Source: Escherichia coli (GTDB lineage Bacteria; Pseudomonadota; Gammaproteobacteria; Enterobacterales; Enterobacteriaceae). Taken from it: DNA of 64,000 nt. The translations under genes and the position numbers were made by a program. This document shows positions 1 through 64,000 of the stretch, piece by piece. Location of the stretch: the NCBI RefSeq assembly GCF_001677475.2, contig NZ_CP015229.1, one strand, 5' to 3'. A model generated the notes under the pieces. The model had not been told where the DNA came from, made no database searches, and was given only the letters and a program-made list of their open reading frames with translations. Each line of letters begins with the position of its first letter. Positions within the stretch are counted from its first letter, which is position 1.

Positions 1-1
1 A

Positions 2-799
2 GACGATGCTATCGCCTGGGGTAAAAAAAATGGCAAGACCCAGGAACAACAGGTGGTCGCAGCGTGTGACAAACTGGCGGTCAATTTCGGTGCTGAAATT
101 CTCAAAATCGTACCCGGTCGCGTGTCAACAGAAGTTGATGCACGCCTCTCTTTTGATAAAGAAAAGAGTATTGAGAAGGCGCGCCATCTGGTGGACTTGT
201 ATCAGCAACAAGGCGTTGAGAAATCACGCATTCTGATCAAACTGGCTTCGACCTGGGAAGGAATTCGCGCGGCAGAAGAGCTGGAAAAAGAAGGTATTAA
301 CTGCAACCTGACGCTGCTGTTTTCTTTTGCCCAGGCGCGGGCCTGTGCAGAAGCGGGCGTTTTTCTGATTTCGCCGTTTGTCGGGCGTATTTATGACTGG
401 TATCAGGCACGCAAGCCGATGGACCCGTATGTGGTGGAAGAAGATCCGGGTGTTAAATCGGTGCGCAATATCTACGACTACTATAAGCAACACCACTATG
501 AAACCATTGTGATGGGCGCGAGCTTCCGTCGCACCGAACAAATCCTCGCCTTAACCGGCTGCGATCGACTGACTATCGCACCGAATTTGCTGAAGGAGCT
601 GCAGGAAAAAGTTTCGCCAGTGGTACGTAAATTAATCCCACCTTCTCAGACGTTCCCACGCCCAGCTCCCATGAGCGAAGCGGAGTTCCGTTGGGAGCAC
701 AATCAGGATGCGATGGCGGTAGAAAAACTGTCTGAAGGCATTCGTCTGTTCGCCGTTGATCAACGCAAACTGGAAGATCTTCTTGCCGCCAAACTATAA
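2..799 (+). CDS. talA: transaldolase A, 5'-truncated at window edge
   Basis: Open frame from position 2 with no stop until 799; transaldolase-like sequence; immediately upstream of tktB as in K-12. Confidence 0.9.
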
Positions 800-818
800 A
801 CCAGCCACGGAGTGTTAT

Positions 819-2822
819 ATGTCCCGAAAAGACCTTGCCAATGCGATTCGCGCACTCAGTATGGATGCGGTACAAAAAGCCAATTCTGGTCATCCCGGCG
901 CGCCGATGGGCATGGCTGATATTGCCGAAGTGCTGTGGAACGATTTTCTTAAACATAACCCTACCGACCCAACCTGGTATGATCGCGACCGCTTTATTCT
1001 TTCCAACGGTCACGCGTCGATGCTGCTCTACAGTTTGCTACATCTGACCGGTTACGACCTGCCGCTGGAAGAACTGAAGAACTTCCGTCAGTTGCATTCG
1101 AAAACCCCAGGCCACCCGGAAATCGGCTATACGCCAGGTGTTGAAACCACCACCGGTCCACTTGGACAAGGTTTGGCGAACGCCGTCGGGCTGGCGATAG
1201 CAGAGCGTACGCTGGCGGCGCAGTTTAACCAGCCAGATCATGAAATTGTCGATCACTTCACCTATGTGTTTATGGGCGACGGCTGCCTGATGGAAGGTAT
1301 TTCCCACGAAGTCTGTTCGCTGGCGGGCACGCTGGGACTGGGCAAGCTGATTGGTTTTTACGATCACAACGGTATTTCGATTGATGGAGAAACTGAAGGC
1401 TGGTTTACCGACGATACAGCAAAACGTTTTGAAGCCTATCACTGGCATGTGATCCACGAGATCGACGGCCACGATCCGCAGGCGGTGAAGGAAGCGATCC
1501 TTGAAGCGCAAAGCGTGAAAGATAAGCCGTCGCTGATTATCTGCCGTACGGTGATTGGCTTTGGTTCGCCGAATAAAGCAGGTAAGGAAGAGGCGCACGG
1601 CGCACCGCTGGGTGAAGAAGAAGTGGCATTGGCACGGCAAAAACTGGGCTGGCACCATCCGCCATTTGAGATCCCTAAAGAGATTTATCACGCCTGGGAT
1701 GCCCGCGAAAAAGGCGAAAAAGCGCAGCAGAGCTGGAATGAGAAGTTTGCCGCGTATAAAAAGGCCCATCCGCAACTGGCAGAGGAGTTTACCCGTCGGA
1801 TGAGCGGCGGTTTGCCGAAGGACTGGGAGAAAACGACTCAGAAATATATCAATGAGTTACAGGCGAATCCGGCGAAAATCGCTACCCGTAAGGCTTCGCA
1901 AAATACGCTTAACGCTTACGGGCCAATGCTTCCTGAGTTGCTCGGCGGTTCGGCGGATCTGGCTCCCAGCAACCTCACCATCTGGAAAGGTTCTGTGTCG
2001 CTGAAGGAGGATCCGGCGGGCAACTACATTCACTACGGGGTGCGGGAATTTGGCATGACCGCTATCGCCAACGGCATCGCGCACCACGGCGGCTTTGTGC
2101 CGTATACCGCGACGTTCCTGATGTTTGTTGAATACGCCCGTAACGCCGCGCGGATGGCGGCACTGATGAAAGCGCGGCAGATTATGGTTTATACCCACGA
2201 CTCAATTGGTCTGGGCGAAGATGGTCCGACACACCAGGCTGTTGAGCAACTGGCCAGTCTGCGCTTAACGCCAAATTTCAGCACCTGGCGACCGTGCGAT
2301 CAGGTGGAAGCAGCGGTGGGCTGGAAGCTGGCGGTTGAGCGCCACAACGGACCGACGGCACTGATCCTCTCAAGGCAGAATCTGGCCCAGGTGGAACGTA
2401 CGCCGGATCAGGTTAAAGAGATTGCTCGTGGCGGTTATGTGCTGAAAGACAGCGGCGGTAAGCCAGATATTATTTTGATTGCTACCGGTTCAGAGATGGA
2501 AATCACCCTGCAAGCGGCAGAGAAATTAGCAGGAGAAGGTCGCAATGTTCGCGTGGTTTCCCTGCCCTCGACCGATATTTTCGACGCCCAGGATGAGGAA
2601 TATCGGGAGTCGGTGTTGCCTTCTAACGTTGCGGCTCGCGTGGCGGTGGAAGCAGGCATCGCCGATTACTGGTACAAGTATGTTGGTCTGAAAGGGGCAA
2701 TTGTCGGGATGACAGGTTATGGGGAATCTGCTCCGGCGGATAAGCTGTTCCCGTTCTTTGGCTTTACCGCCGAGAATATTGTGGCAAAAGCGCATAAGGT
2801 GCTGGGAGTGAAAGGTGCCTGA
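819..2822 (+). CDS. tktB: transketolase 2
   Basis: ORF 756..2822 trimmed to ATG at 819 (667 aa) with GGAG-type RBS at ~807; transketolase TPP-binding sequence. Confidence 0.93.
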
Positions 2823-2839
2823 TGGTGATCGCCTGATGC

Positions 2840-2900
2840 TGATTGCCGGATGCGACGCTGACGCGTCTTATCCGGCCTACAGCGTCTTATCCGGTCTACA
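2840..2900. repeat. REP (repetitive extragenic palindrome) element(s)
   Basis: gccggatgcgacgc...cgtcttatccggcctac motif repeated directly after the tktB stop. Confidence 0.75.
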
Positions 2901-2917
2901 TGTCCCCGCCATTTTGT

Positions 2918-3961
2918 TTAACGGGTGATCCACAACGTGGGCCAGGCGTCTGGCCCATGCCAGTTATCGCAGGTGGGTTCTGCGGCGTAACGCACCAGGC
3001 GAAAACGCTGACCGTCAAAGCGCCAGCGCGCCTGAATGCCACAATCGCTTAATCCGCGCCCTTTCGCTAAGGTCACCAGTTCACGCGATTTCTCATCAAA
3101 TGTTGCGTTCATCAGTTCCAGTTCATTCGTCTCCTGACCGTTGTTGAACGGCAAACGCAACCGAACCGGGCGCGAGGCCAGCGGCTTTTTACGCGACACA
3201 ATCCATGCCAAATCAATGGTGTTATAGGCCCCTGCCTCACAGCTAATCATCATCAGCGCTTTATCATCAGTCAGCGCAGTGACATTCACCTCACGACGCA
3301 ATGGATCAAGCGAGCAGCGCAGACCATTCATCCGCCAGTTTCCATAATCCAGCAAATCGTTGCGTTCTTCGAGTGAGAGTGGCGTCGGCGTTGGGTTAAC
3401 CACCACAACCTCTTTCAGCGCAGGCGCGGGCGGTACGCTGAGCGGCGGTTCGTCCCCTTTCTTGATCCAGGCGGTTTCACTGCCAACGCGCTTTTGCTGA
3501 GCATCAATAAACAACAACGCCGCTTTTAAGCCGCTCAGAGAAATGGTCTGATTGCCGTCGCGTAAGGTGATCGCCTTCCCTTCCTGAATTATCTGCAAAA
3601 ACGCGGTGATGGTTGCCGTATCATCGGTTACTAATAACCATGGTGAAATCCGCCACTTGTCACCACTTAACGCCAACGGCTCACCATCTAACAGCAGCCG
3701 TGGCGCTATCTCCCCTTCAGACGCATCCGGCGACTTCAACCCGCCGCGCTCAATACGTAAAACGGCATCAGTATGCGCCCCGGCGCTGCGGCTCAGGGTC
3801 ATCACCAGTCCATTATGATCGCCCGTATTGCGCGCCACACAAAAATTTTGATTATTACAGGTGACCTGCCAGTCGGAAAACGCCTGTTGCGCTGGTGCCG
3901 CCCACACCAAAGACGTCGGCAACAAAGCGAAAAAAAAGAGAAGGAAAATGCGATAGCGCAT
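2918..3961 (-). CDS. ypfG: DUF1176 periplasmic protein YpfG
   Basis: 347-aa ORF with N-terminal signal peptide (MRYRIFLLFFFALLPTSLVWA); K-12 position and length. Confidence 0.88.
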   Translation of the reverse strand: MRYRIFLLFFFALLPTSLVWAAPAQQAFSDWQVTCNNQNFCVARNTGDHNGLVMTLSRSAGAHTDAVLRIERGGLKSPDASEGEIAPRLLLDGEPLALSGDKWRISPWLLVTDDTATITAFLQIIQEGKAITLRDGNQTISLSGLKAALLFIDAQQKRVGSETAWIKKGDEPPLSVPPAPALKEVVVVNPTPTPLSLEERNDLLDYGNWRMNGLRCSLDPLRREVNVTALTDDKALMMISCEAGAYNTIDLAWIVSRKKPLASRPVRLRLPFNNGQETNELELMNATFDEKSRELVTLAKGRGLSDCGIQARWRFDGQRFRLVRYAAEPTCDNWHGPDAWPTLWITR

Positions 3962-4086
3962 GGACGGTACGACCCCAGAAGTTCAAACAAACAGCACAAG
4001 TCGTATCTTCGTTGCGCAGGTAACGTGGCTCAATCGGATTTGTCGGATTGAGCCAATAATAAACAACGAAATATTATTGTTATTTT

Positions 4087-4662
4087 TCAGTCCATTAAAT
4101 GTGACATTTGCAAATAGTTAAGCAATAACACCGTCTTACCGTCACGTATCTCGCCGGTTTTGATCATCTCCAGCGCCTGGCTGAACGGCAGCTCGAGCAC
4201 TTCAATATCTTCATCTTCGACACCGCCACCGGCGTTAGCGCGCTGATTGTCACTGTATTCGGCGATAAAAAAGTGGATTAGCTCAGTCACACCGCCTGGC
4301 GACATATACAGTTCAAATAATTTGCGCACTTCGCCCACTTCATAGCCCGTCTCTTCAATCGCTTCTTTGCGAATGCACACTTCCGGTTCGTCGTTATCCA
4401 GCAGCCCGGCGCAGGTTTCAATCAGCAGCCCGGTTTCATTGCCATTAACCCAGGTAGCGACACGGAACTGGCGAATCAGAACCACCGTCTTTTTCTTCGC
4501 GTTGTACAGGAGGATCGTCGCACCATTACCGCGATCGTAAACTTCACGTTTATGGCGGATAACTTCGCCATCTTTGCGCGTGAGATCGTAAGTAATGTTG
4601 TGCAGGGTGAAATAGTTATCGGAGAGAATTTTGTCTTTAATGAGGGTGATTTGTTGCGTCAT
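4087..4662 (-). CDS. nudK: GDP-mannose pyrophosphatase (Nudix hydrolase)
   Basis: ORF 4087..4689 trimmed to ATG at 4662 (191 aa); Nudix box GX5EX7REUXEEXGU visible ([13 protein letters not shown]). Confidence 0.9.
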
Positions 4663-4729
4663 ACCGACTCCACAGCGCGAAATGAACAATTATCTTACGC
4701 TGTGAAGTCGGGTTTGTCTGCGCAGGCTA

Positions 4730-6709
4730 TCAGTGAGATTTGACTGATTTTACCCCCAGCCAGTCAATAATCCCCTGTGCCGCATGACGCCCTTCTGCCA
4801 TTGCGGTAACCACCAGATCAGCACCACGCACGGCGTCGCCACCGGCGAAGATTTTCGGATTGGTGGTCTGGTAACGGTACTGGCTTTCCACATCCGCGAT
4901 GATGCGGCCCCATTTGTCTACCGTTACACCGTGCGACTCCAGCCACGGCATCCCGTGTGGATTGAAGCCAAACGCCATAATCACCGCATCGGCTGGCATG
5001 ACAAATTCACTGCCCTCAATCGGTACAGGTCGCCGACGCCCCTGGGCATCCGGCTCGCCAAGACGCGTGCGCAGGAAACGAATCCCGCAAACGTGACCTT
5101 GTTCATTCAGCTCAAGCGCCACCGGCTGGACGTTAAATTCGAAGTTGGCCCCCTCTTCGCGGGCGTTCTTCACCTCTTTCTTCGAGCCTGGCATGTTAGC
5201 TTCATCACGACGATAAGCGCAGGTGACGTTACTCGCGCCGTGGCGCAGCGCAGTACGCACACAGTCCATCGCGGTGTCGCCGCCGCCCAGTACCACGACG
5301 TTAAGTCCGGCGGTATTGATAAACGGCTCTTCCGGTAGCTCTTCGAGCCCCATCACCTGTTTAGTGTTGGCGATGAGGAACGGCAGCGCGTCATAAACGC
5401 CCGGCGCATCTTCATTGGGTAAACCCGCTTTCATGGAACGGTAAGTGCCTACGCCAACGAAGACCGCGTCGTATTGTTCCAAAAGCGAATCCAAAGAGAC
5501 ATCTTTACCCACTTCACAATTGAGTTCGAAGTGAATCCCCATCGCGCTGAAGATTTCCCGACGGCGTGCCAGCAGGGATTTATCCAGTTTGAAAGAAGGA
5601 ATGCCGAAAGTGAGCAAGCCACCGATTTCTGGATGGCGATCGTACACCGTCACCGCCACGCCATTGCGGGTCAGAACATCCGCACAGGCCAGCCCCGCCG
5701 GACCTGCACCGATAATCGCCACCCGCTTGTCCACTTTGGTGACATGGCTTAAGTCAGGACGCCAACCTTTCGCCAACGCCTGATCTGAAATGTAGCGTTC
5801 AATGTTGCCGATAGTTACTGCACCGTGCTCATCGCGAATAGTACAGGCACCTTCACACAAACGGTCTTGCGGACAAACGCGTCCGGTAATTTCCGGCAGG
5901 GTGTTGGTCTGGTGAGAAAGCTCGACGGCGGCGTCGATGTTTCCGGCTTTCACCAGTTCAATCCACTGCGGTATATGATTATGCAGCGGGCAGGTCCATT
6001 CACAAACGCTGTGCTCGCCGCATTTAAGGCAGCGCGAGGCTTCCCGTTGTGCCTGATCGGCACGGAATGGCAGATAAATTTCATCAAAACCGGTTTTGCG
6101 CGCTTCAATCGCCAGTTTATCCGGCTCGCCACGCGCGGGCGTTGCCTGCATTTGTTCGACTTTACTCATTACCGGCATTTCTTGTGCCGCGGTACTGGCA
6201 TGCCACGGTTGATGTTCCTGACGTGCGGTGCGCAAGCGGCGGGATTTCGCCATGCCGGAGAGTGCGGCGTCAGTGACCAGTTGCAGCGCGTCTGCCGGGC
6301 AATTCTCGACACAGGCAGGACCGTTTTCGCGCCCTGCACAAAGATCGCATTTATGCGCCGTGGCTTTTACTTTTCCTGCCGCGACGGGTGTTAGGACGAT
6401 TTGCATCGTACCAAACGGACAGGCCACCACGCAGGATTTACAGCCAATACACTTTTGCTGATTGACCTGAATGCTGTCATCAACGTGGCTGATTGCGCCA
6501 TTAGGGCAGCTACGGGCGCAGGGCGCATCTTCACAATGGTGACAGGTCACTGCACTACGTTGCTGCTGATGTTTGATAACCGTAATTCGGGGATGAAAAT
6601 GGTGTTGGCTCAGGACATGTTGCTCATCATTGTGAGCCATGACACAGGCGATTTCACAAGCATGACAACCCAGACATTGCTGACTGTTGGCCATAATAAA
6701 ACGATTCAT
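4730..6709 (-). CDS. aegA: Fe-S cluster plus FAD/NAD(P)-binding oxidoreductase AegA
   Basis: 659-aa ORF; N-terminal multiple CxxCxxCxxxCP ferredoxin motifs followed by a GltD-like pyridine-nucleotide-disulfide oxidoreductase domain (GAGPAG). Confidence 0.92.
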   Translation of the reverse strand: MNRFIMANSQQCLGCHACEIACVMAHNDEQHVLSQHHFHPRITVIKHQQQRSAVTCHHCEDAPCARSCPNGAISHVDDSIQVNQQKCIGCKSCVVACPFGTMQIVLTPVAAGKVKATAHKCDLCAGRENGPACVENCPADALQLVTDAALSGMAKSRRLRTARQEHQPWHASTAAQEMPVMSKVEQMQATPARGEPDKLAIEARKTGFDEIYLPFRADQAQREASRCLKCGEHSVCEWTCPLHNHIPQWIELVKAGNIDAAVELSHQTNTLPEITGRVCPQDRLCEGACTIRDEHGAVTIGNIERYISDQALAKGWRPDLSHVTKVDKRVAIIGAGPAGLACADVLTRNGVAVTVYDRHPEIGGLLTFGIPSFKLDKSLLARRREIFSAMGIHFELNCEVGKDVSLDSLLEQYDAVFVGVGTYRSMKAGLPNEDAPGVYDALPFLIANTKQVMGLEELPEEPFINTAGLNVVVLGGGDTAMDCVRTALRHGASNVTCAYRRDEANMPGSKKEVKNAREEGANFEFNVQPVALELNEQGHVCGIRFLRTRLGEPDAQGRRRPVPIEGSEFVMPADAVIMAFGFNPHGMPWLESHGVTVDKWGRIIADVESQYRYQTTNPKIFAGGDAVRGADLVVTAMAEGRHAAQGIIDWLGVKSVKSH

Positions 6710-6914
6710 AACGACCTTCTTTTTTGGTTGTAAAAACCTTATTCTTTATATGAGTGTTGTTATTACCCGACTTACAGGGGAATCGGCAATGTTCATGTGC
6801 CCAGAATAAGTAACTATTTCGCTATAAACTGTGGCAGATCAAATAATCCCATCACTGACTAAATTGTGTTTCAGCGAACTGGAACATTAATGATTTTTTG
6901 TGGAGAAGACGCGT

Positions 6915-8615
6915 GTGATTGTTAAACGACCCGTCTCGGCCAGTCTGGCCCGGGCCTTTTTTTACATTGTGCTGCTGTCGATTCTTTCCACGGGTATCGC
7001 TCTGCTAACTCTGGCGAGCAGTTTGCGCGATGCTGAGGCTATCAATATTGCCGGATCGCTGCGTATGCAGAGTTACCGCCTGGGCTACGACTTGCAAAGT
7101 GGCAGTCCACAACTCAATGCACATCGCCAGTTATTTCAGCAGGCACTGCATTCACCGGTATTAACCAACCTCAACGTCTGGTATGTGCCAGAAGCAGTAA
7201 AAACTCGCTATGCGCATCTGAATGCCAACTGGCTGGAGATGAATAATCGGCTCAGCAAGGGCGATTTGCCGTGGTATCAGGCCAATATTAATAATTATGT
7301 TAATCAGATAGACCTGTTCGTGCTGGCTTTACAGCACTACGCTGAACGCAAAATGCTGCTGGTGGTGGCGATTTCCCTGGCTGGCGGCATCGGTATTTTC
7401 ACGCTGGTCTTTTTTACTTTGCGCCGCATACGCCATCAGGTGGTTGCCCCGCTGAATCAGCTGGTTACCGCCAGTCAGCGTATTGAACACGGGCAGTTCG
7501 ACTCGCCGCCGCTGGATACCAGCCTGCCGAATGAGCTTGGCCTGCTTGCAAAAACCTTTAACCAGATGTCGAGCGAGCTGCATAAATTGTACCGTTCGCT
7601 GGAGGCGTCAGTAGAAGAAAAAACTCGCGATCTCCACGAGGCCAAGCGTCGTCTGGAGGTGTTGTATCAGTGTTCGCAGGCGCTGAACACCAGCCAGATT
7701 GATGTGCATTGTTTCCGCCATATTTTGCAGATTGTTCGCGACAATGAAGCGGCTGAATACCTGGAGTTAAATGTCGGTGAAAACTGGCGGATTAGCGAAG
7801 GGCAACCAAACCCGGAATTGCCGATGCAGATTTTACCGGTGACAATGCAAGAGACGGTTTACGGCGAACTGCACTGGCAAAATAGTCACGTTTCATCATC
7901 AGAACCGCTGCTTAACAGTGTTTCGTCGATGCTGGGACGCGGTTTGTACTTTAATCAGGCGCAGAAGCATTTTCAGCAGTTATTGTTGATGGAAGAACGT
8001 GCGACCATCGCCCGCGAATTGCACGACTCGCTGGCTCAGGTACTTTCTTACTTACGTATCCAGTTGACGTTACTGAAGCGTTCGATACCGGAAGATAATG
8101 CCACCGCACAAAGTATCATGGCCGATTTTTCCCAGGCGCTGAATGATGCTTATCGGCAGTTACGCGAGCTGTTAACTACTTTCCGCCTGACGCTGCAGCA
8201 GGCGGATCTCCCCTCCGCGTTGAGGGAAATGCTGGATACGTTACAAAATCAAACCAGCGCCAAACTGACCCTCGACTGCCGTCTGCCAACCCTGGCGCTG
8301 GATGCGCAAATGCAGGTGCATTTGTTGCAAATTATTCGCGAAGCGGTGCTGAATGCGATGAAGCACGCCAACGCCAGCGAAATCGCCGTTAGCTGCGTCA
8401 CCGCGCCGGATGGCAATCACACAGTCTATATTCGCGACAACGGGATTGGCATCGGTGAACCGAAAGAACCCGAAGGCCATTATGGTCTGAATATCATGCG
8501 CGAACGCGCGGAAAGATTGGGTGGGACGCTGACTTTTTCGCAACCTTCCGGCGGCGGCACGTTAGTGAGTATTAGCTTTCGCTCTGCGGAGGGTGAGGAA
8601 AGTCAGCTGATGTAA
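6915..8615 (+). CDS. narQ: nitrate/nitrite sensor histidine kinase NarQ
   Basis: ORF 6900..8615; likely GTG start at 6915 giving 566 aa (MIVKRPVSASLAR...); two TM segments, HAMP, histidine kinase domain. Confidence 0.9.
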   Translation: MIVKRPVSASLARAFFYIVLLSILSTGIALLTLASSLRDAEAINIAGSLRMQSYRLGYDLQSGSPQLNAHRQLFQQALHSPVLTNLNVWYVPEAVKTRYAHLNANWLEMNNRLSKGDLPWYQANINNYVNQIDLFVLALQHYAERKMLLVVAISLAGGIGIFTLVFFTLRRIRHQVVAPLNQLVTASQRIEHGQFDSPPLDTSLPNELGLLAKTFNQMSSELHKLYRSLEASVEEKTRDLHEAKRRLEVLYQCSQALNTSQIDVHCFRHILQIVRDNEAAEYLELNVGENWRISEGQPNPELPMQILPVTMQETVYGELHWQNSHVSSSEPLLNSVSSMLGRGLYFNQAQKHFQQLLLMEERATIARELHDSLAQVLSYLRIQLTLLKRSIPEDNATAQSIMADFSQALNDAYRQLRELLTTFRLTLQQADLPSALREMLDTLQNQTSAKLTLDCRLPTLALDAQMQVHLLQIIREAVLNAMKHANASEIAVSCVTAPDGNHTVYIRDNGIGIGEPKEPEGHYGLNIMRERAERLGGTLTFSQPSGGGTLVSISFRSAEGEESQLM

Positions 8616-8690
8616 TGCCTCTTATTGACCAAAGAATAGTGGCACTTAAGGTTCAGTATAAAAGGGCATGATAATTTACATTAACTCCTT

Positions 8691-8708
8691 TTTTTCTCCA
8701 CGATTGGC
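8691..8708 (+). promoter_or_regulatory. BaeR response-regulator binding box in acrD promoter
   Basis: tttttctccacgattggc ~70 bp upstream of the acrD ATG, matching the BaeR box consensus TTTTTCTCCATDATTGGC as I recall it. Confidence 0.6.
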
Positions 8709-8778
8709 TCGTACCTTGCCGCTACAGTGAAGCAAGTCAAGCCTACAACGATACGCAGAAACACGAGGTCCTCTTTTA

Positions 8779-11700
8779 ATGGCGAATTTCTTTATTGATC
8801 GCCCCATTTTTGCCTGGGTGCTGGCAATCCTGTTGTGTCTGACAGGTACCCTGGCGATTTTTTCATTGCCCGTTGAACAATACCCCGATCTCGCGCCACC
8901 GAATGTGCGAGTGACCGCTAACTATCCCGGCGCATCGGCCCAGACGCTGGAAAACACCGTGACCCAGGTTATCGAGCAAAATATGACCGGCCTCGATAAT
9001 CTGATGTATATGTCGTCTCAGAGCAGTGGTACCGGTCAGGCATCTGTCACTTTAAGTTTTAAAGCAGGCACCGATCCGGACGAAGCCGTGCAGCAAGTAC
9101 AAAACCAGCTGCAATCAGCCATGCGAAAGTTACCGCAGGCGGTGCAAAATCAGGGCGTGACGGTGCGTAAAACCGGCGATACCAACATTCTGACCATTGC
9201 CTTCGTCTCTACCGATGGTTCGATGGATAAACAGGATATTGCTGATTATGTTGCCAGTAATATTCAGGACCCGTTAAGCCGCGTGAATGGCGTCGGGGAT
9301 ATCGATGCCTATGGTTCGCAATATTCCATGCGTATCTGGCTGGACCCGGCGAAACTCAACAGTTTCCAGATGACGGCTAAAGATGTCACTGATGCCATTG
9401 AGTCACAGAACGCGCAGATTGCGGTTGGGCAACTTGGTGGTACACCTTCCGTCGATAAGCAGGCGCTCAACGCCACCATTAACGCCCAGTCACTGCTGCA
9501 AACACCAGAACAGTTCCGCGATATCACCTTGCGGGTGAATCAGGACGGCTCAGAGGTAAGGCTGGGCGATGTCGCCACCGTCGAAATGGGGGCGGAGAAA
9601 TACGATTATCTTAGCCGCTTCAATGGTAAACCAGCCTCCGGGCTGGGGGTAAAACTGGCCTCCGGCGCGAACGAAATGGCGACAGCGGAGCTGGTACTCA
9701 ATCGTCTCGACGAGCTGGCGCAGTATTTTCCACACGGACTGGAATACAAGGTGGCGTATGAAACCACCTCGTTTGTTAAAGCCTCCATTGAAGACGTGGT
9801 GAAAACGCTGCTGGAAGCTATCGCCCTGGTTTTCCTCGTTATGTATCTGTTCCTGCAAAACTTCCGCGCCACGCTGATACCCACTATCGCCGTGCCGGTG
9901 GTGTTGATGGGAACCTTCTCCGTACTATACGCCTTCGGTTACAGCGTCAACACATTAACCATGTTCGCGATGGTGCTGGCGATCGGTCTGCTGGTGGATG
10001 ATGCCATCGTGGTGGTGGAAAACGTCGAACGTATTATGAGTGAGGAAGGACTCACTCCTCGCGAAGCCACACGTAAATCGATGGGGCAGATCCAAGGGGC
10101 ACTAGTCGGGATTGCGATGGTTCTTTCGGCGGTATTTGTACCAATGGCCTTCTTCGGCGGCACCACCGGTGCCATCTATCGCCAGTTCTCTATTACCATT
10201 GTTGCGGCGATGGTGCTGTCTGTACTGGTAGCGATGATCCTCACTCCGGCTCTGTGTGCCACGCTACTTAAGCCACTGAAAAAAGGTGAGCATCACGGGC
10301 AAAAAGGCTTTTTTGCCTGGTTTAACCAGATGTTTAACCGCAACGCCGAACGCTACGAAAAAGGGGTGGCGAAAATTCTCCATCGTAGCCTGCGCTGGAT
10401 TGTGATTTATGTCCTGTTGCTTGGCGGCATGGTGTTCCTGTTCCTGCGTTTGCCGACGTCGTTCTTACCGCTGGAAGACCGGGGCATGTTTACTACCTCG
10501 GTACAATTGCCCAGCGGTTCAACCCAACAACAGACCCTGAAAGTCGTTGAGCAAATCGAGAAATATTACTTCACCCATGAAAAAGACAACATCATGTCGG
10601 TGTTTGCCACCGTTGGCTCTGGCCCTGGGGGCAACGGGCAAAACGTGGCGCGAATGTTTATCCGCCTGAAAGACTGGAGCGAACGCGACAGTAAGACCGG
10701 CACCTCATTTGCCATTATTGAACGTGCAACGAAGGCGTTTAACAAGATTAAAGAAGCTCGCGTTATCGCCAGCAGCCCGCCAGCAATTAGCGGTCTTGGC
10801 AGTTCTGCGGGTTTTGATATGGAGTTGCAGGACCACGCTGGAGCGGGTCACGATGCGCTGATGGCAGCACGTAACCAGTTGCTGGCGCTGGCGGCGGAAA
10901 ACCCGGAGCTAACCCGTGTGCGCCATAACGGCCTCGACGACAGTCCGCAGTTGCAGATTGATATCGACCAGCGTAAAGCTCAGGCGCTGGGCGTTGCTAT
11001 CGACGATATTAACGACACACTGCAAACCGCCTGGGGTTCGAGCTATGTGAATGACTTTATGGATCGCGGTCGCGTGAAGAAAGTCTATGTGCAGGCAGCT
11101 GCGCCGTATCGCATGCTGCCAGATGACATTAATCTCTGGTATGTCCGAAATAAAGATGGCGGCATGGTGCCCTTCTCTGCTTTCGCGACCTCACGCTGGG
11201 AGACAGGCTCACCGCGTCTGGAACGCTATAACGGTTATTCTGCGGTTGAGATTGTTGGGGAAGCCGCACCGGGGGTCAGTACCGGTACGGCGATGGATAT
11301 TATGGAATCGTTAGTGAAGCAGCTGCCAAACGGCTTTGGTCTGGAGTGGACGGCGATGTCGTATCAGGAGCGGCTTTCCGGCGCGCAGGCTCCGGCGCTG
11401 TACGCCATTTCCTTGCTGGTGGTATTCCTGTGTCTGGCGGCGCTGTATGAAAGCTGGTCGGTGCCGTTCTCGGTAATGCTGGTCGTGCCGCTGGGGGTTA
11501 TCGGCGCGCTGCTGGCAACCTGGATGCGCGGGCTGGAAAACGACGTTTACTTCCAGGTGGGCCTGTTAACGGTCATTGGTTTATCGGCGAAAAACGCCAT
11601 CCTGATCGTCGAGTTTGCTAACGAGATGAACCAAAAAGGCCACGACCTGTTTGAAGCGACGCTCCACGCCTGCCGTCAGCGTTTACGCCCGATTCTGATG

Positions 11701-11892
11701 ACCTCGCTGGCATTTATCTTCGGCGTATTGCCAATGGCAACCAGCACGGGTGCCGGTTCCGGTGGTCAGCATGCGGTGGGTACTGGCGTAATGGGCGGGA
11801 TGATTTCGGCCACTATTCTGGCTATTTACTTCGTGCCGCTGTTCTTTGTGCTGGTGCGCCGCCGCTTCCCGCTGAAGCCGCGCCCGGAATAA
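8779..11892 (+). CDS. acrD: RND-family aminoglycoside efflux pump AcrD
   Basis: 1037-aa ORF, 12-TM RND transporter ([19 protein letters not shown]...); K-12 length. Confidence 0.95.
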
Positions 11893-11896
11893 GCAA

Positions 11897-11930
11897 TAAA
11901 AAAGGCGACATGCCAATGTGTCGCCTTTTT
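11897..11930. terminator. bidirectional intrinsic terminator (acrD / ypfM)
   Basis: A-tract, GC stem ggcgaca/tgtcgcc, then T-tract (aaaaaaggcgacatgccaatgtgtcgccttttt). Confidence 0.75.
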
Positions 11931-11990
11931 CAACTTTCCGATTAAGAACCTGCTCAGCGGGTTCTTGCTGTTTGTACTTTGTCTCAGGAA

Positions 11991-12050
11991 TTACTTACGA
12001 AGCATAACTTCGATAAAGTCTTTCCAGTTCCCCAGTTCACGTTCAATCAT
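11991..12050 (-). CDS. ypfM: 19-aa small protein YpfM
   Basis: Minus-strand ATG at 12050 preceded by AGAGAGG RBS; translation MIERELGNWKDFIEVMLRK then TAA; not in the ORF track because of size. Confidence 0.8.
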   Translation of the reverse strand: MIERELGNWKDFIEVMLRK

Positions 12051-12412
12051 AACAACCTCTCTTATAATTATGGGTATTCTACGGAAACAATATACCGTGG
12101 TGAAGCTAATTTACTCGATTGCTGCGATGACTACCTCCGGGGGACAAACCTTATGTAAATACTATGGTCCTGCGGTGATGATTTGTATGTGATACACAGC
12201 AACATTTCGAGATATTCATACGGCATCTAATACTTATTTAATTCTGGTTAAAATACAGACAGATAACAAGATGAATATTCTTAATGTTTACGTTAAAAAT
12301 GTTTAATATTATTTAATAGTTGTTAATTTGAATACTTCAATAATGTTATATTTCCTGATAATCATTTGCAGGCAAAATGTTTTCACTCTTAAATGAGTAT
12401 TTATTCTCATAA

Positions 12413-12787
<375 letters not shown>

Positions 12788-12790
12788 TCT

Positions 12791-13918
12791 ATGTCGTGCC
12801 CGGTTATTGAGCTGACACAACAGCTTATTCGCCGCCCTTCCCTGAGTCCTGATGACGCAGGATGCCAGGCTTTGTTGATTGAACGTTTGCAGGCGATCGG
12901 TTTTACCGTTGAACGCATGGATTTTGCCGATACGCAGAATTTTTGGGCATGGCGTGGGCAGGGTGAAACGTTAGCCTTTGCCGGGCATACCGATGTGGTG
13001 CCGCCTGGCGACGCCGATCGTTGGATCAATCCGCCGTTTGAACCGACCATTCGTGACGGCATGTTATTCGGGCGCGGTGCGGCAGATATGAAAGGCTCGC
13101 TGGCGGCGATGGTGGTAGCTGCAGAACGCTTTGTCGCACAACATCCCAACCATACGGGACGACTGGCATTTCTGATCACCTCTGATGAAGAAGCCAGTGC
13201 CCACAACGGTACGGTAAAAGTCGTCGAAGCGTTAATGGCGCGTAATGAGCGTCTCGATTACTGCCTGGTCGGCGAACCGTCGAGTATCGAAGTGGTAGGT
13301 GACGTGGTGAAAAATGGTCGTCGCGGATCGTTAACCTGCAACCTTACCATTCATGGCGTTCAGGGGCATGTTGCCTACCCGCATCTGGCTGACAATCCGG
13401 TACATCGCGCAGCACCTTTCCTTAATGAATTAGTGGCTATTGAGTGGGATCAGGGCAATGAATTCTTCCCGGCGACCAGTATGCAGATTGCCAATATTCA
13501 GGCGGGAACGGGCAGTAACAACGTTATTCCGGGTGAACTGTTTGTGCAGTTTAACTTCCGCTTCAGCACCGAACTGACTGATGAGATGATCAAAGCGCAG
13601 GTACTTGCCCTGCTTGAAAAACATCAACTGCGCTATACGGTGGATTGGTGGCTTTCCGGGCAGCCATTTTTGACCGCGCGCGGTAAACTGGTGGATGCGG
13701 TCGTTAACGCGGTTGAGCACTATAATGAAATTAAACCGCAGCTACTGACCACAGGCGGAACGTCCGACGGGCGCTTTATTGCCCGCATGGGGGCGCAGGT
13801 GGTGGAACTCGGGCCGGTCAATGCCACTATTCATAAAATTAATGAATGTGTGAACGCTGCCGACCTGCAGCTACTTGCCCGTATGTATCAACGTATCATG
13901 GAACAGCTCGTCGCCTGA
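12791..13918 (+). CDS. dapE: succinyl-diaminopimelate desuccinylase
   Basis: 375-aa M20 peptidase-family ORF; starts 4 bp after the yffB stop. Confidence 0.94.
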
Positions 13919-13945
13919 TGGGTGGTTCTGCAAGAGGAAATAAGC

Positions 13946-14146
13946 ATGGACTGGCTGGCTAAATATTGGTGGATTCTGGTGATTGTCTTTTTGGTAGGCG
14001 TCCTGCTGAACGTGATTAAAGATCTCAAGCGCGTCGACCATAAGAAATTTCTCGCCAACAAGCCGGAGCTTCCCCCGCATCGTGATTTCAACGATAAGTG
14101 GGACGATGACGACGACTGGCCGAAAAAGGATCAACCGAAGAAGTAA
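13946..14146 (+). CDS. ypfN: UPF0370 small membrane protein YpfN
   Basis: ORF 13922..14146 trimmed to internal ATG (66 aa, [18 protein letters not shown]...), single TM helix, acidic tail. Confidence 0.8.
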
Positions 14147-14151
14147 GCTGA

Positions 14152-14216
14152 GCGGCCGGATAAGGCGTTAACGCCGCATCCGGCCATGATGCCTGATACG
14201 GTCTTATCAGGCCTAC
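14152..14216. repeat. REP element pair (BIME-like)
   Basis: gcggccggataaggcgttaacgccgcatccggcc plus a second palindromic unit between the ypfN and ypfH 3' ends. Confidence 0.75.
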
Positions 14217-14226
14217 CCGGCTATTA

Positions 14227-14925
14227 TTACATCATTTCAATCACATCATCATCGCCAGGCTTACCGCCACTTAGCGCTTCGTCGAAATAATGTTTCGGAA
14301 TGGTATAACGCAAGTGATCCAGGGCAAATTGCATACTGCGATTGTCGATCGCATGGCCTAAATCCTCCACGATATCCAGCGTCACGTCACCACCGGCACT
14401 GATTAACGCTTCCTGCGCCGCAACCGCATGCGCCAGATCGATAACCGGATCTTCACCACCATGAATCAAGTGAATTGTCGTGGCTGTAGACGCGGTTTCC
14501 GGCAGGCTCGCATAGCGTCCGTTAAAGGCAATGACGCGTGAGGCAAGGCCCGGTTCGGCTTTAATGCTCTCCAGCGCCATAATCGCGCCTTGAGAGAAAC
14601 CGATTAACGCCGTGGCGGTAGCCCCTACTCCGCTCTGTTTCTGCCAGTAGCGCACCGTCTCAATAAACGTCGGCATGATGGCATCCACACGCGCCTGGCG
14701 ATTATCTTCCGTAATACCCTGCACCGAAAACCACTGACGCCCCGCCGGATTACCGCTCGGCTCCGCGCCTCCGACACACACCACCAGCGCATCAGGAAAT
14801 AGCGGCGCAAACCAGCTACCTATTTCCCCCATTGCCACCGGGTTATCCCCGACACCGTGGAAAAGCAGTAACAACTGTTGCGCAGGTTTATCCGGGCTTT
14901 GAACAACAAAATGGTCATGTTTCAT
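14227..14925 (-). CDS. ypfH: esterase / alpha-beta hydrolase YpfH
   Basis: ORF 14227..14949 trimmed to 232 aa (MKHDHFVVQSP...); GFSQG serine-hydrolase motif. Confidence 0.88.
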   Translation of the reverse strand: MKHDHFVVQSPDKPAQQLLLLFHGVGDNPVAMGEIGSWFAPLFPDALVVCVGGAEPSGNPAGRQWFSVQGITEDNRQARVDAIMPTFIETVRYWQKQSGVGATATALIGFSQGAIMALESIKAEPGLASRVIAFNGRYASLPETASTATTIHLIHGGEDPVIDLAHAVAAQEALISAGGDVTLDIVEDLGHAIDNRSMQFALDHLRYTIPKHYFDEALSGGKPGDDDVIEMM

Positions 14926-14998
14926 GGCGAACTCCTTAACTGATGTCATTAATTTTACGCCGCTGACTCACAATGACCATGAGATAAAATTGAAGGAG

Positions 14999-17014
14999 TC
15001 AGTGAAAAAAATGCCATTGCGTTATGCGATCGCGCAGACGCTCAGTGCGAACATCATCAAGTGCGAACAGCGCCTGCGCGGCCTCTTCCCGCTGGCGAAC
15101 CAGTAACATCTTGCGGCCTGAAAGTTTAAGTGTGGTACATAACTGCGCGTCACTGGCGTTTTTCTGTAAACGCCCACGCAGCGCCGGTAATGCCAGTTCG
15201 CTGGTTTGTAACAGACGCATTAAGCAACCTAACGACGTTAATAGCGGACGATGAGCGAAAGCAAAACCGGCCAGTTCAAGCCAGTCGTCGTCAGAAAGGA
15301 CGGCATCGTTTAGTGGATCAACAGGGAGCGTTTCGCCATTCCACTGCGCGATAGTTTGCGCATCACGGCGTAAACGAAAATGCTCACGTTCTGCCAATTG
15401 TTTACCCGCTTCGCTAATCGGTAACAACGCCATCGCCGTATAGCAACCGCTGCTGGCTTCGCGATGATTACCCATTCGCACCAGCACAAAACCACAGCGT
15501 TGCCAGAAACGCCATAATTCCTCGGTGTAGCCAAAGCTTACCGAAAGGTAATCGAGGCCAAGCGTATATTGCAAAGCGCTGGCAATGAGCTGTTGCCCAA
15601 CGCCTTCGCCCTGACGCGCCGGATGGACTGCAATCCGGCTGACCCGCCGTCCGCGCAATGTCGCTGCCAGTGGATTGCTGCCGTGCGCCGCCAGCGACTG
15701 GGCCACCAGATTACCCCGAGGGCGACGAAAACCTGCCCATACCGCCTGACTGAGTTGTTGAGATAATCCCCCCTCATCCACCAGCCACAGCGCCCCGGCA
15801 ATCTCGTTTTCGCCAGCCGCCTGTAAAAAATGTTGCCCTGGTGCATCCATCATCCGGCGTAAATCCAGCGGCGAGGTCCGGTAGTGCGCGCCAGACAATA
15901 ATTGATAAACCTTTAACGGCGTTTCTGGCTCGCTTCGCCATAACGTCTGTTCAAATGCGGAAATGACGATATTGCCTTGTGGTGTGTGGGTGAAGTTTTC
16001 ATCGTCAAAAACCAGTGCCTCACTAACCATTTTTTCCAGCGGGCATCCCTGTGCCCAGCGGATCGGCTGTTGCAGTTCAAAACGGTGTAAATGCGGAAAG
16101 TGAGCGCAAAATTTCAGCAAAAAACCACGTCCTGTACCTTCGTAGCCCTGCACCGTAGTGGTTAACAACGTTCGAGGAAAACGCGATACCAGTTGATGCA
16201 ACAACGGCGCAGGTATGGCTGCGGCTTCATCGACCACCAGCCAGTCGGCTTGCTCATCGCTGGCTAACAAGGCATCCGGTGCAATAAAGCGAAACTTCTC
16301 GCCCGCAAATTGTGCCAGTACATCCGTTGCCGCTTTTGCGGGCGCGGTGACAATCGCACTGCCCGCAATACGAGAAATGAGTTGCCCTGCCAACGCCGAT
16401 TTACCGCGCCCACGCGCAGCCGTTACCGCTGCCACGCCCAATGGCATGGTCAGTAGCTGCTGTAAGAGTTGCTGTTGTTCTGGTTGTGGTGTGCCGGTCG
16501 CGGGGTGCCAGTCAGTACGGGGAGTAAAATGCGCCAACGAGAACGGCTGGTTTTGCCGCCAGAGAATAGCGTCGTTATCCGCCGTAAGTACGCGTTTGAG
16601 ATGCTGGACAAAATGCGGCGTCGCAATAGGGTCAGGGCAATCACTCCAGCGCAGCGAGTCGGCATCAGGTTGGTTTTCCCACTCTTCCCATACAGGGAGT
16701 AACAAAACCAGCCAACTTCCCGCTTTCAACGTTCCGCTAAGTGCCGCAAAGGCAGCGGCATCAAAGCCGTGGCGGGCGTCGAATACCGCATGCCGGAACT
16801 CGCGCCCAAGTAAAGTTTGTAGCGCCGAGGGTGAACTGTGGTTTTCAGCATCTGGCTGCGGCGAAATCCACAGCCAGTCGCCAGGTAAGGCATCACGCAA
16901 CTTAAGCGCATGAGCAAAACACCAACCCTCTTCCCCGCTCAACACCAGCAAGCGGCGGATCCCTTCACGTTTCATTTGCGCTGTTAATGTGTGAAGCGCA
17001 GTCAGTTCAGCCAT
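14999..17014 (-). CDS. tmcA: tRNA(Met) cytidine acetyltransferase TmcA
   Basis: 671-aa ORF; helicase-like Walker A (GRGKSA) followed by a GNAT acetyltransferase domain. Confidence 0.92.
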   Translation of the reverse strand: MAELTALHTLTAQMKREGIRRLLVLSGEEGWCFAHALKLRDALPGDWLWISPQPDAENHSSPSALQTLLGREFRHAVFDARHGFDAAAFAALSGTLKAGSWLVLLLPVWEEWENQPDADSLRWSDCPDPIATPHFVQHLKRVLTADNDAILWRQNQPFSLAHFTPRTDWHPATGTPQPEQQQLLQQLLTMPLGVAAVTAARGRGKSALAGQLISRIAGSAIVTAPAKAATDVLAQFAGEKFRFIAPDALLASDEQADWLVVDEAAAIPAPLLHQLVSRFPRTLLTTTVQGYEGTGRGFLLKFCAHFPHLHRFELQQPIRWAQGCPLEKMVSEALVFDDENFTHTPQGNIVISAFEQTLWRSEPETPLKVYQLLSGAHYRTSPLDLRRMMDAPGQHFLQAAGENEIAGALWLVDEGGLSQQLSQAVWAGFRRPRGNLVAQSLAAHGSNPLAATLRGRRVSRIAVHPARQGEGVGQQLIASALQYTLGLDYLSVSFGYTEELWRFWQRCGFVLVRMGNHREASSGCYTAMALLPISEAGKQLAEREHFRLRRDAQTIAQWNGETLPVDPLNDAVLSDDDWLELAGFAFAHRPLLTSLGCLMRLLQTSELALPALRGRLQKNASDAQLCTTLKLSGRKMLLVRQREEAAQALFALDDVRTERLRDRITQWHFFH

Positions 17015-17028
17015 CCCTGCCCCGGAAG

Positions 17029-17892
17029 TTAAATGCTTTTACCAAAAGTATTGCATTGTGCCGGATCGCCGCTGTCGAAACCACGTTTAAACCAGCTGTA
17101 GCGTTGCTGAGAAGTACCATGAGTGAAACTGTCTGGTACTACTCGCCCCTGACTTTGCTGTTGTAAACGGTCATCGCCGATGGCCTGCGCCGCGTTCAGC
17201 GCCTCTTCCAGATCGCCGGTTTCCAGAACACCTTGCTGCTGCATACTATGCCCCCAGACACCGGCAAAACAGTCGGCCTGGAGTTCCATACGCACAGATA
17301 AGCGGTTCACTTCCGCCTGCGTCGCGTTTTGTTGCAGTTGACGAACTTTCGGCTCGATGCCTAACAGTTTCTGCACATGATGACCGACTTCATGGGCGAT
17401 AACGTACCCCTGGGCAAAATCGCCATCCGCGCCAAGTTTGTCTTTCATGTCATCATAGAAAGAGAGATCGATATAAACCGTGCCATCCGCCGGGCAATAG
17501 AACGGTCCCATAATGGACTGGCCCGCCCCGCAGCCGGTGCGCGTCATTCCACGGTACATGACCAGCTTCGGTTGCTGATAGGTTTTACCCATCTTCTCGA
17601 ATTGCTGTCCCCAGGTGTCTTCCGTGGTTGCCAGAATCACCGAAGTGAATTTTGCGGCTTCGTCTTCATTAGGACTAATTGACCGTGTTGATTGCTGTTG
17701 GGAAACCGGCTGTCCGGTCATCAACCCGGTTAAATCAACGCCATAGTAGCCTGCAACCAGCACGACTATCAGTAAAATCAGCCCGCCTTTACCGCTTGGC
17801 AGGCGAAAACCGGGACCGCCCATAGACGGACCACCAGAGCTGTTGCGCCTGTCTTCAACATTATCACTTTCACGTCGCCCTTGCCAACGCAT
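17029..17892 (-). CDS. ypfJ: putative zinc metalloprotease YpfJ
   Basis: 287-aa ORF with N-terminal TM segment and HEVGHH zinc-binding motif. Confidence 0.88.
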
Positions 17893-18059
17893 AGATACCT
17901 CAACAATATATTCATTATAGAAATGATCGTAGGTGGTTCAGAGGAAGATTACCACAGGAAAGCGGGATGAAATGGCGGAGGAATGAGCGTTCAATGCACA
18001 TCTTCCGAGAGCGGTTGTCTTGCCGTGCCAGCTGCACGGCAAGATGATGAACAGAAAAA

Positions 18060-18773
18060 TCAGTCCAGCTGTACACCCAGGCGGCGGGCGACGGCTTCAT
18101 AGGCTTCGATCAGGCCACCGAGGCTCTGGCGGAAACGGTCTTTGTCCATTTTCTCCAGCGTTTCTTTGTCCCACAGGCGGCTGCCGTCCGGGGAGAACTC
18201 ATCGCCCAGTACCACTTCACCTTTGTACAGGCCAAACTCCAGTTTAAAGTCGACCAAAATCAGACCAGCATCATCGAACAGTTGTTTCAGCACGTCGTTC
18301 GCTTTGTAGGTCAGCTCTTTCATACGCGCCAGGTTCTCTTTGCTCACCCAGCCAAAGGTTTCGCAGTAAGATTCGTTGACCATCGGATCGTGCATGGCGT
18401 CGTTTTTCAGGAACAGATCGAACAGCGGCGGGTTCAGCTCAATACCTTCTTCGATTCCAAGACGTTTCACCAGAGAGCCAGCAGCACGGTTACGCACGAC
18501 ACACTCAACCGGCACCATATCCAGCTTTTTCACCAGACATTCGGTATCGGAGAGCAGACGCTCCATTTGAGTCGGGATACCCGCTTCAGCCAGTTTGCTC
18601 ATAATGAAGTAGTTGAACTTGTTGTTCACCATACCTTTGCGATCAAACTGCTCAATGCGCGCGCCATCCCCTGCTGACGTATCATTGCGGAATTCGAGCA
18701 CCAACAGGTCCGGGTTTTCCGTGCTGTATACGGTTTTCGCTTTACCACGATACAACTCAGCTTGCTTTTGCAT
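18060..18773 (-). CDS. purC: SAICAR synthetase
   Basis: ORF 18060..18782 trimmed to 237 aa ([16 protein letters not shown]...). Confidence 0.94.
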
Positions 18774-18825
18774 CTTTATCACTCCTGGGTGTGAATTAAC
18801 GTTTTAAAATCTTTTGCTGTCTGGT

Positions 18826-18874
18826 GTGCCGGATGTTTTGTCAGATGCGGCAAGAACGCCTTATCCGACCTACG
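18826..18874. repeat. REP-like palindromic element
   Basis: gtgccggatg...gcggcaagaacgccttatccgacctacg in the bamC-purC intergenic region. Confidence 0.55.
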
Positions 18875-18925
18875 TCCGACAAACAAATTTCGTGCGAATT
18901 ACCGCTAAAATCGCGTTTTCCTGCC

Positions 18926-18941
18926 GACGCACACGTTTGCG
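18926..18941 (-). promoter_or_regulatory. PurR operator (pur box) of purC
   Basis: acgcacacgtttgcgt (reverse complement ACGCAAACGTGTGCGT), 15/16 match to palindromic pur box consensus ACGCAAACGTTTGCGT, upstream of purC. Confidence 0.7.
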
Positions 18942-18985
18942 TATCATATCAGAAAAAAGGGCCGGATGACTCCAGCCCTATATTT

Positions 18986-20020
18986 TTACTTGCTAAACGC
19001 AGCCTGGAAGACAGCTACCAGCGCGTCGTTCTGACTCTGAGTCAGAGTATGACCTTTCGGATCGATGAACTGTAGGCTGCTGCGGTTATCTAAATCGCCA
19101 ACCTGCAGTTTATAGTCACCGGATGCCAGGCCTGGATCGCTCGCGCCCAGTTCCTGCCAGTCGCTGTCAGACAGCGGCTTATAAGTTACGGCCATGTTGC
19201 CCTGCGAACGGGTGCTGTCGGTCACTTTCATGCCCACTTTTTCCAGCGCCGCTGGCAGACGTCGCCAAACCACATTGAACGGCCCGCGTACGACCAGCAT
19301 TGGTAAACCGGTGTCATCAGCTGCACTTTGTACGTCCATAGTGGTGGAGGCACGATTTTGCGCAGCGTTCGCGGCGTCAGTGGCAGATTTATCCAGACCG
19401 GCGGAAATAACGTTCATCATCTCCGTGCTGTAACGCTGCATGGAAGCCGCGTCTGCAACCGGTTTGCCCGCCTGTTCCAGGTTCAGCAGTTTAACCGTAA
19501 CCGCCTGCTGATAACCCTGCGGCTTAACAGAGATTTGATAACGACCACGATACTGCTCGTCTTCGTCCAGACGGTTCCATTGTACCCAATCGGTGGTCAG
19601 TGTCTGACCAGCATCATCACGTTGGGTGATGGTGTAGCTTTTCGCCTGCAGCACGCTAACCACCTGCGGCCACAGAGTATTGCCACGACCATTTTCCACC
19701 AGCAATGAAGCGGTATCGCCCGTGAACTGGGTACGCGCGCCAGAAACCAGTGCCAGCGGCTGGGCTGGTGGACGAATGTCCAGCGCCTTACCGACAGCAC
19801 CACTACCGTTGGTCACCGGGATTGCATAATCACCGGAGGTCACCGGCAAAATCATTCCAGCCGGGGCATGAAGCTCCGCAAGCGGTGCCGCTTCCAGGTA
19901 GGCTTCATCACCACTGACCTGACGCTTATAGCGTGAGTCAGAACTACAGGCAGCGAGTAATAAAACAAGCGAAACACCCGCAACCTTTGCCAGGCGCGAC
20001 TTTTGAACAGAGTAAGCCAT
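18986..20020 (-). CDS. bamC: outer membrane protein assembly lipoprotein BamC
   Basis: 344 aa from second Met; lipoprotein signal with lipobox LLAAC. Confidence 0.93.
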
Positions 20021-20036
20021 CAAATCTCCCTAAACT

Positions 20037-20915
20037 TTACAGCAAACCGGCATGCTTAAGCGCCGCTCTGACCGTCTCACGACCACTGTCGGTGATTGGT
20101 GTCATTGGCAGGCGCAGCGTATCGGTCGCCACAAGACCCAGTTCCTTACATGCCCATTTCACCGGGATTGGATTGGGTTCGACAAATAGTTTGTTGTGTA
20201 ATGGCATCAGACGCTGATTAATAACGCGTGCCTCGGCAAAATGCCCTTCTGCTGCCAGTTTGCACATCTGGGCCATATCACGCGCTGCGACGTTAGCCGT
20301 AACGGAAATAACCCCATGACCGCCTAATTGCATGAAGTCCAGCGCGCTCGCATCATCGCCGCTCAGCAGAACAAAATCATCTGAAACCAGCTCTTTGATC
20401 TGGTTTACACGCGTTAAGTTCCCTGTTGCCTCTTTGATTCCGATAATATTTTTTACTTTCGCCAGACGGCCCACCGTTTCCGGGAGCAGATCGCAGCCAG
20501 TACGGGACGGCACATTATACAGAATTTGCGGCAGGTCAGTATGTTCAGCGATGGCTTTGAAATGCTGATACAAACCTTCTTGCGACGGACGATTGTAGTA
20601 AGGGGTTACCGTCAGGCAGCCGACGATACCACTGTCATTGAAGCGCTGCGTCAGGCTAATGGCTTCCGCAGTAGCGTTAGCGCCGGTCCCGGCAATCACC
20701 GGAATGCGCCCGTCAGCCAGCTCCAGCGTCATCATCACCACATCAGCATGTTCGTCATGATTTAAGGTAGCGGACTCGCCAGTGGTGCCAACAGAAACGA
20801 TCGCCGAAGTACCGCTGGCGACATGATAATCAATCAGTTTTTTCAAGCTAGCCCGACAGACATTACCTTTTTCATCCATCGGAGTAACAATCGCGACAAT
20901 ACTTCCCGTGAACAT
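20037..20915 (-). CDS. dapA: 4-hydroxy-tetrahydrodipicolinate synthase
   Basis: ORF 20037..20933 trimmed to 292 aa ([17 protein letters not shown]...). Confidence 0.94.
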
Positions 20916-21060
20916 GGGCCATCCTCTGTGCAAACAAGTGTCTCAATGGTACGTTTGGTATGGCATTAAAAGCAAGCAGACAGAACCGTTCTGATTGTTG
21001 TATGCATGTTTTTTTTATGCTTTCCTTAAGAACAACTCACCCATTAAAGGAATAACCAGT

Positions 21061-21633
21061 TTGACACTGTCATCGCAACATTATCTGGTGATCACTGCGT
21101 TGGGTGCCGATCGCCCTGGAATTGTGAACACCATCACCCGTCATGTCAGTAGTTGCGGCTGTAATATTGAAGACAGTCGCCTGGCGATGCTGGGAGAAGA
21201 GTTCACGTTTATTATGCTGCTTTCCGGTTCATGGAATGCCATTACTCTGATTGAATCAACGTTACCGTTGAAAGGTGCCGAGCTGGATCTTTTAATCGTG
21301 ATGAAGCGCACGACGGCGCGTCCGCGTCCGCCAATGCCAGCATCTGTCTGGGTTCAGGTCGATGTGGCAGACTCCCCGCATTTAATTGAACGCTTCACAG
21401 CACTTTTCGACGCGCATCATATGAACATTGCGGAGCTGGTGTCGCGCACGCAACCTGCTGAAAATGAACGGGCTGCGCAGTTGCATATTCAGATAACCGC
21501 CCACAGCCCCGCATCTGCGGACGCAGCAAATATTGAGCAAGCATTCAAAGCCCTATGTACAGAACTCAATGCACAAGGCAGTATTAACGTCGTCAATTAT
21601 TCCCAACATGATGAACAGGATGGAGTTAAGTAA
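21061..21633 (+). CDS. gcvR: glycine cleavage system transcriptional repressor GcvR
   Basis: ORF 20995..21633; probable TTG start at 21061 giving 190 aa (tandem ACT domains); start assignment uncertain. Confidence 0.8.
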   Translation: MTLSSQHYLVITALGADRPGIVNTITRHVSSCGCNIEDSRLAMLGEEFTFIMLLSGSWNAITLIESTLPLKGAELDLLIVMKRTTARPRPPMPASVWVQVDVADSPHLIERFTALFDAHHMNIAELVSRTQPAENERAAQLHIQITAHSPASADAANIEQAFKALCTELNAQGSINVVNYSQHDEQDGVK

Positions 21634-22103
21634 TGAATCCACTGAAAGCCGGTGATATCGCACCGAAATTTAGCTTGCCGGATCAAGACGGAGAACAAGT
21701 TAATTTGACCGACTTCCAGGGACAGCGTGTTCTGGTTTATTTCTACCCGAAAGCCATGACCCCCGGCTGTACCGTACAGGCCTGCGGCTTACGCGATAAC
21801 ATGGATGAGTTGAAAAAAGCGGGCGTTGATGTGCTGGGTATCAGCACCGATAAACCCGAAAAACTCTCCCGTTTTGCGGAAAAAGAGCTGCTTAACTTTA
21901 CGCTCCTGTCTGATGAGGACCACCAGGTGTGCGAACAATTCGGCGTCTGGGGTGAAAAGTCCTTCATGGGCAAAACCTACGATGGTATTCATCGCATCAG
22001 CTTCCTGATTGACGCTGATGGCAAAATCGAACATGTCTTTGACGATTTCAAAACCAGCAATCACCACGACGTTGTGCTGAACTGGCTGAAAGAACACGCC
22101 TGA
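21633..22103 (+). CDS. bcp: thiol peroxidase Bcp (peroxiredoxin)
   Basis: 156-aa ORF with peroxiredoxin active-site PGCT motif; ATG overlaps the gcvR stop by 1 nt. Confidence 0.94.
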   Translation: MNPLKAGDIAPKFSLPDQDGEQVNLTDFQGQRVLVYFYPKAMTPGCTVQACGLRDNMDELKKAGVDVLGISTDKPEKLSRFAEKELLNFTLLSDEDHQVCEQFGVWGEKSFMGKTYDGIHRISFLIDADGKIEHVFDDFKTSNHHDVVLNWLKEHA

Positions 22104-22298
22104 TTACTTTGCTCCATTCCGTGCTGGCTGCGCTTGCGGTCAGCACACCTCACTTCTCGTGATCAAGATCACATTCTTGCTTTCCCCTGCGACACGGGTG
22201 TCGAATTCATTTTTTGCTGAACGTTAATGACCATCATTTTTGTACCGTTCAGAATACAGTTAATTCATAACTTATTGAATATATTAAATTAATAAGAC

Positions 22299-22314
22299 TG
22301 GCATCCTTTATGCA
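22299..22314 (+). promoter_or_regulatory. sigma-54 (-24/-12) promoter of the hyf operon
   Basis: TGGCAT-ccttta-TGCA, GG and GC at canonical spacing, ~40 bp upstream of hyfA ATG; operon ends with sigma-54 activator gene hyfR. Confidence 0.7.
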
Positions 22315-22355
22315 ATATGAAATGCAATGTTTCATATCATTTTCAAGGAGCCGAC

Positions 22356-22973
22356 ATGAACCGCTTTGTGGTGGCCGAACCACTGTGGTGTACAGGATGT
22401 AATACCTGTCTCGCTGCCTGTTCGGACGTGCATAAAACGCAAGGTTTACAGCAACACCCGCGCCTGGCCCTGGCGAAGACGTCAACACTCACTGCCCCTG
22501 TCGTGTGTCATCACTGTGAGGAAGCCCCTTGCCTGCAGGTCTGCCCGGTCAATGCCATCTCCCAGAGGGATGATGCGATCCAACTCAACGAAAGCCTCTG
22601 TATTGGCTGCAAGCTTTGCGCCGTGGTCTGCCCATTTGGCGCAATCAGCGCTTCAGGAAGCCGTCCGGTGAATGCCCCTGCGCAATATGTTTTTCAGGCT
22701 GACGGCTCACTCAAAGACGGCGAAGAAAACGCGCCGACCCAACATGCTTTGCTGCGCTGGGAACCGGGTGTCCAGACCGTCGCGGTGAAATGCGACCTGT
22801 GTGATTTCTTGCCAGAAGGTCCGGCCTGCGTTCGCGCTTGCCCGAATCATGCGTTACGGCTGATCACCGACGATAGCCTGCAACGTCAGATGAAAGAAAA
22901 ACAGCGCCTTGCCGCAAGCTGGTTTGCCAATGGCGGGGAGGATCCCCTTTCCCTCACTCAGGAGCAACGCTAA
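22356..22973 (+). CDS. hyfA: hydrogenase-4 ferredoxin-type Fe-S subunit
   Basis: ORF 22317..22973 trimmed to ATG 22356 with AAGGAG RBS (205 aa); multiple CxxCxxCxxxCP motifs. Confidence 0.92.
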   Translation: MNRFVVAEPLWCTGCNTCLAACSDVHKTQGLQQHPRLALAKTSTLTAPVVCHHCEEAPCLQVCPVNAISQRDDAIQLNESLCIGCKLCAVVCPFGAISASGSRPVNAPAQYVFQADGSLKDGEENAPTQHALLRWEPGVQTVAVKCDLCDFLPEGPACVRACPNHALRLITDDSLQRQMKEKQRLAASWFANGGEDPLSLTQEQR

Positions 22974-24991
22974 TGGATGCCCTGCAATTATTAACCTGGT
23001 CGCTGATCCTCTATCTGTTTGCCAGTCTGGCTTCGCTGTTTTTACTCGGTCTGGACAGACTGGCTATTAAGCTTTCCGGCATCACATCGCTGGTGGGTGG
23101 CGTGATTGGCATCATCAGCGGAATTACGCAATTACATGCAGGCGTAACTTTAGTCGCCCGTTTTGCCACGCCTTTTGACTTTGCCGATTTAACCCTGCGA
23201 ATGGATAGCCTCTCGGCATTTATGGTGCTGGTTATCTCCTTGCTGGTGGTGGTTTGTTCGCTCTATTCATTGACTTATATGCGCGAATACGAGGGTAAAG
23301 GCGCGGCGGCGATGGGCTTCTTTATGAATCTTTTCATCGCATCGATGGTTGCCCTGCTGGTGATGGACAACGCTTTTTGGTTCATCGTGCTGTTTGAAAT
23401 GATGTCGCTGTCTTCCTGGTTTTTGGTCATTGCCAGGCAGGATAAAACGTCGATCAACGCTGGCATGCTCTACTTTTTTATCGCCCACGCCGGATCGGTG
23501 CTGATTATGATCGCTTTCTTGCTGATGGGGCGCGAAAGCGGCAGCCTCGATTTTGCCAGTTTCCGCACGCTTTCACTTTCTCCGGGGCTGGCGTCGGCGG
23601 TGTTCCTGCTGGCCTTTTTCGGTTTTGGCGCGAAAGCCGGGATGATGCCGTTGCACAGCTGGTTGCCACGCGCTCACCCTGCCGCACCATCGCACGCTTC
23701 GGCGTTGATGTCTGGCGTAATGGTCAAAATCGGTATTTTCGGCATCCTGAAAGTAGCGATGGATCTGCTGGCGCAAACGGGTTTGCCGCTGTGGTGGGGC
23801 ATTCTGGTGATGGCGATCGGCGCAATCTCCGCGCTCCTGGGCGTGCTGTATGCGCTGGCGGAACAGGATATCAAACGGCTGCTGGCCTGGAGTACCGTCG
23901 AAAACGTCGGCATTATTTTGCTGGCGGTCGGTGTGGCGATGGTCGGTCTGTCACTGCACGACCCGCTGCTCACCGTTGTTGGACTGCTCGGCGCGCTGTT
24001 TCATCTGCTCAACCATGCGCTGTTCAAAGGGCTGCTGTTTCTCGGCGCGGGTGCGATTATTTCGCGTTTGCATACCCACGACATGGAAAAAATGGGGGCA
24101 CTGGCGAAACGGATGCCGTGGACAGCCGCAGCATGCCTGATTGGTTGCCTCGCGATATCAGCCATTCCTCCGCTGAATGGTTTTATCAGCGAATGGTACA
24201 CCTGGCAGTCGCTGTTCTCACTAAGTCGTGTGGAAGCCGTAGCGCTACAACTTGCGGGTCCTATTGCTATGGTGATGCTGGCAGTCACTGGTGGGCTGGC
24301 AGTAATGTGCTTCGTCAAAATGTACGGTATTACTTTCTGTGGAGCGCCGCGCAGTACACACGCTGAAGAGGCACAGGAAGTGCCAAATACGATGATCGTC
24401 GCCATGCTACTGCTCGCGGCACTCTGCGTATTCATTGCGCTTAGTGCCAGTTGGCTGGCACCGAAGATAATGCACATTGCCCATGCGTTTACCAATACCC
24501 CTCCCGTCACTGTCGCCAGCGGAATAGCACTTGTACCCGGCACGTTTCATACACGGGTCACTCCCTCATTACTGTTGCTGTTACTACTGGCGATGCCTTT
24601 GCTGCCTGGCCTTTACTGGCTGTGGTGTCGTTCGCGCCGCGCAGCGTTTCGTCGCACAGGAGATGCCTGGGCATGCGGCTACGGCTGGGATAATGCGATG
24701 GCCCCGTCAGGCAATGGCGTGATGCAGCCGCTGCGTGTGGTCTTTTATGCGCTATTTCGTCTACGACAACAGCTCGACCCTACGCTGAGGCTGAACAAAG
24801 GTCTTGCGCACGTCACCGCCAGGGCTCAGAGCACAGAACCCTTCTGGGATGAGCGGGTGATCCGCCCCATCGTGAGCGCCACCCAACGGCTGGCCAAAGA
24901 AATACAGCATCTGCAAAGCGGCGACTTTCGTCTCTATTGCCTGTATGTGGTCGCCGCACTGGTTGTGCTGCTAATCGCTATTGCCGTCTAA
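22973..24991 (+). CDS. hyfB: hydrogenase-4 membrane subunit (NuoL/MrpA-like antiporter)
   Basis: 672-aa polytopic membrane ORF; 1-nt overlap with hyfA stop. Confidence 0.93.
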   Translation: MDALQLLTWSLILYLFASLASLFLLGLDRLAIKLSGITSLVGGVIGIISGITQLHAGVTLVARFATPFDFADLTLRMDSLSAFMVLVISLLVVVCSLYSLTYMREYEGKGAAAMGFFMNLFIASMVALLVMDNAFWFIVLFEMMSLSSWFLVIARQDKTSINAGMLYFFIAHAGSVLIMIAFLLMGRESGSLDFASFRTLSLSPGLASAVFLLAFFGFGAKAGMMPLHSWLPRAHPAAPSHASALMSGVMVKIGIFGILKVAMDLLAQTGLPLWWGILVMAIGAISALLGVLYALAEQDIKRLLAWSTVENVGIILLAVGVAMVGLSLHDPLLTVVGLLGALFHLLNHALFKGLLFLGAGAIISRLHTHDMEKMGALAKRMPWTAAACLIGCLAISAIPPLNGFISEWYTWQSLFSLSRVEAVALQLAGPIAMVMLAVTGGLAVMCFVKMYGITFCGAPRSTHAEEAQEVPNTMIVAMLLLAALCVFIALSASWLAPKIMHIAHAFTNTPPVTVASGIALVPGTFHTRVTPSLLLLLLLAMPLLPGLYWLWCRSRRAAFRRTGDAWACGYGWDNAMAPSGNGVMQPLRVVFYALFRLRQQLDPTLRLNKGLAHVTARAQSTEPFWDERVIRPIVSATQRLAKEIQHLQSGDFRLYCLYVVAALVVLLIAIAV

Positions 24992-25001
24992 GGAAATCAC
25001 C

Positions 25002-25949
25002 ATGAGACAAACTCTTTGCGACGGATATCTGGTCATTTTTGCGTTAGCACAGGCCGTGATTCTGCTGGTGCTAACCCCGCTTTTTACGGGTATTTCCCGG
25101 CAGATACGCGCGCGAATGCACTCCCGTCGCGGACCGGGGATCTGGCAGGATTATCGCGATATCCACAAACTGTTTAAACGCCAGGAAGTTGCGCCAACAT
25201 CTTCAGGTCTGATGTTCCGCCTGATGCCGTGGGTATTAATCAGCAGCATGCTGGTGCTGGCGATGGCCCTACCACTATTTATTACTGTTTCCCCTTTTGC
25301 GGGCGGCGGCGATCTGATCACCCTTATCTATCTTCTTGCCCTGTTTCGTTTTTTCTTTGCTCTTTCCGGGCTGGATACCGGAAGCCCGTTTGCGGGAGTC
25401 GGTGCCAGTCGCGAGTTGACGCTCGGCATTCTGGTCGAACCCATGCTCATTCTCTCACTGCTGGTATTGGCGCTGATAGCGGATTCCACGCATATCGAGA
25501 TGATCAGCAAGACGCTGGCGACGGGCTGGAACTCGCCGCTAACCACCGTACTGGCGTTACTGGCCTGTGGTTTTGCCTGCTTCATTGAGATGGGAAAAAT
25601 TCCCTTTGATGTTGCTGAAGCAGAACAGGAATTACAGGAAGGCCCGCTGACCGAATATTCCGGTGCCGGGCTGGCGTTGGCGAAATGGGGGCTGGGGCTG
25701 AAACAGGTCGTGATGGCAGCACTGTTTGTGGCCCTGTTTCTGCCCTTTGGGCGCGCGCAAGAACTTTCTCTCGCCTGCCTGCTGACTTCTCTTGTCGTTA
25801 CGCTGCTCAAGGTTTTGCTGATTTTTGTTCTGGCCTCTATCGCAGAAAACACGCTGGCACGCGGGCGTTTTTTACTCATTCACCATGTGACCTGGCTTGG
25901 CTTCAGCCTTGCTGCGCTTGCCTGGGTCTTCTGGTTAACCGGTCTGTAA
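25002..25949 (+). CDS. hyfC: hydrogenase-4 membrane subunit (NuoH-like)
   Basis: ORF 24981..25949 trimmed to ATG 25002 (315 aa). Confidence 0.9.
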   Translation: MRQTLCDGYLVIFALAQAVILLVLTPLFTGISRQIRARMHSRRGPGIWQDYRDIHKLFKRQEVAPTSSGLMFRLMPWVLISSMLVLAMALPLFITVSPFAGGGDLITLIYLLALFRFFFALSGLDTGSPFAGVGASRELTLGILVEPMLILSLLVLALIADSTHIEMISKTLATGWNSPLTTVLALLACGFACFIEMGKIPFDVAEAEQELQEGPLTEYSGAGLALAKWGLGLKQVVMAALFVALFLPFGRAQELSLACLLTSLVVTLLKVLLIFVLASIAENTLARGRFLLIHHVTWLGFSLAALAWVFWLTGL

Positions 25950-25965
25950 GGAGCACTGACGGAAT

Positions 25966-27405
25966 ATGGAAAATCTTGCTCTGACGACGTTATTGCTGCC
26001 TTTTATCGGCGCACTGGTCGTTTCGTTTTCGCCACAACGTCGGGCCGCCGAATGGGGGATTTTGTTCGCCGCGCTGACCACGCTGTGCATGTTGTCGCTG
26101 ATCTCCGCGTTTTATCAGGCCGATAAAGTTGCCGTCACGTTGACGTTGGTCAACGTGGGGGATGTGGCGTTGTTTGGCCTGGTCATTGATCGCGTGAGTA
26201 CGCTGATTCTGTTTGTGGTGGTGTTCCTCGGTTTGCTGGTCACGATCTACTCCACGGGTTATCTGACGGATAAAAATCGCGAACACCCGCATAACGGCAC
26301 GAATCGTTATTACGCATTTTTGCTGGTGTTTATCGGCGCGATGGCGGGACTGGTACTCTCCTCGACGCTGCTCGGTCAGTTGTTGTTTTTTGAAATTACG
26401 GGCGGCTGCTCCTGGGCGTTGATCAGTTATTACCAGAGCGATAAAGCGCAGCGTTCAGCACTAAAAGCGTTGCTTATCACTCATATCGGTTCGTTGGGGT
26501 TGTATCTTGCCGCCGCCACGCTGTTTTTGCAGACCGGAACGTTTGCGCTCAGCGCGATGAGCGAGTTACACGGCGACGCACGCTATCTGGTTTATGGTGG
26601 CATCCTGTTTGCCGCGTGGGGGAAATCGGCCCAGCTACCGATGCAAGCGTGGCTACCGGATGCAATGGAAGCGCCAACACCGATCAGCGCCTATCTCCAC
26701 GCCGCATCGATGGTGAAAGTGGGCGTTTACATTTTTGCCCGTGCCATTATCGACGGCGGCAATATCCCGCATGTGATTGGCGGCGTTGGCATGGTTATGG
26801 CACTGGTCACCATTCTTTATGGCTTCCTGATGTATTTGCCACAGCAGGATATGAAGCGGTTGCTGGCCTGGTCGACCATCACTCAACTTGGCTGGATGTT
26901 CTTCGGCTTGTCGCTCTCCATCTTCGGCTCGCGGCTGGCGCTGGAGGGTAGCATCGCCTACATCGTCAACCACGCATTCGCTAAAAGCCTGTTTTTCCTT
27001 GTAGCAGGTGCACTGAGTTACAGCTGCGGCACGCGCTTGTTGCCGCGTCTGCGTGGCGTATTGCACACCCTGCCATTGCCTGGCGTGGGTTTCTGCGTGG
27101 CAGCGCTGGCAATTACCGGCGTGCCGCCGTTCAACGGCTTCTTCAGTAAATTCCCGCTGTTTGCTGCCGGTTTTGCGTTGTCAGTGGAGTACTGGATCCT
27201 GCTGCCCGCCATGATTCTGCTGATGACTGAATCGGTCGCTAGTTTCGCCTGGTTTATTCGCTGGTTTGGTCGCGTCGTGCCTGGCAAACCTAGCGAGGCC
27301 GTCGCCGATGCCACACCGCTACCAGGGTCAATGCGCCTGGTGTTGATTGTACTGATTGTGATGTCGCTGATTTCCAGCGTAATCGCCGCGACCTGGTTGC
27401 AGTAA
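25966..27405 (+). CDS. hyfD: hydrogenase-4 membrane subunit (NuoM/N-like antiporter)
   Basis: 479-aa polytopic membrane ORF. Confidence 0.93.
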   Translation: MENLALTTLLLPFIGALVVSFSPQRRAAEWGILFAALTTLCMLSLISAFYQADKVAVTLTLVNVGDVALFGLVIDRVSTLILFVVVFLGLLVTIYSTGYLTDKNREHPHNGTNRYYAFLLVFIGAMAGLVLSSTLLGQLLFFEITGGCSWALISYYQSDKAQRSALKALLITHIGSLGLYLAAATLFLQTGTFALSAMSELHGDARYLVYGGILFAAWGKSAQLPMQAWLPDAMEAPTPISAYLHAASMVKVGVYIFARAIIDGGNIPHVIGGVGMVMALVTILYGFLMYLPQQDMKRLLAWSTITQLGWMFFGLSLSIFGSRLALEGSIAYIVNHAFAKSLFFLVAGALSYSCGTRLLPRLRGVLHTLPLPGVGFCVAALAITGVPPFNGFFSKFPLFAAGFALSVEYWILLPAMILLMTESVASFAWFIRWFGRVVPGKPSEAVADATPLPGSMRLVLIVLIVMSLISSVIAATWLQ

Positions 27406-27416
27406 GGAGATGATGA

Positions 27417-28067
27417 ATGACCGGTTCTATGATCGTAAATAATCTGGCGGGACTGATGATGCTGACATCACTGTTTGTGATTAGCGTCAAAAGCTATCGC
27501 CTGTCATGCGGATTTTACGCCTGCCAGTCACTGGTGCTGGTGTCTATTTTCGCCACCCTCTCGTGCCTGTTCGCCGCAGAGCAACTGCTGATCTGGTCCG
27601 CCAGCGCCTTTATCACCAAAGTGCTGCTGGTACCGTTAATCATGACTTACGCTGCACGAAATATTCCCCAGAACATCCCGGAAAAAGCGTTATTCGGTCC
27701 GGCAATGATGGCACTGCTCGCGGCGTTAATTGTCCTGCTTTGCGCATTTGTCGTTCAGCCCGTGAAGCTACCGATGGCTACCGGGCTGAAACCGGCGCTG
27801 GCGGTGGCGTTAGGTCATTTTCTGCTTGGCCTGCTGTGCATTGTCAGCCAGCGCAATATCCTGCGGCAAATTTTTGGTTACTGCCTGATGGAAAACGGCT
27901 CCCATCTGGTGCTGGCGCTTCTAGCCTGGCGTGCACCGGAACTGGTGGAAATTGGTATCGCTACCGACGCCATCTTCGCCGTCATTGTAATGGTGTTACT
28001 GGCAAGAAAAATATGGCGTACCCACGGCACGCTGGACGTGAACAACTTGACCGCGCTGAAGGGATAA
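27417..28067 (+). CDS. hyfE: hydrogenase-4 membrane subunit
   Basis: 216-aa hydrophobic ORF. Confidence 0.92.
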
Positions 28068-28071
28068 TGAG

Positions 28072-29652
28072 ATGAGTTATTCTGTGATGTTCGCTTTACT
28101 CCTGCTCACGCCGCTACTTTTTTCGCTGCTCTGTTTTGCCTGCCGGAAACGGGGACACTCTGCGACTCGCACGGTGACAGTACTACATGGCTTAGGGATC
28201 ACACTGCTGCTGATTCTGGCACTGTGGGTGGTCCAAACCGCCGCTGATGCGGGAGAAATATTCGCTGCGGGACTGTGGCTTCACATTGATGGCCTGGGCG
28301 GTTTGTTCCTCGCCATTCTTGGTGTGATTGGCTTTCTCACCGGTGTTTACTCGATTGGCTACATGCGTCATGAAGTGGCACACGGCGAGCTTTCACCCGT
28401 TACGCTGTGCGATTACTACGGTTTCTTCCATCTGTTTTTGTTCACCATGCTGCTGGTTGTTACCAGCAATAACCTGATTGTGATGTGGGCGGCAATCGAA
28501 GCCACCACCTTAAGCTCGGCGTTTCTGGTAGGCATTTACGGTCAGCGTTCATCGCTGGAAGCTGCATGGAAGTACATCATTATTTGTACTGTTGGTGTCG
28601 CTTTTGGTCTGTTCGGTACCGTGCTGGTATACGCCAACGCCGCCAGCGTTATGCCGCAGGCAGAAATGGCGATATTCTGGAGCGAGGTTCTTAAGCAATC
28701 GTCCTTGCTTGACCCAACATTAATGCTGTTGGCCTTTGTGTTTGTGCTAATTGGCTTTGGCACCAAAACCGGGCTTTTTCCCATGCACGCCTGGCTGCCG
28801 GATGCTCACAGTGAAGCGCCGAGTCCGGTCAGCGCCCTGCTCTCCGCCGTATTGCTGAACTGCGCGCTGTTGGTGCTTATTCGCTATTACATCATTATTT
28901 GCCAGGCCATCGGCAGCGATTTCCCCAACCGGTTGTTGCTCATCTTCGGCATGTTGTCGGTTGCCGTGGCGGCATTTTTCATTCTGGTACAGCGGGACAT
29001 TAAGCGTCTGCTGGCGTACTCCAGCGTGGAGAACATGGGACTGGTCGCGGTGGCGATAGGCATTGGCGGGCCGCTGGGAATTTTTGCCGCGCTGCTGCAC
29101 ACCTTAAACCACAGTCTGGCAAAAACGCTGTTGTTCTGCGGTTCCGGCAATGTACTGCTCAAGTACGGCACGCGCGATCTCAACGTCGTCTGTGGGATGC
29201 TCAAAATCATGCCATTTACCGCCGTGTTGTTTGGCGGCGGTGCGCTGGCGCTGGCCGGGATGCCGCCCTTCAACATTTTTCTTAGCGAATTTATGACCGT
29301 TACCGCCGGACTGGCGCGTAATCATCTGCTGCTTATCGTCCTGCTGTTATTGCTGTTAACGCTGGTGCTGGCGGGCCTGGTACGGATGGCTGCGCGGGTG
29401 TTAATGGCGAAACCGCCGCAGGCCGTTAACCGGGGTGAACTTGGCTGGTTGACCACCTCGCCAATGGTGATTCTGCTGGTCATGATGCTGGCGATGGGAA
29501 CGCATATTCCACAACCTGTCATCAGGATCCTGGCTGGCGCTTCCACTATAGTCCTCTCAGGGACGCACGACCTGCCTGCACAACGTAGCACCTGGCATGA
29601 TTTTTTGCCTTCAGGCACCGCATCTGTTTCGGAGAAACACAGTGAACGTTAA
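28072..29652 (+). CDS. hyfF: hydrogenase-4 membrane subunit (NuoN/M-like antiporter)
   Basis: 526-aa polytopic membrane ORF. Confidence 0.93.
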
Positions 29653-31357
29653 TTCATCGTCAAATCGTGGCGAAGCGATTCTCGCCGCCCTGAAAACGCA
29701 GTTCCCCGGCGCGGTGCTGGATGAAGAGCGACAAACGCCTGAACAGGTCACCATTACGGTGAAAATCAATCTGCTGCCTGACGTTGTGCATTATCTTTAT
29801 TATCAACATGATGGCTGGCTTCCAGTCCTGTTTGGCAACGACGAGCGGACACTTAACGGTCATTACGCAGTTTATTATGCCCTTTCTATGGAAGGGGCCG
29901 AAAAATGCTGGATCGTGGTGAAGGCACTGGTCGATGCCGACAGTCGGGAGTTTCCGTCAGTCACACCGCGCGTCCCTGCCGCGGTCTGGGGCGAGCGAGA
30001 AATTCGCGATATGTACGGGCTGATTCCGGTTGGCCTGCCGGATCAGCGTCGGCTGGTGTTGCCCGATGACTGGCCGGAAGATATGCATCCGCTGCGCAAA
30101 GACGCGATGGATTATCGACTGCGCCCTGAACCGACGACTGATACCGAAACGTATCCGTTTATCAACGAGGGCAACAGCGATGCGCGGGTGATCCCTGTCG
30201 GCCCGCTGCATATCACCTCCGATGAACCAGGTCACTTCCGCTTGTTTGTGGATGGCGAGCAAATTGTCGATGCTGATTACCGCCTGTTTTATGTCCATCG
30301 CGGCATGGAGAAACTGGCAGAAACGCGGATGGGCTACAACGAAGTGACCTTCTTGTCGGACCGCGTGTGTGGGATTTGCGGTTTTGCCCACAGTGTGGCC
30401 TATACCAACTCGGTTGAAAATGCACTGGGGATTGAGGTGCCGCAACGAGCGCATACTATTCGCTCGATTCTGCTGGAAGTCGAACGGCTGCATAGTCATT
30501 TGCTCAACCTTGGCCTCTCCTGCCATTTTGTTGGTTTTGATACCGGCTTTATGCAATTTTTCCGCGTGCGGGAAAAGTCGATGACGATGGCGGAATTGCT
30601 GACCGGGTCGCGTAAAACCTACGGTCTGAATCTGATTGGTGGTGTTCGCCGCGATATTCTCAAAGAGCAACGTCTGCAAACGCTGAAACTGGTGCACGAG
30701 ATGCGCGCCGACGTGTCGGAGCTGGTAGAGATGCTGCTTGCCACGCCGAATATGGAACAACGCACTCAGGGCATTGGCATTCTCGACCGACAAATCGCCC
30801 GTGATTATAGCCCCGTAGGGCCGCTGATCCGCGGCAGTGGCTTTGCCCGTGATTTGCGCTTTGATCACCCCTACGCCGACTACGGCAATATTCCAAAAAC
30901 GCTGTTTACCTTTACCGGCGGCGATGTCTTCTCCCGCGTGATGGTCCGTGTCAAAGAGACGTTTGATTCGCTGGCAATGCTGGAATTTGCCCTCGACAAC
31001 ATGCCAGATACCCCACTGCTGACCGAAGGCTTTAGCTATAAACCTCACGCATTCGCGCTGGGCTTTGTTGAAGCGCCACGTGGTGAAGACGTGCACTGGA
31101 GCATGCTCGGTGATAACCAAAAATTGTTCCGCTGGCGCTGTCGTGCCGCCACCTACGCCAACTGGCCAGTGCTACGTTACATGCTGCGCGGCAATACCGT
31201 TTCTGACGCACCGCTGATTATCGGTAGCCTTGATCCCTGCTACTCCTGTACCGACCGTGTGACGCTGGTTGATGTGCGCAAGCGCCAGTCAAAAACCGTG
31301 CCGTATAAAGAGATCGAACGCTACGGCATTGATCGTAACCGTTCGCCGCTGAAGTAA
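29642..31357 (+). CDS. hyfG: hydrogenase-4 [NiFe] large catalytic subunit
   Basis: ORF 29597..31357; preferred start GTG 29642 (GGAG RBS 7 nt upstream, overlaps hyfF end); NuoC/NuoD-like fusion with N-terminal CxxC and C-terminal DPCxxC Ni-binding motifs. Exact start uncertain. Confidence 0.9.
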
Positions 31358-31366
31358 GGACAGAAG

Positions 31367-31912
31367 ATGCTGAAGTTACTGAAAACTATTATGCGCGCCG
31401 GAACCGCGACGGTGAAATATCCCTTCGCGCCACTGGAAGTCAGCCCAGGCTTTCGCGGGAAACCGGACCTGATGCCCAGCCAATGTATTGCCTGCGGTGC
31501 CTGCGCCTGTGCTTGTCCGGCAAATGCGCTGACTATCCAGGCCGACGACCAGCAAAATACGCGCACCTGGCAGCTCTATCTGGGGCGTTGTATTTACTGC
31601 GGACGTTGTGAAGAAGTGTGCCCGACCAGAGCCATTCAGCTTACCAATAACTTTGAACTGACCGTCACCAATAAAGCCGATCTCTATACCCGCGCGACGT
31701 TCCATCTACAACGTTGCAGCCGTTGCGAACGCCCGTTTGCCCCGCAAAAAACCGTCGCACTGGCTGCAGAACTGTTGGCACAGCAACAAAATGCACCACA
31801 AAACCGCGAAATGTTACGGGCGCAAGCGAGCGTCTGCCCGGAATGCAAACAACGCGCGACGCTGATCAACGACGACACAGATGAACCGCTGGTGGCTAAG
31901 GAGCAGCTATGA
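31367..31912 (+). CDS. hyfH: hydrogenase-4 Fe-S subunit (NuoI-like)
   Basis: 181-aa ORF with two CxxCxxCxxxCP motifs. Confidence 0.93.
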
Positions 31913-32667
31913 GTCCAGTGCTTACACAACATGTCAGCCAGCCCATCACGCTGGACGAGCAAACGCAAAAGATGAAGCAGCATTTGTTACAGGATATACG
32001 TCGCTCGGCCTACGTTTATCGCGTCGATTGCGGCGGCTGCAACGCCTGCGAAATCGAAATTTTTGCCGCCATCACACCCGTATTCGACGCAGAACGTTTT
32101 GGCATTAAGGTTGTTTCATCACCGCGTCACGCCGATATTTTGTTATTTACTGGCGCAGTCACCCGGGCGATGCGTATGCCTGCACTTCGGGCATATGAGT
32201 CTGCCCCCGATCATAAAATCTGTGTTTCCTACGGCGCATGCGGTATCGGCGGCGGTATTTTCCACGATCTTTACAGCGTCTGGGGCGGCAGCGACACCAT
32301 TGTCCCCATTGATGTTTGGATCCCCGGCTGCCCGCCAACACCGGCCGCCACCATTCACGGTTTCGCCGTGGCGCTCGGTTTGCTGCAACAGAAGATTCAC
32401 GCGGAGGATTATCGCGATCCCACCGGGGTGACCATGCAACCGCTGTGGCCGCAGATCCCGCCATCACAGCGTATCGCCATTGAGCGAGAAGCGAGGCGGC
32501 TGGCGGGCTATCGTCAGGGGCGAGAAATTTGCGATCGGCTCCTGCGCCATTTAAGCGACGATCCTACAGGAAATCGGGTTAACACCTGGTTGCGCGAAGC
32601 CGACGATCCGCGTCTCAATAGTATCGTTCAGCAACTCTTTCGCGTTCTCCGGGGGTTACATGGCTGA
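31909..32667 (+). CDS. hyfI: hydrogenase-4 small subunit (NuoB-like)
   Basis: 252-aa ORF overlapping hyfH stop by 4 nt; NuoB-like cysteines. Confidence 0.93.
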
Positions 32668-33073
32668 GGAGTGCAGGGAAATTGTTTTCTGGACGCTGCG
32701 AAAAAAATTTATCGCCAGTAGCGACGAGATGCCGGAACACAGCTCCCAAGTAATGTATTACTCGTTGGCTATCGGTCATCACGTTGGCGTGATTGATTGT
32801 CTGAATGTCGCCTTCCGCTGCCCACTGACGGAATACGAAGATTGGCTTGCACTGGTCGAAGAGGAGCAAGCCCGACGTAAGATGCTGGGGGTGATGACTT
32901 TTGGTGAGATTGTTATTGACACCAGCCACACCGCCCTGTTGACCCGGGCATTCGCGCCACTGGCGGATGACGCGACGTCTATGTGGCAGGCGCGTAGCAT
33001 TCAATTCATTCATCTGTTGGATGAAATTGTGCAGGAACCGGCCATCTATCTGATGGCCAGAAAAATTGCGTGA
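32660..33073 (+). CDS. hyfJ: hydrogenase-4 maturation/accessory protein (HycH-like)
   Basis: 137-aa ORF overlapping hyfI end. Confidence 0.9.
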
Positions 33074-33102
33074 GAAGGATTTCTCATTAATAAGGACTGT
33101 TG

Positions 33103-35115
33103 ATGGCTATGTCAGACGAGGCGATGTTTGCCCCGCCGCAAGGAATAACAATTGAAGCGGTAAACGGAATGCTCGCGGAGCGGTTAGCGCAGAAACACGG
33201 CAAGGCGTCTTTATTACGCGCCTTCATCCCGCTGCCGCCGCCGTTCAGCCCGGTACAACTTATTGAACTGCATGTTCTCAAAAGCAACTTCTATTACCGC
33301 TACCATGATGATGGCAGCGATGTGACGGCAACAACAGAGTATCAGGGTGAGATGGTCGATTATTCGCGCCACGCCGTCCTTCTCGGCAGTAGTGGAATGG
33401 CGGAGCTACGCTTTATTCGCACCCACGGCAGTCGTTTTACTCCCCAGGATTGCACACTGTTTAACTGGCTGGCACACATAATCACTCCGGTTCTGCAATC
33501 ATGGCTCAATGATGAAGAACAGCAGGTGGCGCTGCGTTTGCTGGAGAAAGATCGCGATCATCATCGGGTACTGGTGGATATCACTAATGCAGTGTTGTCA
33601 CATCTTGATCTCGACGATCTGATCGCTGACGTCGCTCGTGAGATCCATCATTTTTTCGGTCTGGCTTCAGTCAGTATGGTACTGGGCGATCATCGAAAGA
33701 ACGAGAAGTTCAGCCTGTGGTGCAGCGATCTTTCTGCCTCACATTGTGCGTGTCTGCCACGCTGTATGCCTGGCGACAGTGTATTGCTGACACAAACGCT
33801 ACAAACCCGACAACCGACCTTGACGCACCGTGCAGACGATCTGTTTCTCTGGCAACGCGACCCGTTATTACTCTTACTTGCATCTAACGGCTGCGAATCT
33901 GCGCTCCTGATACCGCTTACCTTTGGCAACCATACACCGGGTGCATTGTTGCTGGCGCATACCTCTTCCACTCTCTTTAGTGAGGAAAACTGCCAGCTAC
34001 TACAACACATAGCCGATCGCATCGCTATTGCCGTTGGCAATGCCGATGCCTGGCGCAGCATGACCGATTTGCAGGAAAGCTTGCAGCAAGAAAACCACCA
34101 GCTTAGCGAGCAGCTCCTTTCGAATCTGGGCGTCGGTGACATTATCTATCAAAGCCAGGCAATGGAAGACCTGCTCCAGCAGGTAGATATTGTGGCGAAG
34201 AGCGACAGTACGGTGTTGATTTGTGGTGAAACCGGAACCGGCAAAGAGGTGATCGCCAGAGCGATCCATCAACTTAGCCCACGACGCGACAAGCCACTGG
34301 TCAAAATCAACTGCGCTGCCATCCCCGCCAGTCTTCTGGAAAGTGAGTTATTCGGTCATGACAAAGGGGCATTTACTGGTGCGATTAATACCCATCGTGG
34401 TCGTTTTGAAATTGCCGATGGCGGCACGTTGTTTCTCGATGAAATTGGCGATCTGCCGTTAGAACTTCAGCCTAAACTGCTGCGCGTATTGCAGGAACGG
34501 GAGATTGAGCGTCTCGGCGGGAGTAGAACGATCCCGGTAAATGTCAGAGTCATTGCCGCCACCAACCGTGATTTGTGGCAAATGGTTGAAGATCGCCAGT
34601 TTCGCAGCGATCTCTTTTATCGCCTGAATGTCTTCCCACTGGAACTGCCGCCACTGCGCGACCGTCCGGAAGATATCCCTCTTTTAGCAAAGCATTTCAC
34701 GCAAAAAATGGCGCGCCATATGAATCGCGCAATTGACGCCATCCCGACCGAGGCGCTACGCCAGTTGATGTCGTGGGACTGGCCGGGCAACGTGCGCGAG
34801 CTGGAAAACGTGATTGAGCGAGCGGTACTACTGACTCGCGGTAACAGTCTGAATTTACATCTTAATGTCCGACAAAGCCGTTTACTGCCGACGCTAAATG
34901 AAGATTCAGCGCTTCGCAGTTCAATGGCGCAGTTACTGCACCCGACGACGCCAGAGAATGACGAAGAAGAACGTCAGCGCATTGTTCATGTATTGCGAGA
35001 AACCAATGGCATTGTTGCCGGGCCCCGTGGCGCGGCGACGCGATTAGGAATGAAGCGCACCACGCTGCTGTCACGAATGCAGCGGCTGGGGATCTCGGTT
35101 CGCGAGGTGTTGTAA
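33103..35115 (+). CDS. hyfR: sigma-54-dependent transcriptional activator of hyf operon
   Basis: 670 aa from ATG 33103; GAF-like N-terminus, AAA+ sigma-54 interaction domain ([14 protein letters not shown]), C-terminal HTH. Confidence 0.93.
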
Positions 35116-35136
35116 TCTGTTTTTGCAGGAGTATGC

Positions 35137-35985
35137 ATGAGAAACAAACTCTCTTTCGACTTGCAGTTGAGCGCCAGAAAAGCGGCAATCGCTGAACGGA
35201 TTGCCGCCCATAAAATTACCCGCAGCAAAGTGTCGGTCTTTTTAATGGCGATGTCCGCAGGCGTGTTTATGGCGATCGGATTTACTTTTTACCTTTCCGT
35301 TATCGCCGATGCCCCGTCTTCACAGGCATTAACCCATCTGGTGGGCGGCCTTTGCTTTACACTTGGCTTTATTTTGCTGGCGGTTTGCGGCACCAACCTG
35401 TTCACCTCGTCGGTAATGACGGTAATGGCAAAAAGTCGGGGCGTTATTAGTTGGCGAACTTGGCTGATTAATGCACTTCTGGTGGCCTGCGGTAATCTGG
35501 CAGGTATTGCCTGTTTCAGTTTGTTAATCTGGTTTTCCGGGCTGGTGATGAGTGAAAACGCGATGTGGGGAGTCGCGGTTTTACACTGCGCCGAGGGCAA
35601 AATGCATCATACATTTACTGAATCTGTCAGCCTCGGCATTATGTGCAATCTGATGGTTTGCCTGGCGCTGTGGATGAGTTATTGCGGGCGTTCATTATGC
35701 GACAAAATCGTCGCCATGATTTTGCCCATCACCCTGTTTGTCGCCAGTGGCTTTGAGCACTGTATCGCCAATTTGTTTGTGATTCCGTTCGCCATTGCCA
35801 TTCGCCATTTCGCCCCTCCCCCCTTCTGGCAACTGGCTCACAGTAGCGCAGACAATTTTCCGGCACTGACGGTCAGCCATTTTATTACCGCCAATCTGCT
35901 CCCGGTGATGCTGGGTAATATTATCGGCGGTGCAGTGCTGGTGAGTATTTGTTATCGGGCTATTTATTTACGTCAGGAACCCTGA
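35137..35985 (+). CDS. focB: formate channel (FNT family)
   Basis: 282-aa polytopic membrane ORF with formate/nitrite transporter-family sequence. Confidence 0.92.
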   Translation: MRNKLSFDLQLSARKAAIAERIAAHKITRSKVSVFLMAMSAGVFMAIGFTFYLSVIADAPSSQALTHLVGGLCFTLGFILLAVCGTNLFTSSVMTVMAKSRGVISWRTWLINALLVACGNLAGIACFSLLIWFSGLVMSENAMWGVAVLHCAEGKMHHTFTESVSLGIMCNLMVCLALWMSYCGRSLCDKIVAMILPITLFVASGFEHCIANLFVIPFAIAIRHFAPPPFWQLAHSSADNFPALTVSHFITANLLPVMLGNIIGGAVLVSICYRAIYLRQEP

Positions 35986-35990
35986 AAAAT

Positions 35991-36018
35991 CAGCCCGGCG
36001 AAACAGTTCGTCGGGCTG
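35991..36018. terminator. intergenic stem-loop between convergent focB and perM
   Basis: cagcccggcgaaacagttcgtcgggctg inverted repeat; no strong T-tract, so termination efficiency uncertain. Confidence 0.5.
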
Positions 36019-36022
36019 AAGA

Positions 36023-37084
36023 TTAATCTTGCGCGATTTGCCCATCGGGCCAGGCGTGAATCACGGCTTTGATCAGCGTCGCCAACGGAATGGCGAAGAA
36101 TACGCCCCAGAATCCCCACAAACCACCGAAGATCACCACCGATAAAATAATCACCAGCGGATGCAGGTTAACCGCTTCGGAGAACAACACCGGCACTAGC
36201 AGGTTGCCGTCCAGCGCCTGAATGATCAGATACACCGCGAAGCAGCTCCAGAATTCCGTGCCAGCACCAAACTGGAATAGCGCCACGCCAACCACCGGAA
36301 TGGTCACCACAAATGCGCCAATGTACGGAATAAGTACCGAGAAGCCGACCAGCACAGCCAGCAGCAGCGAATAGTTCAGCCCGAAGAGTAAGAATCCCAG
36401 CCAGGTGGCGATCCCCACCACGATCATCTCCAGCACTTTGCCGCGGATATAGTTGGTGATTTGTTGATTCATCTCCTTCCATACCTGTCCTGCCAGTCCA
36501 CGGTTACGTGGCAGCACCCGGCGAACGGCGTTCAGCATCTGCTCTTTGTCTTTCAGCAGGAAGAAGACCATCAATGGTACCAGCACCAGATAGACGGCAA
36601 TGGTCAGCAAACCGACCAGCGAGGCGAGGGAAATTTTCACCACCGAATCGCCCATGGTCAGCATCCGACTGCGCATATTTTCGGCCATTGCATCAATAAT
36701 GCCCGCGTCCATTAACGCCGGATAGCGGCGCGGCAACGTGGCGGCAAAGTCAGAAAGCTTATTGAGCATCCCCGGCATATCGCGGATTAAGTAGATGCCC
36801 TGTTGCCAGGCGATAGGCAGTACCACGAACGCCATCAGTAGCAATATACCGACGAAAACCACCAATACAATCGACGTCGCCCAGCGGCGGGAGCAGCCAA
36901 TAGATTGCAGGCGCACGGTTGGCCATTCCAGCAAATAGGCCAGCACAATAGCCACCAGCAACGGAGCAAGCAGGCCACTAAAGAAAAAGATAATGCCAAA
37001 TCCGGCAACTAAAATAACCAGCAAGGCAATCGCTTCCGGGTCGCTAAAACGGCGGCGATACCATTGCATCAACATTTCGAGCAT
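36023..37084 (-). CDS. perM: AI-2E family permease PerM
   Basis: 353-aa polytopic membrane ORF; K-12 position and length. Confidence 0.9.
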   Translation of the reverse strand: MLEMLMQWYRRRFSDPEAIALLVILVAGFGIIFFFSGLLAPLLVAIVLAYLLEWPTVRLQSIGCSRRWATSIVLVVFVGILLLMAFVVLPIAWQQGIYLIRDMPGMLNKLSDFAATLPRRYPALMDAGIIDAMAENMRSRMLTMGDSVVKISLASLVGLLTIAVYLVLVPLMVFFLLKDKEQMLNAVRRVLPRNRGLAGQVWKEMNQQITNYIRGKVLEMIVVGIATWLGFLLFGLNYSLLLAVLVGFSVLIPYIGAFVVTIPVVGVALFQFGAGTEFWSCFAVYLIIQALDGNLLVPVLFSEAVNLHPLVIILSVVIFGGLWGFWGVFFAIPLATLIKAVIHAWPDGQIAQD

Positions 37085-37296
37085 AAAGACCTTCCCTGAA
37101 CCTCAAGAGCGGGATTGCGATCCGCAATTGTATCGAAATGTCACAAAAAAGACTTCGCTTTTTATGACGGATTCAGGAAACTGAAAAGTCATTTGAGTGG
37201 GCTAATCTTCGCCGTTACACTCAAAGGCGGCGCGGTGGGAACGATATTTCACAGTATCGGTCAAATGACTATCTCCAGAAATACAGGATAGAGGTT

Positions 37297-38760
37297 ATGT
37301 TCAGGCAGTTGAAAAAAAACCTGGTTGCAACCCTCATTGCTGCCATGACCATTGGTCAGGTAGCCCCGGCGTTTGCCGACAGCGCAGACACCTTGCCGGA
37401 TATGGGAACCTCCGCAGGAAGCACGCTTTCCATTGGTCAGGAAATGCAGATGGGCGACTATTATGTCCGCCAGCTACGCGGCAGCGCGCCGTTAATTAAT
37501 GACCCGCTGTTAACGCAATATATTAATTCGCTGGGGATGCGTCTGGTTTCGCATGCCAATTCGGTTAAGACACCGTTTCATTTCTTTCTGATCAACAACG
37601 ACGAAATTAACGCCTTTGCTTTCTTTGGCGGCAACGTGGTGCTGCACTCTGCCCTGTTCCGTTATTCCGATAACGAAAGCCAACTGGCTTCAGTTATGGC
37701 GCACGAAATCTCCCACGTCACCCAACGTCACCTGGCGCGAGCGATGGAAGATCAGCAGCGCAGCGCGCCGCTGACCTGGGTCGGCGCGTTAGGTTCTATT
37801 TTACTGGCGATGGCCAGTCCGCAGGCGGGGATGGCTGCGCTGACCGGTACACTGGCGGGAACGCGCCAGGGGATGATCAGTTTCACCCAGCAAAATGAAC
37901 AGGAAGCGGACCGCATTGGTATTCAGGTGCTGCAACGCTCGGGATTCGATCCGCAGGCGATGCCGACCTTCCTCGAAAAATTGCTCGATCAGGCGCGTTA
38001 CTCCTCGCGTCCGCCGGAAATTTTATTGACTCACCCGTTGCCGGAAAGTCGTCTGGCAGATGCCCGCAACCGTGCTAATCAGATGCGCCCGATGGTGGTG
38101 CAGTCGTCGGAGGATTTCTATCTGGCGAAAGCGCGCACACTGGGGATGTATAATTCCGGACGTAATCAGCTCACCAGTGATTTGCTGGATGAATGGGCGA
38201 AAGGAAACGTTCGTCAGCAACGAGCGGCGCAATATGGTCGTGCTCTACAGGCGATGGAAGCCAATAAATACGACGAGGCGCGTAAAACGCTGCAACCGTT
38301 ACTGGCGGCAGAACCTGGCAATGCATGGTATCTCGATCTGGCTACCGATATCGATCTTGGGCAAAACAAAGCCAATGAGGCGATCAATCGTCTGAAAAAT
38401 GCCCGTGATTTGCGCACCAATCCGGTGTTGCAGCTCAACCTGGCGAACGCTTATCTGCAAGGCGGCCAACCACAAGAAGCGGCCAATATTCTCAATCGCT
38501 ACACCTTTAATAATAAAGATGACAGCAATGGCTGGGATTTACTGGCACAGGCGGAGGCCGCGCTAAATAACCGCGATCAGGAACTGGCTGCGCGAGCAGA
38601 AGGTTATGCGCTCGCCGGGCGACTCGATCAGGCCATTTCCTTGTTGAGTAGCGCCAGTTCTCAGGTGAAATTAGGCAGCCTGCAACAAGCGCGTTACGAT
38701 GCGCGCATCGACCAGTTGCGCCAGCTGCAAGAACGCTTTAAGCCTTATACCAAGATGTAA
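37297..38760 (+). CDS. bepA: beta-barrel assembly-enhancing protease BepA (M48 peptidase plus TPR)
   Basis: 487-aa ORF, signal peptide, HEISH zinc motif, C-terminal TPR repeats. Confidence 0.93.
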
Positions 38761-38780
38761 TTCGCATTAAAGGAAGAACA

Positions 38781-39140
38781 ATGACCAAACAGGTAAAAAT
38801 CTACCATAACCCACGCTGTTCAAAGAGCCGGGAAACGCTGAACCTGCTGAAAGAAAACGGCGTGGAGCCAGAAGTGGTGCTCTACCTTGAGACACCCGCC
38901 GATGCGGCAACGCTGCGCGATTTGCTGAAAATGCTGGGGATGAATAGCGCCCGTGAATTGATGCGCCAGAAAGAGGATCTTTATAAAGAACTGAACCTGG
39001 CTGACAGTTCGCTTAGCGAAGAGGCGCTGATTCAGGCAATGGTGGATAATCCGAAGCTGATGGAGCGCCCGATTGTGGTCGCGAATGGCAAAGCGCGGAT
39101 TGGTCGTCCACCGGAGCAGGTACTGGAAATCGTGGGTTAA
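38781..39140 (+). CDS. yfgD: ArsC-family arsenate reductase-like protein YfgD
   Basis: 119-aa ORF with N-terminal active-site Cys (YHNPRCSKSR). Confidence 0.9.
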   Translation: MTKQVKIYHNPRCSKSRETLNLLKENGVEPEVVLYLETPADAATLRDLLKMLGMNSARELMRQKEDLYKELNLADSSLSEEALIQAMVDNPKLMERPIVVANGKARIGRPPEQVLEIVG

Positions 39141-39169
39141 GATGTGCTCCATCGCTAGTTGAAGCACAT

Positions 39170-39264
39170 TGCCGGATGCGACGCTTGCCACGTCTTATCC
39201 GGCCTACGAATACTATGGATTAACTTCGCGTAGTTCGGATAAGGCGTTCGCGCCGCATCCGACA
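39170..39264. repeat. BIME (two inverted REP units)
   Basis: tgccggatgcgacgcttgccacgtcttatccggcctacg and cggataaggcgttcgcgccgcatccgaca between yfgD and hda. Confidence 0.8.
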
Positions 39265-39277
39265 ATAAACACCTTAT

Positions 39278-39979
39278 CTACAACTTCAGAATTTCTTTCA
39301 CAAACGGAATGGTCAGCTTACGTTGCGCGGTAATCGACGCACGATCCAACTGATCCAACGTCATAAATAGCGTGCGCATTTCTCTGTCGAGCCGCTTCAG
39401 CAAGAAACGCCCCACATCTTCCGGCAGTTCAAAACCACGCAAACGCGCGCGTAACTGTAGCGCCTGCAACTTATCTTCATCAGAAAGTGGCTGCAATTTG
39501 TAGATCTGCCCCCAGTCGAGACGCGACGCGAGATCCGGTAATCCAAGATTCAACTGCCGCGGTGGACGATCGCCGGTGATTAACAACCGTGTTTTGCCCG
39601 ATTCCAGAATTCGATTGTAGAGATCGAAAATCGCCATCTCCCACAACTCATCGCCTGCAATACACTCAATGTTGTCGATACAGACCAGCGACAAATGCTC
39701 CATACCGTCGAGCACTTCCGGAACAAACCAGGTGCGTTTATCCAGCGGGACATAGCCCACCGCATCGCCACGCTGCGACAATTCCGCGCAAGCCGCGTGC
39801 AGCAGATGGCTGCGCCCCGCGCCTTCGCGTGCCCAGAGATAGATGTAACCGCTATGTTCCTGACGCAGCACGTTTTGCAGCGCGGCCAGTAAAGAGGAGT
39901 TATCCCCCGGCCAGAAACTTGCAAAGGTTTCGTCGTCAGGAAGATAAAGTGGCAAAGAGAGCTGTGCCGGTGTGTTCAG
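39278..39979 (-). CDS. hda: DnaA regulatory inactivator Hda
   Basis: ORF track gives 248 aa from an upstream start; functional K-12 Hda is 233 aa from a non-AUG (CUG) start at ...LNTPAQLSL; end chosen accordingly. AAA+ Walker motifs present. Confidence 0.85.
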
Positions 39980-40073
39980 AGATACCTCAACCAGGATTTC
40001 ACAAAATCGCGAGAAGTTTACCACAGAATCCCATGATGTTTGAACCGGGCAGCAATACTGCCCGGTCGGTACA

Positions 40074-41363
40074 TTATTTGTCTGTTATATCCGCGTCTTC
40101 TGCGTCCAGCACCACTTCTTCAGGGCGCAGCACACTAATCAGTTTGAAGATCAAACTTAAGCCGATACCGACGATGGTCGCCAGCGCCATACCTTTCAAC
40201 TCCGCCGCGCCGATGTTTACCTTCGCGCCACTGACACCGATGATCAAAATCACGGAAGTCAGGATCAGGTTCTGTGCTTTGTTGTAATCCACTTTCGATT
40301 CGATCAAAACACGAATACCGGAAGCCCCGATGACACCATAAAGCAGCAGCGAAACGCCGCCCATCACCGGCAATGGGATCATCTGGATAGCAGCAGCCAG
40401 TTTACCGACGCAGGAAAGCAGGATAGCGAAAATCGCCGCCCCGCCGATAACCCAGGTACTGTAAACACGGGTGATCGCCATCACGCCAATGTTTTCCCCG
40501 TAGGTGGTGTTTGGCGTGGAGCCAAAGAAGCCGGAGATCACGGTCGACAAGCCGTTAGCAAACATCGAACGGTGCAGACCTGGATCGCGCAGCAGATCTT
40601 TTTTGACGATATTAGCCGTTACTACCAGGTGCCCTACGTGTTCGGCAATAACCACTAACGCCGCTGGCAGAATTGTCAGAATGGCAAACCACTCGAAGCG
40701 CGGCGTATAGAGGGTTGGCAGCGCAAACCAGTGAGCATTAATAATCGGCGTGGTATCGACAATTCCCATTGCGAAAGAGAGCGCGTAGCCCACCAGCACG
40801 CCAATTAAAATCGGGATAATTGCCAGGAAACCACGAAACAGCACGGAACCTAAAACCGTAACCGCCAGGGTGGTAATGGAGATGATGATGGTTTTGGAGT
40901 CTGGCGTTTGCCCTTCAGCCGGGAGTAAACCCGCCATACCGGCAGCTACGCCCGCCAGCTCCAGACCGATGACGGCAACGATTGCGCCCATTGCCGCAGG
41001 TGGAAACAGCACGTCCAGCCAGCCGGTCCCCGCTTTCTTCACGATAAAAGAAACCAGGCAGAACAGCACGCCGCACATAATAAAGCCGCCCAGCGCGACT
41101 TCATACCCCAACGGCAACAGTAACAATACCGGTGAAATAAAGGCAAAGCTGGAACCAAGATAAGCCGGAATTTTCCCTTTACAGATGAAGAGATACAGCA
41201 GCGTTCCAATACCGTTAAATAACAGTACAGTCGCCGGGTTAATATGAAATAAGACGGGCACCAGGACGGTTGCACCAAACATGGCGAACAAATGTTGCAA
41301 ACTAAGCGGGATTGTCTGTAAAAGTGGCGGTCTTTCACTCACCCCGATAGCACGGCGCGTCAT
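40074..41363 (-). CDS. uraA: uracil:H+ symporter
   Basis: ORF 40074..41405 trimmed to 429 aa ([15 protein letters not shown]...); NCS2-family membrane protein. Confidence 0.93.
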
Positions 41364-41402
41364 AGTATTATCCTCTGTATTATGTGTTATAGGCGCTTTA
41401 CT

Positions 41403-41431
41403 CAAAAAAAAGCCGACTCTTAAAGTCGGCT
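41403..41431 (-). terminator. intrinsic terminator/attenuator between upp and uraA
   Basis: On minus strand: aaagccgactttaagagtcggctttttttt directly after the upp stop. Confidence 0.75.
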
Positions 41432-41448
41432 TTAATTATTTTTATTCT

Positions 41449-42075
41449 TTATTTCGTACCAAAGATTTTGTCACCGGCATCGCCGAGGCCCGGAATAATG
41501 TATCCGTGCTCGTTCAGTCCCTGGTCAATCGATGCAGTATACAGTTCGACGTCCGGGTGCGCTTTTTCCAGCGCAGCGATACCTTCTGGCGCAGCTACCA
41601 GCACCAGAACTTTGATGCTGCTGCAGCCCGCTTTTTTCAGCAGGTCGATGGTCGCGATAACGGAACCACCGGTTGCCAGCATTGGGTCAACGATCAGCGC
41701 CATACGCTCATCGATGTTAGAAACCAGTTTCTGGAAGTACGGTACCGGCTCCAGCGTTTCTTCATTACGGTACATACCGACGACGCTGATACGCGCGCTC
41801 GGAACGTTTTCCAGCACACCGTCCATCATCCCCAGACCCGCACGCAGAATTGGCACAACGGTAATTTTCTTACCTTTGATCTGGTCGATTTCTACCGGGC
41901 CGTTCCAGCCTTCGATAGTTACTTTTTCCGTTTCGAGGTCGGCGGTCGCTTCGTAAGTCAGCAGGCTACCCACTTCGGAAGCGAGTTCGCGAAAGCGCTT
42001 GGTGCTGATATCTTGCTCACGCATCAGTCCCAGCTTGTGTTTGACGAGTGGGTGTTTGACTTCCACGATCTTCAT
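41449..42075 (-). CDS. upp: uracil phosphoribosyltransferase
   Basis: ORF 41449..42102 trimmed to 208 aa ([14 protein letters not shown]...); RBS GGAG. Confidence 0.94.
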
Positions 42076-42100
42076 ACTCTTTCTCCTTTGAGGGGCAGCC

Positions 42101-42114
42101 ACAAAAAAAATCGA
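42101..42114 (-). promoter_or_regulatory. upp initially transcribed U-tract (UTP-sensitive reiterative transcription site)
   Basis: Minus-strand GATTTTTTTTG lies ~25 nt upstream of the upp RBS. Confidence 0.55.
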
Positions 42115-42319
42115 CGGATTATACCTCCTTTCTTCAAGGCGGCAATATTATTTTCGTTGACTTTAGTCAAAATGATAACGGTTTGAGATAAAGTTATTTT
42201 ATATTCAAATGGTTATGGGAGAAGATTATTCCATCCGAAAACGATCCTTTGCCCTGGTACAAGTATTCTTTCGCCGCGCGCCTGGGGAAAAGACGTGCAA
42301 AAAGGTTGTGTAAAGCAGT

Positions 42320-42335
42320 CTCGCAAACGTTTGCT
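42320..42335 (+). promoter_or_regulatory. PurR operator (pur box) of purMN
   Basis: tcgcaaacgtttgctt, close match to pur box consensus, ~65 bp upstream of purM start. Confidence 0.75.
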
Positions 42336-42381
42336 TTCCCTGTTAGAATTGCGCCGAATTTTATTTTTCTACCGCAAGTAA

Positions 42382-43436
<1,055 letters not shown>

Positions 43437-43437
<1 letters not shown>

Positions 43438-44075
43438 TGAATATTGTGGTGCTTATTTCCGGCAACGGAAGTAATTTACAGGCAATTATTGACGCCTGTA
43501 AAACCAACAAAATTAAAGGCACCGTACGGGCAGTTTTCAGCAATAAGGCCGACGCGTTCGGCCTTGAACGCGCCCGCCAGGCGGGTATTGCAACGCATAC
43601 GCTCATCGCCAGCGCGTTTGACAGTCGTGAAGCCTATGACCGGGAGTTGATTCATGAAATCGACATGTACGCACCCGATGTGGTCGTGCTGGCTGGTTTT
43701 ATGCGCATTCTCAGCCCGGCGTTTGTCTCCCACTATGCCGGGCGTTTGCTGAACATTCACCCTTCTCTGCTGCCGAAATATCCCGGATTACACACCCATC
43801 GTCAGGCGCTGGAAAATGGCGATGAAGAGCACGGTACATCGGTGCATTTCGTCACCGATGAACTGGACGGTGGCCCGGTTATTTTACAGGCGAAAGTCCC
43901 GGTATTTGCTGGTGATACGGAAGATGACATTACCGCCCGCGTGCAAACCCAGGAACACGCTATTTATCCACTGGTGATTAGCTGGTTTGCCGATGGTCGT
44001 CTGAAAATGCACGAAAACGCCGCGTGGCTGGATGGTCAACGTCTGCCGCCGCAGGGCTACGCTGCCGACGAGTAA
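43437..44075 (+). CDS. purN: GAR transformylase
   Basis: 212-aa ORF; ATG overlaps purM stop by 1 nt. Confidence 0.94.
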
Positions 44076-44246
44076 TACCCCCGTAATTAAAGCGCCAGCT
44101 CTGCCGCTGGCGTTTTTCAATTCACCTGTAAATCGCAAGCTCCAGCAGTTTTTTTCCCCCTTTTCTGGCATAGTTGGACATCTGCCAATATTGCTCGCCA
44201 TAATATCCAGGCAGTGTCCCGTGAATAAAACGGAGTAAAAGTGGTA

Positions 44247-47859
<3,613 letters not shown>

Positions 47860-47865
47860 TACTTT

Positions 47866-47892
47866 GCGGGCCGACGAGAAATGTCGGCCCGC
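47866..47892. terminator. GC-rich stem-loop between convergent ppx and pdeF
   Basis: gcgggccgacgagaaatgtcggcccgc inverted repeat; weak T-tract. Confidence 0.55.
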
Positions 47893-47897
47893 ATTAT

Positions 47898-50141
47898 TCA
47901 GGCACTTTCGCGAATGGGTTCGATTTCATTCAACGTATCAATTAACGGCTGCGGCTTACCAATAAGATAACCCTGCATATAATCGATCCCCAAAGAGAGC
48001 ACCGCCTCGCGGATCTCTTCGTTTTCAACGTACTCTGCCACTACCAGCATTTTCTTCATTCGCGCCAGGTGGCAAATCGATGCCACTATCTGATAATCCA
48101 GACTATTTGACACAATATTGCGGATAAAACTGCCGTCAATTTTAAGCAGATCGGCATTCACATTTTTAAGCCGCGCATAGCTGGCGTAGCCGGTGCCGAA
48201 ATCATCAATCGCAATCTGGCAGCCTAATTCCTGAAGATGCTGCAAGGTGATTTGCGCCTGCTTAACATTGGTCAGAGCATTACTTTCGGTGACTTCAAAA
48301 ATAAGTTGCCACGCTTCAATCTGATATTTAGCCAGCAACTGACTGACTTCAACAGGAAAACGAGCCTGACATACCGAGGTTGGAGACAGATTAATAGCAA
48401 AACGGTGAGCGGGCATCTTCGCTCTGTTTTCAGCCATAAATTGCAGCGTATGCTCAATGACCCACATGTCGATACTCGACGATAAACCAAATTCGTGCGC
48501 GACCGGCAAGAAGCTATCGGGGCTGATCAATTCATCATTCTCACCTTTCATGCGCAGAAGAATTTCATGGTAAACATCACCACGCATACCGGTAATCGGC
48601 TGGGCCATCAGGAAAAAATGGTTGTGTTCCAGCGCCTGCTGTAGTCGATTCATCATCGCGACTTTATCTTTCAATTCGCGTTGCAAATACATTGCCCCGC
48701 GACGCTGCATATTTTCCGGGGCGTTGGTCACGATGGAAAGTTCGGCGACCGTATTTAGCTCTCCCAGCAGCAGGTAGATATGATTCACTGGCGAGCGCAC
48801 ATAGCAGTAACTGACGCCAATCTGCGGTTGCATCGGCATGCCATCCCAAAAGAAACGAAATTGCTTGAGATGGCTATCCAGTGCGGTAATGCGCTCCTGG
48901 TGCGATTCTGTATTCAGTCGCAGCGCGAGATCGTTACCCGAAAGCTGATAAACATCTTCACCCGGTTCCAGCAAGGGTGACAGCCAGTGAGAAAGTTTTT
49001 GCTTGTATTGAATCCGCAGCATGATGCCATAGTTCTTAACCAGCATTTCCATGCCAGGGATGCGTAAATAACAAAGCGCAGACCAGGGGGCATCACGCAA
49101 CGCGCGATTCAGGGCGCGAACATTTGGCAGATGAACCACCGGGTCCACATACGCAAGCCGCTGAATGCGTCTGACTACCGTTCTCTGACGGGTTGCCAGT
49201 ACAGCCATATAATTGACAATAAAAGAGAATACCAGATAACTGGAGGAGGTTATGGTCAGCTGCGTGGTATAGCCAGGATAAATGGGAATGTAATTTTGAT
49301 AGCTGTGGATGCTGATCATCAACACGACCGCCCAGAGCAGCGAAATCAGCTTATAACCATAGCGCATCGCTCCCCACATCATCAGGGGCAGCAATAATGA
49401 CAAGGTATAGTTGGTGCTAAAAATTGTGCTTTTTTCATTTAACGGCATGCATAACAGCAACAGTAAAGCACCTAATGCCAGTAGCCAGAGTGCGAACTCT
49501 TTTTTGGTGACTTTGACATCAACCTGCTGTTTTAATTGCGAATAATAGCTACGTAAATAAAATGGATTTCGCACTACCCGAATGATGAAGTAGCACAGCG
49601 GGACACCGATCAGATTACCCACCAGTAAGGCCTGATAATTGATTAAAGTCCCGAGGTTAAAAGGCATGACACCGACCAGATTTTCTCTACTCGCCAGTAA
49701 TCCTACAAATGCGGCAAACTGGAAAAGTATCAGAAACAGCGTTGCAGGAAACACAATCTGCCAGAATATACGCTGGGAAATTAAACGGGTATCACCATGT
49801 GAAACGTTGTTACGCCGGGGAGTAAAGACCCTGTAACCGCCCCAACAGAGAATGATAATGATAATAAAATTAGCCGTTAACGAGAGCGTTTCGTAAAAAC
49901 CCAGCTCTGAATATTTGCGGACAAAAATCCCTAAGGCGATCCCTGGCAATGCCGCCCAGCTGAAAAACATCATCATGCTGATCATCAGTGCCAGAGGCAG
50001 ATAAAAGAGAAAAACCTCACCGGAAGAAATATGCGCGAAAGTATTGATGTGGCCGAAAATGGGCAAGATTAAAGAAGGCAGGAACAGCGGAAGCCCCCAC
50101 CATTTATCACGTATTTTTATATAGGTTGCATTCAGTTTCAT
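47898..50141 (-). CDS. pdeF: c-di-GMP phosphodiesterase PdeF (MASE1 - degenerate GGDEF - EAL)
   Basis: 747-aa ORF; hydrophobic N-terminal half and C-terminal EAL domain (QPITGMRGDVYHEILLRM...). Confidence 0.92.
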   Translation of the reverse strand: MKLNATYIKIRDKWWGLPLFLPSLILPIFGHINTFAHISSGEVFLFYLPLALMISMMMFFSWAALPGIALGIFVRKYSELGFYETLSLTANFIIIIILCWGGYRVFTPRRNNVSHGDTRLISQRIFWQIVFPATLFLILFQFAAFVGLLASRENLVGVMPFNLGTLINYQALLVGNLIGVPLCYFIIRVVRNPFYLRSYYSQLKQQVDVKVTKKEFALWLLALGALLLLLCMPLNEKSTIFSTNYTLSLLLPLMMWGAMRYGYKLISLLWAVVLMISIHSYQNYIPIYPGYTTQLTITSSSYLVFSFIVNYMAVLATRQRTVVRRIQRLAYVDPVVHLPNVRALNRALRDAPWSALCYLRIPGMEMLVKNYGIMLRIQYKQKLSHWLSPLLEPGEDVYQLSGNDLALRLNTESHQERITALDSHLKQFRFFWDGMPMQPQIGVSYCYVRSPVNHIYLLLGELNTVAELSIVTNAPENMQRRGAMYLQRELKDKVAMMNRLQQALEHNHFFLMAQPITGMRGDVYHEILLRMKGENDELISPDSFLPVAHEFGLSSSIDMWVIEHTLQFMAENRAKMPAHRFAINLSPTSVCQARFPVEVSQLLAKYQIEAWQLIFEVTESNALTNVKQAQITLQHLQELGCQIAIDDFGTGYASYARLKNVNADLLKIDGSFIRNIVSNSLDYQIVASICHLARMKKMLVVAEYVENEEIREAVLSLGIDYMQGYLIGKPQPLIDTLNEIEPIRESA

Positions 50142-50268
50142 AGATGCTCAGCAGAATCCCCCACATCCTGAAGGAGGTGTATTCAGACAGGCATCCCACC
50201 TGACTTCGAATGATGATTATTCATCACTATAGAGAGCATTAATTCTAAGTGTCATATGAAAGTTCCAA

Positions 50269-50282
50269 TTGATATATATCAA
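50269..50282. promoter_or_regulatory. FNR binding site upstream of pdeF
   Basis: ttgatatatatcaa is a perfect TTGAT-N4-ATCAA palindrome ~130 bp upstream of the pdeF start codon. Confidence 0.7.
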
Positions 50283-50492
50283 ACAAAATAACCCTGATTA
50301 ATGAATTATTACGTTTATCATGTTAATTCATCATTATTACATCATCATTGTAAATAATTAAATTAACTTCCATAACATTAAAATATGTATCCACTGACGC
50401 TTTTTTACATAACGAAGAATTGACCATTTTGTCCTGTTGTGCCTTAATGTAAGTACCGTCCACTGCGTGGGACATACTTCAAGGAACCTTTT

Positions 50493-50684
50493 GTGAGTCA
50501 GGCAACCAGTATGCGAAAACGACACCGATTTAACAGTCGCATGACCCGTATCGTACTGCTCATCAGCTTTATCTTCTTCTTTGGCCGTTTTATCTACTCG
50601 TCCGTCGGTGCATGGCAGCACCATCAGAGCAAAAAAGAAGCTCAGCAATCCACACTCTCCGTCGAATCACCGGTACAACGTTAG
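50493..50684 (+). CDS. yfgG: 63-aa small membrane protein YfgG
   Basis: ORF encoding MSQATSMRKRHRFNSRMTRIVLLISFIFFFGRFIYSS... with one TM helix; flanked by very AT-rich DNA. Confidence 0.8.
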   Translation: MSQATSMRKRHRFNSRMTRIVLLISFIFFFGRFIYSSVGAWQHHQSKKEAQQSTLSVESPVQR

Positions 50685-50994
50685 CGGTTACCTTCTCCAC
50701 TTTCACAGAACATAACGGCACCTCGCTGTCGGATGCTTTTGCTCTTTGGGATTATCAAAGCGGCAGATATTCTTTCATCTTAAATTTTACGTCTTTGTCC
50801 TGACTGATGTTTATCCTGTTTGGCTGCGAAATAAATATAAAATTAATACATATGTTTTAATGATGTATTTTTATAAATTATTTTCCACGTGAATTTTAAT
50901 AAATTTAATCTATTCCTTTATACGCAATACATTTACTTTCCTCTTTTGATGATCTTAAATGTCTTATTTTTCGTAATGTGTATAACAAGGAATA

Positions 50995-51513
50995 GTGATG
51001 AAATTTAAAAAATGTCTTCTGCCTGTGGCAATGTTAGCGTCATTCACTCTGGCAGGATGCCAGTCAAATGCTGATGATCATGCCGCCGATGTTTATCAAA
51101 CCGATCAACTGAATACCAAACAAGAAACTAAAACCGTTAATATTATTTCCATTCTTCCCGCAAAAGTTGCCGTAGACAACTCCCAAAATAAACGAAACGC
51201 ACAAGCCTTCGGCGCGCTTATTGGTGCAGTCGCTGGCGGTGTAATCGGCCACAACGTGGGGTCTGGCAGCAATTCCGGAACGACGGCAGGTGCAGTTGGC
51301 GGCGGAGCTGTAGGCGCGGCAGCAGGTTCTATGGTGAATGATAAAACCTTAGTGGAAGGTGTTTCTCTAACGTATAAGGAAGGCACCAAAGTGTATACCT
51401 CCACCCAGGTGGGTAAAGAGTGCCAGTTTACGACAGGTTTAGCCGTTGTTATTACCACGACGTATAACGAAACGCGTATTCAGCCAAATACGAAATGTCC
51501 TGAAAAGAGCTAA
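50995..51513 (+). CDS. yfgH: outer-membrane lipoprotein YfgH (glycine-zipper)
   Basis: 172-aa ORF; lipobox LAGC; Gly-rich zipper GAVAGGVIGHNVGSGSNSGTTAGAVGGGAVGAAAGS. Confidence 0.88.
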   Translation: MMKFKKCLLPVAMLASFTLAGCQSNADDHAADVYQTDQLNTKQETKTVNIISILPAKVAVDNSQNKRNAQAFGALIGAVAGGVIGHNVGSGSNSGTTAGAVGGGAVGAAAGSMVNDKTLVEGVSLTYKEGTKVYTSTQVGKECQFTTGLAVVITTTYNETRIQPNTKCPEKS

Positions 51514-51528
51514 TGATCAGGAGGAGTC

Positions 51529-52068
51529 ATGAAGAAAGTTTTTCTTTGCGCCATCTTAGCCTCCTTAAGCTATCCGGCTATCGCCTCATCATTGCAGGAT
51601 CAACTCTCGGCTGTCGCAGAAGCGGAACAGCAAGGTAAAAATGAAGAGCAAAGGCAGCATGACGAATGGGTCGCGGAGCGCAACAGGGAAATCCAGCAAG
51701 AGAAGCAACGTCGCGCAAACGCCCAGGCCGCGGCTAATAAAAGAGCGGCAACGGCAGCGGCGAATAAGAAAGCTCGTCAGGATAAACTGGACGCCGAAGC
51801 CTCTGCGGACAAAAAACGCGATCAAAGTTATGAAGATGAGCTACGCAGCTTAGAGATTCAGAAACAAAAACTGGCGCTGGCAAAAGAAGAAGCCCGCGTT
51901 AAGCGAGAAAACGAATTTATCGATCAGGAACTGAAGCACAAAGCTGCGCAAACCGATGTGGTGCAATCTGAAGCTGACGCAAACAGGAATATGACTGAGG
52001 GCGGTCGAGATCTGATGAAAAGCGTGGGCAAAGCAGAAGAGAACAAATCGGACAGCTGGTTTAACTAA
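51529..52068 (+). CDS. yfgI: signal-peptide protein YfgI, highly charged predicted coiled coil
   Basis: 179-aa ORF; signal peptide then K/E/R/Q/A-rich low-complexity sequence. Confidence 0.88.
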   Translation: MKKVFLCAILASLSYPAIASSLQDQLSAVAEAEQQGKNEEQRQHDEWVAERNREIQQEKQRRANAQAAANKRAATAAANKKARQDKLDAEASADKKRDQSYEDELRSLEIQKQKLALAKEEARVKRENEFIDQELKHKAAQTDVVQSEADANRNMTEGGRDLMKSVGKAEENKSDSWFN

Positions 52069-52105
52069 GCGATGTCAGTAATTTCAAGCCTATGATTCGT
52101 GAGTA

Positions 52106-52140
52106 TAAAAAACCCTCTGTAGTAACAGAGGGTTTTGTTC
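52106..52140. terminator. bidirectional intrinsic terminator (yfgI / guaA)
   Basis: aaaaaaccctctgtagtaacagagggttttgtt: A-tract, stem, T-tract between convergent genes. Confidence 0.8.
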
Positions 52141-52160
52141 ATTCATAGTGCAGGGTCAAA

Positions 52161-53738
52161 TCATTCCCACTCAATAGTCGCTGGTGGCTTGCCGCTGATG
52201 TCATACACCACGCGGGAAATACCGTTCACTTCATTGATAATGCGGTTGGAAACGCGACCGAGGAAGTCATACGGCAGGTGCGCCCAGTGTGCGGTCATAA
52301 AGTCGATGGTTTCGACAGCACGCAGAGAAACAACCCAGTCATACTTACGACCATCGCCCATTACACCAACGGAACGTACCGGCAGGAAGACGGTGAACGC
52401 CTGGCTGACTTTGTCGTACAGGTCCGCTTTACGCAGTTCTTCAATAAAGATGGCGTCAGCACGGCGCAGCAGGTCGCAGTACTCTTTCTTCACTTCGCCC
52501 AGTACACGAACGCCGAGGCCTGGTCCCGGGAACGGGTGACGGTACAGCATGTCGTACGGCAGGCCCAGCTCCAGACCAATCTTACGCACTTCGTCTTTGA
52601 ACAGCTCTTTCAGCGGTTCAACCAGCCCCATCTTCATCTCTTTCGGCAGGCCGCCCACGTTGTGGTGAGATTTGATGACGTGTGCTTTACCGGTTGCAGA
52701 CGCCGCAGATTCGATAACGTCAGGGTAGATAGTACCCTGCGCCAGCCACTTCACGTCTTCCAGTTTCAGCGCTTCTTCATCGAATACTTCAACGAAAACG
52801 CGCCCGATGATTTTACGTTTTGCTTCCGGATCGTTTTCGCCAGCCAGCGCTGACAGGAAGCGATCTTCTGCCGGAACGTGAACAATATTGAGACCAAAGT
52901 GATCGCCAAACATATCCAGAACCTGCTCTGCTTCGTTGAGGCGCAGCAGGCCATTGTCGACGAATACGCAAGTCAGGTTTTTACCGATAGCGCGGTGCAG
53001 CAGCATTGCGGTTACGGAGGAATCCACACCACCAGAGAGGCCGAGGATGACTTTATCGTCGCCTACCTGCTCGCGGATGCGAGCTACAGCATCGTCGATA
53101 ATTTTCGCTGGCGTCCACAGGGCTTCACACTGGCAGATATCACGCACAAAACGCTCCAGCATGCGCATACCCTGGCGGGTGTGAGTCACTTCCGGGTGGA
53201 ACTGTACGCCATAGAAGCGTTTTTCTTCGTTAGCCATAATGGCAAACGGGCAGCTTTCGGTGCTGGCTACGGTGACGAAGTCGGACGGGATAGCGGTAAC
53301 TTTATCGCCGTGGCTCATCCAGACATCGAGCAGCGGTTTACCGTCTGCGGTCAGCGCATCTTCGATACCGCGAACCAGGGCGCTGTCGTTTACGACTTCA
53401 ACCTGCGCGTAGCCAAATTCACGTTCGTTAGAGGCTTCAACGTGACCGCCCAACTGCATTGCCATGGTCTGCATACCATAGCAAACGCCGAATACCGGTA
53501 CGCCTGCTTCAAAAACATACTGCGGCGCACGCGGGCTGTTTTCTTCGGTGGTGCTTTCCGGGCCGCCGGAAAGAATAATGCCGCTTGGATTGAAGTCACG
53601 AATTTGTGCTTCTGTCACATCCCATGCCCACAGTTCGCAGTAAACGCCCAGCTCACGCACGCGGCGCGCAACCAGTTGAGTATACTGGGAACCGAAGTCC
53701 AGAATGAGGATGCGATGCTTATGAATGTTTTCCGTCAT
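52161..53738 (-). CDS. guaA: GMP synthase (glutamine-hydrolysing)
   Basis: 525-aa ORF; class-I glutamine amidotransferase domain and ATP pyrophosphatase SGGVDSS motif. Confidence 0.95.
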
Positions 53739-53806
53739 TGACGCTTATTCCGAGGCAAGTGAAACAGATAATATAAATCGCCCGACATGAAGTCGGGCGA
53801 AGAGAA

Positions 53807-55273
53807 TCAGGAGCCCAGACGGTAGTTCGGGGACTCTTTAGTAATGGTCACGTCGTGAACGTGGCTTTCCTGAATGCCCGCACCGCTGATACGTACAAAC
53901 TCCGCTTTAGTACGCAGTTCGTCGATAGTACCACAGCCGGTCAGACCCATACAGGAGCGCAGGCCGCCCATCTGCTGGTGAATGATCTCTTTCAGGCGAC
54001 CTTTATAAGCTACGCGACCTTCGATACCTTCCGGCACCAGTTTGTCGGCTGCGTTATCGCTCTGGAAATAACGGTCAGAGGAACCTTTGGACATCGCGCC
54101 CAGGGAACCCATACCACGGTACGATTTGTAAGAACGGCCCTGGTAGAGTTCAATTTCACCCGGAGATTCTTCAGTACCCGCCAGCATGGAACCCACCATT
54201 ACCGCGCTTGCGCCAGCGGCGATAGCTTTGGCGATGTCACCGGAGAAGCGAATACCACCATCTGCGATAACCGGAATACCTGTGCCTTCCAGCGCTTCAA
54301 CTGCGTCAGCAACGGCAGTGATCTGCGGAACACCTACGCCAGTAACGATACGAGTCGTACAGATAGAACCAGGGCCGATACCGACTTTAACCGCGCTGCA
54401 ACCAGCTTCTGCCAGAGCGCGTGCACCTGCAGCTGTTGCCACGTTGCCGCCGATGATTTGCAGATCCGGATATTTAGCACGGGTTTCACGGATACGTTGC
54501 AGTACACCTTCTGAGTGACCGTGGGAGGAGTCTATCAGCAGAACGTCAACGCCTGCGGCAACCAGCGCATCAACACGCTCTTCGTTACCCGCACCTGCGC
54601 CAACCGCTGCACCAACACGCAGACGGCCTTGCTCGTCTTTACAGGCGTTCGGTTTACGTTCCGCTTTCTGGAAGTCTTTCACGGTGATCATGCCGATCAG
54701 GTGGAATTCGTCATCAACCACCAGCGCTTTTTCAACGCGTTTTTCGTGCATTTTTGCGAGCACAACTTCACGGGCTTCACCTTCACGCACGGTTACCAGA
54801 CGTTCTTTCGGCGTCATGTAAACGCTAACCGGCTGGCTCAGGTCGGTAACAAAACGCACGTCACGACCGGTGATAATACCCACCAGTTCGTTTTCTTCGG
54901 TAACGACCGGATAGCCCGCAAAACCGTTACGCTCGGTCAGTTCTTTCACTTCGCGCAGCGTCGTGGTTGGCAGAACAGTCTGCGGATCAGTCACCACACC
55001 AGATTCGTGTTTTTTCACACGGCGAACTTCTTCTGCCTGGCGTTCAATGGACATGTTTTTGTGGATAAAGCCGATACCGCCTTCCTGAGCCAGAGCAATA
55101 GCCAGGCGCGCTTCCGTTACGGTATCCATTGCTGCGGAAAGCATAGGTATATTCAGACGAATAGTTTTCGTCAGCTGGGTGCTGAGGTCAGCAGTATTCG
55201 GCAGAACAGTAGAGTGAGCAGGAACGAGGAGAACGTCGTCAAACGTCAGAGCTTCTTTAGCGATACGTAGCAT
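53807..55273 (-). CDS. guaB: IMP dehydrogenase
   Basis: ORF 53807..55342 trimmed to 488 aa ([21 protein letters not shown]...); CBS pair and catalytic IGPGSICTT motif. Confidence 0.95.
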
Positions 55274-55404
55274 GGGCAATATCTCGACCAGAGTGGTTAA
55301 TAAATATTGCCGCGGCATTATACAGAGCGTAACCGATTGCATCTACCCCTTTTTGCAAAAAATGCTTGCTATCCCCGAAGGGCGGGTTACTATCGACTGA
55401 ATAA

Positions 55405-56811
<1,407 letters not shown>

Positions 56812-56878
56812 GCCGATATGATGCGCCAGCATCGCATCCGGCACTGGCTCCCAGGCCACGCCAGATGCGCCATGCTGG
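56812..56878. repeat. REP-like palindromic element at xseA 3' junction
   Basis: gccgatatgatgcgccagcatcgcatccggcac... fills the gap between the xseA stop and the stop of the convergent giant gene. Confidence 0.6.
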
Positions 56879-59800
56879 TTACTGGAAGCAGGTAACCAGA
56901 CCCGGTTTATTCATTAGCGTGATACTACAATCCTGTGCTCCAGTGCCTTCGTCCATCCCACACTGTTGAGAGGACAAATAAGGAAAACTTGGTGAAGACG
57001 GCCATCCCAGTGAATTAAAAACAGTATGCAACAACTCTAATTCATTGTATGTCGGTGCATTTTCTATGCTGCCACACTGCCTTGCGATATCCCATTTACT
57101 GGCATCAATGATATGTGCAGAAGCCCAGTTTTCGTAGTTAATAAACGGTGAGGATACGGGATTAGCCCCGGACGGCAATTCCGTCGTTAACAACGGTCGA
57201 TGTAGCGATTTACCATTCACCACTACCGTGTCTGCCATATGTCCCCAAAAGTGCGCCGAGGAAACATTCGGGCTGGTTGGCACCGTAAAAATAGCGTCCA
57301 GCGTGTCTGTCGCGGAAGCGTAATTAGCCAGAGTAACCGTCAGTGGCGTTTTATAACCAGGGGTATTATCCTGGCGGAGCGTAAAACTTGCCGTCCCATC
57401 AGCGCCTGTCATGCCACTAATGGTATTACCGCTTTCACTCAGCGTAATAGCCGAACCAGATAACGGCTGAACGATGAGATCGTCCATCGCCACCACATCA
57501 CCATACAACGTTGCCCCAGCGTTACGCGGCGATGCCTCACCACGTTTCAAAGTAAACTCCACATTCGGCACCGTATTCCCGGCGCTGTCTTTCACCGTCA
57601 CGGTAACGGGCATGGCTTCGCCTTTTTTCACTTTCGCCGCCTGGCTGTCAGCATCAAACGCTGTTGAGGTCAGTGTGACGCTGGAAACCGTCGCGCGCGC
57701 AGACACCAGGCACGCCTGATAAGCGGTATTAACATTCAATGTCGTCAAGCCATTTTTCATATCGAGCGACTGATTTTTGCCATCTGTAGTCTTATCCTGC
57801 GCCCACCAGCCATAATAAACTGACCAGCCAGTTTCCGTCGTAAAGGTGTTATTGGGATAACGTTGATACAGTGACTTCATATCGCTGAGCAACGGTTGTC
57901 GTGCTTCTTCACAGGGGCTGAGGCTGGCATTTGCTTTGGTTGTTGCTGAGAAATAGGGCCAGTCCTCATTATTGTTACTGATTTTATTCACCCCGGAGGT
58001 CGATGGCAGCTCTTTCCACAATTTCGGTCGTTCAAAGACGGTTCCATTTGCCGCTGTCACCGTTTCTGGCATATGGCCCCAGTAGTTGGCATCCGGAGTG
58101 TCAGGGCTGGTGACCACGGTAAATATCAGGTCCAGGTTTGACGTGATCTGCGGATCTTGTGCAAGCGAGACCGTAAACGGCGTTGCCAGGCCAGTGGTGT
58201 TGTTTTGCGTAACATTGAACGTCACAGTGCCATCACTGCCGGTAAAGCCAAGCCATTTTGCCGTATCCTGAGCAAAGGAAATGCTGGCTGCTGTCGGTGT
58301 GACGACATTTACAATAAGATCATCTGCCGAAGTAGATGAGGGCTTATTCCCTGTACGGTTTTTCGACTGCGCCCGCTGAAGCGTCACGCTCTCACCACTC
58401 ACCAGGTTGCCATTTTGGTCTTTTACTGTCACGACTAACGGGATTGTCTCGCCCTTTTTCGCCGATGCCGAAGGTGTGCCACCGTTGCTGGCGGTTTTCG
58501 TCTCATCAAATGCGGCTGACGTGAGAGTCACGCTTGATGATAAAGCGTGAGGCTGCGTCAGACAAAGCATCAGAGCAGACGGATAGAGAGAAGATGAAGG
58601 TTGTCCTGTTTTCAGGTTAATGACCTGATAATACCAGGACGTGCCACTAAGAGTAAGCTCATAAGTCCACCAGTTTCCGGCTGTTGTCGGCACCCCCAGA
58701 TCTGTCGTTATCGCCCCGTTAGGGTGATCGTTATAAAGCCCCTGCAACTCGCTGAGGCGCGGTTGATATTCCAGTGGGCAATCTGCCGTCGCTTTTTGAG
58801 TGTTGGATATATATGACCATGTCTCATTATTACCATTTACCGAGCTCCCCGAAGTTGCTTCCGCTGCCAGTAATGGGCGCTTGAAGGTCACGCCTGCCGA
58901 GCTGGTAAACGTTTCCGGCATATGGCCCCAGTATTTCGCTTTTGGCGAATCCGGGCTGGTTATCACCGTGAAAATGACATCCAGCGTGGCGCTTTTTGAG
59001 GTGTCGCGCATCAATGTTGCAGTGAGCGGGGTTGCGAACCCATAACTGCCGTTTTGGCTGACCTCAAACGTAGCTTTACCATCGCTTCCTGTCTTCAGAA
59101 GAGCCTGCGTCCCATCCTCATACAAGATTGACGTTACCCCGGTAGGCTCCAAAGGCACGATGGTAAGATCATCTGCAGAGGCATTGTACGCAGCTTTAGC
59201 GCGATTCAGCGCAGTCCCACGTTTAAGGTTAAAGCTGGCACCTGGCAGTGGATTGCCTGCGCTATCTCGCACCGTAACCGTCATCGGGATAACCTCTCCC
59301 TTCTTCGCCGTTGCACTGGGCCTGCCATCATTGCTCGCCGTTTTCGTTGCATCCTCTGCCGTTGAGGTCATCTCAATAGAAGCCGCCTCTGGATGAGGGT
59401 TTACCAGGCACAGCATTAATGCCGAGGTGGTTGAAGACGCTCTTCCACTTGATCCATTTAACAGAGAAATATATTGATCGTACCACTTACCCGCATATGC
59501 CACCACGTCGTAAGCCCACCAGTAGCTATTCACTGGAATACCCAGATCGGTCTTTATCGCACGACTTGGATGTTCGTCGTACAATGCCTGGAGTTCGCTT
59601 AACAGCGGTTGATAATGTACATCGCACCCGCTTTTATCTGCATCCCCCTTTGTTGCCGATTTCAACAATCCCCATGTTTCATTGTCTTCTATGACTCCAG
59701 ATTCTGACGATGTTTCGCTCTTGAGTAGTGGACGCCTGAAGGCAATCCCGGAACGCGTAGTGAACGTTTCCGCCATATGCCCCCAGTAACTTGCCAGGGG

Positions 59801-62800
59801 AGTATCCGGGCTGGTTATCACAGTAAACATCACCGGTAATTTGTTGGATTCCAGGCTCGACTGATAGGCCTGAGCGTACACATTGGTTACCAGGCCTATA
59901 GAATCATCCTGCTTTACCGTAAACGTGGCCGTTCCATCCGCGCCCGTCACCGCATAAAGCAAGATTGATGAACTATCCATTCTTGCCGACGTCCCCGCGG
60001 CGTTGATTACGGTGATAGTTCTGTTCAACATCAGTGTATTCTGGCGATTTGTCGATCCTTCACGTTTGAGAATAAACGGAACATTTGGTACGACATTTCC
60101 CTGCGCATCTTTGGTCACCACGCGAATCACCGCGTCGTCACCTTTTTTCCGTTTTAGTGCGCTGAGGGTTTCGTCAACTTTGACAAATTGTGTCGAATCG
60201 TTCGCTTCGACAATAATTTGGCTGGTCATCGCCACTGGGGTAGCCCGACAGCTTAGCAGACCTATACTGCTTGGCATGATCTCCGATTCATAACCAGTCT
60301 TCAACGAAACCGCTTTAAAATTAAAGGCTTGAGTATAATAGGCGACTGCCGTACTGGAGATATAGGCACGTGATACAGGCCATCCCGTAACGTCATGTAT
60401 TGGCGTGTAACCTTCATCGGCATACAATGACTCAAGTTCATTGTCAGCCGGGACATATCCTGCACCGCAACCATTTACAGATGTGTTGTTCGACTGGTCC
60501 GGCGAGAACAGTGACCATTCCTCTCCATCTTCCTGAAAATAGTTTCGACTAGCTGTAACGGTAAGCTCATCTTGCAATAACGGTCTTTTATAAATAAGCC
60601 CGCCAGCACCGGTCATCGTTTCGGCCATATGCCCCCAGAATTTTGCTTTAGGGGTATCGGGGCTGGTTATCACCGTAAAGACCACCGGAAGCATTGATTT
60701 TACGTTATTATCTGTATCCAGCATGGCGGTCAGTTCGGTTTTTAAACCTGTGGTATTGTCCTGTTTCAGTGCAAGTGTTGTCGTACCATCTGCGCCGGTA
60801 ACGCCATAAATCAGTGCTGTTGTTGAGGAAAAATTACTCTGCGTATTACCCCAGGCATCCGTCACGATGAGCGCGCCTGCTGTCACCGTTGTAGACGCAT
60901 TTGCCCGATTGACGCTAAGGTTACGTTTAAGCGTAAACGCGGTATTTCCCACCGGGTTACCCTGCGCATCTTTAGTGGTCACGCGAACCACGACTTCTTC
61001 CCCTTTTTTCGCTTTGACAACATTATTCGTACTGTCAAATTTTGTAGGGTCCGCAGCCTCAAGAACGATTTGGCTTGCCTTAACGATCGGCGTCGTCTGG
61101 CAGGTAAGCAGTTCTTTTGTGGCCGATGGAATTATCGAACTGGTACCTGAACTGAGATTGACGGCCTTGAAGTCACGCTGTTCCAGACTACTGCTGCCTG
61201 TCGTGCTGGTAAGGTAACTTGAGGCGACGGGCCAGCCCTGAACCGTTTTCATCGCATTGCCGCGGTTAGCTTCATACAATGACTCCAGCCCAACCTGAGA
61301 GGGAACATATTCACTACCGCAACCATTAGAGGATGTGCTTGTCGCCTGAGTTTGGGTAAATTGCGCCCAGTCCTCATTCTCTTCTGCAATCGCTGTTCGA
61401 CCCGACGTACTGGATAACTCTTTCAACAATAATGGGCGCTTAAAGACCGTTCCATCCGCAGCCGTCACCGTTTCCGGCATATGTCCCCACATTTTCGCTT
61501 TATTGCTGTCCGGGCTGGTGACAACGGTAAAAATGGTATCGAGGGTCGCTTTTTTCGTTGTGTCTGAATAGAGCGCGGCGGTCAGCGACGTTTTCGTGCC
61601 ATGGGTATCCGGGCGGGTAATAGTGAGAATTTTAGTGCCATCGCTGCCGGCCATCGCGCTGTATGCTGCGGCGGTATCATTGAGCGAAGTTTCATCCGCC
61701 AGGCCACTATTGATCACAACCGGCGCAACCAGCGCATCACCGCTACCGGCAATGTGTTTTTCGTTTGATCGGGTATAACCATCGCCACGCTTCAGGGTAA
61801 AAGGCATATCACCCAATGGATTGCCCTGAGCATCTTTTACCGTCACCTTCACCTGTAGCGTTTCGCCTTTTTTCAGCTTCGCCGCATTTGCTGCCGCGTT
61901 CCACTGCGCCGGGTCCACCACTTCCAGCGTAATGCTGTTGGCAGGATTGTTAGCCGTCGTCAGGCAACTGACATAAACCGCCGTGCTACCGCCAACGGTC
62001 CGCGCGCCATCGTTGAGGGCTATGGTGTAGTAATGCGGCACCTGATCCGCGGGCGAACTGCTCCAGTAGGGCTGACGCTGCGTTGGCCAACCGTGTACCG
62101 TTTGAACGGCGTTACCGCTGTAAGCATCATAGAGCGCGTTAAGCTGGGAACGGCGTGGGAGCATATTGGCACCACAGCCACCTTTACTGGTGCTGGAAGT
62201 GTTGGCCTGGCTAACGCGCGACCACACTTCGTTATTTTCCGTTAATGTGCCGTCCGGGCTGGACACTTCCGCAGCCAGCCGGGATCGGGCAAAGGTTAAT
62301 GCATCGACGGTAATCGTCTCATCCATATGCCCCCACATCTGCGCGCCAACCGCATCCGGACTGGTGAGCGTAGTGAAAATCACATTGTAATTAACAGTAT
62401 TGGGAATATAGGAGTTTACAGGCGCAATATTCAGCGGCGTCGCTAAGCCCACACCTTGCGGTTGCTTAATTTCCACAGTAGCAAAACCCTGCGCATCCGT
62501 AGTACCTGCATAGACTAAAGACGGTTGCGATGTTCCGTAGAGCGTGCCATTCATCTCGATTGCGCCGCGGGTTGGATCATCGAAACCCGTGGTCTGCCCC
62601 TGACGATTTTTCCCCATATCTTTCGTGATGGTGAACGCGGTATACGGCACGGGCGCATTATTCAAGGCATTAAAGGTGCGTACCGTCATGGTAATCGTTT
62701 CACCCACTTTCGCCTGCGCTCTGCTGCTTGTGGAAACATCATGATCGGTGGTCGCAGCAATCTGGGCGACCATCTCATTGCCCGAACAAGAAAGGTAGTT

Positions 62801-64000
62801 TTGCTTAAAGCCGGAATAGGTGTCGATGTTGCCCGTGGCCAGGTTCACCGACGCATGCGACGTCTCTTCCACCGCACTAAGATACGCTTTTTGCAACGTT
62901 GGCCAGCCATATTCGGTGCCGATGACATTGGCTGGATGTGCGGCAAACAAACTGTGCAATGAGCTTTGGCTCGGAATATGACCTAAACCACACTCAGCCT
63001 GCATACTGCTATTCTGATCAAACAGCGCCCAGTCTTCGTTATTTTCCCGCACTGCTCCCAGTTCGTTGTCGGTTTCATCCGCCAACCGTGGGCGTTTAAA
63101 GATATTGTTCGCTTCAATAATGCCTAACATATGTCCCCACATCCGCGCTTTGTCGGAATCAGGGCTGGTGATCACCGTAAAAATAACGTCTTTCTCATCC
63201 GAAGCGGTAAAATCACTGCGCATTTTCGCGGTGATGTGAGTTTTCACCCCCACTCCGCCTGGCTGGGTCAGCGTCAGAGAGGCCTCTCCGTTAGCATCAG
63301 TGATCCCTTCATAGATATGGGCGTCAACTTTGCGAACGTTACTGCCGCCATCAATTTGTACCGGGTGCGTCTCCCACGCGGCGTCAGTTTGATTCTTACG
63401 GTTAACGCCGTCATCCAGATGCAGCGAAAAGTAGTAGTAAGCCAGCGGCTGATCGTTGTTCTTGCTATCGGTAATCGTCAGGCGTAAAGAAGCCTCTTCC
63501 CCCACCTTTACTTTCATCGCTTTTATCGTCGAATCATAACTGCCCGGCGTCAGTACCAGCTTCGGTTCAACATCGGGCGCTTCTTTATCGACACAGCTCA
63601 CAATAAACGTCGTATCGTCCGGTTTTTGCGCTTCGCTGCGGTTCGAAACATCCGCCGCATGGTGCTGGCCGCTCATCCCCGCCAGTGATGACCAGTAGTA
63701 GTTCCCCTGCATCGGCCAACCAGCCACATCCTGCACTGACGTTGGCACCACCGTCGCCAGCGCACCGAACTGACGCATTCCGGGCAAAATGTCGCAATGT
63801 TTATCCGCGCCGCTCCAGGTAAAGGTGGACCAGGTTTCATTGTGATCGTTAACCGTACCGTCTTCATTATCGACTTCCGCCGCCAGTTTTGGTCGACTAA
63901 AAGTGTAATCACGGGCCTTCAGCGTATCGGGCATATGACCCCACATTGTAGCCTGCGGGACATCCGGGCTGGTGAGGACGGTAAAGATCACTGCCGTTTC
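56879..64000 (-). CDS. giant tandem-repeat surface protein, RatA/RatB-like (bacterial Ig-like Big_1 domains alternating with a conserved Cys-containing module); C-terminal >2370 aa only, 5' end beyond window
   Basis: Single minus-strand ORF with no stop from the window edge to TAA at 56879; nine ~805-855 bp repeats each encoding FTV(I/V)TSPD..WGHM..NE.W..C..LY..GWP then KKGE..VTV.D..GN..F.LKR..G.DGT..F; codon usage like host; not present at this site in K-12. Confidence 0.85.
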   Translation of the reverse strand, partial: ETAVIFTVLTSPDVPQATMWGHMPDTLKARDYTFSRPKLAAEVDNEDGTVNDHNETWSTFTWSGADKHCDILPGMRQFGALATVVPTSVQDVAGWPMQGNYYWSSLAGMSGQHHAADVSNRSEAQKPDDTTFIVSCVDKEAPDVEPKLVLTPGSYDSTIKAMKVKVGEEASLRLTITDSKNNDQPLAYYYFSLHLDDGVNRKNQTDAAWETHPVQIDGGSNVRKVDAHIYEGITDANGEASLTLTQPGGVGVKTHITAKMRSDFTASDEKDVIFTVITSPDSDKARMWGHMLGIIEANNIFKRPRLADETDNELGAVRENNEDWALFDQNSSMQAECGLGHIPSQSSLHSLFAAHPANVIGTEYGWPTLQKAYLSAVEETSHASVNLATGNIDTYSGFKQNYLSCSGNEMVAQIAATTDHDVSTSSRAQAKVGETITMTVRTFNALNNAPVPYTAFTITKDMGKNRQGQTTGFDDPTRGAIEMNGTLYGTSQPSLVYAGTTDAQGFATVEIKQPQGVGLATPLNIAPVNSYIPNTVNYNVIFTTLTSPDAVGAQMWGHMDETITVDALTFARSRLAAEVSSPDGTLTENNEVWSRVSQANTSSTSKGGCGANMLPRRSQLNALYDAYSGNAVQTVHGWPTQRQPYWSSSPADQVPHYYTIALNDGARTVGGSTAVYVSCLTTANNPANSITLEVVDPAQWNAAANAAKLKKGETLQVKVTVKDAQGNPLGDMPFTLKRGDGYTRSNEKHIAGSGDALVAPVVINSGLADETSLNDTAAAYSAMAGSDGTKILTITRPDTHGTKTSLTAALYSDTTKKATLDTIFTVVTSPDSNKAKMWGHMPETVTAADGTVFKRPLLLKELSSTSGRTAIAEENEDWAQFTQTQATSTSSNGCGSEYVPSQVGLESLYEANRGNAMKTVQGWPVASSYLTSTTGSSSLEQRDFKAVNLSSGTSSIIPSATKELLTCQTTPIVKASQIVLEAADPTKFDSTNNVVKAKKGEEVVVRVTTKDAQGNPVGNTAFTLKRNLSVNRANASTTVTAGALIVTDAWGNTQSNFSSTTALIYGVTGADGTTTLALKQDNTTGLKTELTAMLDTDNNVKSMLPVVFTVITSPDTPKAKFWGHMAETMTGAGGLIYKRPLLQDELTVTASRNYFQEDGEEWSLFSPDQSNNTSVNGCGAGYVPADNELESLYADEGYTPIHDVTGWPVSRAYISSTAVAYYTQAFNFKAVSLKTGYESEIMPSSIGLLSCRATPVAMTSQIIVEANDSTQFVKVDETLSALKRKKGDDAVIRVVTKDAQGNVVPNVPFILKREGSTNRQNTLMLNRTITVINAAGTSARMDSSSILLYAVTGADGTATFTVKQDDSIGLVTNVYAQAYQSSLESNKLPVMFTVITSPDTPLASYWGHMAETFTTRSGIAFRRPLLKSETSSESGVIEDNETWGLLKSATKGDADKSGCDVHYQPLLSELQALYDEHPSRAIKTDLGIPVNSYWWAYDVVAYAGKWYDQYISLLNGSSGRASSTTSALMLCLVNPHPEAASIEMTSTAEDATKTASNDGRPSATAKKGEVIPMTVTVRDSAGNPLPGASFNLKRGTALNRAKAAYNASADDLTIVPLEPTGVTSILYEDGTQALLKTGSDGKATFEVSQNGSYGFATPLTATLMRDTSKSATLDVIFTVITSPDSPKAKYWGHMPETFTSSAGVTFKRPLLAAEATSGSSVNGNNETWSYISNTQKATADCPLEYQPRLSELQGLYNDHPNGAITTDLGVPTTAGNWWTYELTLSGTSWYYQVINLKTGQPSSSLYPSALMLCLTQPHALSSSVTLTSAAFDETKTASNGGTPSASAKKGETIPLVVTVKDQNGNLVSGESVTLQRAQSKNRTGNKPSSTSADDLIVNVVTPTAASISFAQDTAKWLGFTGSDGTVTFNVTQNNTTGLATPFTVSLAQDPQITSNLDLIFTVVTSPDTPDANYWGHMPETVTAANGTVFERPKLWKELPSTSGVNKISNNNEDWPYFSATTKANASLSPCEEARQPLLSDMKSLYQRYPNNTFTTETGWSVYYGWWAQDKTTDGKNQSLDMKNGLTTLNVNTAYQACLVSARATVSSVTLTSTAFDADSQAAKVKKGEAMPVTVTVKDSAGNTVPNVEFTLKRGEASPRNAGATLYGDVVAMDDLIVQPLSGSAITLSESGNTISGMTGADGTASFTLRQDNTPGYKTPLTVTLANYASATDTLDAIFTVPTSPNVSSAHFWGHMADTVVVNGKSLHRPLLTTELPSGANPVSSPFINYENWASAHIIDASKWDIARQCGSIENAPTYNELELLHTVFNSLGWPSSPSFPYLSSQQCGMDEGTGAQDCSITLMNKPGLVTCFQ

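Follow-up and report, generated by a model that had tools for sequence, protein, structure and literature searches.

The review by Vanoni (PMC8097209, section 6.4) describes AegA as the least understood of the GltD-like proteins, and it leaves open whether this protein carries out a reduction dependent on NAD(P)H or a bifurcation like that of Nfn. In 2018, Pinske (PMC6004506) grouped AegA as a paralogue with HydN, YsaA, HycB, HyfA, YgfS, and YgfT. The two-hybrid assays reported there gave strong AegA signals with itself, HycB, HycF, HydN, HyfA, and YsaA (2956 MU for the combination of AegA and HyfA), and no signal was detected for AegA with FdhF. When aegA was deleted, the dye-linked activity of FDH-H, the hydrogenase activity, and the production of H2 were all unchanged (PMC6004506).

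The genetic study of Iwadate and Kato in 2019, as it is cited in PMC8097209, bioRxiv 10.1101/2022.07.24.501321, and PMC12507026, assigned AegA to a degradation of uric acid that depends on formate and FDH-H, and YgfT is reported to overlap functionally with AegA in this formate-dependent degradation (PMC8097209, bioRxiv 10.1101/2022.07.24.501321). Liu et al. (bioRxiv 10.1101/2022.07.24.501321) found that the induction by urate is modest for aegA and strong for ygfT and ygfK, and these authors, who worked with rich medium, considered aegA to be probably uninvolved under those conditions. In 2025, it was reported that 2,8-dioxopurine is formed from urate by the reductive action of XdhD-YgfM and is in turn reduced by YgfK, NADH being the in vitro reductant for purified XdhD-YgfM and YgfK (PMC12507026). 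AegA is mentioned in that paper only as an earlier-proposed, uncharacterised oxidoreductase, and we found no biochemical characterisation of purified AegA in the literature searched. It should be mentioned that aegA adjoins narQ and that the member of the urate locus is ygfT, an observation to be set against statements in the Introduction of PMC12507026 and in PMC7843439. Medicine has an interest in the anaerobic degradation of urate in the gut bacteria, because of hyperuricaemia and gout.

The aegA gene and the domains of its product

The window, that is, the whole 64-kb stretch of Escherichia coli DNA analysed here, contains an orthologue of E. coli aegA. According to the ORF list and the translation, the minus strand at 4730-6709 is an ORF of 659 aa with an ATG start and the stop included, and the sequence AGAAGG, which resembles a Shine-Dalgarno sequence, lies directly 5' of the ATG. 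The gene and the parts of its product are as follows.

4730-6709, minus strand: aegA coding sequence, 659 aa plus stop (ORF call, NCBIfam NF009408, RefSeq annotation of the homologous E. coli locus)
6221-6709, minus strand: ferredoxin domain of the HydN/HycB type, aa 1-163 (Cys motifs, NF007658, PDB matches)
6098-6220, minus strand: linker, aa 164-204, outside all Pfam domains (the alignment with GltD starts at aa ~192-208)
5765-6097, minus strand: Fer4_20 (DPD domain II), aa 205-315 (PF14691, E 9e-38)
4790-5725, minus strand: FAD and NAD(P)H Rossmann folds, aa 329-640 (Pyr_redox_2, PF07992, E 7.5e-30)

The product scores 1398.6 bits with the AegA equivalog model of NCBIfam, NF009408 (also listed as PRK12769), for which the cutoff is 1003, and the alignment covers 1-659 of 659 positions. 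The model of the paralogue YgfT, NF009451, aligns with aa 1-650 of AegA and stays under its cutoff of 1154 with 873.5 bits. An initial annotation, made from the sequence, had already given the name AegA to this 659-aa gene, and the ORF, the equivalog match, and the RefSeq annotation of the locus all bear it out. In RefSeq, the product is called “formate-dependent uric acid utilization protein AegA”, after Iwadate and Kato 2019. The gene aegA belongs to the named core genes of E. coli, a curated model exists for its family, and its physiological role has been published.

In comparison with WP_001078843.1 (E. coli AegA), 658 of the 659 residues are identical, the one exception being I564, which is V in the reference, and the two genes differ at 24 nucleotides (~1.2%), 23 of these differences being synonymous and one non-synonymous. 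Since a single amino-acid difference accompanies 24 nucleotide differences, aegA is intact and under purifying selection. The possibility of a pseudogene or of a chance ORF is ruled out by the full-length equivalog match and by the 23:1 synonymous ratio. The plus-strand antisense ORFs at 4784-5338, 5825-6394, and 6401-6733 are unsupported, and we took them to arise merely from the coding frame on the other strand. AegA of E. coli K-12 has the same length of 659 aa, the same full-length equivalog match, and the same neighbours, nudK, narQ, and acrD; the differences from it are of no functional note, I564V being conservative and the nucleotide divergence mostly synonymous. Of 5426 complete E. 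coli genomes, 5425 have the locus nudK-aegA-narQ-acrD, with identities of no more than 98.7% (megablast with window positions 4000-9000), and an index of public assemblies lists an identical 659-aa protein in 531 blocks. This copy of aegA is ordinary, and the window adds nothing to the question, raised in the literature, of what AegA does biochemically.

The initial annotation had described the product as the fusion of a four-cluster ferredoxin domain with a GltD/DPD-like FAD/NAD(P) oxidoreductase. The matches in Pfam, NCBIfam, and the PDB agree on such a fusion, and the domain search, which had been named beforehand as the test that could refute it, upheld the combination of Fe-S and flavin domains. 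The N-terminus of AegA has 16 Cys residues arranged in four CxxCx(2-8)Cx3C motifs at aa 12-22, 56-68, 87-97, and 121-137 (in this order, CLGCHACEIAC, CHHCEDAPCARSC, CIGCKSCVVAC, and CDLCAGRENGPACVENC), and the 4Fe-4S dicluster families of Pfam span aa ~5-145. The HydN model NF007658 matches aa 1-163 (E 4e-52) with 176 bits against a whole-protein equivalog cutoff of 260, and such a sub-cutoff score is expected when the domain is fused. In the PDB search, the same domain matched HycB from the structure of formate hydrogenlyase (7z0s_B, E 2e-34) and also HycB3/HycB4 of the hydrogen-dependent CO2 reductase (HDCR, 7qv7); HydN and HycB are the proteins that it resembles most. Four [4Fe-4S] clusters are predicted in this N-terminal domain. 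HydN, HycB, HyfA, and YsaA have the four Cys motifs and the two-hybrid network in common with AegA, but each of them exists as a separate protein of about 180-200 aa, whereas AegA is a fusion.

In the Fer4_20 region there are seven Cys residues, at positions 227, 230, 236, 240, 279, 285, and 289, and this Cys pattern, together with Glu304 (in “IGNIERY”), aligns with the GltS beta subunit and with NfnB/NfnI-L. In the published structures of the GltD-like module, seven Cys residues and one Glu or Gln ligate two [4Fe-4S] clusters. Two [4Fe-4S] clusters are predicted for the Fer4_20 domain of AegA as well, with Glu304 as a putative ligand. Because four clusters in the N-terminal domain are joined by two in the GltD-like module, the whole protein should have about six [4Fe-4S] clusters, not four. 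The four clusters of the initial annotation are thus appropriate for the N-terminus, with its 16 Cys residues, but not as the total for the protein.

The FAD motif GAGPAG occurs at aa 334 and the second Rossmann motif, GGGDTA, at aa 475, with CAYRRDEANMPGS after it, and CAYRR is found at aa 497-501, with YRR at 499-501. The stretch from GGGDTA through CAYRRDEANMPGS aligns with the NADPH-dependent GltS beta subunit and with the NADP(H)-binding NfnB/NfnI-L, and from this motif the nucleotide site of AegA looks to be of the NADPH type. About 460 residues of AegA (aa 192-651) align end to end with the small chain of NADPH-GltS (6s6s_G, E 2.4e-120), and the module aligns somewhat less well with NfnI-L (5jca_L), with NfnB (4ylf_B), and with residues 43-503 of dihydropyrimidine dehydrogenase. 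The PDB scores are 406 bits for the GltS beta subunit versus 293-317 bits for NfnB, and the NCBIfam subfamily is gltD_gamma_fam. Among the best 25 of 30 Pfam matches there are only Fer4-type, Fer4_20, and Rossmann/flavin families and no extra catalytic domain; the FMN/pyrimidine (DHO_dh) domain of DPD, a C-terminal dicluster, and a GltB-like substrate domain are all absent from these 25. The ferredoxin domain, the linker, and the GltD-like module together take up the full 659 residues. An identity with full-length DPD was also considered and was rejected, AegA ending at the GltD-like module and DPD being aligned over residues 43-503 only.

How does AegA compare with the systems in which this module has been described? 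GltD of Azospirillum brasilense (6s6s_G / 2vdc_G) shares with it the seven-Cys region of two clusters, the conserved Glu residue, and the folds for FAD and for NADPH, the latter with its YRR. However, GltD is without the N-terminal four-cluster domain and acts bound to the GltB alpha subunit, whereas no GltB-like partner is located near aegA. NfnB/NfnI-L and the Stn-type fusions (5jca_L, 4ylf_B, 8oh5_C, and 9bov_A) have a homologous GltD-like module, with scores under that of GltD. Its fusion partner in 8oh5_C and 9bov_A is a domain of the formate-dehydrogenase-like or molybdopterin type, and these two structures show that the module is often wired to partners of this kind. AegA has neither a molybdopterin domain nor an NfnA partner. 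YgfT (UacF) has the same three-part architecture as AegA; its gene is inside the urate cluster and is strongly induced by urate, whereas aegA is unlinked to the cluster and is modestly induced.

The proposed direction of electron flow through AegA

To our knowledge, the GltD-like module serves in every characterised relative as the port that connects a larger redox machine with NAD(P)H. Because AegA is without a catalytic domain of its own and its GltD-like relatives act as such a port, AegA is most likely an electron-transfer module. We lean, with modest confidence, toward a module that links the FDH-H/ferredoxin-like network to NADP(H) and so supplies the reductive urate pathway. The initial annotation had stated that the substrate is not obvious, which is correct for the sequence taken alone; a role in the degradation of uric acid that depends on formate and FDH-H has been in print since 2019 and is present in the RefSeq name.

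In the scheme that we favour, the N-terminal domain of AegA would dock into the FDH-H/ferredoxin-like network (HycB, HydN, YsaA, and HyfA), the electrons from the oxidation of formate would travel along the six clusters of AegA to the FAD, and the FAD would reduce NADP+. The reducing power would then feed the reductive uric acid pathway of XdhD-YgfM and YgfK. The expression of aegA would be anaerobic and sensitive to nitrate, from a promoter region shared with narQ. This scheme would account for the fact that urate degradation needs formate, FDH-H, and either AegA or YgfT. The sequence does not set the direction of flow, and the direction from formate to NADP+ is favoured because of the reported dependence on formate and FDH-H. 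Given that no two-hybrid signal with FdhF was detected and that the FDH-H activity was unchanged when aegA was deleted, any link between AegA and FDH-H would be an indirect one, and HydN or YsaA might be the bridge between FdhF and AegA. These results go against the scheme, and so do two other observations: XdhD and YgfK were assayed with NADH (PMC12507026), as opposed to the NADPH-type motif of AegA, and the induction of aegA by urate is modest (bioRxiv 10.1101/2022.07.24.501321).

A more specific form of this idea, which we put forward tentatively and with some doubt, is that AegA may be the NADP+-reducing arm of a soluble complex, undescribed so far, in which FdhF is combined with HydN or YsaA and with AegA. 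If this were true, E. coli would have a formate:NADP+ oxidoreductase, FDH-H would have a second electron outlet beside formate hydrogenlyase, and the urate pathway would have its reductant.

It is also conceivable that AegA would be a direct donor, which would pass the electrons of formate through its Fe-S chain into the Fe-S/flavin centres of XdhD-YgfM or YgfK, or into urate, with no free NAD(P)H in between. An alternative attributed to Iwadate and Kato in bioRxiv 10.1101/2022.07.24.501321 is transfer “directly to uric acid”, and the same preprint places the paralogue ygfT inside the urate cluster. In addition, donors of the ferredoxin type are assumed for the clostridial forms of this pathway (PMC12507026), and AegA bound promiscuously to Fe-S proteins in the two-hybrid assays (PMC6004506). 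On the other hand, NADH alone suffices in vitro for XdhD-YgfM and YgfK of E. coli (PMC12507026). The protein itself also argues against this reading: in the alignment, its pyridine-nucleotide site is complete, with no decay seen, and the best 25 of 30 Pfam matches include no recognisable purine- or substrate-binding domain. With aegA unlinked to the urate cluster as well, we regard direct donation as unlikely.

The electrons could also flow in the canonical direction of GltD, with NADPH oxidised at the FAD and single electrons passed through the clusters to a partner, either a hydrogenase module (HycB/HyfA) or some reductase. AegA would then be an anaerobic NADPH valve, and the urate phenotype would be indirect. 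The homologous module of GltS and DPD does take in the electrons of NAD(P)H (PMC8097209), the two-hybrid signals of AegA with HyfA, HycB, and HycF are strong (PMC6004506), and the hyf operon is 15.6 kb away in the same window. However, neither the production of H2 nor the total hydrogenase activity was affected by the deletion of aegA (PMC6004506). This direction also leaves the reported dependence on formate and FDH-H unexplained. The evolution of H2 driven by NADPH is thermodynamically unfavourable, which counts further against the idea, and we consider it decidedly improbable.

An Nfn-type enzyme, that is, one with flavin-based electron bifurcation or confurcation, was raised as a possibility in PMC8097209 and would agree with the homology of the C-terminal module to NfnB/NfnI-L (E about 1e-93 to 1e-86), but it is very improbable here. 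The 17 kb of annotated sequence at the locus, with nudK and narQ next to aegA, contain no NfnA-like gene (FAD and [2Fe-2S]), and both the scores and the gltD_gamma_fam assignment bring AegA nearer to the non-bifurcating GltS beta subunit than to NfnB.

The region shared with narQ

The neighbours of aegA and the region between aegA and narQ are as follows.

4087-4662, minus strand: nudK, GDP-mannose pyrophosphatase, the downstream neighbour on the same strand (RefSeq; NUDIX Pfam match)
6710-6914, no strand: divergent intergenic region of aegA and narQ, 205 bp (offset to the annotated locus)
6824-6847, plus strand: published predicted FNR site, ATAAACTGTGGCAGATCAAATAAT (exact match to the listing in PMC1802558)
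6915-8615, plus strand: narQ, nitrate/nitrite sensor kinase (RefSeq homologous locus; PilJ, HAMP, HisKA_3, and HATPase_c Pfam matches on an identical neighbour)

As had been stated in the initial annotation, aegA is divergent from narQ, and 205 bp lie between the two genes. The region aegA/narQ is an FNR target in the ChIP-chip study of Grainger et al. (PMC1802558), with a listed predicted site. This site, at 6824-6847, has one perfect ATCAA half-site, and its other half is degenerate. A scan for the FNR consensus TTGAT-N4-ATCAA with two or fewer mismatches gave no match in the intergenic region, and it missed the published site because of the degenerate half-site; over the whole window, the scan gave 37 matches, which is not above chance. 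One NarL heptamer (TACYYMT) occurs in the intergenic region, also not above chance (P about 0.24), and since the heptamer count is at the chance level, control by nitrate is not demonstrable here from the sequence. The regulation of aegA by anaerobiosis and nitrate rests on the literature, namely on the study of Cavicchioli et al. (1996), the title of which, as cited in PMC6004506, names the control of aegA by both. The anaerobic electron-transfer role suggested in the initial annotation is in agreement with this title, with the FNR ChIP target (PMC1802558), and with the two-hybrid network (PMC6004506).

The scan of the intergenic region for sigma-70 promoters gave none for aegA, and the terminator scan gave nothing on the minus strand past aegA. 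In comparison with strain PS2Canimalfeces12, the 205 bp of the intergenic region show 0 differences, and the 8 kb spanning the locus are 98.4% identical; the lack of differences is only mildly notable, because about three would be expected by chance. Together with the FNR ChIP site, it is mildly suggestive of constraint on the regulatory region shared by aegA and narQ.

The nudK side and the rest of the window

Between the stop of aegA (4730-4732) and the start of nudK (4662), a strong RNA hairpin with a main stem of 15 bp is located at 4664-4711 on the minus strand. The structure that contains this stem has a folding energy of -32 kcal/mol (81 nt folded), with a z-score of -4.5, and 0 of 200 shuffled sequences were as stable. 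The 3' arm holds the GGAG Shine-Dalgarno sequence of nudK and stops 2 nt ahead of the nudK ATG. The hairpin is not a canonical intrinsic terminator, because no U-tract follows it; it could stabilise the 3' end of the aegA transcript, or it could occlude the translation of nudK on read-through transcripts. In Pectobacterium versatile, aegA is reported to share its operon with a gene for a [4Fe-4S] ferredoxin, located downstream of it, whereas nudK is the downstream gene here.

The gene for a paralogue of HycB and HydN, hyfA, is located at 22317-22973 on the plus strand, ~15.6 kb from aegA, and is followed by the hyf (hydrogenase-4) operon with hyfR. The proximity of aegA and hyfA is probably coincidental, even though two members of one ferredoxin-like network share the window. 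Rfam and tRNA scans of the whole 64-kb window gave nothing. Near the end of the window, next to xseA, there is an ORF of 2370 aa at 56879-63991 on the minus strand, where SCU-105 has an “adhesion domain-containing protein”. The part of the window at 39001-64000 is covered to at least 80% in only 1361 of 5426 complete genomes, and for this reason it looks like a variable island. The best matches among the complete genomes (n=5426) are 97.8-98.7% identical over stretches of 25 kb, with 97.8% for the 39-64 kb stretch, and a draft contig, ABBDHP010000006.1 (GCA_019138595.1), has 100% identity over the 7971 bp tested. The window is accordingly a piece of natural chromosome from the Escherichia group. 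The Escherichia lineage of the window appears to be without a representative among the complete genomes searched.

Follow-up and report, generated by a model that had tools for sequence, protein, structure and literature searches.

The 18-mer TTTTTCTCCACGATTGGC upstream of acrD in the window (the whole 64,000-nucleotide stretch of Escherichia coli DNA analysed here) is not merely similar to the documented BaeR box of acrD: it is that box, and as such is already known. It is very probably a direct operator through which the response regulator BaeR controls the acrD promoter. Four observations carry this assignment, namely the match to the BaeR consensus, the BaeR-dependent expression of acrD, a phylogenetic footprint over the site, and a fixed spacing between the box and a −10 hexamer. 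The site is the cis-element that places AcrD, an exporter of aminoglycosides, beta-lactams and enterobactin, under the BaeSR envelope-stress response, and by this textbook route enterobacteria gain inducible tolerance, at a low level, to drugs and metals. The site is real, strongly conserved and ordinary, and its confirmation brings nothing new; what the comparison of promoters contributes are incremental refinements, which comprise an invariant 14-nt core, an 11-bp tandem repeat, a fixed spacing to a conserved −10 element and a conserved 5′ block. These may help to build a better BaeR position weight matrix or to reconcile a negative ChIP-exo result with direct control.

The acrD box and its match to the BaeR consensus

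The box lies in the 163-bp narQ-acrD intergenic region, between the narQ stop codon (8613-8615) and the acrD ATG at 8779 (Table 1). It covers −88 to −71 relative to the acrD start codon, on the + strand and in the same orientation as acrD. The downstream gene is identified by a score of 2265 bits on the NCBIfam AcrD equivalog NF007842 (cutoff 1854), and narQ, whose start was placed by taking the 1701 nt annotated in K-12 as its length, is the upstream neighbour, outside the regulatory element. A terminator scan of the intergenic region returned no matches, so the box is not part of any narQ terminator. Between 8642 and the end of the acrD start codon the window and K-12 MG1655 have the same sequence, so that published K-12 experiments can be carried over as they stand. 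The DNA is chromosomal, and the region is present in 5424 of 5426 complete E. coli genomes, in many of them at 100% identity.

Table 1. Coordinates of the features of the narQ-acrD region (window positions)
Feature	Position	Strand	Remarks
narQ CDS, nitrate/nitrite sensor kinase	6915..8615	+	930 bits on the NarQ equivalog of NCBIfam; so annotated by RefSeq in identical E. coli DNA
Conserved upstream block, (C)ATGATAATTTACATTA	8667..8683	.	alignment columns at least 90% conserved in the 80 promoters
Putative distal BaeR repeat, 11 bp, ATTAACTCCTT	8680..8690	+	pentamer ACTCC at 8684-8688; TCTCC in most orthologues
Published BaeR box, 18-mer, TTTTTCTCCACGATTGGC	8691..8708	+	one mismatch to consensus; conserved core TTTCTCCACGWTTG
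Predicted sigma-70 −10 hexamer, TACAGT	8723..8728	+	14 nt after the box; conserved in 75 promoters
acrD Shine-Dalgarno, GAGG	8765..8768	+	within conserved block ACGAGGTCC; 10 nt before ATG
acrD CDS, RND multidrug efflux permease, 1037 aa, regulated gene	8779..11892	+	ORF list; NCBIfam NF007842

The published BaeR consensus is 5′-TTTTTCTCCATDATTGGC-3′ (quoted in PMC3915751). The acrD 18-mer agrees with it at 17 of 18 positions, the sole mismatch being a C for T at position 11, and no other site in the 64-kb window comes within three mismatches of the consensus. A reading of the DNA made from the sequence only had described this stretch, in letters identical to those found at 8691-8708, as a close match to the BaeR consensus lying in the acrD promoter; both the match, judged against the consensus confirmed in PMC3915751, and the location hold. 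In K-12 the same box stands in the same orientation upstream of acrD, mdtA and spy: the mdtA motif, TTTTTCTCCCTTATTGGC, is on the coding strand 71 nt before the ATG and carries one mismatch, and the spy motif, TTTTTCTCCATAATTGGC, likewise on the coding strand, lies 156 nt before the ATG and is perfect. Because acrD was itself among the reported sites, its agreement with the consensus is partly circular, and the independent test is conservation across genera, which the site withstands as described below.

Conservation of the box in AcrD orthologue promoters

Orthologous promoters were collected from 80 AcrD loci (82-99% amino-acid identity) representing about 35 genera of Enterobacteriaceae plus Erwinia. 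Only the protein served to select the loci, each of which was taken with 1.5 kb of DNA upstream, and 79 of them were usable for box position. In 72 of these 79, the best consensus match in the 250 bp upstream of the gene was on the gene's strand, at −86 to −92 counted from the ATG, and it is the core TTTCTCCACGWTTG that occupies this position. By way of control, shuffled promoters averaged 6.6-7.4 mismatches, and the best matches in 250-bp windows of coding region had 4-7. In a MAFFT alignment of the promoters, column conservation reaches at least 90% over 8694-8707, as against 30-40% in the intergenic DNA nearer narQ. The form TTTCTCCACG[A/T]TTG of the core is nearly invariant. By contrast, the 5′ TT and the 3′ GGC of the 18-mer vary outside Escherichia, which indicates that the functional unit is not exactly the 18 bases usually quoted. 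Four conserved blocks emerge from the alignment: 8668-8690 (ATGATAATTTACATTAACTCCTT), the box core at 8694-8707, 8719-8728 (CCGCTACAGT) and the Shine-Dalgarno region at 8763-8770.

Two side observations concern the orthologue collection. One locus (CACSKA010000009.1), labelled Chryseobacterium sp. 18061, encodes an AcrD orthologue of 88% identity behind an enterobacterial promoter with a BaeR box, and the assembly is probably contaminated or mislabelled. In addition, the alignment of the published E. amylovora box TTCTTCACGATTACTGGC to the consensus (PMC3915751) appears to be about 3 nt off register with respect to the conserved core TTCTCCACGATT, judging by comparison with positions 1344-1361 of the Erwinia mallotivora locus.

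Within the species, seven E. coli alleles sampled across the identity range were compared. The 18-mer, the spacer that follows it and the −10 candidate are invariant in all seven, and all polymorphisms but one fall within 8607-8655.

BaeR dependence of acrD expression and reported binding of BaeR

Direct binding of BaeR in vitro to the acrD promoters of E. coli and Salmonella has been reported by others and is taken here at second hand, the primary papers being Hirakawa 2005 and Nishino 2005 and 2007. Only four BaeR binding sites have been reported in E. coli, that of acrD included (PMC2731931), and the core BaeSR regulon counts acrD among its members, alongside spy and mdtA (PMC3160322). RNA-seq data comparing a baeR knockout with the wild type in LB containing 5% ethanol give a log2 fold change of −2.91 for acrD (p = 2e-39; PMC7657598 supplement), a 7.5-fold drop under ethanol stress; in plain LB the value is −0.20, which is not significant (PMC7657598). 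The sequence-only reading had tied the pump to the BaeSR envelope-stress system, in agreement with the literature (PMC2731931, PMC3160322), and had named a lack of BaeR-dependent induction and a lack of motif conservation in orthologous promoters as objections to it. The fall in acrD expression in the knockout and the fixed position of the core in the orthologues show that neither objection applies.

The principal alternative is that BaeR controls acrD only indirectly, the conserved element being bound by another BaeR-dependent factor and the consensus match reflecting shared promoter architecture instead of contact with BaeR. Indirect regulation is the conclusion drawn by the authors of the mSystems study that supplied the RNA-seq data, whose ChIP-exo of tagged BaeR in 5% ethanol found peaks at mdtA and spy but none upstream of acrD and who classed acrD as indirectly regulated (PMC7657598). 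In their peak table, the box of mdtA (2153945-2153962) falls inside the peak at 2153931-2153967, but the two spy peaks, at 1825677-1825711 and 1825823-1825843, flank the perfect-consensus spy box at 1825764-1825781 and miss it (NC_000913.3 coordinates; 1825677-1825843 corresponds to 3678-3844 of the K-12 locus, L002, in the present collection). Since ChIP-exo thus cannot be relied on to flag the strongest BaeR site, let alone others, and since acrD is the weakest responder among the three BaeR targets acrD, mdtA and spy in these data, the missing acrD peak is only weak counter-evidence. Several further points speak against indirect control: the same core precedes all three strongly BaeR-dependent genes; the orthologous acrD promoter, that of Erwinia amylovora, is shifted by purified BaeR (PMC3915751); PMC2731931 and PMC10052836 cite regulation of E. 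coli acrD as direct, the latter with phosphorylated BaeR as a requirement; and what is conserved over about 35 genera follows the CTCC repeats that this subfamily of regulators recognises. Published evidence on physical contact is divided, but purely indirect control is unlikely, and direct binding of BaeR to the 18-mer remains the preferred reading.

CpxR, Fur and the conserved 5′ block

A second alternative is that the element is mainly a site for CpxR, or for another co-regulator, and that acrD depends on BaeR because the regulators act cooperatively or in a hierarchy. CpxR does influence the gene: in a cpxR knockout under stress acrD shows a log2 fold change of −1.87 (p = 8e-29; PMC7657598), and CpxR has been reported to enhance BaeR-mediated acrD expression (PMC2731931, PMC9600279). 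The effect is, however, reported to be strictly BaeR-dependent (PMC2731931). As to the DNA, a single GTAAA half-site of the CpxR type is found on the − strand at 8675-8679, within the conserved upstream block, but the 18-mer itself contains none, and GTAAA-N5-GTAAA with up to two mismatches does not occur in 8616-8778, so that a CpxR tandem box can be rejected for the intergenic region. I consider it very improbable that the element is primarily a site for CpxR or for another factor. Over the whole window such matches are in excess (64, as against 46 ± 6.6 expected, with none of 100 shuffles reaching 64), probably an effect of codon usage or composition.

The idea that the match arose by chance in T-rich intergenic DNA and does nothing in regulation is refuted by the conservation data and has a negligible probability. 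With three mismatches allowed, a match turns up in 14 of 100 shuffles of the window, but none of 100 dinucleotide-preserving shuffles contains a site at the single mismatch observed; in 72 of 79 promoters, moreover, the core hardly varies and keeps both its position and its strand, amid flanking DNA that is 30-40% conserved.

Upstream of the published motif, conservation continues for about another 23 bp, making the conserved element about 40 bp long. Directly 5′ of the BaeR repeats, (C)ATGATAATTTACATTAAC (8667-8685) is strongly conserved, and the dominant 14-mer of this upstream block is GATAATTTACAYTA. Scored against the 19-bp Fur-box consensus GATAATGATAATCATTATC, the best match of the intergenic region falls at 8667-8685 on the − strand with 13 of 19 positions, a marginal value given that 16 of 500 shuffles score at least 13. 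In 52 of 74 orthologues the same register again scores 13-14 out of 19, and nothing comparable exists at mdtA. That Fur influences the expression of acrD and mdtABC has been mentioned by Horiyama and Nishino as data not shown (PMC4178200). The putative link between Fur and the 5′ block is marginal and is kept here as a lead.

These elements might together make up a composite operator of about 40 bp (8667-8707), in which a BaeR-dimer site of two 11-bp direct repeats would be joined to the 5′ block TGATAATTTACAYTA, the latter being bound by another protein, perhaps Fur or CpxR, which would control the access of BaeR. The textbook 18-mer would then be only the proximal part of the operator, and an A/T polymorphism at 8684 would tune BaeR responsiveness between lineages. 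I put this forward tentatively, as a possibility rather than as the probable state of affairs. If true, the composite operator would link iron status to pump expression.

Putative tandem repeats and predicted promoter geometry

The 18-mer contains a promoter-proximal repeat at 8691-8701, with its pentamer TCTCC at 8695-8699, and the conserved WTTG at 8703-8706. When the orthologous promoters were anchored on the TCTCC of the box, a second TCTCC was found exactly 11 bp upstream in 57 of 75 and TCTTC at that place in 13 of 75; at offsets of 6-10 or 12-16 bp no upstream TCTCC occurred among the 75. The window itself has an ACTCC/TCTCC pair 11 bp apart, the distal repeat being degenerate here and in K-12. 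Tandem direct repeats of 11-bp units are the geometry expected for a dimer of the OmpR/PhoB family. Upstream of mdtA, CCTCC precedes the TCTCC by 10 bp, and the mdtA ChIP-exo peak covers the 18-mer plus 14 bp upstream of it, this CCTCC included (PMC7657598). The TCTCC at 11 bp in the orthologues, the mdtA CCTCC with its ChIP-exo peak and the DzrR footprint discussed below indicate a putative operator in which two 11-bp units, 8680-8690 and 8691-8701, follow each other in direct orientation, and of which the published 18-mer would capture the proximal unit together with the adjoining conserved WTTG.

The distal pentamer is itself polymorphic within E. coli. Position 8684 is A (giving ACTCC) in the window, K-12, O26 and O157, and T (giving TCTCC) in another E. 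coli locus of the collection (L003), in E. whittamii and in most other genera. This polymorphism could alter BaeR responsiveness between lineages.

In the alignment columns of the predicted −10 hexamer (75 promoters), T1, A2 and T6 are invariant and A4 is present in 74, position 3 being C, A or G. This pattern agrees with what is known of the functional constraint acting on −10 elements. The distance from box to hexamer is constant even in promoters with longer leaders, where insertions place the box at −216 (L055, Kosakonia oryziphila), −157 (L080, Erwinia mallotivora) or −109 (L062, Phytobacter diazotrophicus). The acrD mRNAs of these three species probably have long 5′ UTRs, and the fixed distance speaks for the box and the −10 element working as one unit.

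A scan of 8560-8830 revealed no consensus sigma-70 promoter with −35 and −10 elements separated by a spacer of 16-18 nt. The sequence TTGGCT (8704-8709) was considered as a canonical −35 and rejected, for it lies only 13 nt from TACAGT. The lack of a canonical −35 at the proper spacing fits an activator-dependent promoter. From the position of the hexamer, transcription is predicted to start at about 8735, relative to which the 18-mer would span about −44 to −27 and the distal repeat about −55 to −45. Among the entries listed in the Cappable-seq supplement (PMC4782308), none is a start site near K-12 2587550 in either coordinate version. A −10-like sequence begins 14 nt after the box in acrD and spy and 12 nt after it in mdtA, which is suggestive; a shared offset was nevertheless set aside as a general rule, spy having a stronger promoter candidate further downstream.

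A model for acrD activation

BaeR is a winged-helix response regulator of the OmpR/PhoB family. In the proposed mechanism, envelope stress (indole, copper or zinc, ethanol, tungstate, flavonoids) would activate the kinase BaeS, leading to the phosphorylation of BaeR. A dimer of phosphorylated BaeR would then bind head-to-tail to the direct repeats at 8680-8690 and 8691-8701, each of which carries a (T)CTCC core. So placed, the dimer would lie immediately 5′ of the −35 region and reach into it, at a weak promoter that has no usable −35 hexamer, and might recruit or stabilise sigma-70 RNA polymerase at TACAGT, thereby initiating acrD transcription. CpxR, which according to the literature enhances this activation only when BaeR is present, would do so through a putative contact. 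The two-repeat geometry of the dimer and the position of the start site are predictions from the arrangement of the DNA, and the mode of polymerase contact is likewise conjectural.

Comparison with known regulatory systems

The sites of the E. coli BaeSR regulon are those of mdtA, spy, acrD and ycaC, and the 18-mer of the window is the acrD one: same locus, same strand as the gene, 17 of 18 positions, with no essential difference. What the comparison across genera adds is that only TTTCTCCACGWTTG of the 18-mer is conserved.

A close parallel is provided by DzrR of Dickeya and Burkholderia, whose footprint upstream of the RND pump operon desAB, CGGTTCTCCATCATATCTCCATATT, contains two CTCCAT repeats 11 bp apart (PMC10052836). 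There too an OmpR-family regulator activates an RND pump from two direct CTCCA-type repeats with 11-bp periodicity located just upstream of the promoter, and the acrD orthologues have TCTCC followed at 11 bp by TCTCCAC. The systems differ in regulator and genera, in the distal repeat of the window, which reads ACTCC, and in that DzrR is reported to be active without phosphorylation. The direct repeat of AdeR upstream of adeABC in Acinetobacter shows the same CTCCA-type 11-bp arrangement, again at an RND pump.

The organisation of the promoter also recalls the Pho box. PhoB-activated promoters have a recognisable −10 but, where a −35 would be expected, direct repeats of 11 bp in tandem, and the activator is needed for transcription; the putative acrD operator likewise combines tandem 11-bp repeats with a recognisable −10 and no −35. 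The two differ in the sequence of the repeats and in their distance from the −10 element, which is 21 nt in acrD, from the end of the proximal repeat at 8701 to the start of the hexamer at 8723, as against about 10 nt for pho boxes. A further difference is the conserved WTTG that stands between the acrD repeat and the −10 hexamer.

Follow-up and report, generated by a model that had tools for sequence, protein, structure and literature searches.

The window analyzed here, a 64,000-nt stretch of Escherichia coli DNA (contig NZ_CP015229.1), contains the small gene ypfM, which is flanked by acrD and yffB and oriented opposite to the two, just as it is in K-12 (Table 1). We found that translation of the (−) strand from 12050 to 11991 yields MIERELGNWKDFIEVMLRK-stop (19 codons plus TAA), which is the 19-codon gene that an earlier reading of the letters alone (hereafter, the sequence-only reading) had placed at this site. 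The codons are ATG ATT GAA CGT GAA CTG GGG AAC TGG AAA GAC TTT ATC GAA GTT ATG CTT CGT AAG TAA. On the same strand, the bases immediately 5′ of the start codon at 12050 read AAGAGAGGTTGTT-ATG, and the region preceding the ATG reads TAATTATAAGAGAGGTTGTT. The sequence-only reading had described the ribosome-binding site as AGAGAGG-N6-ATG; the motif and the ATG were borne out, but the spacer proved to be 5 nt (TTGTT) rather than 6, a trivial error. In the 64-kb window we found a single AGAGAGG-N5-ATG, compared with 0.06 occurrences expected from shuffled sequences.

Table 1. Features of the acrD-ypfM-yffB interval in window coordinates.
Feature	Position	Strand	Basis or conservation
acrD	8779..11892	+	
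Bidirectional intrinsic terminator, common to ypfM (−) and acrD (+)	11897..11932	.	stem conserved, loop variable
3′ UTR spacer	11933..11990	−	low sequence conservation across 70 taxa
ypfM coding sequence	11991..12050	−	translation, RefSeq, NCBIfam, K-12 identity, conservation, published mass spectrometry
Shine-Dalgarno AGAGAGG	12056..12062	−	5 nt from ATG
−10 hexamer TAGAAT	12076..12081	−	conserved across 70 aligned taxa; 17-bp spacing to TTCACC
−35 hexamer TTCACC	12099..12104	−	lone sigma-70-like match in 11700-12600; bases each kept in 70-99% of 70 aligned taxa
yffB	12431..12787	+	

The surroundings of the gene also agree with that earlier description, which had set it between the acrD terminator and an AT-rich, promoter-like region: ypfM is flanked by the acrD stop codon (11892) with its hairpin terminator (11932..11897) on one side and by a stretch of 24–35% G+C (12100–12400) on the other. 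The gene is indeed missing from the list of open reading frames (ORFs), as had been noticed, because its product has 19 aa and the tool reports a minimum of 20 aa; the list instead shows an unrelated, out-of-frame 20-aa ORF with a TTG start at 11984..12046. Thus, ypfM serves as a reminder that length cut-offs in ORF tracks drop real genes.

Comparison with annotated genomes revealed that RefSeq labels this place "ypfM: protein YpfM" (WP_001386977.1), between acrD and yffB, and that the counterpart in K-12 MG1655 is b4606, "uncharacterized protein YpfM" (YP_001165325.1). Over 561 aligned bases, the window and MG1655 differ at only four positions, all far upstream in the spacer, such that the promoter, leader, Shine-Dalgarno sequence, ORF, peptide, 3′ UTR, terminator, and position are the same as those of b4606. 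The peptide, submitted with one extra N-terminal residue to reach a 20-aa minimum, matches the NCBIfam equivalog family NF033843 (small_YpfM) over profile positions 1–19 of 19 with 59.2 bits (E = 2.4e-16; cut-off, 33), and its placement and orientation relative to acrD and yffB are those of the K-12 gene. We therefore regard it as virtually certain that the feature is the already annotated ypfM and its product YpfM, the name under which the sequence-only reading had listed it. The gene is not new: it was predicted in early screens for small RNAs (sRNAs), RefSeq includes it, and mass spectrometry has detected its product.

Within the species, the 601 bases around the ORF are present in 5,425 of 5,426 complete E. 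coli genomes, with a median of one place per genome and no repeat copies of ypfM. An 82-base query consisting of the leader and the ORF was matched at ≥99% identity (in practice, identically) in 4,783 records and at 95–99% in a further 642. Two E. coli records stood out, namely NZ_CP098217.1 (H4) and NZ_CP148398.1 (H20): one of these strains carries an IS200/IS605 tnpA within the acrD-yffB interval, and in the other only 59% of the leader-plus-ORF query was matched, which suggests a disrupted copy. Separately, a locus labelled Escherichia coli SCPM-O-B-8794 (L002, 2969–3857) has a ypfM-yffB spacer only 84% identical to that of the window and a YffB differing at 12 of 118 residues, with an identical YpfM peptide; it looks like a divergent Escherichia lineage.

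Next to the coding sequence, we identified the elements of a complete transcription unit. The promoter hexamers listed in Table 1 coincide with a published result, since genomic SELEX lists TTCACC-17-TAGAAT as a constitutive RpoD promoter for ypfM, and the same study puts H-NS in the ypfM-yffB spacer (PMC3946193). From the usual spacing after a −10 hexamer, transcription would start at ~12071–12068, giving a leader of ~18–21 nt. Either AAGAGAGG or its GAGG core occurs at equal spacing from the start codon in nearly all of the 77 copies of ypfM that we compared (described below). Downstream of the ORF, the terminator has a core stem of GGCGACA/TGTCGCC (11925–11919 and 11910–11904), followed by a T-run for ypfM (11903–11898); on the 5′ side of the stem lies an A-run (11930–11926), which, read on the other strand, is the T-run of acrD, and the terminator is therefore bidirectional. 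A hairpin followed by a T-run was found at 65 of 74 loci, at a median distance of 93 nt past the ypfM stop codon (range, 54–128 nt), and its stems covary among species (e.g., GGCGAC/GTCGCC, GGCGGC/GCCGCC, and GGCAGC/GCTGCC). Across the 70 aligned taxa, conservation extends to the promoter hexamers, the Shine-Dalgarno sequence, and the terminator stem but not to the 3′ UTR. This arrangement points to a stand-alone, single-gene unit with a predicted transcript of ~175 nt in E. coli, of which ~90 nt would be 3′ UTR.

As for RNA structure, RNAalifold returned 0 consensus pairs in the 5′ UTR and ORF. The single-sequence fold of the whole transcript had a z-score of −2.85, which is carried by the terminator and by an 11-bp hairpin in the 3′ UTR (11967..11943 on the (−) strand; AAGAACCCGC...GCAGGTTCTT) that is identical in MG1655 and has poorly conserved bases over the 70 taxa. 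The terminator region (11898–11931) also gave partial Rfam matches to the terminator ends of CsrC and Ysr186 (E ~0.003), which fall far short of the gathering scores and most likely reflect a chance likeness between terminators.

Inspection by eye of the conserved blocks in the promoter region against the consensus sequences for CRP, PurR, Cra, and MntR gave no convincing fit. One block, at 12183–12214, is conserved over 37 genomes and lies just upstream of the yffB −35 hexamer (TTCATA, (+) strand, ~12218–12223); it contains a short palindrome, TGTGTATCACA, without a convincing match among the consensus sequences considered, and may be a regulator site for yffB-dapE. A second short conserved block, AAATATAACA on the (−) strand (12344–12353), lies inside the otherwise variable, AT-rich yffB leader.

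A 19-codon ORF is, by size alone, within what chance produces (112 ORFs of ≥20 aa lie wholly or partly in the 7 kb around it), and it is conservation that lifts ypfM above chance. We sampled 80 species-level genomes of Enterobacterales, which were fetched through the neighboring YffB protein, making the sample unbiased by ypfM itself. At 75 of the 80 loci, which range from Escherichia and Citrobacter through Yersinia, Erwinia, and Dickeya, yffB is preceded by a ypfM homologue in the reverse orientation. Together with the window and the RefSeq E. coli locus, these loci provide 77 copies, of which 74 have an ATG start and exactly 19 codons. The stop codon itself varies (TAA, 51; TGA, 22; TAG, 4) with the length fixed, indicating that the position of the end is maintained rather than its bases. 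The three departures in length that we recorded are in Lelliottia nimipressuralis, where the stop codon was lost and the product extends to 30 aa (L032, ~3022–3111), in Erwinia psidii, with 25 aa and a divergent C-terminus (L077, ~179–253), and in Yersinia nurmii, with 20 aa owing to one additional Ala (L072, ~1898–1957).

Conservation of the 19 codons was among the checks that the sequence-only reading had proposed, and substitution counts came out in favor of a coding gene. Specifically, Fitch parsimony changes were counted on a neighbor-joining tree built from yffB and dapE (71 taxa), and the number of changes per site at codon positions 1, 2, and 3 was 1.63, 1.74, and 7.05 for ypfM, compared with 5.3, 4.0, and 16.3 for yffB and 1.8, 0.9, and 15.5 for dapE. 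Positions 1 and 2 of ypfM underwent 64 changes in all; codons 4, 8, and 15 account for 39 of these and synonymous first-position changes in Leu codons for another 15, leaving about ten for the remaining 14 codons. At the protein level, 15 of the 19 residues are nearly invariant, and residues 4, 8, 11, and 15 vary among species. We conclude from these comparative data that ypfM is a genuine gene whose amino acid sequence has been kept across the Enterobacterales by purifying selection.

We also examined whether the neighbors of ypfM point to a partner. The gene lies 75–260 nt from the acrD stop codon in almost all genomes, Erwinia included; in Erwinia, ypfM adjoins acrD and yffB is ~3 kb away through insertions. 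In Dickeya, the divergent ypfM-yffB pair is kept with no acrD nearby, and the five of 80 loci without ypfM are also without acrD at that place. Accordingly, neither adjacency is obligatory for ypfM, the synteny is ancestral rather than informative and singles out no partner, and the absence of ypfM from the locus in five lineages indicates that it is dispensable at least there.

The interval has been remodeled in several genomes. In Enterobacter sp. CC120223-11 (L053, 105–3164), the acrD-ypfM segment upstream of yffB is replaced by two paralogous ORFs of 114–120 aa that start with MPNIKDLNFDEIALVSGG, a double-glycine leader as in microcins, each paired with a membrane ORF of ~215 aa. In Enterobacteriaceae bacterium RIT691 (L068, 800–3411), acrD and ypfM are absent, and yffB is preceded by three tandem paralogues of ~270 aa (MARNNHKLPPVTAEELAEIER...). 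In Erwinia piriflorinigrans (L074, 1186–2787), a 533-aa ORF with a hydrophobic C-terminal region separates ypfM from yffB, and ypfM still adjoins acrD.

YpfM carrying an SPA tag has reportedly been seen by western blot. A proteomics study from 2025 recovered YpfM by top-down mass spectrometry with 100% coverage and the formyl-Met retained, and also detected it by DIA and by PRM, in the latter case in all replicates only in M63 minimal medium with low Mn2+; the proteome survey of Schmidt et al. is cited there as detecting YpfM too (PMC12529367). Because the K-12 gene is identical to that of the window, these published spectra establish that the ypfM ORF is translated and that an intact, formylated 19-residue peptide accumulates in cells. 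The retained formyl group fits a chain that is too short to exit the ribosomal tunnel before release. Our literature search for a function of YpfM returned no assignment, consistent with what the sequence-only reading had said. We considered ypfM as the cause of a reported multicopy suppression linked to dapE, since the plasmids also carry ypfM, and rejected it: the authors credit dapE, and ypfM appears to be a passenger.

Analysis of the peptide revealed an amphipathic pattern. YpfM has 19 residues, eight of them charged, and a GRAVY score of −0.43; its hydrophobic moment has a sharp maximum of 0.55 at 100 degrees per residue (P = 0.024 relative to shuffled sequences). When the residues are placed on a helical wheel, one contiguous 160-degree arc is occupied by M1, F12, M16, W9, I2, I13, L6, and L17, whereas K10, E3, E14, G7, and R18 form a conserved polar strip in which i/i+4 pairs could form salt bridges, and the variable positions 4, 8, 11, and 15 make up a contiguous stripe at 280–340 degrees. 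Such a distribution would be typical of a short amphipathic helix with most of its surface buried against another surface and a single stripe facing the solvent. Searches with YpfM against PDB sequences (E up to 10), Pfam, and PADLOC were all empty.

AlphaFold2 modeled YpfM as one continuous helix in both constructs that we submitted, i.e., a YffB-(G4S)6 linker-YpfM fusion with a paired alignment of 29 species and a four-copy YpfM tandem. The fusion showed no confident docking of the peptide on YffB (pLDDT of ~45 for the peptide and ~90 for YffB) and the tandem no confident bundle (pLDDT of 50–60, pTM of 0.40), both being weak negatives read without contact or PAE output. Given the low pLDDT in both models, the helix itself is predicted with low confidence.

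On these grounds, we propose that YpfM would fold into a soluble, amphipathic alpha-helix that has too few residues and too many charges to cross a membrane, and that its working surface would consist of the hydrophobic face (M1, I2, L6, W9, F12, I13, M16, and L17) and the charged strip (E3, K10, E14, and R18), with residues 4, 8, 11, and 15 forming an exposed stripe that is free to vary. Like other bacterial micro-proteins, it would dock on a larger protein, or possibly on the membrane interface, and modulate it. Because the variable residues lie on one face of the predicted helix, the conserved hydrophobic face most likely binds a larger partner, and because the peptide is roughly net-neutral with several acidic residues, binding to a protein seems likelier than binding to an anionic membrane surface. 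That the peptide is the functional product of ypfM is, in our judgment, probable when all lines of evidence are combined; that it binds and modulates a larger partner, a narrower claim drawn from the residue pattern, has about an even chance of being right. The map of conserved and variable helix faces points to the residues worth mutating or cross-linking.

One feature of the gene fits a purely protein-level explanation less well. Among codons for conserved amino acids in ypfM, we counted 82 third-position synonymous changes against 179 expected, i.e., about half, the expectation being taken from yffB and dapE codons for matching amino acids on the tree described above; none of 100,000 draws was as low (empirical P < 1e-5). 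The shortfall is most pronounced in codons 2–10 (29 vs 92 expected), where GAA5 is invariant in 71 of 71 copies, AAA10 is kept in 70 of 71, and even GGG7, a non-preferred codon for Gly7, is kept in 65 of 69. Since the flanking 3′ UTR varies freely, the shortfall cannot be put down to a low local mutation rate. With its synonymous sites constrained, the peptide may not be the sole selected product of the gene, and this excess constraint, which may be a novel point, argues for separating peptide from RNA in any genetic test.

Dual-function RNAs have precedents in SgrS/SgrT and AzuCR/AzuC, and the constraint on GGG7 and on codons 2–10 in general raises the alternative that the nucleotide-invariant codons 4–10 (GAACGTGAACTGGGGAACTGGAAAGA, window 12020–12041) are selected at the RNA level besides encoding YpfM, for example as part of an Hfq-dependent base-pairing RNA, a sponge, or a protein-binding site. 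If true, this would account for the slowed synonymous change relative to the neighboring genes. The stretch would be accessible, as no structure is predicted for the 5′ UTR and ORF in any of the species. The Rfam family of Hfq-binding RNAs STnc250 (RF01409) aligns at ypfM over the full model (1–94; window 12011..11892; E = 1.9e-5), but it scores 37.5 bits, short of the gathering score of 42, owing to divergence of the 3′ UTR spacer, which corresponds to the middle of the model. On the other side, the 3′ UTR, which is the usual seed site of 3′-derived sRNAs, is unconserved, and many of the invariant codons (GAA, AAA, AAC, CGT, and CTG) are preferred E. coli codons. Much of the constraint could thus stem from codon bias combined with a requirement that the initiation region of a very short ORF stay open. 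The Salmonella transcript was enriched fourfold in an Hfq co-immunoprecipitation, but this corresponds to 24 vs 6 reads and is weak (PMC2515195). On balance, we consider a second, RNA-level function unlikely, albeit the most probable of the alternatives to the view that the peptide is the functional product.

Much less probable is that ypfM acts in cis, i.e., that its translation matters, e.g., for termination or for read-through antisense into acrD, with a functionless peptide. Its size is typical of leader peptides (MgtL has 17 aa), MgtL and TnaC appear in the same mass spectrometry data set as YpfM (PMC12529367), and ypfM is convergent with acrD, only ~100 nt from the acrD stop codon in nearly all genomes. 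However, no same-strand gene follows ypfM, the next features being the strong, conserved terminator 54–128 nt past its stop and then the convergent acrD, and RNAalifold found no conserved alternative hairpin or attenuator in the 5′ UTR and ORF. Nor would attenuation require 15 of 19 residues to be nearly invariant in a helix-face pattern. Dickeya, moreover, keeps ypfM without acrD, and the peptide accumulates to detectable levels.

A small toxin of a type I toxin-antitoxin pair is slightly less probable still. The Ibs toxins are of similar size (18–19 aa), and that size, together with the original discovery of ypfM in sRNA screens, is all that favors such a reading; Ibs-like toxins, however, are hydrophobic, membrane-inserting peptides with an overlapping antisense RNA, whereas YpfM is not hydrophobic, as its GRAVY score and eight charged residues show, no opposite-strand promoter-like site was found between 11700 and 12600, there are no repeat copies, expression is driven by a constitutive promoter, and growing cells contain detectable peptide.

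Finally, the idea that ypfM is a chance ORF, or that the conserved signal belongs to an antisense (+)-strand ORF of 75 aa with a TTG start (11965..12192), has a negligible probability and was rejected: although, within the 57-nt overlap, 76 of 76 taxa have no stop codon in the antisense frame that shares third positions with ypfM, such that codon periodicity alone cannot separate the strands, beyond the overlap its first ATG is offset by −122 to +106 (with several taxa lacking any ATG), its stop-to-stop length ranges from 30 to 168 codons, and neither its stop nor its flanking residues are conserved, as expected of a shadow of ypfM, which itself has a fixed ATG, Shine-Dalgarno sequence, and length and a peptide seen by mass spectrometry.

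With the peptide retained as the probable product, ypfM can be compared with three known systems. The first is STnc250 of Salmonella, a stable, growth-phase-regulated RNA of ~220 nt that, according to its discoverers, contains the ypfM ORF (PMC2515195). It comes from the orthologous locus between acrD and yffB, but the Rfam model is limited to the 3′ 94 nt, with the last five codons at one end and the terminator at the other, and the ypfM transcript is an mRNA, not a proven regulatory RNA. The second is AcrZ (49 aa), the small partner of the RND pump AcrB, which comes to mind because ypfM adjoins the RND gene acrD in almost all genomes. However, AcrZ is a transmembrane helix and, like MgtS and CydX, belongs to a class defined by a hydrophobic transmembrane helix of ~20 residues, whereas YpfM is too short to span a membrane and has charges spread along an amphipathic chain. 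In addition, ypfM is convergent with acrD rather than co-transcribed with it, and Dickeya has ypfM without acrD.

The third system is AzuC, reportedly a 28-aa amphipathic small protein encoded by the dual-function RNA AzuCR, with GlpD as its partner and known RNA targets (Raina et al. 2022). The two share no sequence similarity, and the analogy is one of function only; both are very small, amphipathic, and non-transmembrane, and the RNAs of both were first found in an sRNA screen. Furthermore, the proteomics study that reported YpfM (PMC12529367) found AzuC, too, by PRM only when minimal medium was low in Mn2+.

Follow-up and report, generated by a model that had tools for sequence, protein, structure and literature searches.

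Genes and chromosomal setting of the hyf locus

The stretch of DNA that we analysed (64 kb, referred to below as the window) belongs to the chromosome of E. coli and displays the gene order purC-bamC-dapA-gcvR-bcp-hyf-yfgO-bepA. It is collinear with positions 2,578,818-2,635,526 of the chromosome of K-12 MG1655, with about 98% identity. The hyf locus, hyfABCDEFGHIJR-focB, occupies positions 22356-35985 and is collinear with that of K-12 (Table 1). Its HyfA-J set is encoded in order and includes hyfD, hyfE and hyfF, which have no hyc counterpart, thus matching K-12 b2481-b2490, as in Hyf-type (FHL-2) group 4 [NiFe]-hydrogenase loci. The twelve proteins show 97-100% amino-acid identity to those of K-12. 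An earlier note on this DNA, made from the sequence alone, had described all twelve reading frames as intact, with tight or overlapping junctions; our analysis confirms both points. All frames are open (12 of 12) and the distances between consecutive genes range from -11 to +29 nt (in order: -1, 10, 16, 11, 4, -11, 9, -4, -8, 29 and 21 nt), with stop/start overlaps at hyfA/B, hyfF/G, hyfH/I and hyfI/J. Comparison with K-12 indicates that the true start of hyfA is the ATG at 22356, instead of the position proposed by the ORF finder (22317). The bcp gene is located on the same strand as hyfA and ends 252 nt upstream of it.

Table 1. Genes and sequence features of the hyf locus (positions in the window; negative positions are relative to the predicted transcription start)
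Feature	Position	Strand	Description
CRP-like site CGTGATCAAGATCACA	22158..22173	.	About -160; one mismatch to TGTGA-N6-TCACA
Candidate enhancer palindrome CGACA-CGGG-TGTCG	22190..22203	.	Centre at -128
Invariant block TGACCATCATTTTTGT	22228..22243	.	-97 to -82, between the palindrome and the IHF-like site
IHF-like site TAACTTATTGAAT	22268..22280	-	-57 to -45; one mismatch to the reverse complement of WATCAANNNNTTR
Putative sigma-54 -24/-12 element CTGGCATCCTTTATGCA	22298..22314	+	GG at 22300-22301, GC at 22312-22313; core identical to K-12 OS23
Predicted transcription start	22325..22326	+	Motif centre plus 19; 31 nt from the ATG, the distance tabulated for K-12
Shine-Dalgarno sequence AAGGAG of hyfA	22345..22350	+	Conserved in the Escherichia/Citrobacter/Kosakonia spacer alignment
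hyfA	22356..22973	+	205 aa, 4Fe-4S ferredoxin-type subunit, multi-cluster ferredoxin
hyfB	22973..24991	+	672 aa, antiporter-like membrane subunit
hyfC	25002..25949	+	315 aa
hyfD	25966..27405	+	479 aa, extra antiporter-like subunit that hyc lacks
hyfE	27417..28067	+	216 aa
hyfF	28072..29652	+	526 aa, antiporter-like subunit
hyfG	29642..31357	+	571 aa, GTG start, [NiFe] large subunit, full-length allele
48-bp segment deleted in K-12	30797..30844	+	16 codons; direct repeat GCCCGTGATT (10 bp) at 30797-30806 and 30845-30854
hyfH	31367..31912	+	181 aa
hyfI	31909..32667	+	252 aa, small subunit
hyfJ	32660..33073	+	137 aa, HycH-family maturation protein
hyfR	33103..35115	+	670 aa, sigma-54 enhancer-binding protein (GAF, AAA+, HTH)
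focB	35137..35985	+	282 aa, formate channel; Form_Nir_trans domain

HyfG harbors the Pfam domains Complex1_49kDa, Complex1_30kDa and NiFeSe_Hases and aligns with HycE from the formate hydrogenlyase structure (7z0s_E), with an E value of 3e-292. Its metal ligands are present, RVCGIC at 241 (RxCGxC) and DPCYSC at 531 (DPCxxC), both CxxC pairs being kept. HyfR carries a GAF domain, a Sigma54_activat domain (E value of 5e-75), an AAA lid and a weak match to HTH_8, together with a Walker A motif (GETGTGKE at 375) and a GAFTGA motif at 422. These domains agree with the end of the locus as previously described, i.e. a sigma-54 activator gene followed by focB. In contrast, the proposal that the twelve genes form one operon is less firm, since RT-PCR in K-12 reportedly gave no hyfJ-hyfR transcript. 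The 29-nt spacer between hyfJ and hyfR contains neither a sigma-70 promoter nor a terminator-like feature (a scan of 32600-36100 gave weak terminator-like matches elsewhere only). Hence, as far as the sequence goes, hyfR-focB may be a separate unit or part of the same transcript.

The hyfA promoter and the hyf locus are missing from 1129 of the 5426 complete E. coli genomes, and bcp/gcvR are present in 5425. No Rfam family reached its gathering score within the whole window. Collinearity with K-12 stops 76 nt short of the end of xseA, the part beyond it being 56730-64000. This part encodes a portion of an 'adhesion domain-containing protein' of very large size, which K-12 does not have at this position. 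The protein is full-length in 936 of the 5426 complete genomes, with a best identity of 96.4%. This site adjacent to xseA is the same as that of the Salmonella CS54 island.

The -24/-12 element upstream of hyfA

The sequence TGGCATCCTTTATGCA (TGGCAT-CCTTTA-TGCA) is found at 22299-22314 on the plus strand. Its GG and GC doublets are 10 nt apart, in canonical -24/-12 register with a start at 22325, and it ends 41 nt before the hyfA ATG. String, register and distance are therefore those of the earlier note, which had reported TGGCAT-N6-TGCA with canonical GG/GC spacing about 40 bp upstream of hyfA. The pattern TGGCAY-N5-WTGCW occurs once in the window, versus 0.57 expected by chance. The note had suggested scoring with a sigma-54 position weight matrix (PWM), which we built from 41 intergenic E. 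coli sigma-54 ChIP-seq sites (PMC4591121), hyfA being excluded. The element CTGGCATCCTTTATGCA obtained 15.0 bits, the best score among 127,968 window positions, and falls within the range of the validated sites (14th from the bottom of the 41). Yet 70% of Markov-simulated 64-kb sequences contain a score at least as high, and the motif taken alone is not significant window-wide in 64 kb. Its -12 element is ATGCA and not TTGCA, which also counts against it. Its significance comes from its placement, in a 252-nt intergenic spacer, on the correct strand and 41 nt before a start codon. The case for a predicted promoter is thus carried by position, by identity to K-12 and by its retention ahead of hyfA in about ten other genera.

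The second-best PWM match of the window, ATGGCGCAGTTACTGCA (14.2 bits), lies within the 3'-terminal part of hyfR, at 34924-34940 on the plus strand. A distance of 196 nt separates its end from the downstream focB ATG, and its sequence is the same in K-12. Since Bonocora et al. (PMC4591121) do not list it in their ChIP-seq data, it is probably not bound. Another feature, the inverted repeat ATATGAAA-TGCAATG-TTTCATAT at 22315-22337, straddles the predicted start. An RNA structure was rejected as an explanation for this repeat, since its upstream arm is untranscribed and the 31-nt leader shows no RNA fold better than shuffled sequences. In the spacer alignment, its sequence is not kept in other genera. 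It may be a DNA-level operator or may be without significance.

From TGGCAT through the hyfA ATG, the window is base-for-base the same as K-12. The nearest difference is found at -27 (C in the window, A in K-12), and eight more substitutions are located farther upstream in the spacer. In K-12, primer extension reportedly placed the start 30 nt upstream of hyfA, and hyfA is said to depend on sigma-54, FhlA and formate at low pH. Furthermore, plasmid-borne HyfR reportedly activates strongly, and HyfR is said to bind the promoter region. ChIP-seq in K-12 revealed a peak, OS23, with the motif ATGGCATCCTTTATGCA and a predicted start 31 nt from hyfA; the authors mark this site as having experimental confirmation in EcoCyc (Bonocora et al. 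2015, PMC4591121). In gSELEX experiments (Shimada et al. 2021, PMC8743547), the signal of the bcp-hyfA spacer reached 92% of the strongest peak when the RpoN holoenzyme was used by itself, and this spacer became the strongest peak (100%) once NtrC was added.

The 211-nt promoter region is found in 4297 of the 5426 complete E. coli genomes, nearly always with at least 95% identity. Alignment of five divergent E. coli alleles revealed that the -24/-12 element and all upstream blocks described below are invariant, substitutions being found only between blocks. In one genome, E. coli Res13-Lact-PEB14-36 (L052, about 250-280), the hyfA promoter contains a tandem duplication of 14 bp (CATCCTTTATGCAA). 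One intact TGGCATCCTTTATGCA remains there, shifted 14 nt farther from the start region.

Conservation was also examined outside the genus. A HyfA scan with one genome per species returned 45 loci, none of them from Escherichia, the closest outgroup being Citrobacter (71% HyfA identity). Every enterobacterial hyf-type locus (i.e. with HyfD/E/F) has a sigma-54 PWM match of 11-19 bits located 38-83 nt upstream of hyfA. Genera with such sites are Citrobacter, Kosakonia, Atlantibacter, Sodalis, Dickeya, Morganella, Providencia, Pectobacterium and Photobacterium. No such match was found at hyc-type loci, in which another gene precedes that of the HyfA paralogue, nor at most alpha- and beta-proteobacterial loci of the scan.

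The upstream control region

The hyfA upstream regions of Escherichia, Citrobacter and Kosakonia were aligned, and several conserved blocks were delimited in the spacer. The most distal one, a CRP-like site, is invariant in the five E. coli alleles; Citrobacter carries a perfect version (TGTGA-CTAATA-TCACA) and Kosakonia a partial one. This putative site fits the CRP-cAMP requirement that has reportedly been described for hyf expression. Our literature search found nothing linking the hyf operon with CRP.

The palindrome CGACA-CGGG-TGTCG is the sole match to CGWCA-N4-TGWCG in the window, for 0.39 expected. The upstream regions of K-12 fdhF and hydN carry the same palindrome. Moreover, it is found in 21 of 37 hyfA upstream regions (500 nt), at -84 to -368 and mostly at -84 to -160, the background being 0.016 per 500 nt. 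It is therefore probably an enhancer site for FhlA or HyfR. This assignment relies on the comparison of palindromes since the published FhlA consensus (TGWC-RAWRAT-GWCA, from Proteus) fits poorly: the spacer contains no close match to it, the nearest one showing 3 mismatches and overlapping the CRP-like site. Positions 22190-22203 were also flagged by our scan as weakly terminator-like, the sole such feature after bcp. A role as bcp terminator was rejected because the Citrobacter version is a direct repeat with which no stem is possible; the recurrence of the palindrome at other formate-regulon promoters also disfavours it. Closer to bcp, a hairpin of 11 pairs, GTGCTGGCTGC-GCTT-GCGGTCAGCAC (22121-22146), lies 18 nt past the bcp stop, without a T-run after it. 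It differs from K-12 at two positions, both in the 3' arm (T for C at 22140 and C for T at 22146). This hairpin may be a transcript-end or stabilising structure of bcp.

Two other blocks separate the palindrome from the -24/-12 element. The block at 22228-22243 (TGACCATCAYTTTTGT) is the same in Escherichia, Citrobacter and Kosakonia except at one Y position, and is invariant in the five E. coli alleles; no known binding consensus could be matched to it. Sigma-54 promoters usually have an IHF site between the enhancer and the promoter. An IHF-like site was found in this interval with the generally known IHF consensus, and its Citrobacter orthologue, TAACTAATTGATT, is a perfect match to that consensus.

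Comparison with known systems

The closest known system is the K-12 promoter hyfAp with hyfABCDEFGHIJR-focB (b2481-b2492). It has the same location between bcp and yfgO, the same gene order and junctions and the same start codons, including GTG for hyfG. Besides the spacer substitutions mentioned above, it differs by a hyfG product of 555 aa. The FhlA-dependent sigma-54 promoters of hycA, hypA, fdhF and hydN share with hyfA the TGGCA-N7-TGC core and an activator of the FhlA family, and those of fdhF and hydN also have the upstream CGWCA-N4-TGWCG palindrome. Unlike these, the hyf locus has its own paralogous activator, HyfR; moreover, among the promoters compared, the conserved CRP-like site and the block at 22228-22243 are seen only at hyf.

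The FHL-2 loci of Pectobacterium atrosepticum, Proteus mirabilis and other Enterobacterales share the hyfA-J order, with hyfD/E/F, the sigma-54 site at 38-83 nt from hyfA and the palindrome farther upstream. However, these loci encode a HycI-like protease, HyfK, and their enzyme is active (Finney et al. 2020), whereas the E. coli locus lacks a protease gene and has hyfR-focB at its end.

Proposed regulation of the hyf operon

We consider, with a probability of about 95%, that positions 22298-22314 correspond to the sigma-54 (RpoN) promoter of the hydrogenase-4 operon of E. coli. RNA polymerase-sigma-54 would bind the GG (-24) and GC (-12) doublets and wait there as a closed complex. An AAA+ activator, FhlA with formate or HyfR, would bind upstream, likely at the palindrome near -128 and possibly also at the invariant block 22228-22243. 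The intervening DNA would bend, probably at the IHF-like site near -50. Hydrolysis of ATP by the activator and its GAFTGA loop would then open the promoter, with a start at about 22325, 31 nt before hyfA. Catabolite control is probably superimposed through the CRP-like site near -160. The resulting transcript would span hyfABCDEFGHIJ, possibly with hyfR-focB, and the tight or overlapping junctions may allow translational coupling. Our analysis directly shows the motif and its match to the validated promoter of K-12, the integrity of the genes, the domains of HyfR and the cross-genus conservation of promoter and palindrome. The protein assigned to each upstream block and a behavior of the source strain like that of K-12 are inferred.

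Other explanations of the motif were considered. One is that the AT-rich intergenic DNA contains, by chance, a GG-N10-GC-type motif without any role. The simulated sequences, the number of relaxed matches expected in 64 kb and the 14.2-bit look-alike in hyfR all go in this direction. However, the motif is the same as an experimentally validated promoter, for which the K-12 ChIP-seq and SELEX data refute chance. Moreover, its position is conserved across genera, and it is invariant in divergent E. coli alleles while its flanks vary, which makes a chance occurrence hardly credible. Slightly less improbable, and still very unlikely, is that a sigma-70 promoter or read-through from bcp accounts for hyfA transcription, the sigma-54 motif being incidental. 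Such read-through would be favoured by the position of bcp, on the same strand 252 nt upstream, and by the weakness of its one terminator-like feature; but this feature (22190-22203) is conserved as a sequence and not as a stem, as exemplified by the direct repeat of Citrobacter. Furthermore, a simple scan of 22050-22400 found no sigma-70-like -35/-10 hexamer pair, and a hyfA-lacZ fusion is said to be rpoN-dependent in K-12.

A more serious alternative, which we nevertheless hold to be the less likely one, concerns the output of the promoter: the site would bind the sigma-54 holoenzyme but would be largely silent, as a poised promoter, and the operon would be cryptic in ordinary conditions as in K-12, chromosomal hyfR being under-expressed and activation by FhlA being weak. 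Indeed, hyf has reportedly been called a silent operon, and strong induction is said to have needed multicopy hyfR. In addition, the K-12 hyf operon has been described as barely transcribed in laboratory conditions (Finney et al. 2020), which agrees with the statement of the earlier note that Hyf expression in E. coli is debated, and sigma-54 is known to sit inactive at promoters (Bonocora et al., PMC4591121). Since it deals with output only, a silent state is compatible with the identification of the promoter. Against it, the promoter, the enhancer palindrome and the CRP- and IHF-like blocks are conserved across genera, and the orthologous operons of Pectobacterium and Proteus are expressed and active. 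This conservation and the activity of the orthologous operons suggest a selected and functional control region. As for the promoter and the twelve-gene locus themselves, they were already known, were correctly identified in the earlier note and constitute an ordinary sigma-54/enhancer-binding-protein unit of the formate regulon.

A full-length hyfG allele

Over 56.7 kb, the window differs from K-12 by a single large feature, a segment of 48 bp in hyfG. HyfG is 571 aa long in the window versus 555 aa in K-12, the extra segment corresponding to aa 386-401. This segment, whose motif is VGPxxRGSG (VGPxxRxSG in a looser form), is present without gap in all 40 HyfG/HycE homologues examined from other genera (40 of 40). 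It is also found in HycE (ARDFSNVGPMVRASGH) and in MbhL of Pyrococcus, and the 49-kDa subunits of complex I retain its GPxLRGSG core. Its presence in all these proteins indicates that the short form of K-12 is derived. Moreover, the 48 bp are flanked by GCCCGTGATT direct repeats, a sequence signature of deletion by slippage or recombination.

Among the 4294 complete E. coli genomes carrying hyfG, about half (2179) have the full-length gene. In nearly all the others, hyfG matches as two pieces, which is consistent with the deletion; these include K-12, BL21 and an O111:H8 strain. In the literature that we searched, no description of this deletion was found.

The allele may be relevant to the activity of the enzyme. 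According to Finney et al. 2020, H2 evolution was never convincingly shown for hydrogenase-4 of E. coli K-12. These authors constructed 15 K-12 strains, with hyc or T5 promoters and with C-terminal hybrids of HyfG and HycE, and all were H2-negative. Their constructs, based on MC4100 (K-12-derived), use nt 1-1569 of hyfG, which implies that the deleted allele was used throughout. They concluded that there were extra biosynthetic problems of unknown nature, their alignment covering the last 93 residues only. From the conservation of the missing residues, we infer that the deletion may inactivate HyfG. It is also conceivable, though we only put it forward tentatively, that this in-frame deletion, carried by K-12, BL21, MC4100-type strains and about half of the hyf-bearing E. 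coli, is the biosynthetic problem behind the H2-negative K-12 strains, and that strains with the full-length gene make a functional formate hydrogenlyase-2.

Hence, the promoter and the operon add nothing new, and the full-length hyfG allele is the one point worth following up. Two decades of negative results on hydrogenase-4 came from K-12 derivatives, whose hyfG lacks 16 residues that are invariant from the archaeal membrane-bound hydrogenase to mitochondrial complex I. The full-length allele lies behind an identical promoter core and is found in about 2,200 complete genomes. The deletion in hyfG is a candidate, open to testing, for the cause of the inactivity of hydrogenase-4 in K-12, which has long lacked an explanation, and the questions of the function of hydrogenase-4 in E. 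coli and of its proton pumping may come down to a simple allele-repair experiment.

Follow-up and report, generated by a model that had tools for sequence, protein, structure and literature searches.

The start codon of hyfG at the hyfF/hyfG junction of Escherichia coli, and a 48-nt deletion allele of the gene

The gene for the catalytic subunit of hydrogenase 4, hyfG, is very probably translated from the GUG codon at positions 29642-29644, by way of the Shine-Dalgarno (SD) sequence GGAGA at 29631-29635, giving a product of 571 aa and leaving the in-frame ATG at 29597 unused. All positions refer to the window, i.e. the whole 64,000-nt stretch of Escherichia coli DNA that was analyzed, and the hyf genes lie on its plus strand. 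The start itself is already known, both in RefSeq and in the literature, and is as such an ordinary result.

The region 25966-32667 of the window constitutes the hyfD-E-F-G-H-I part of the E. coli hyf (hydrogenase 4 / formate hydrogenlyase 2, FHL-2) operon. In this, hyfF (28072-29652) encodes the 526-aa antiporter-like membrane subunit of hydrogenase 4, as identified from its ORF and from the Pfam domain Proton_antipo_M (E = 1.5e-55), and ends in the TAA at 29650-29652, while hyfG (29642-31357) encodes the catalytic (large) subunit, in which a NuoC-like and a NuoD-like [NiFe] domain are fused. The SD of hyfG is situated inside the hyfF coding region, its GGAG core (29631-29634) being separated from the GTG by a 7-nt spacer, AAACACA. 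Counted from the first base of the hyfG start, the hyfF stop comes 8 nt later, and the two genes, which are in different frames, overlap by 11 nt including the stop. Neighboring hyf junctions are tight as well, with overlaps of 4 nt (hyfH/hyfI) and 8 nt (hyfI/hyfJ). Every one of the junction coordinates given in an earlier note on this DNA, i.e. those of the ATG, the GGAG, the spacer, the GTG, the hyfF stop and the overlap, proved exact.

The start at ATG 29597-29599, within hyfF, is that of a mechanical longest-ORF track and is not the real one; as the earlier note had remarked, the ORF list has hyfG begin there. The ORF so obtained has 586 aa, because the list takes the first ATG, GTG or TTG past the preceding in-frame stop, the hyfG frame being open from 29552. 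The track thereby mis-starts hyfG by 15 codons, which matters only for cloning, tagging or residue numbering of HyfG from a naive ORF call. The same list contains a 98-aa, GTG-initiated ORF on the minus strand (29322-29618), which overlaps ATG 29597 and is antisense to hyfF at its 3' end. This was rejected as a gene, since it stems from the mechanical listing, lies opposite a gene for a conserved membrane protein and has no support.

Evidence for the start codon in E. coli

In the RefSeq/PGAP annotations of strain 7/2, of a K-12 derivative and of O157:H7, the hyfG start corresponds to 29642 and the hyfF end to 29652, and E. coli hyfG has been described as initiating with GUG (Finney et al. 2019), with the reservation that both the annotation and that description may rest on the same sequence reasoning as the present analysis. 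The RefSeq HyfG proteins WP_001102312.1 and WP_001102329.1 (571 aa) have the same start codon, the same 11-nt overlap and the same product as the window, whereas the K-12 protein (WP_001102321.1) has 555 aa instead of the 571 of the full-length allele in the window, its junction being no different. A literature search for start-site or N-terminal data on HyfG returned only the sequence-based statement of Finney et al. (2019); in laboratory E. coli, hyf is poorly expressed (PMC7654741; Trabulsiella preprint).

The strength of each SD was scored as the best duplex that the 20 nt upstream of a codon can form with the 3' end of 16S rRNA, and was compared to a background of 6000 random NTG triplets from the window. 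GTG 29642 scored -6.6 kcal/mol, a value reached by only 3.9% of the background triplets, and the remaining hyf genes scored between -5.1 and -9.2 kcal/mol. ATG 29597, on the other hand, had a best duplex of -1.5 kcal/mol, with 69% of the background triplets at least as good, in agreement with the earlier note, according to which this codon has no ribosome-binding site. Initiation at ATG 29597 would lengthen the protein to 586 aa, by 15 N-terminal residues encoded within hyfF, and the two genes would overlap by 56 nt. For this speaks the fact that ATG is the commonest start codon, in a frame which is moreover open at that point, but the codon has neither an SD nor the backing of RefSeq, and the homology and comparative data described below make its use highly improbable.

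When HycE from the solved FHL-1 complex (7z0s chain E) was aligned to the long ORF (E = 3e-292), HycE residue 4 was found at long-ORF residue 22, and the GTG product is consequently three residues longer than HycE, while the ATG product is 18 residues longer. In an alignment of 21 N-termini, conservation starts at the motif G..YLA.L...FP, about 10 residues past the GTG. Every aligned homologue has just a short, variable leader in front of this motif, and the 15-codon extension from ATG 29597 has no counterpart in, or homology to, any HyfG or HycE N-terminus. The homology boundary drawn by these HycE and HyfG orthologues, to which the earlier note had looked for a decision, fits GTG 29642 and not ATG 29597.

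The same alignment weighs on a start further downstream, e.g. at codon 25 (GTG 29714) or at one of the rare start codons ATT and CTG, by which the annotated N-terminus would be left untranslated. Suitable in-frame codons are indeed present (GTG at 29714, 29759 and 29786; ATT/CTG at 29678 and 29690), but they lack an SD, all scoring -4.0 kcal/mol or weaker. HyfG residues 10-24, furthermore, align with the conserved G..YLA.L...FP positions in all HyfG and HycE homologues and are thus under constraint at the protein level, and the NuoC-like domain of HycE starts already at residue 9 (PMC7050243). A downstream start is therefore hardly to be expected.

The content of the databases also agrees with GTG 29642. 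The exact 571-aa sequence occurs in NCBI and UniRef under the name 'hydrogenase 4 catalytic subunit HyfG', with 33 contigs, while a collection of about 15 billion predicted proteins does not contain the exact 586-aa version that would result from ATG 29597. At the position set by homology and annotation there is a GTG with an SD at a distance of 5-10 nt, as expected of a GUG-initiated gene.

A 701-nt probe across the junction (window positions 29300-30000) found a match in 4294 of the 5426 complete E. coli genomes, with identities of 95-99.7% and in every case under annotated hyfF and hyfG. Among the 4294 genomes carrying the junction, its 69-nt sequence is identical in 4208 and differs in 86. 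The other 1132 of the 5426 genomes gave no match to the junction region, which suggests that about one E. coli genome in five lacks the hyf operon.

The junction in other species

By scanning one genome per species, 80 loci encoding relatives of HyfG and HycE were obtained, a set that does not include Shigella, E. albertii or E. fergusonii, the nearest relatives of E. coli. The junction set comprises the 75 loci with hyfF directly upstream, including the window and three further E. coli loci, and leaving 71 non-Escherichia loci. Nine other loci were set apart: five are true hyc-type loci (L078 and L080-L083), two have no close hyfF match but a hyf-like SD-GTG arrangement (L062 and L068), and two are too short upstream for classification (L044 and L073). 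In the hyc-type loci, the start codon of the true hycE genes is an ATG.

Judged by SD score, the best-supported in-frame start is a GTG in 71 (effectively 72) of the 75 hyf-type junctions, these and the following species counts not being phylogenetically independent. Apart from an artefact in Yokenella, an ATG is best supported only in two Pasteurellaceae and in a Formivibrio metagenome-assembled genome (MAG). The Yokenella call (L019) was discarded, as the scoring had picked a downstream ATG in a locus that also has the conserved GTG, whose SD scores -6.4 kcal/mol. Exactly the arrangement of E. coli, i.e. GGAG, 7 nt and GTG, was found in 47 of the 71 non-Escherichia loci. In 42 of these 71 a stop codon interrupts the hyfG frame at a distance of under 45 nt before the GTG, 45 nt being the length of the E. 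coli extension, and 39 have, from the preceding stop up to the GTG, not a single in-frame start codon. The comparative data effectively refute a start at ATG 29597. Taken together, annotation, literature, the HycE homology boundary, conservation across species and database content side with the earlier note in its choice of GTG 29642 as the more plausible start.

Information content per position was calculated over the 58 distinct 48-nt junction contexts among 72 junctions (those of the 71 other species and the window). Only four elements stand out as strongly conserved, namely GGAGA at -11 to -7 (1.26-1.52 bits), AA at -3 and -2 (1.09-1.36 bits), the GTG itself (1.71-2.0 bits) and an A at +4 (1.66 bits), while positions -30 to -12 do not exceed 0.56 bits. 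The G at +1 is present in 55 of the 58 contexts. Since the SD-GTG arrangement recurs in essentially all hyf-type junctions that were examined, it goes beyond what chance would produce.

Where hyfF ends with respect to the hyfG start, by comparison, differs between species, the extremes being an overlap of 23 nt and a gap of 47 nt, while the SD-GTG spacing is fixed. Among the 75 junctions, 27 loci have a 1-nt gap, 17 a 4-nt overlap, eight a 2-nt gap and seven, including all four E. coli sequences, an 11-nt overlap, these being the commonest classes; rarer classes have overlaps of 8, 14 or 23 nt, or gaps of 17-47 nt. As the stop drifts and the spacing does not, the initiation site is the constrained element, with the hyfF tail floating around it.

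The C-terminal tail and stop of hyfF are labile across the set, switching between the two possible relative frames (loci L004-L079, at about 2430-2510 in each locus). In E. coli, four codons that follow directly upon the hyfG start in Citrobacter sp. Awk 4 (TAT TCA GAC AGC) are missing, the corresponding window positions being 29645-29650. This 12-nt in-frame difference, GTG AAY [TAT TCA GAC AGC] GTT AAT, separates E. coli from Citrobacter and Klebsiella indica (L004 and L005, positions 2489-2506), and as a result of it E. coli has an overlap of 11 nt instead of 23 and the shortest HyfG leader of the set.

Two loci carry taxonomic labels at odds with their enterobacterial-type hyfG. One is labelled Chryseobacterium sp. 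18061 (L024, CACSKA010000005.1), with 84% protein identity to E. coli HyfG, and the other is a MAG labelled Desulfovibrio desulfuricans (L073, QKDT01000362.1), with 74% identity. Both look like contamination, mislabelling or binning errors and not like true occurrences.

Probable coupling to hyfF and the use of GUG

The geometry of the junction is that of coupled bacterial gene pairs, with the SD in the last codons of hyfF, the start 8 nt before its stop and no promoter- or terminator-like site between the two genes, although most other species in this dataset belong to the 4-nt and 1-nt classes, an overlap of 11 nt being rarer. GTG 29642 is, from this geometry, probably a coupled start. A scan of 29000-30200 gave no promoter-like site, and at the junction no terminator-like one either, which fits a single polycistronic message; the only terminator-like match of the scan is at chance level and lies inside hyfF (29063-29077). 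Translation of hyfG from this message would then be due, in part at least, to ribosomes coming directly from hyfF, and these ribosomes, while finishing hyfF or after it, would either keep the SD and start codon accessible or re-initiate there.

It is also conceivable that GTG 29642 is used with independent initiation, i.e. by de novo binding of the 30S subunit at the SD, in which case the overlap would be a by-product of the drifting hyfF tail and the GUG would have no regulatory meaning. Several observations point in that direction: the SD is reasonably strong alone, the hyfF C-terminal tail varies in both length and sequence, and distant species have the same SD-GTG arrangement 17-47 nt past the hyfF stop, with no overlap at all. 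Nor does the junction RNA (29580-29700) have any structure beyond that of its shuffles that would need to be unwound, the minimum free energy of -28.7 kcal/mol being equal to the shuffle mean (z = 0.01), with no sign of a structured coupling element or a masked SD. The RNA fold and the distant species also speak against coupling as an obligatory mechanism. A scan of 28800-30400 against Rfam, on both strands and with E up to 1, gave no match. Against independence, 64 of the 75 junctions have the hyfG start at most 3 nt after the hyfF stop or overlapping it by up to 23 nt, which is a geometry typical of coupled genes. Against a GUG devoid of meaning, the GTG is kept in the 27 loci with a 1-nt gap, where its first base is free of any hyfF coding function, while true hycE has ATG; this suggests selection on the GUG itself. 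We regard independent initiation as unlikely, though by no means negligible, and retain the coupled start as the preferred reading.

GUG is a less efficient initiation codon than AUG in E. coli. A weak GUG, kept across the FHL-2 clade where hycE has AUG, would limit the output of the catalytic subunit. It is possible, and offered here only tentatively, that the GUG and the SD at its fixed 7-nt spacing are a selected feature of the whole FHL-2 clade (about 68 lineages of Enterobacterales and Shewanella), which would throttle HyfG synthesis and couple it to that of HyfF, so that HyfG does not outrun the assembly of the membrane arm or the supply of the [NiFe] cofactor. The idea of a dosage effect of GUG was raised for two species by Finney et al. 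(2019), as compared with the approximately 70 species in which the pattern is found here. The breadth of GUG across FHL-2 operons, set against the AUG of hycE, lends modest support to this published suggestion that the start codon limits the amount of enzyme.

HyfG and its 48-nt deletion allele

The domain order of HyfG is that of a NuoC-NuoD-type fusion, with PF00329 (E = 6.6e-24), PF00346 (E = 5.8e-50) and PF00374 (E = 2e-14) following one another. The first of these, the NuoC-like (Complex1_30kDa) N-terminal domain, is encoded at 29756-30106 and matches long-ORF residues 54-170, i.e. residues 39-155 as counted from the GTG; this domain, which takes up the first 155 residues or so, binds no cofactor and governs the assembly of the complex (Skorupa et al. 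2020, PMC7050243). Both CxxC motifs are present. The so-called N-terminal one, of the RxCGxC type (RVCGICG, within 30359-30391), aligns with the HycE motif and has its nickel-binding CGIC at 30368-30379, with the two cysteines encoded at 30368 and 30377, while DPCYSCTDR, near the C-terminus, aligns with both HycE and the membrane-bound hydrogenase (MBH). The earlier note had expected the position of the true start to bear on the N-terminal CxxC region, and on this point it was mistaken. The adjective is part of the name of the motif and does not denote closeness to the protein N-terminus, as the cysteines are residues 243 and 246 from the GTG, behind a NuoC-like domain of about 170 residues. 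With the motif so far from the N-terminus, the choice of start alters only the residue numbering and a short, unconserved leader.

The context of the gene is of the hyf type, with the antiporter-like hyfF and the FHL-2-specific hyfE upstream and hyfH and hyfI downstream, in the RefSeq order hyfD-E-F-G-H-I-J. The cleavage-site context in the translation is R*VTLV, the one that distinguishes HyfG from HycE with its R*MTVV (Finney et al. 2019). Domains, motifs and context together identify the predicted protein as the large subunit of hydrogenase 4 / FHL-2, a group 4a [NiFe]-hydrogenase. HycE of hydrogenase 3 / FHL-1 (7z0s chain E) has the same two-domain architecture and aligns over essentially its whole length, and with hyfG starting at the GTG the two N-termini come to lie within 3 residues of each other. 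The differences, besides the cleavage site, are in the genes: hycE follows hycD and begins with ATG, whereas hyfG follows the antiporter-like hyfF.

The K-12-derived hyfG is 1668 nt long (555 aa), whereas the window, strain 7/2 and O157:H7 all have a gene of 1716 nt (571 aa). The difference consists of an in-frame deletion of 48 nt, corresponding to 30797-30844 of the window and to 16 residues (386-401), with the deletion point at 4498/4499 of the K-12 locus (L002). In the window, the 10-bp direct repeat GCCCGTGATT is found on either side of the segment, which is the signature of slippage. The segment is kept in all 83 other loci, of both HyfG and HycE type and ranging from Escherichia to Shewanella. 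Seven of its residues, namely S390, V392, G393, P394, R397, S399 and G400, are invariant in 83 out of 83 loci, and all seven are lost in K-12 HyfG; the motif that they form, VGP..RGSG, also aligns with the large subunit of the Pyrococcus MBH (6cfw_L).

The frequency of the deletion was estimated from alignment spans in 60 genomes, taken in even steps down the ranking of the 4294 hyf-carrying E. coli. Thirty of these spanned the full 251 nt and 30 were shorter, 29 with a span of exactly 203 nt and the last with a partial match of 176 nt. K-12 strains and ETEC-2264 are among the shorter ones. About half of the hyf-carrying E. coli have the deletion allele, and both lengths of HyfG are also found among database proteins. 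A search with the 48-nt segment alone gave 350 matches, which is an undercount, since SNPs break the 28-nt word of megablast. Term searches for an internal deletion in HyfG gave nothing in Finney et al. (2019), Finney et al. (2020; PMC7654741) or the Trabulsiella preprint; the deletion may be described elsewhere, for instance in the 1997 paper which is said to contain the first description of the hyf operon.

Essentially all negative experiments on hydrogenase 4 are based on the K-12 allele, which is without the 16 residues that are retained by the window and by approximately half of the hyf-carrying E. coli. Among these experiments are 15 K-12 strains that were provided with strong promoters and HycE-type C-termini and showed no hydrogen production by hydrogenase 4 (Finney et al. 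2020, PMC7654741). The 48-nt deletion may bear on the inactivity of hydrogenase 4 in K-12, and the deletion allele is possibly of more importance than the start codon. E. coli FHL-2 has been called a 'long-standing mystery' (Trabulsiella preprint), and should the deletion inactivate HyfG, it would bear on that mystery, i.e. on why hydrogenase 4 appears inactive in this species.

Follow-up and report, generated by a model that had tools for sequence, protein, structure and literature searches.

The hda locus

The stretch of DNA analysed here (the window; 64,000 nt of contig NZ_CP015229.1, assembly GCF_001677475.2) comes from an Escherichia coli that is not K-12 and is 99.4% identical over 1 kb to MC4100, of the K-12 lineage. 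On its minus strand it carries hda, the gene for the DnaA inactivator Hda (Table 1), in a 1-kb region that was found at 95-100% identity in 5,425 of 5,426 complete E. coli genomes, with uraA and arsC as the flanking genes. The hda gene of E. coli K-12 (b2496, formerly yfgE) encodes the same 233-aa protein, lies in the same uraA-hda-arsC neighbourhood and has the same GAGGT-ATCT-CTG initiation region, which occupies positions 39988-39977 (-) of the window; read as the reverse complement, the sequence across the start region is ...catcATGggattctGTGgtaaacttc.... The loop of the uraA-hda hairpin holds an A in the window and a G in the remaining four of the five E. coli sequences that were compared, MC4100 included; this is the sole difference, and the initiation region of MC4100 is identical to that of the window. 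The 45 nt upstream of the CTG are likewise identical in all five E. coli sequences, and the GTG reading frame discussed below is open in each of them.

The longest open reading frame for hda in the ORF listing, 40024..39278 (-), has 248 codons and contains the CTG of hda as its codon 16; positions 39935-40024 make up its first 30 codons. The original prediction, which named no strand, had described this reading frame with the same first 15 residues, and had it begin at an upstream ATG. The frame is there as described and its first codon is a GTG, the only nearby ATG (40034-40032, -) being out of frame with hda and opening an ORF of 11 codons. An extension of 15 codons stays free of stops by chance with a probability of ~0.49, i.e. 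(61/64)^15, and therefore the long ORF is in itself no evidence of coding. The choice of start also moves the clamp-binding motif QLSLPL, as the prediction had argued: it stands at residues 21-26 if counted from the GTG and at residues 6-11 if counted from the CTG.

Table 1. Features of the hda start region, with positions in the window
Feature	Position	Strand	Remarks
hda coding sequence	39278..39979	-	CTG start 39979-39977, TAG stop 39280-39278; 233 aa, DnaA inactivator Hda
CUG initiation codon of hda	39977..39979	-	From the conserved CTG and the literature
Shine-Dalgarno sequence GAGGT of hda	39984..39988	-	Followed by the 4-nt spacer ATCT (39983-39980), then CTG
Clamp-binding motif QLSLPL of Hda	39947..39964	-	Residues 6-11 of the 233-aa protein
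15 additional codons of the 248-aa ORF	39980..40024	-	Read as non-coding: 5' leader and promoter
GTG opening the 248-aa ORF	40022..40024	-	Old annotated start; choice of gene callers restricted to ATG/GTG/TTG
TGgTAAACT, candidate extended -10 promoter element of hda	40015..40023	-	Inferred
TTCAAA, possible weak -35 of hda	40044-40039	-	18-nt spacer to the candidate -10
Hairpin ACCGGGCAG-TATTG-CTGCCCGGT, probable uraA 3' stem-loop or terminator	40044..40066	-	From sequence and alignment

Identity of the product and earlier annotation

Both equivalog profiles for Hda recognise the product well above their cutoffs (NCBIfam NF005982, 476.6 bits against 268; TIGR03420, 281.4 bits against 194.8). 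In the long ORF, the alignments of these profiles begin at residues 14 and 21 and never cover residues 1-13. Read from the CTG, the 233 aa of the protein match chain E of PDB entry 5X06, "DnaA regulatory inactivator Hda", at 100% identity; that chain is made up of a 20-residue tag followed by MNTPAQ.... The leucine of LNTPAQ, which the original prediction had named as the reported first residue, is the one encoded by the CTG. Arg153, the Box VII arginine finger of the AAA+ domain, is present in the protein here, and its role in Hda is treated in the crystal structure paper (PMC5397184). A beta-clamp-binding motif of the form QL[SP]LPL is present near the N-terminus as QLSLPL; the structure of Hda with the clamp numbers this clamp-contacting segment 6-QLSLPL-11 (PMC5397184), which is the numbering of the form read from the CTG. 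From its identity to E. coli Hda, we infer that the protein encoded here would be active in RIDA, the clamp-dependent stimulation of DnaA-ATP hydrolysis.

The CUG start of hda is already known: it has been published since 2008, is in RefSeq and is built into a solved structure. In each of the four E. coli RefSeq records examined, hda is a 702-nt coding sequence that begins at the C of this CTG and encodes the 233-aa protein WP_001307333.1. EcoGene 3.0 describes hda as the earliest E. coli case of a demonstrated CTG start, on the experimental evidence of Su'etsugu et al. (2008; J Biol Chem 283:36118), and yfjD as the second confirmed case (PMC3531124). RefSeq, EcoGene 3.0, the PDB entry and the comparative analysis below thus agree on the start that the original prediction favoured.

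Other annotations have placed the start elsewhere. The old K-12 annotation (NC_000913.2) gave hda 747 nt and that of Klebsiella pneumoniae (KPN_02819) gave it 678 nt, both in the supplement of Kim et al. (2012), and the database lengths of the hda product range from 221 to 272 aa (proteins P0001-P0120). The Hda calls of 225 and 221 aa, for example the 678-nt KPN_02819, cut into the clamp-binding motif, while the 235-aa calls that open with MLLNT begin on a GTG belonging to the Shine-Dalgarno sequence GAGGTG. Similarly, the apparent conservation of the residues EV before LNT in database proteins is GAG-GTn, i.e. the Shine-Dalgarno sequence read in frame.

Conservation around the CTG codon

For the comparison, we took one genome per species, which gave 80 Enterobacteriaceae loci with 92-100% protein identity, and worked with an alignment of 81 sequences. 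CTG is codon 1 in all 80 genomes, never TTG, GTG or ATG. GAGGT stands at -9 to -5 in 79 of them and lies 1 nt off this position in the remaining one, and all five of its columns are 100% conserved in the alignment. An in-frame CUG with a Shine-Dalgarno sequence at functional spacing is therefore found in 79 of the 80 Enterobacteriaceae genomes, and also in five further Enterobacterales loci. The latter have GAGGTnnnn-CTG and comprise loci with homologues named Yersinia, Erwinia, Pectobacterium and Photorhabdus, and the locus of protein P0118, of unknown taxon, so that, Plesiomonas aside, CUG and GAGGU are shared by all 85 Enterobacterales that were sampled. The Shine-Dalgarno sequence of the Erwinia and Pectobacterium loci is lengthened to GAGGTGAT, and thus the GTG often annotated as the start there is part of it.

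The reading frame on either side of the CTG behaves very differently. In the 15 "codons" before it, the conservation of the three codon positions is 0.81/0.80/0.82, with no period of three; in the first 20 codons after it, the values are 0.94/0.99/0.80, which is a coding signature. Length differences that are not a multiple of three occur upstream of the CTG in 69 of the 81 sequences, as opposed to none of the 81 downstream. Going upstream from the CTG, one meets an in-frame stop within 7 codons in 28 of the 80 genomes and within 15 codons in 60 of them, and only 7 of the 80 relatives still have the GTG at codon -15 as an open start in frame. This comparison supports the reading of the 15 upstream codons of the 248-aa ORF as non-coding, in keeping with the earlier claim that these residues have no counterpart in functional Hda: they show no coding conservation, in addition to being skipped by the profiles as far as residue 13. 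In 46 of the 80 Enterobacteriaceae genomes, the frame upstream of the CTG holds no ATG, GTG or TTG before a stop is reached, and in these the CTG is therefore the sole route to a protein that includes the essential QLSLPL. Another in-frame CTG, codon 11 of the long ORF, was considered and rejected, as it lacks a Shine-Dalgarno sequence and is not conserved.

The leucine codons that follow provide a measure of how freely such codons are exchanged. The codon of Leu9 is TTG in 42, CTG in 37 and TTA in 1 of the 80 genomes, and the position of Leu11 is filled by six different Leu codons and one His codon. Since the exchange of CTG and TTG is tolerated at an ordinary leucine and is absent at codon 1, the invariance of that codon suggests selection for CUG specifically. 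This is an argument and not a P-value, the genomes being phylogenetically related; for this reason, and because CTG is the preferred leucine codon of enterobacteria, the invariance alone is weaker evidence than the raw count of 80 genomes would imply.

The locus L004 (1401-1520), from a GTDB species representative labelled E. coli SCPM-O-B-8794, encodes an Hda that is 99% identical to that of the window and carries a 1-nt insertion, AAATCCCTGG as compared with AAATCCTGG, which breaks the frame of the 248-aa ORF. In Escherichia albertii an in-frame stop lies close by, upstream of the hda CTG.

A promoter-like element and the leader of hda

Apart from the Shine-Dalgarno sequence, only one block upstream of the CTG is fully conserved. 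It has the form TGnTA(A/G/C)ACT and was found in all 80 Enterobacteriaceae genomes, 33-39 nt before the hda CTG, with the TG, TA and ACT columns 100% conserved in the 81-sequence alignment; the five Enterobacterales loci from outside the Enterobacteriaceae carry variants of it. The copy in the window, TGGTAAACT at 40023-40015 (-), consists of TGn directly followed by a -10 hexamer whose second base is A and whose sixth is T, and its TG is the TG of the mis-called GTG start. It looks like an extended -10 promoter of hda, with a predicted transcription start near 40008/40007, ~7 nt past TAAACT. An hda mRNA that started near 40008 would not contain the GTG.

A consensus scan of 39850-40250 for promoters and terminators made no call; it needs 9 of 12 hexamer matches, and TTCAAA plus TAAACT reach 8 of 12. 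In the study of Kim et al. (2012), a single transcription start site is assigned to hda, 620 nt upstream and with 2 reads. The SMRT-Cappable-seq supplements do not mention hda, nor does the text of the Ribo-RET study, the part of the Cappable-seq annotation that was covered has no entry close to hda, and our literature search on the hda promoter found none. The predicted 69-nt leader folded no better than its shuffled versions (-10 kcal/mol, z = 0.6) when we looked at RNA structure at the start.

We also considered whether TGTGGTAAA (40017-40025, -), which spans much of this element, could be a DnaA box. It has 2 mismatches to TGTGNATAA, and Enterobacter and Leclercia, with CGTG, lack its first T; the extended -10 was preferred because it fits the invariant columns better. 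The likeness to a DnaA box thus overlaps the putative -10 of the gene for a DnaA inactivator, a probable coincidence.

Further upstream, the uraA stop codon TAA is at 40076-40074, which puts the end of uraA only 50 nt upstream of the GTG of the long ORF. The hairpin in this interval has a GC-rich stem of 9 bp that begins 8 nt past the uraA stop, and the stem is kept across genera whereas the loop varies (81 sequences). Since no T-run follows, the scan did not report the hairpin as an intrinsic terminator.

Competing start sites

We regard it as very probable that Hda is translated here from the CUG as a protein of 233 residues, and that the 45 nt upstream are leader and promoter DNA. The alternative that fares best keeps the CUG as the start of the main 233-aa Hda and adds a little initiation at the GTG on transcripts that read through from upp-uraA, the result being a minor 248-aa isoform. 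The proximity of uraA to the GTG and the hairpin, which may not terminate fully given that it lacks a T-run, would allow for such read-through, and the identical, open GTG frame of the five E. coli sequences is consistent with it. Moreover, as a codon the GTG is by far the stronger of the two, initiation in the constructs of Hecht et al. (bioRxiv 10.1101/063800) being ~1-2% of that of AUG for CUG (0.02-3% across constructs) and 10-100% for GUG and UUG. However, the GTG lacks a convincing Shine-Dalgarno sequence, and even among the nearest Escherichia relatives the extension is not kept, given that L004 has its insertion and E. albertii its nearby stop, so that any long isoform would be lineage-specific noise and not a maintained product. 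On balance, we consider a dual use of the two codons unlikely.

It is far less probable still that Hda is made mainly or solely in the 248-aa form begun at the GTG, even though this form is the longest ORF, opens with a canonical start codon, had the 747 nt of the old K-12 annotation and represents a cluster of 3,510 member sequences (P0001; listed sources Logan and ENA). The GTG persists as an open start in few relatives, and frame-breaking indels and stops are common upstream of the CTG; the only sequence before it that resembles a Shine-Dalgarno is a weak GGA 4 nt ahead; its TG belongs to the invariant promoter-like element; and RefSeq, the PDB entry and EcoGene use the CTG, with the curated profiles passing over the start of the extension.

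A start at the TTG of Leu9 (39955-39953), which would give a protein of ~225 aa and at which several database entries begin (P0070, P0111 and P0112, besides the annotation of KPN_02819), is effectively refuted, the least probable of the three: it would drop Q-L-S of the clamp-contacting QLSLPL (PMC5397184), its codon is not kept as a canonical start among the 80 genomes, it has no Shine-Dalgarno sequence, and the coding conservation of period three already begins at the upstream CTG.

Discussion

The initiator fMet-tRNA decodes the near-cognate CUG, so that the product begins with Met, and GAGGT is complementary to the 3' end of the 16S rRNA. In initiation at the CUG of hda, the invariant five-nucleotide Shine-Dalgarno sequence GAGGU, 4 nt upstream, would place the 30S subunit on this weak codon, and the start so selected would put the clamp-binding motif QLSLPL where the crystal structure has it, at residues 6-11. 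The most likely purpose of so weak a codon is to hold Hda at low abundance. An initiation efficiency of ~1-2% of that of AUG would be a plausible way to limit an inactivator of DnaA, an idea that the strict conservation of the codon supports. That the weak start codon is a selected, lineage-wide device for setting the dosage of Hda and not an oddity of K-12, with the old GTG lying within hda's own extended -10, is a proposition that in our judgement stands evenly balanced between right and wrong.

Weak start codons are known from other E. coli genes. Both infC and pcnB start at AUU, and the weak codon there limits or regulates expression. Like hda, these two genes and yfjD, with its CTG, have a near-cognate start decoded by the initiator tRNA, with initiation of low efficiency. 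For hda, the proposed dosage role is argued from conservation, and the gene is not known to be autoregulated through IF3 or another factor.

The core fact of the CUG start, known since 2008 and present in RefSeq, opens no new question. What our comparison adds is supporting detail and a modest hypothesis, in which the weakness of the start codon is selected and a promoter overlaps the old start. In practical terms, the start codon decides the position of the clamp-binding motif, the protein that is expressed for biochemistry, and the mislabelling of hda by gene callers.

Outside the Enterobacteriaceae, the annotated start of hda is a codon other than ATG in all six loci sampled (L088-L093), three of them having GTG, two TTG and one CTG. 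The GTG starts are those of Shewanella sediminis, where TGA lies directly upstream, of Ferrimonas balearica, and of an Aeromonas-like contig, where an ATG at -3 is also possible; the TTG starts are those of Psychrobium and of Vibrio stylophorae, the latter with no other canonical start before a stop. Plesiomonas, itself a member of the Enterobacterales, has CTG as annotated, with a GTG possible at -2. The hda genes of these other Gammaproteobacteria (Shewanella, Vibrio, the Aeromonas-like contig, Ferrimonas and Psychrobium) resemble that of E. coli in having a non-ATG annotated start and only 3-8 residues at the N-terminus ahead of QLSL, but they differ from it in that the codon is GTG or TTG and not CTG, and in their upstream neighbours, e.g. 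a DUF2066 gene instead of uraA. Weak start codons may be used in hda across the family, as far as a small sample of six loci can indicate. Among 11 JGI-sourced Hda homologues, the literal first residue is V or L in 10.

Follow-up and report, generated by a model that had tools for sequence, protein, structure and literature searches.

The upp-uraA locus

The site considered here lies within the window, by which we mean the whole stretch of Escherichia coli DNA that was analyzed, 64 kb long. According to its ORF list, upp, uraA and hda follow one another on the minus strand, and purM-purN run divergently from them, on the plus strand. These names—upp, uraA and purM—are the ones that RefSeq gives to the genes in MG1655 and in 99.7%-identical genomes. 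In the window, upp and uraA are separated by a spacer of 85 nt, and their coding features are as follows:

41449..42075, minus strand: upp coding sequence, uracil phosphoribosyltransferase, 208 aa (ORF list; RefSeq annotation of matching genomes)
42075..42073, minus strand: ATG of upp (sequence)
41451..41449, minus strand: stop codon of upp (sequence)
40074..41363, minus strand: uraA coding sequence, uracil permease, 429 aa, the operon's second gene (ORF list; RefSeq annotation)
41363..41361, minus strand: ATG of uraA (sequence)

The 1051 bases around the site are matched at 95% identity or better in 5424 of the 5426 complete E. coli genomes, the best match being 99.7%. The window strain differs from K-12—33 substitutions separate it from MG1655 over the 2.4 kb compared (98.6% identity)—but the promoter, the 5′UTR and the spacer are unchanged. 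From 42149 to 41834, a stretch that takes in the −35 and −10 boxes, the initially transcribed region, the 5′UTR and the start of upp, there are zero differences from MG1655, and the whole upp-uraA spacer is, base for base, that of MG1655. The difference closest to the promoter, T for G at 42150, precedes the −35 box by 5 nt. The promoter is the same element, then, as the upp-uraA promoter of E. coli K-12 (Tu & Turnbough 1997; Cheng, Dylla & Turnbough 2001). Primer sequences designed for BW25113 and printed in PMC11200800 match both the window's promoter stretch and its hairpin stretch exactly. The pairing of the two genes extends beyond E. coli: in the 60 Enterobacterales loci counted, a UraA homologue of 79–99% identity lies directly downstream of upp.

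Anatomy of the upp promoter

On the minus strand, the promoter and T-tract region reads ...GGTATAATCCGTCGATTTTTTTTGTGGCTGCCCCTCAAAGGAGAAAGAGTATG. Its parts are laid out in the order TTGCCG-(16 nt)-TATAAT-CCGTC-GATTTTTTTTG-TGGCTGCCCCTCAAAGGAGAAAGAGT-ATG, the ATG being that of upp, and a consensus-based promoter scan picks out the promoter, with 10 of its 12 positions matching. The individual elements are these:

42140..42145, minus strand: −35 hexamer TTGCCG, with a spacer of 16 nt to the −10 (promoter scan)
42118..42123, minus strand: −10 hexamer TATAAT, perfect (sequence, promoter scan)
42112..42102, minus strand: the 11-mer GATTTTTTTTG, which begins 6 bases past TATAAT, 37 nt ahead of the ATG of upp
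42112 and 42111, minus strand: the alternative starts G6 and A7, counted from the −10 box (positions from the sequence, use as starts from the literature)
42103..42110, minus strand: T8 tract (A8 in the template) of the initially transcribed region; the site of reiterative U addition, according to the literature
42102, minus strand: the G that follows T8 (sequence)
42076..42112, minus strand: upp 5′UTR, 37 nt (sequence)
42088..42082, minus strand: Shine-Dalgarno sequence AAGGAGA (sequence)

A sequence-only reading of this DNA had placed a T-tract right at the upp transcript start, in the interval 42101-42114. This is borne out: the interval encloses the 11-mer at 42112..42102. What is found is a sigma-70 promoter whose start lies directly before, or in, a run of at least three T's (TATAAT, 5 nt, GA, T8), placed before a gene of pyrimidine salvage, upp, with uraA downstream. 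Where sequence requirements are concerned, the adjacent start bases are present as well: G6 and A7 are the sixth and seventh bases past the −10, as in K-12, and in MG1655 (NC_000913.3) they correspond to 2,620,909 and 2,620,908.

Folding of the 53 nt that run from G6 into upp finds no significant structure (−7.5 kcal/mol, z = +0.68). Because the upp 5′UTR is unstructured, it holds no leader attenuator or riboswitch, and that candidate was rejected. A scan of 39900-42500 against Rfam finds nothing near threshold; its three sub-threshold matches, to terminator-like sRNA, have E-values of 0.2–0.4 and bit scores of about half the gathering score, and were rejected too.

Conservation of the promoter

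Loci were collected from one genome per species with a degenerate pattern for the N-terminus of Upp, a procedure that is blind to the DNA upstream, and 120 were obtained. In 68 of the 69 Enterobacterales species, the window included, upp is preceded by TAnnnT-N5-(G/T)(A/G)-T7..9; the sole exception is an AT-rich uncultured genome. Among the 68, the T run consists of eight T's in 31, seven in another 31 and nine in the remaining six, and is never shorter than seven or longer than nine. Since the T run must be long, according to the title of the 2001 paper by Cheng et al., selection upon its length is to be expected, and the restriction to T7–T9 is what these species display. The gap between the −10 and the G is 5 nt, invariably, and the T run is preceded by GA in 64 of the 68. 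The same design, with GA and six or seven T's, is present in six of six Aeromonas and five of six Photobacterium.

When a single sequence is taken from each of 30 genera, most columns of the block GCGGTATAATCCCGCGATTTTTTT show at least 90% identity—the −10 hexamer, too, is conserved to at least that degree—and most of the flanking columns show 30–60%. In other Enterobacterales, a weak −35 of the (A/T)TGGCG type occupies the matching position. The distance between the T tract and the ribosome-binding site (RBS), in contrast, is not conserved: the upp leader of Pectobacterium is approximately 100 nt long. A register that is fixed with respect to the −10 and a distance that varies with respect to the RBS tie the constraint to the start of transcription, not to translation.

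This bears upon a quite different interpretation of the tract, in which it is a U-rich element of the 5′UTR—one that binds S1 or Hfq, enhances translation or affects mRNA stability—or else a neutral, AT-rich stretch. U-rich leaders can enhance translation, as is generally known, and the number of T8 runs in the window is close to what chance predicts: six are found and 5.1 expected, so that the T run by itself is not significant. Even the 11-mer GATTTTTTTTG, found once against an expectation of 0.17, turns up at least once in 15 of 100 shuffles. In 68 of 69 species, however, the tract keeps its register with the −10, at exactly 5 nt plus GA, and its distance to the RBS varies widely; the published experiments, moreover, credit reiterative transcription with the regulation. 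We give this interpretation next to no credence. The compound pattern TATAAT-N5-GATTTTTTT, with one mismatch allowed, occurs once in the window against 0.01 expected, and to judge from the sequences compared, a T-tract held in register with the −10 across genera is far beyond chance.

Some relatives carry additional DNA in the leader. In Pectobacterium (L033, L062), one G+C-rich, hairpin-forming insert of about 70 nt lies between the T tract and the RBS, and Brenneria (L041) has two copies of the same insert. The insert comes directly after the T tract, ends in a small hairpin and T6, and brings the leader to approximately 100 nt or more. It could represent a repeat element, or perhaps a terminator within the leader.

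Within E. coli itself the tract varies somewhat in length. Exact matches to the 79-nt promoter stretch in complete E. coli genomes carry T8 in 4737 cases (87%), T7 in 439 (8%) and T9 in 19 (0.4%), and some of the length variants that appear in single assemblies may be homopolymer errors of sequencing or assembly. Carriers of the T7 allele include the type strain, ATCC 11775; several O157:H7 strains are among the 12 T9 genomes listed, of 19. The start bases vary also, if rarely. G6 is replaced by T (TATAATCCGTCTATTTTTTT...) in E. albertii (L013) and in one E. coli assembly, 16F5M1D1 (L005), and in these two the choice of start site, and hence the regulation of upp, should be altered. Natural variants such as T7 and G6 to T indicate that the exact arrangement of K-12 is not obligatory.

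Transcription starts and the UTP pool

At the K-12 promoter, Tu and Turnbough are said to have found, in 1997, that initiation at G6 leads to productive transcripts and initiation at A7 to AUUUUn, with A7 reportedly favored when UTP is high. Three papers (PMC7039003, PMC12709180 and PMC6245113) take up the same promoter, and each of them refers to Tu & Turnbough 1997 (PMID 9352914) as well as to Cheng, Dylla & Turnbough 2001 (PMID 11114920), the latter with a title stating that a long T.A tract is required for regulation. In PMC7039003, upp-uraA (5′-GATTTTTTTTG) appears beside pyrBI and codBA among the E. coli promoters that undergo reiterative transcription, and long reiterative RNAs are said to form at all three, with no switch back to canonical transcription. 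PMC12709180 describes how excess UTP causes transcription start sites to switch at codBA and upp, resulting in non-productive reiterative initiation, and PMC6245113 gives the same account in outline, with reiterative transcription at upp-uraA.

UTP-sensitive reiterative transcription with start-site switching is what had been proposed for this tract from its letters, and the proposal is supported: a sequence identical to that of K-12 is the published example in the papers just mentioned. Since the window's sequence is identical to the K-12 example, the mechanism claimed is the experimentally established one for this DNA. Two kinds of evidence are combined here. The sequence, its identity to K-12 and its conservation were computed for this work; the start sites, the stuttering and the dependence upon UTP come from the literature.

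The mechanism would operate in the following way. RNA polymerase bound at the promoter would be free to initiate at G6 (42112) or at the neighboring A7 (42111). At high UTP, initiation at A7 would be favored; the short AUU... transcript would slip back on the eight A's of the template, U would be added over and over to give AUUUUn, and these transcripts would be released before reaching upp. At low UTP, initiation at G6 would dominate, and the GAUUUUUUUUG transcript would keep its register and elongate normally, so that upp and uraA would be expressed when pyrimidines are scarce. The upp-uraA promoter serves as a textbook example of ‘repression without a repressor’, one in which the polymerase reads the UTP pool by way of start choice and slippage. 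As a T-tract promoter it is real, strongly conserved and already known. That it could be found again from sequence alone shows that the signal is recognizable, and adds no new biology.

Related promoters and the reach of the mechanism

The promoter of codBA (ATTTTTTG) follows the same logic, with alternative starts just upstream of a long T run, and there, too, excess UTP drives the non-productive, stuttering start, as at upp (PMC12709180; sequence from PMC7039003). It differs from upp in that its T run is shorter (T6) and its start bases and genes are different; codBA lies outside the window. The pyrBI (AATTTG) and carAB P1 (GTTTG) promoters resemble that of upp inasmuch as they serve pyrimidine genes and stutter, in a UTP-dependent manner, on a T run at the start. 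They differ from it in having three T's and one start site, and slippage competes directly with normal elongation. pyrBI has a leader attenuator in addition to reiterative initiation.

In Vibrio (GGTTTG) and Pasteurellaceae (AATTTG), the promoter of upp is closer to these three-T promoters than to that of upp in E. coli. None of the 20 Vibrio loci has the Enterobacterales motif; they have TATAAT-N5-(G/A)G-TTTG instead (L007, L011, L021, L029 and others). None of the 16 Pasteurellaceae has the motif either, and TAGAAT-N5-AATTTG, often followed by T6, or something similar is frequent among them (L009, L014, L028, L103 and others). In both groups the start region lies 40–60 nt upstream of the upp ATG. 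Their sequences suggest that upp may be subject to a different flavor of UTP sensing in these bacteria. The distribution of GA-T7..9, in Enterobacterales, Aeromonas and Photobacterium, versus T3 in Vibrio and Pasteurellaceae, maps the reach of the E. coli mechanism.

The hairpin between upp and uraA

Within the upp-uraA spacer lies a further element:

41404..41433, minus strand: hairpin AAAGCCGACT-TTAAG-AGTCGGCTTT followed by T8, in the 85-nt upp-uraA spacer (terminator scan, folding)

The sequence-only reading had this element, a hairpin plus T-tract between the two genes, at 41403-41431, which is essentially right; it is found at 41433..41404. The terminator scan gives it 11 pairs, five of them G-C, and a T8 tail; the loop is 3 nt in the scan and 5 nt (TTAAG) otherwise. 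Its folding energy is −15.2 kcal/mol (z = −3.98), a stability that none of 200 shuffles attained, and it persists when folded in a context of 186 nt. The core of the stem begins 18 nt after the upp stop codon, or 15 nt if the A-U extension is counted, and 40 nt separate the T8 from the ATG of uraA. With a G+C-rich stem, a short loop and a T run directly after, the hairpin is, to judge by its anatomy, an intrinsic terminator.

A second hairpin with a GCCGAC/GTCGGC core occurs in the window: GCGGGCCGAC-GAGAAAT-GTCGGCCCGC, at 47866-47892 on the plus strand, just past the ppx stop codon and without a T run. The pattern GCCGAC-N7-GTCGGC has two matches in the window against 0.27 expected. The core that these two hairpins share is probably a coincidence. 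The upp-uraA hairpin was considered as a repeated or mobile element, and rejected as such: there is a single copy of it per E. coli genome, and the ppx-side hairpin is unrelated.

Among the 60 Enterobacterales species in which uraA comes directly after upp, 59 have the hairpin in the form GCCG(A/G)C, a loop of 5–7 nt, G(T/C)CGG(C/T) and a T-run, the last being an uninterrupted T8 in 50 of the 59. Across these relatives, 97.2% of helix cells are paired, compared with 14–51% when the partner columns are slid. The stem is preserved in its very sequence and not in its pairing alone: four of its eight pairs are invariant, and three cells are compensatory. The changes that do occur are an A-U to G-C replacement in Acerihabitans, a closing pair of C-G for U-A, and others that make G.U on the sense strand. 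That the substitutions are compensatory or compatible with G.U on the sense strand suggests that selection acts upon the sense-strand RNA. A DNA operator for a dimeric regulator was rejected on the same grounds, since G.U compatibility is confined to the sense strand, and on account of half-site spacing, which is not constant but ranges from 5 to 7 nt.

Around the near-invariant stem, the loop, the flanks and the length of the spacer (57–533 nt) all vary. Different lineages have insertions on either side of the hairpin, with the hairpin itself undisturbed. The distance from the upp stop codon to the stem is 17–19 nt among the Enterobacteriaceae, E. coli included (15 nt if the A-U extension is taken in), 6–11 nt in 28 of the 59 species, and 73–179 nt in seven. 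The hairpin that follows uraA, which served as the control, is kept only within Enterobacteriaceae, and unrelated hairpins are found in its place in other families. Our impression from these alignments is that the upp-uraA stem may be constrained more tightly than an ordinary terminator would be; with a single control hairpin for comparison, ‘unusually conserved’ is an impression and not a statistic.

One locus of a different kind, L114, comes from a contig labelled as a Pedobacter MAG. Its upp is Enterobacterales-like and its uraA shares 81% identity with that of the window; a spacer of only 5 nt separates the two, and the locus is without both the hairpin and the upstream T-tract promoter. 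L114 is probably a mis-binned or rearranged contig.

What the hairpin does

That the hairpin modulates read-through into uraA, as had been suggested, is plausible. The most economical reading of its sequence, and the most likely, is that it acts as an intrinsic terminator at which some of the transcripts end. Partial termination there would result in more Upp enzyme than UraA permease, and the hairpin would provide the upp-only mRNA with a stable 3′ end. Neither upp nor uraA appears in the curated tables of 3′ ends from Term-seq (Adams et al. 2021) or in those from SMRT-Cappable-seq, and since these lists are thresholded, a missing entry is weak negative evidence. The best explanation of the locus as a whole, and one in which we have high confidence, is a sigma-70 upp-uraA promoter that is set by UTP without a repressor, together with a hairpin between the two genes that is most likely an intrinsic terminator.

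The hairpin might, at one extreme, terminate transcription completely, in which case upp would be monocistronic and uraA would be transcribed mainly from a promoter of its own within the spacer. It is strong enough (−15.2 kcal/mol, T8 tail); Vibrio upp, with no uraA downstream, is also followed by a hairpin and a T-run; and in several genera spacers of up to 533 nt leave room for a promoter beyond the hairpin. In E. coli, however, the interval between the T8 and the uraA ATG is 40 nt only, and the sequence past the hairpin is not conserved except for the ribosome-binding region. The promoter scan finds no promoter between the hairpin and uraA. The only other promoter-like match, 41462..41435, was rejected as an internal uraA promoter, lying as it does upstream of the hairpin. 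Andersen and colleagues reportedly described uraA, in 1995, as the second gene of a bicistronic operon. The unit goes by the name upp-uraA in the literature (PMC7039003). The 40-nt gap, the lack of a promoter-like site after the hairpin and the name of the operon together make complete termination quite improbable in E. coli.

Partial termination, the reading we prefer, could itself be either fixed or regulated. The rph-pyrE attenuator, according to what Bonekamp, Poulsen and Jensen are said to have reported in 1984-85, and Jensen in 1993, is intercistronic, modulated by UTP and coupled to translation. Like upp-uraA, rph-pyrE has a G+C-rich hairpin and a T run between a translated gene and a pyrimidine-related gene, all within one operon. 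The upp-uraA hairpin might be an attenuator of this type instead of a fixed partial terminator. At low UTP, the polymerase would be slowed at U8, and the trailing ribosome, as it ended upp, would block the hairpin and allow read-through to uraA; at high UTP, the polymerase would outrun the ribosome and terminate. This would be a second layer of UTP sensing, specific to the permease, and it could coexist with the promoter mechanism.

Several of the observations above fit such an attenuator: the T8, unbroken in 50 of 59 species, the stem that is near-invariant across the order while flanks and spacer vary, the replacement of the control hairpin outside Enterobacteriaceae, and the few substitutions, whose compensatory or G.U-compatible nature implies selection of the RNA. 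In the 28 species with 6–11 nt between stop codon and stem, the terminating ribosome would be near enough to cover the 5′ arm, and pyrE is a reported precedent in which all three properties—intercistronic position, modulation by UTP and coupling to translation—are united. As an attenuator would need, the spacer hairpin of the window follows a gene that is translated and belongs to the same operon, but the stop codon of that gene, 18 nt away, is probably not close enough for a ribosome to occlude the 5′ arm. The 17–19 nt typical of E. coli and other Enterobacteriaceae are, likewise, probably beyond the reach of the terminating ribosome, and the insertions of 73–179 nt between stop codon and hairpin in seven species mean that ribosome coupling cannot hold for every species. 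Over its last 60 nt, upp is rich in A rather than in U, and so contains no obvious cluster of UTP-sensitive pause sites. Support was looked for in the literature, and none was found. rph-pyrE differs, moreover, in that the E. coli upp stop codon lies 15–18 nt before the stem, and dependence upon UTP and translation is hypothetical at upp-uraA. Attenuation of the rph-pyrE type is, on balance, unlikely.

We are similarly doubtful of the wider proposition that the hairpin could be more than a passive terminator, whether as an attenuator that is UTP-sensitive, translation-coupled or both, or as the target of a sequence-specific RNA-binding partner. Were either the case, the uracil permease would come under a second layer of control, independent of stuttering at the promoter. 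The tight constraint upon the hairpin makes separate regulation of permease and enzyme a directly testable question.

Palindromes upstream of upp

Two palindromes in the divergent purM-upp region deserve mention. The first lies upstream of the −35 box:

42157..42170, either strand: FNR-type palindrome TTGAC-TAAA-GTCAA, centered at −51.5 from G6

The FNR-type pattern has three matches in the window against 0.34 expected. In most other Enterobacterales the matching position is occupied by TTGAT-N4-ATCAA, the FNR consensus, and a ChIP peak for FNR has been reported at upp, ‘activated by FNR in nitrite’ (Myers et al. 2013). The palindrome is possibly a second input to the upp promoter.

The other palindrome, GCAAACGTTTGC, is situated at 42323-42334, on the purM side of the divergent intergenic region, upstream of purM. 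We take it to match the consensus for PurR operators. Vibrio and Aeromonas loci have similar AAACGTTTGCG motifs upstream of upp, from which it seems that the divergent purM-upp layout and the putative PurR box are widely conserved.

Follow-up and report, generated by a model that had tools for sequence, protein, structure and literature searches.

Two pur boxes that match known PurR operators, at purMN and purC, in a 64-kb segment of the Escherichia coli chromosome

The pur boxes and the promoters in which they lie

Two 16-nt sequences in the 64-kb stretch of Escherichia coli DNA that we analysed (the window), one upstream of purM and one upstream of purC, are very probably (about 95%) the operators through which PurR is known to act on purMN and purC, with the sequence that they have in K-12, and finding them here is correct but ordinary. 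The window is a segment of the E. coli chromosome with the gene order ypfJ-purC-bamC-dapA ... hyf ... perM/bepA-hda-uraA-upp / purMN-ppk-ppx ... guaBA, and both boxes sit in short intergenic regions 5' of pur genes. The purM box lies 64 nt 5' of the GTG start of purM, at the head of an operon composed of purM and purN (42400-44075, + strand). The purC box, which is ACGCACACGTTTGCGT when read along the given strand, lies 154-169 nt 5' of the purC ATG, directly after the bamC terminator. The features on which the argument depends are the following.

42321-42336, + strand: PurR operator (pur box) of purMN, TCGCAAACGTTTGCTT, at -35 to -20 relative to the purM transcription start site (TSS)
42341-42349, + strand: extended -10 of the purMN promoter, TGtTAGAAT, from reading the sequence; its hexamer stops 7 nt short of the published TSS
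42356, + strand: purM TSS (G), transferred from K-12, giving a 44-nt leader
42400 (GTG start)-43437, + strand: purM, from the open reading frame and the RefSeq annotation of matching genomes
43437-44075, + strand: purN, from the open reading frame and the RefSeq annotation of matching genomes
18927-18942, - strand: PurR operator (pur box) of purC, reading ACGCAAACGTGTGCGT on this strand, which is that of purC, at -6 to +10 relative to the purC TSS
18943-18948, - strand: probable -10 hexamer of purC, TATGAT, abutting the box and ending 7 nt before the published TSS
18936, - strand: purC TSS, transferred from K-12; it is an A, the 7th base of the box, and gives a 163-nt leader
18060-18773, - strand: purC coding sequence, with its ATG at 18773, from the open reading frame and annotation
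18958-18979, - strand: intrinsic terminator of bamC, a hairpin (9-bp stem, 6 GC pairs) with a T-run, directly 5' of the purC -10
18828-18875, - strand: REP-like palindromic element in the purC 5' leader, seen in the sequence and as a hairpin in the predicted fold

An earlier note on this DNA had described these two 16-mers as matches to the PurR operator palindrome, at 42320-42335 before purM and at 18926-18941 before purC. Both exist as quoted and the match to the palindrome holds, but each lies 1 nt further right than it had been placed. When up to two mismatches to ACGCAAACGTTTGCGT are allowed, they are the sole matches on both strands of the 64-kb window, the purC box with one mismatch and the purM box with two, so that they fit the PurR consensus at 14-15 of 16 positions. 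The mean number of such sites expected by chance is 0.07, and two were reached in none of 100 dinucleotide-preserving shuffles. If three mismatches are allowed, a third site turns up in a coding region of the window and the excess is no longer striking. As palindromes, the purC box matches at seven of its eight symmetric pairs and the purM box at six of eight, the central 12 nt of the latter, GCAAACGTTTGC, forming a perfect palindrome; the central CpG is kept in both.

A PurR PWM scan, which the earlier note had proposed as a check, put the purC box in first place in the window, at 18.5 bits, and the purM box in third, at 16.8 bits. The matrix was built from 24 published ChIP-derived PurR motifs, with the four sites expected in the window held out. 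The score alone is indecisive, since about 1.4 matches above 14 bits are expected per 64 kb and a score of 17-18 bits is by itself no rarity over such a length. Because this null is weak, the significance of the two boxes rests on the mismatch test, on their position in pur promoters and on their conservation.

The comparison with K-12, proposed in the same place, gave a simple answer: neither the boxes nor their core promoters differ from MG1655 at any base, and they stand at equal distance from their genes; the purM box is also identical to that of strain 536. The earlier note had seen no operator mutation that abolishes the palindrome and neither did we, the boxes being identical to those of K-12. 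Furthermore, the motifs assigned to 'purC' and 'purM-purN' by PurR ChIP-chip in K-12 are exactly these 16-mers (Cho 2011, PMC3159470, Table 1). With adenine added, both peaks reach 2.08, the top enrichment of that table, and without adenine the enrichment drops to 1.52 at purC and 0.98 at purM-purN (Cho 2011, PMC3159470).

The promoter geometry can be read from published K-12 start sites, the surrounding sequence being identical, and it places both boxes over the core promoter or start site of purine genes. For purM, the K-12 TSS is 2,619,175, with a 44-nt leader, and the sequence from -50 to +1 is given (Kim 2012, PMC3415461, supplementary file 2); that whole sequence is identical in the window. 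The -35 of this promoter is poor (TCGCAA) and located inside the box, and 7 nt separate the box from TAGAAT. For purC, the K-12 TSS is 2,595,803, the 5'UTR measures 163 nt and the published sequence closes with ...GATATGATACGCAAA (Kim 2012, PMC3415461, supplementary file 2), and the -10, the box and the TSS do not differ between K-12 and the window. TATGAT is probably the purC -10 hexamer, judging from our reading of the sequence together with this published start, and the -35 region falls within the bamC terminator hairpin (bamC stop codon, 18986-18988). The start sites are presumably the same in this strain as in K-12. That the second box lies 'before purC', as the earlier note put it, is thus true as far as its distance from the ATG goes, but the phrase hides the geometry, since the box spans the transcription start at purC and overlaps the -35 at purM. 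Neither promoter was called by sigma-70 consensus scanning of the window, the purMN promoter being missed by a strict scan; this is expected because the -35 elements are weak and the thresholds need a decent -35.

The purC leader is long because the REP-like element lies inside it. The element is outside the operator, and some close relatives do not have it, so that their box stands at about -67 from the ATG, compared with -169 here. Beyond the REP-like hairpin we found no significant RNA structure in the purC leader (z = -1.08), and a scan of the whole window gave no Rfam match at the gathering threshold. This includes the region around 61800-61890, to which the offset from K-12 would assign sroE, a small RNA located between hisS and ispG. 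On the other side of the purM intergenic region, the upp promoter (42100-42145, - strand) has TTGCCG-16-TATAAT followed by a GATTTTTTTTG initially transcribed region, as in K-12, with one SNP just 5' of the -35; we take the GATTTTTTTTG region to be a control region for UTP-sensitive start-site selection and reiterative transcription. A suspected PurM E-to-G variant near the N-terminus was dropped since the K-12 DNA is the same there.

Conservation within E. coli and across genera

Of 5,426 complete E. coli genomes, about 98-99% carry the core promoters unchanged. The 60-bp purM core recurs exactly in 5,308 of 5,424 genomes, and the 32 nt that hold the purC -10 and box are the same in at least 5,391 of 5,414; in the divergent E. 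coli genomes that we sampled, the boxes are still kept. ETEC1701 (NZ_CP122938.1, locus L004 of our set) carries an IS200C-family element directly 5' of the purC -10, which replaces the bamC-terminator side of the intergenic region and leaves TATGAT and the pur box intact.

For positions 18001-43000, the closest of the 5,426 genomes has only 98.9% identity over 25 kb, although individual strains match short pieces at 100%, the purC upstream region among them. The strain from which the window comes is therefore not among these genomes, and it may be a mosaic or belong to an under-sampled lineage.

Across genera, purM loci were collected with a degenerate pattern of the PurM N-terminal coding sequence, which is blind to the upstream DNA, taking one genome per species (120 loci, 116 usable). 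The arrangement TCGCAAACGTTTGCYT, 7 nt and TAGAAT stands upstream of purM in 93 of these 116 species, and it is seen in Citrobacter, Enterobacter, Klebsiella, Pantoea, Erwinia, Serratia, Yersinia, Dickeya, Pectobacterium, Providencia, Morganella and Budvicia, among others. The length of the spacer is fixed across Enterobacterales, and the PWM scan independently gives the purM box as the best upstream match at a consistent offset. The mean information per position is 1.84 bits in the purM box and 0.29 in the 30 nt of upstream flank, the former being a figure to which the anchoring expression contributed, since TAGAAT and about 10 of the 16 positions in the box were set by it and are conserved by construction. 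Among the positions free of anchoring, the first two of the box and the CTG that precedes TAGAAT are near-invariant as well, and CTGnTAGAAT is nearly invariant in 91 distinct orthologous purM promoters. Aeromonas species (loci L048, L058 and L063, for example) have a variant box, GCGCAAACGATTTCCT, about 23 nt before the purM TAGAAT, compared with 7 nt in Enterobacterales. In the same cross-genus scan, no box was found upstream of purM in Marinobacterium, Nitrincola, Pleionea, Psychrobacter, Tolumonas or Zophobihabitans.

A similar scan of metagenome contigs was made for purC. Where PurC shares at least 92% identity with that of E. coli, the exact 16-mer is there in all 33 contigs, and their flanks vary; at 85-91% PurC identity, most contigs have the variant A[AG]GTAAACGATTGCGT 11 nt downstream of TGGCATAAT. 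Taken together, the boxes are under very strong evolutionary constraint relative to the flanking non-coding DNA.

The surroundings of the purC box differ among lineages in a way that concerns the promoter. Upstream of the box lies the best -10-like hexamer of E. coli (TATGAT) and of a second lineage (TATAGT), and in other lineages the best such hexamer (TGTAAAAT, CATAAT or TAGAAT) lies a few nt downstream of it. These differing hexamers around an invariant 16-mer were seen among loci L130-L249 and also at a Phytobacter locus (L070). A downstream -10 would put the box at about -35 to -18 in such lineages. We consider it possible, and would hold it only tentatively, that the purC operator is a fixed point around which the promoter moved in enterobacterial evolution. 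If this were true, PurR would repress purC by different steric routes across genera, via one unchanged site.

Other PurR-like sites in the window

The earlier note had listed the purM and purC boxes, which are real, but it missed two further sites in the window that have ChIP support in K-12.

55327-55342, - strand: guaBA PurR box, ATGCAATCGGTTACGC on the strand of guaB; PWM 15.0 bits; identical to K-12
37024-37039, - strand: CCGGAAGCGATTGCCT, a weak PurR motif within the 5' coding end of perM (yfgO) and facing bepA (yfgC); PWM 13.7 bits; identical to K-12

The guaBA box is at -32 to -17, between the -35 and TATAAT, with the TSS at about 55310 and the guaB ATG at 55273. The ChIP-chip motif of guaB-guaA is GCGTAACCGATTGCAT (Cho 2011, PMC3159470, Table 1), which is unchanged in the window at 55327-55342, and the guaB promoter and TSS sequence is identical to the published one (Kim 2012, PMC3415461). 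In K-12 this site is bound only with adenine added, at a lower enrichment of 0.84 (Cho 2011, PMC3159470). The motif in perM is the one under the K-12 'yfgO/yfgC' ChIP-chip peak (Cho 2011, PMC3159470, Table 1). The purine-regulon cis elements at purMN, purC, guaBA and perM/bepA are thus unaltered, with no sign of regulatory divergence there.

A different conclusion was reached for a match inside uraA, a minus-strand gene (ACGGCAACGATTGCGC, 40972-40987), which is also present in K-12 and reaches the level of the purM box on the PWM (17.7 bits for the oriented matrix, 14.6 for the symmetrised one). It was rejected as an operator, having no ChIP peak in K-12 (Cho 2011, PMC3159470) and decaying at synonymous sites. 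The site encodes the invariant peptide GAIVAV, and the score is at least 13.9 in 12 of 66 species, the synonymous positions being those that drift. It is most likely a by-product of coding. That this look-alike decays, whereas the intergenic boxes are invariant, supports selection on the boxes as operators. The comparative data thereby give a clean example of phylogenetic footprinting, in which the operators are invariant across genera while the adjoining non-coding DNA and the synonymous sites of the look-alike drift. The matches in hyfD (26533) and hda (39437), found with the PWM or with three mismatches, lie in coding regions and have no ChIP support, and they were treated as chance.

PurR control, rival explanations and known systems

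PurR represses as a dimer, has hypoxanthine and guanine for its corepressors, and blocks the access of polymerase to pur promoters (PMC10912719). On this basis, a LacI-family PurR dimer carrying hypoxanthine or guanine would shut down purMN and purC when purines are plentiful; for K-12, repression that depends on these purines has been reported. Given the positions of the boxes and the known action of PurR, the bound repressor should occlude the start site at purC and, at purMN, the upstream contacts of polymerase. At purMN, PurR on -35 to -20 would occupy the upstream contact surface of RNA polymerase, so that promoter binding would be blocked. At purC, PurR on -6 to +10 would sit over the start site, where it could block either polymerase binding or the formation of the open complex. 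We infer this steric mechanism from established knowledge of PurR and from box positions given by the identity with K-12.

The earlier note had taken the boxes as confirming that PurR control is retained in this strain. The cis half of that statement is sound, the operators being intact and identical to sites bound in K-12, but the whole is overstated, as purR lies outside the window (no PurR homologue was found in the 64 kb; best tblastn E = 1.9). Control is nonetheless very likely retained, which is a strong inference and not a demonstration. It is strong because purR is present at 80% coverage or more in 5,423 of 5,426 complete E. coli genomes, and the gene is presumably present and intact here. 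The converse, that purR has been deleted, interrupted or mutated elsewhere and that the boxes are relics of a control now lost, draws on the location of purR beyond the window and on at least one genome (H78) that matches only 79% of purR; set against that near-universal presence, and against boxes without any decay relative to K-12, it is highly unlikely.

Two further readings concern what the boxes are. They could be palindromes that arose by chance or through other constraints and that regulate nothing: matches at the level of the PWM are not rare in 64 kb, and similar-scoring ones occur in the coding regions of uraA, hyfD and hda. This reading is effectively refuted, and we give it a negligible probability, by the finding of two sites within two mismatches where 0.07 are expected, both in pur promoters, by their identity to ChIP-bound 16-mers, and by their invariance across genera amid varying non-coding flanks, when the uraA match decays. 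It is about as improbable that the boxes are mainly used not by PurR but by another LacI-family regulator with a similar half-site, such as RbsR. RbsR has been reported as an additional repressor of purine synthesis (PMC10912719), and a palindrome with a central CG is an architecture common to LacI-family operators. PurR itself, however, gives its top, adenine-responsive ChIP-chip enrichment at exactly these loci, the boxes fit the PurR-specific consensus, and we found no evidence of other regulators at the purM and purC promoters. Nothing that we found contradicts the explanation of the boxes as PurR operators. With that explanation, the import of the finding beyond annotation is small: it adds no new PurR biology, and the purM and purC operators were already known.

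Among known systems, the PurR of Bacillus and Lactococcus shares with that of E. coli its name and the pathway that it regulates. It is a PRPP-binding protein, not a member of the LacI family, and it has different DNA boxes and PRPP and (p)ppGpp as effectors (PMC10912719); being unrelated to E. coli PurR, this protein and its PurBox are not applicable here. Closer at hand are the operators of purB and purR, which lie inside an open reading frame and block elongation (Cho 2011, PMC3159470). These intragenic sites of the roadblock type share their repressor and their 16-bp motif family with the purM and purC boxes, but the latter overlap a promoter or start site and should therefore block initiation. 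The guaBA operator resembles the purM and purC boxes in its regulon and in being a 16-bp box that overlaps the core promoter, and it differs from them in that ATGCAATCGGTTACGC is a weaker match to the palindrome.

The nearest counterparts are the K-12 operators themselves. At purMN, the window and K-12 agree fully in the 16-mer and the extended -10, in the context of the TSS and in the distance to the GTG, and about 200 nt 5' of the start codon are identical as well; the operator and core promoter are without difference, and a few SNPs lie farther upstream, towards upp. At purC, they share the 16-mer with the TATGAT that abuts it, the base of the TSS and a leader length of 163 nt. The leader differs by four SNPs within its REP-like part and by a single one at +12, and two more SNPs lie in or beside the bamC terminator (-44 and -34); the box and the -10 are free of SNPs.
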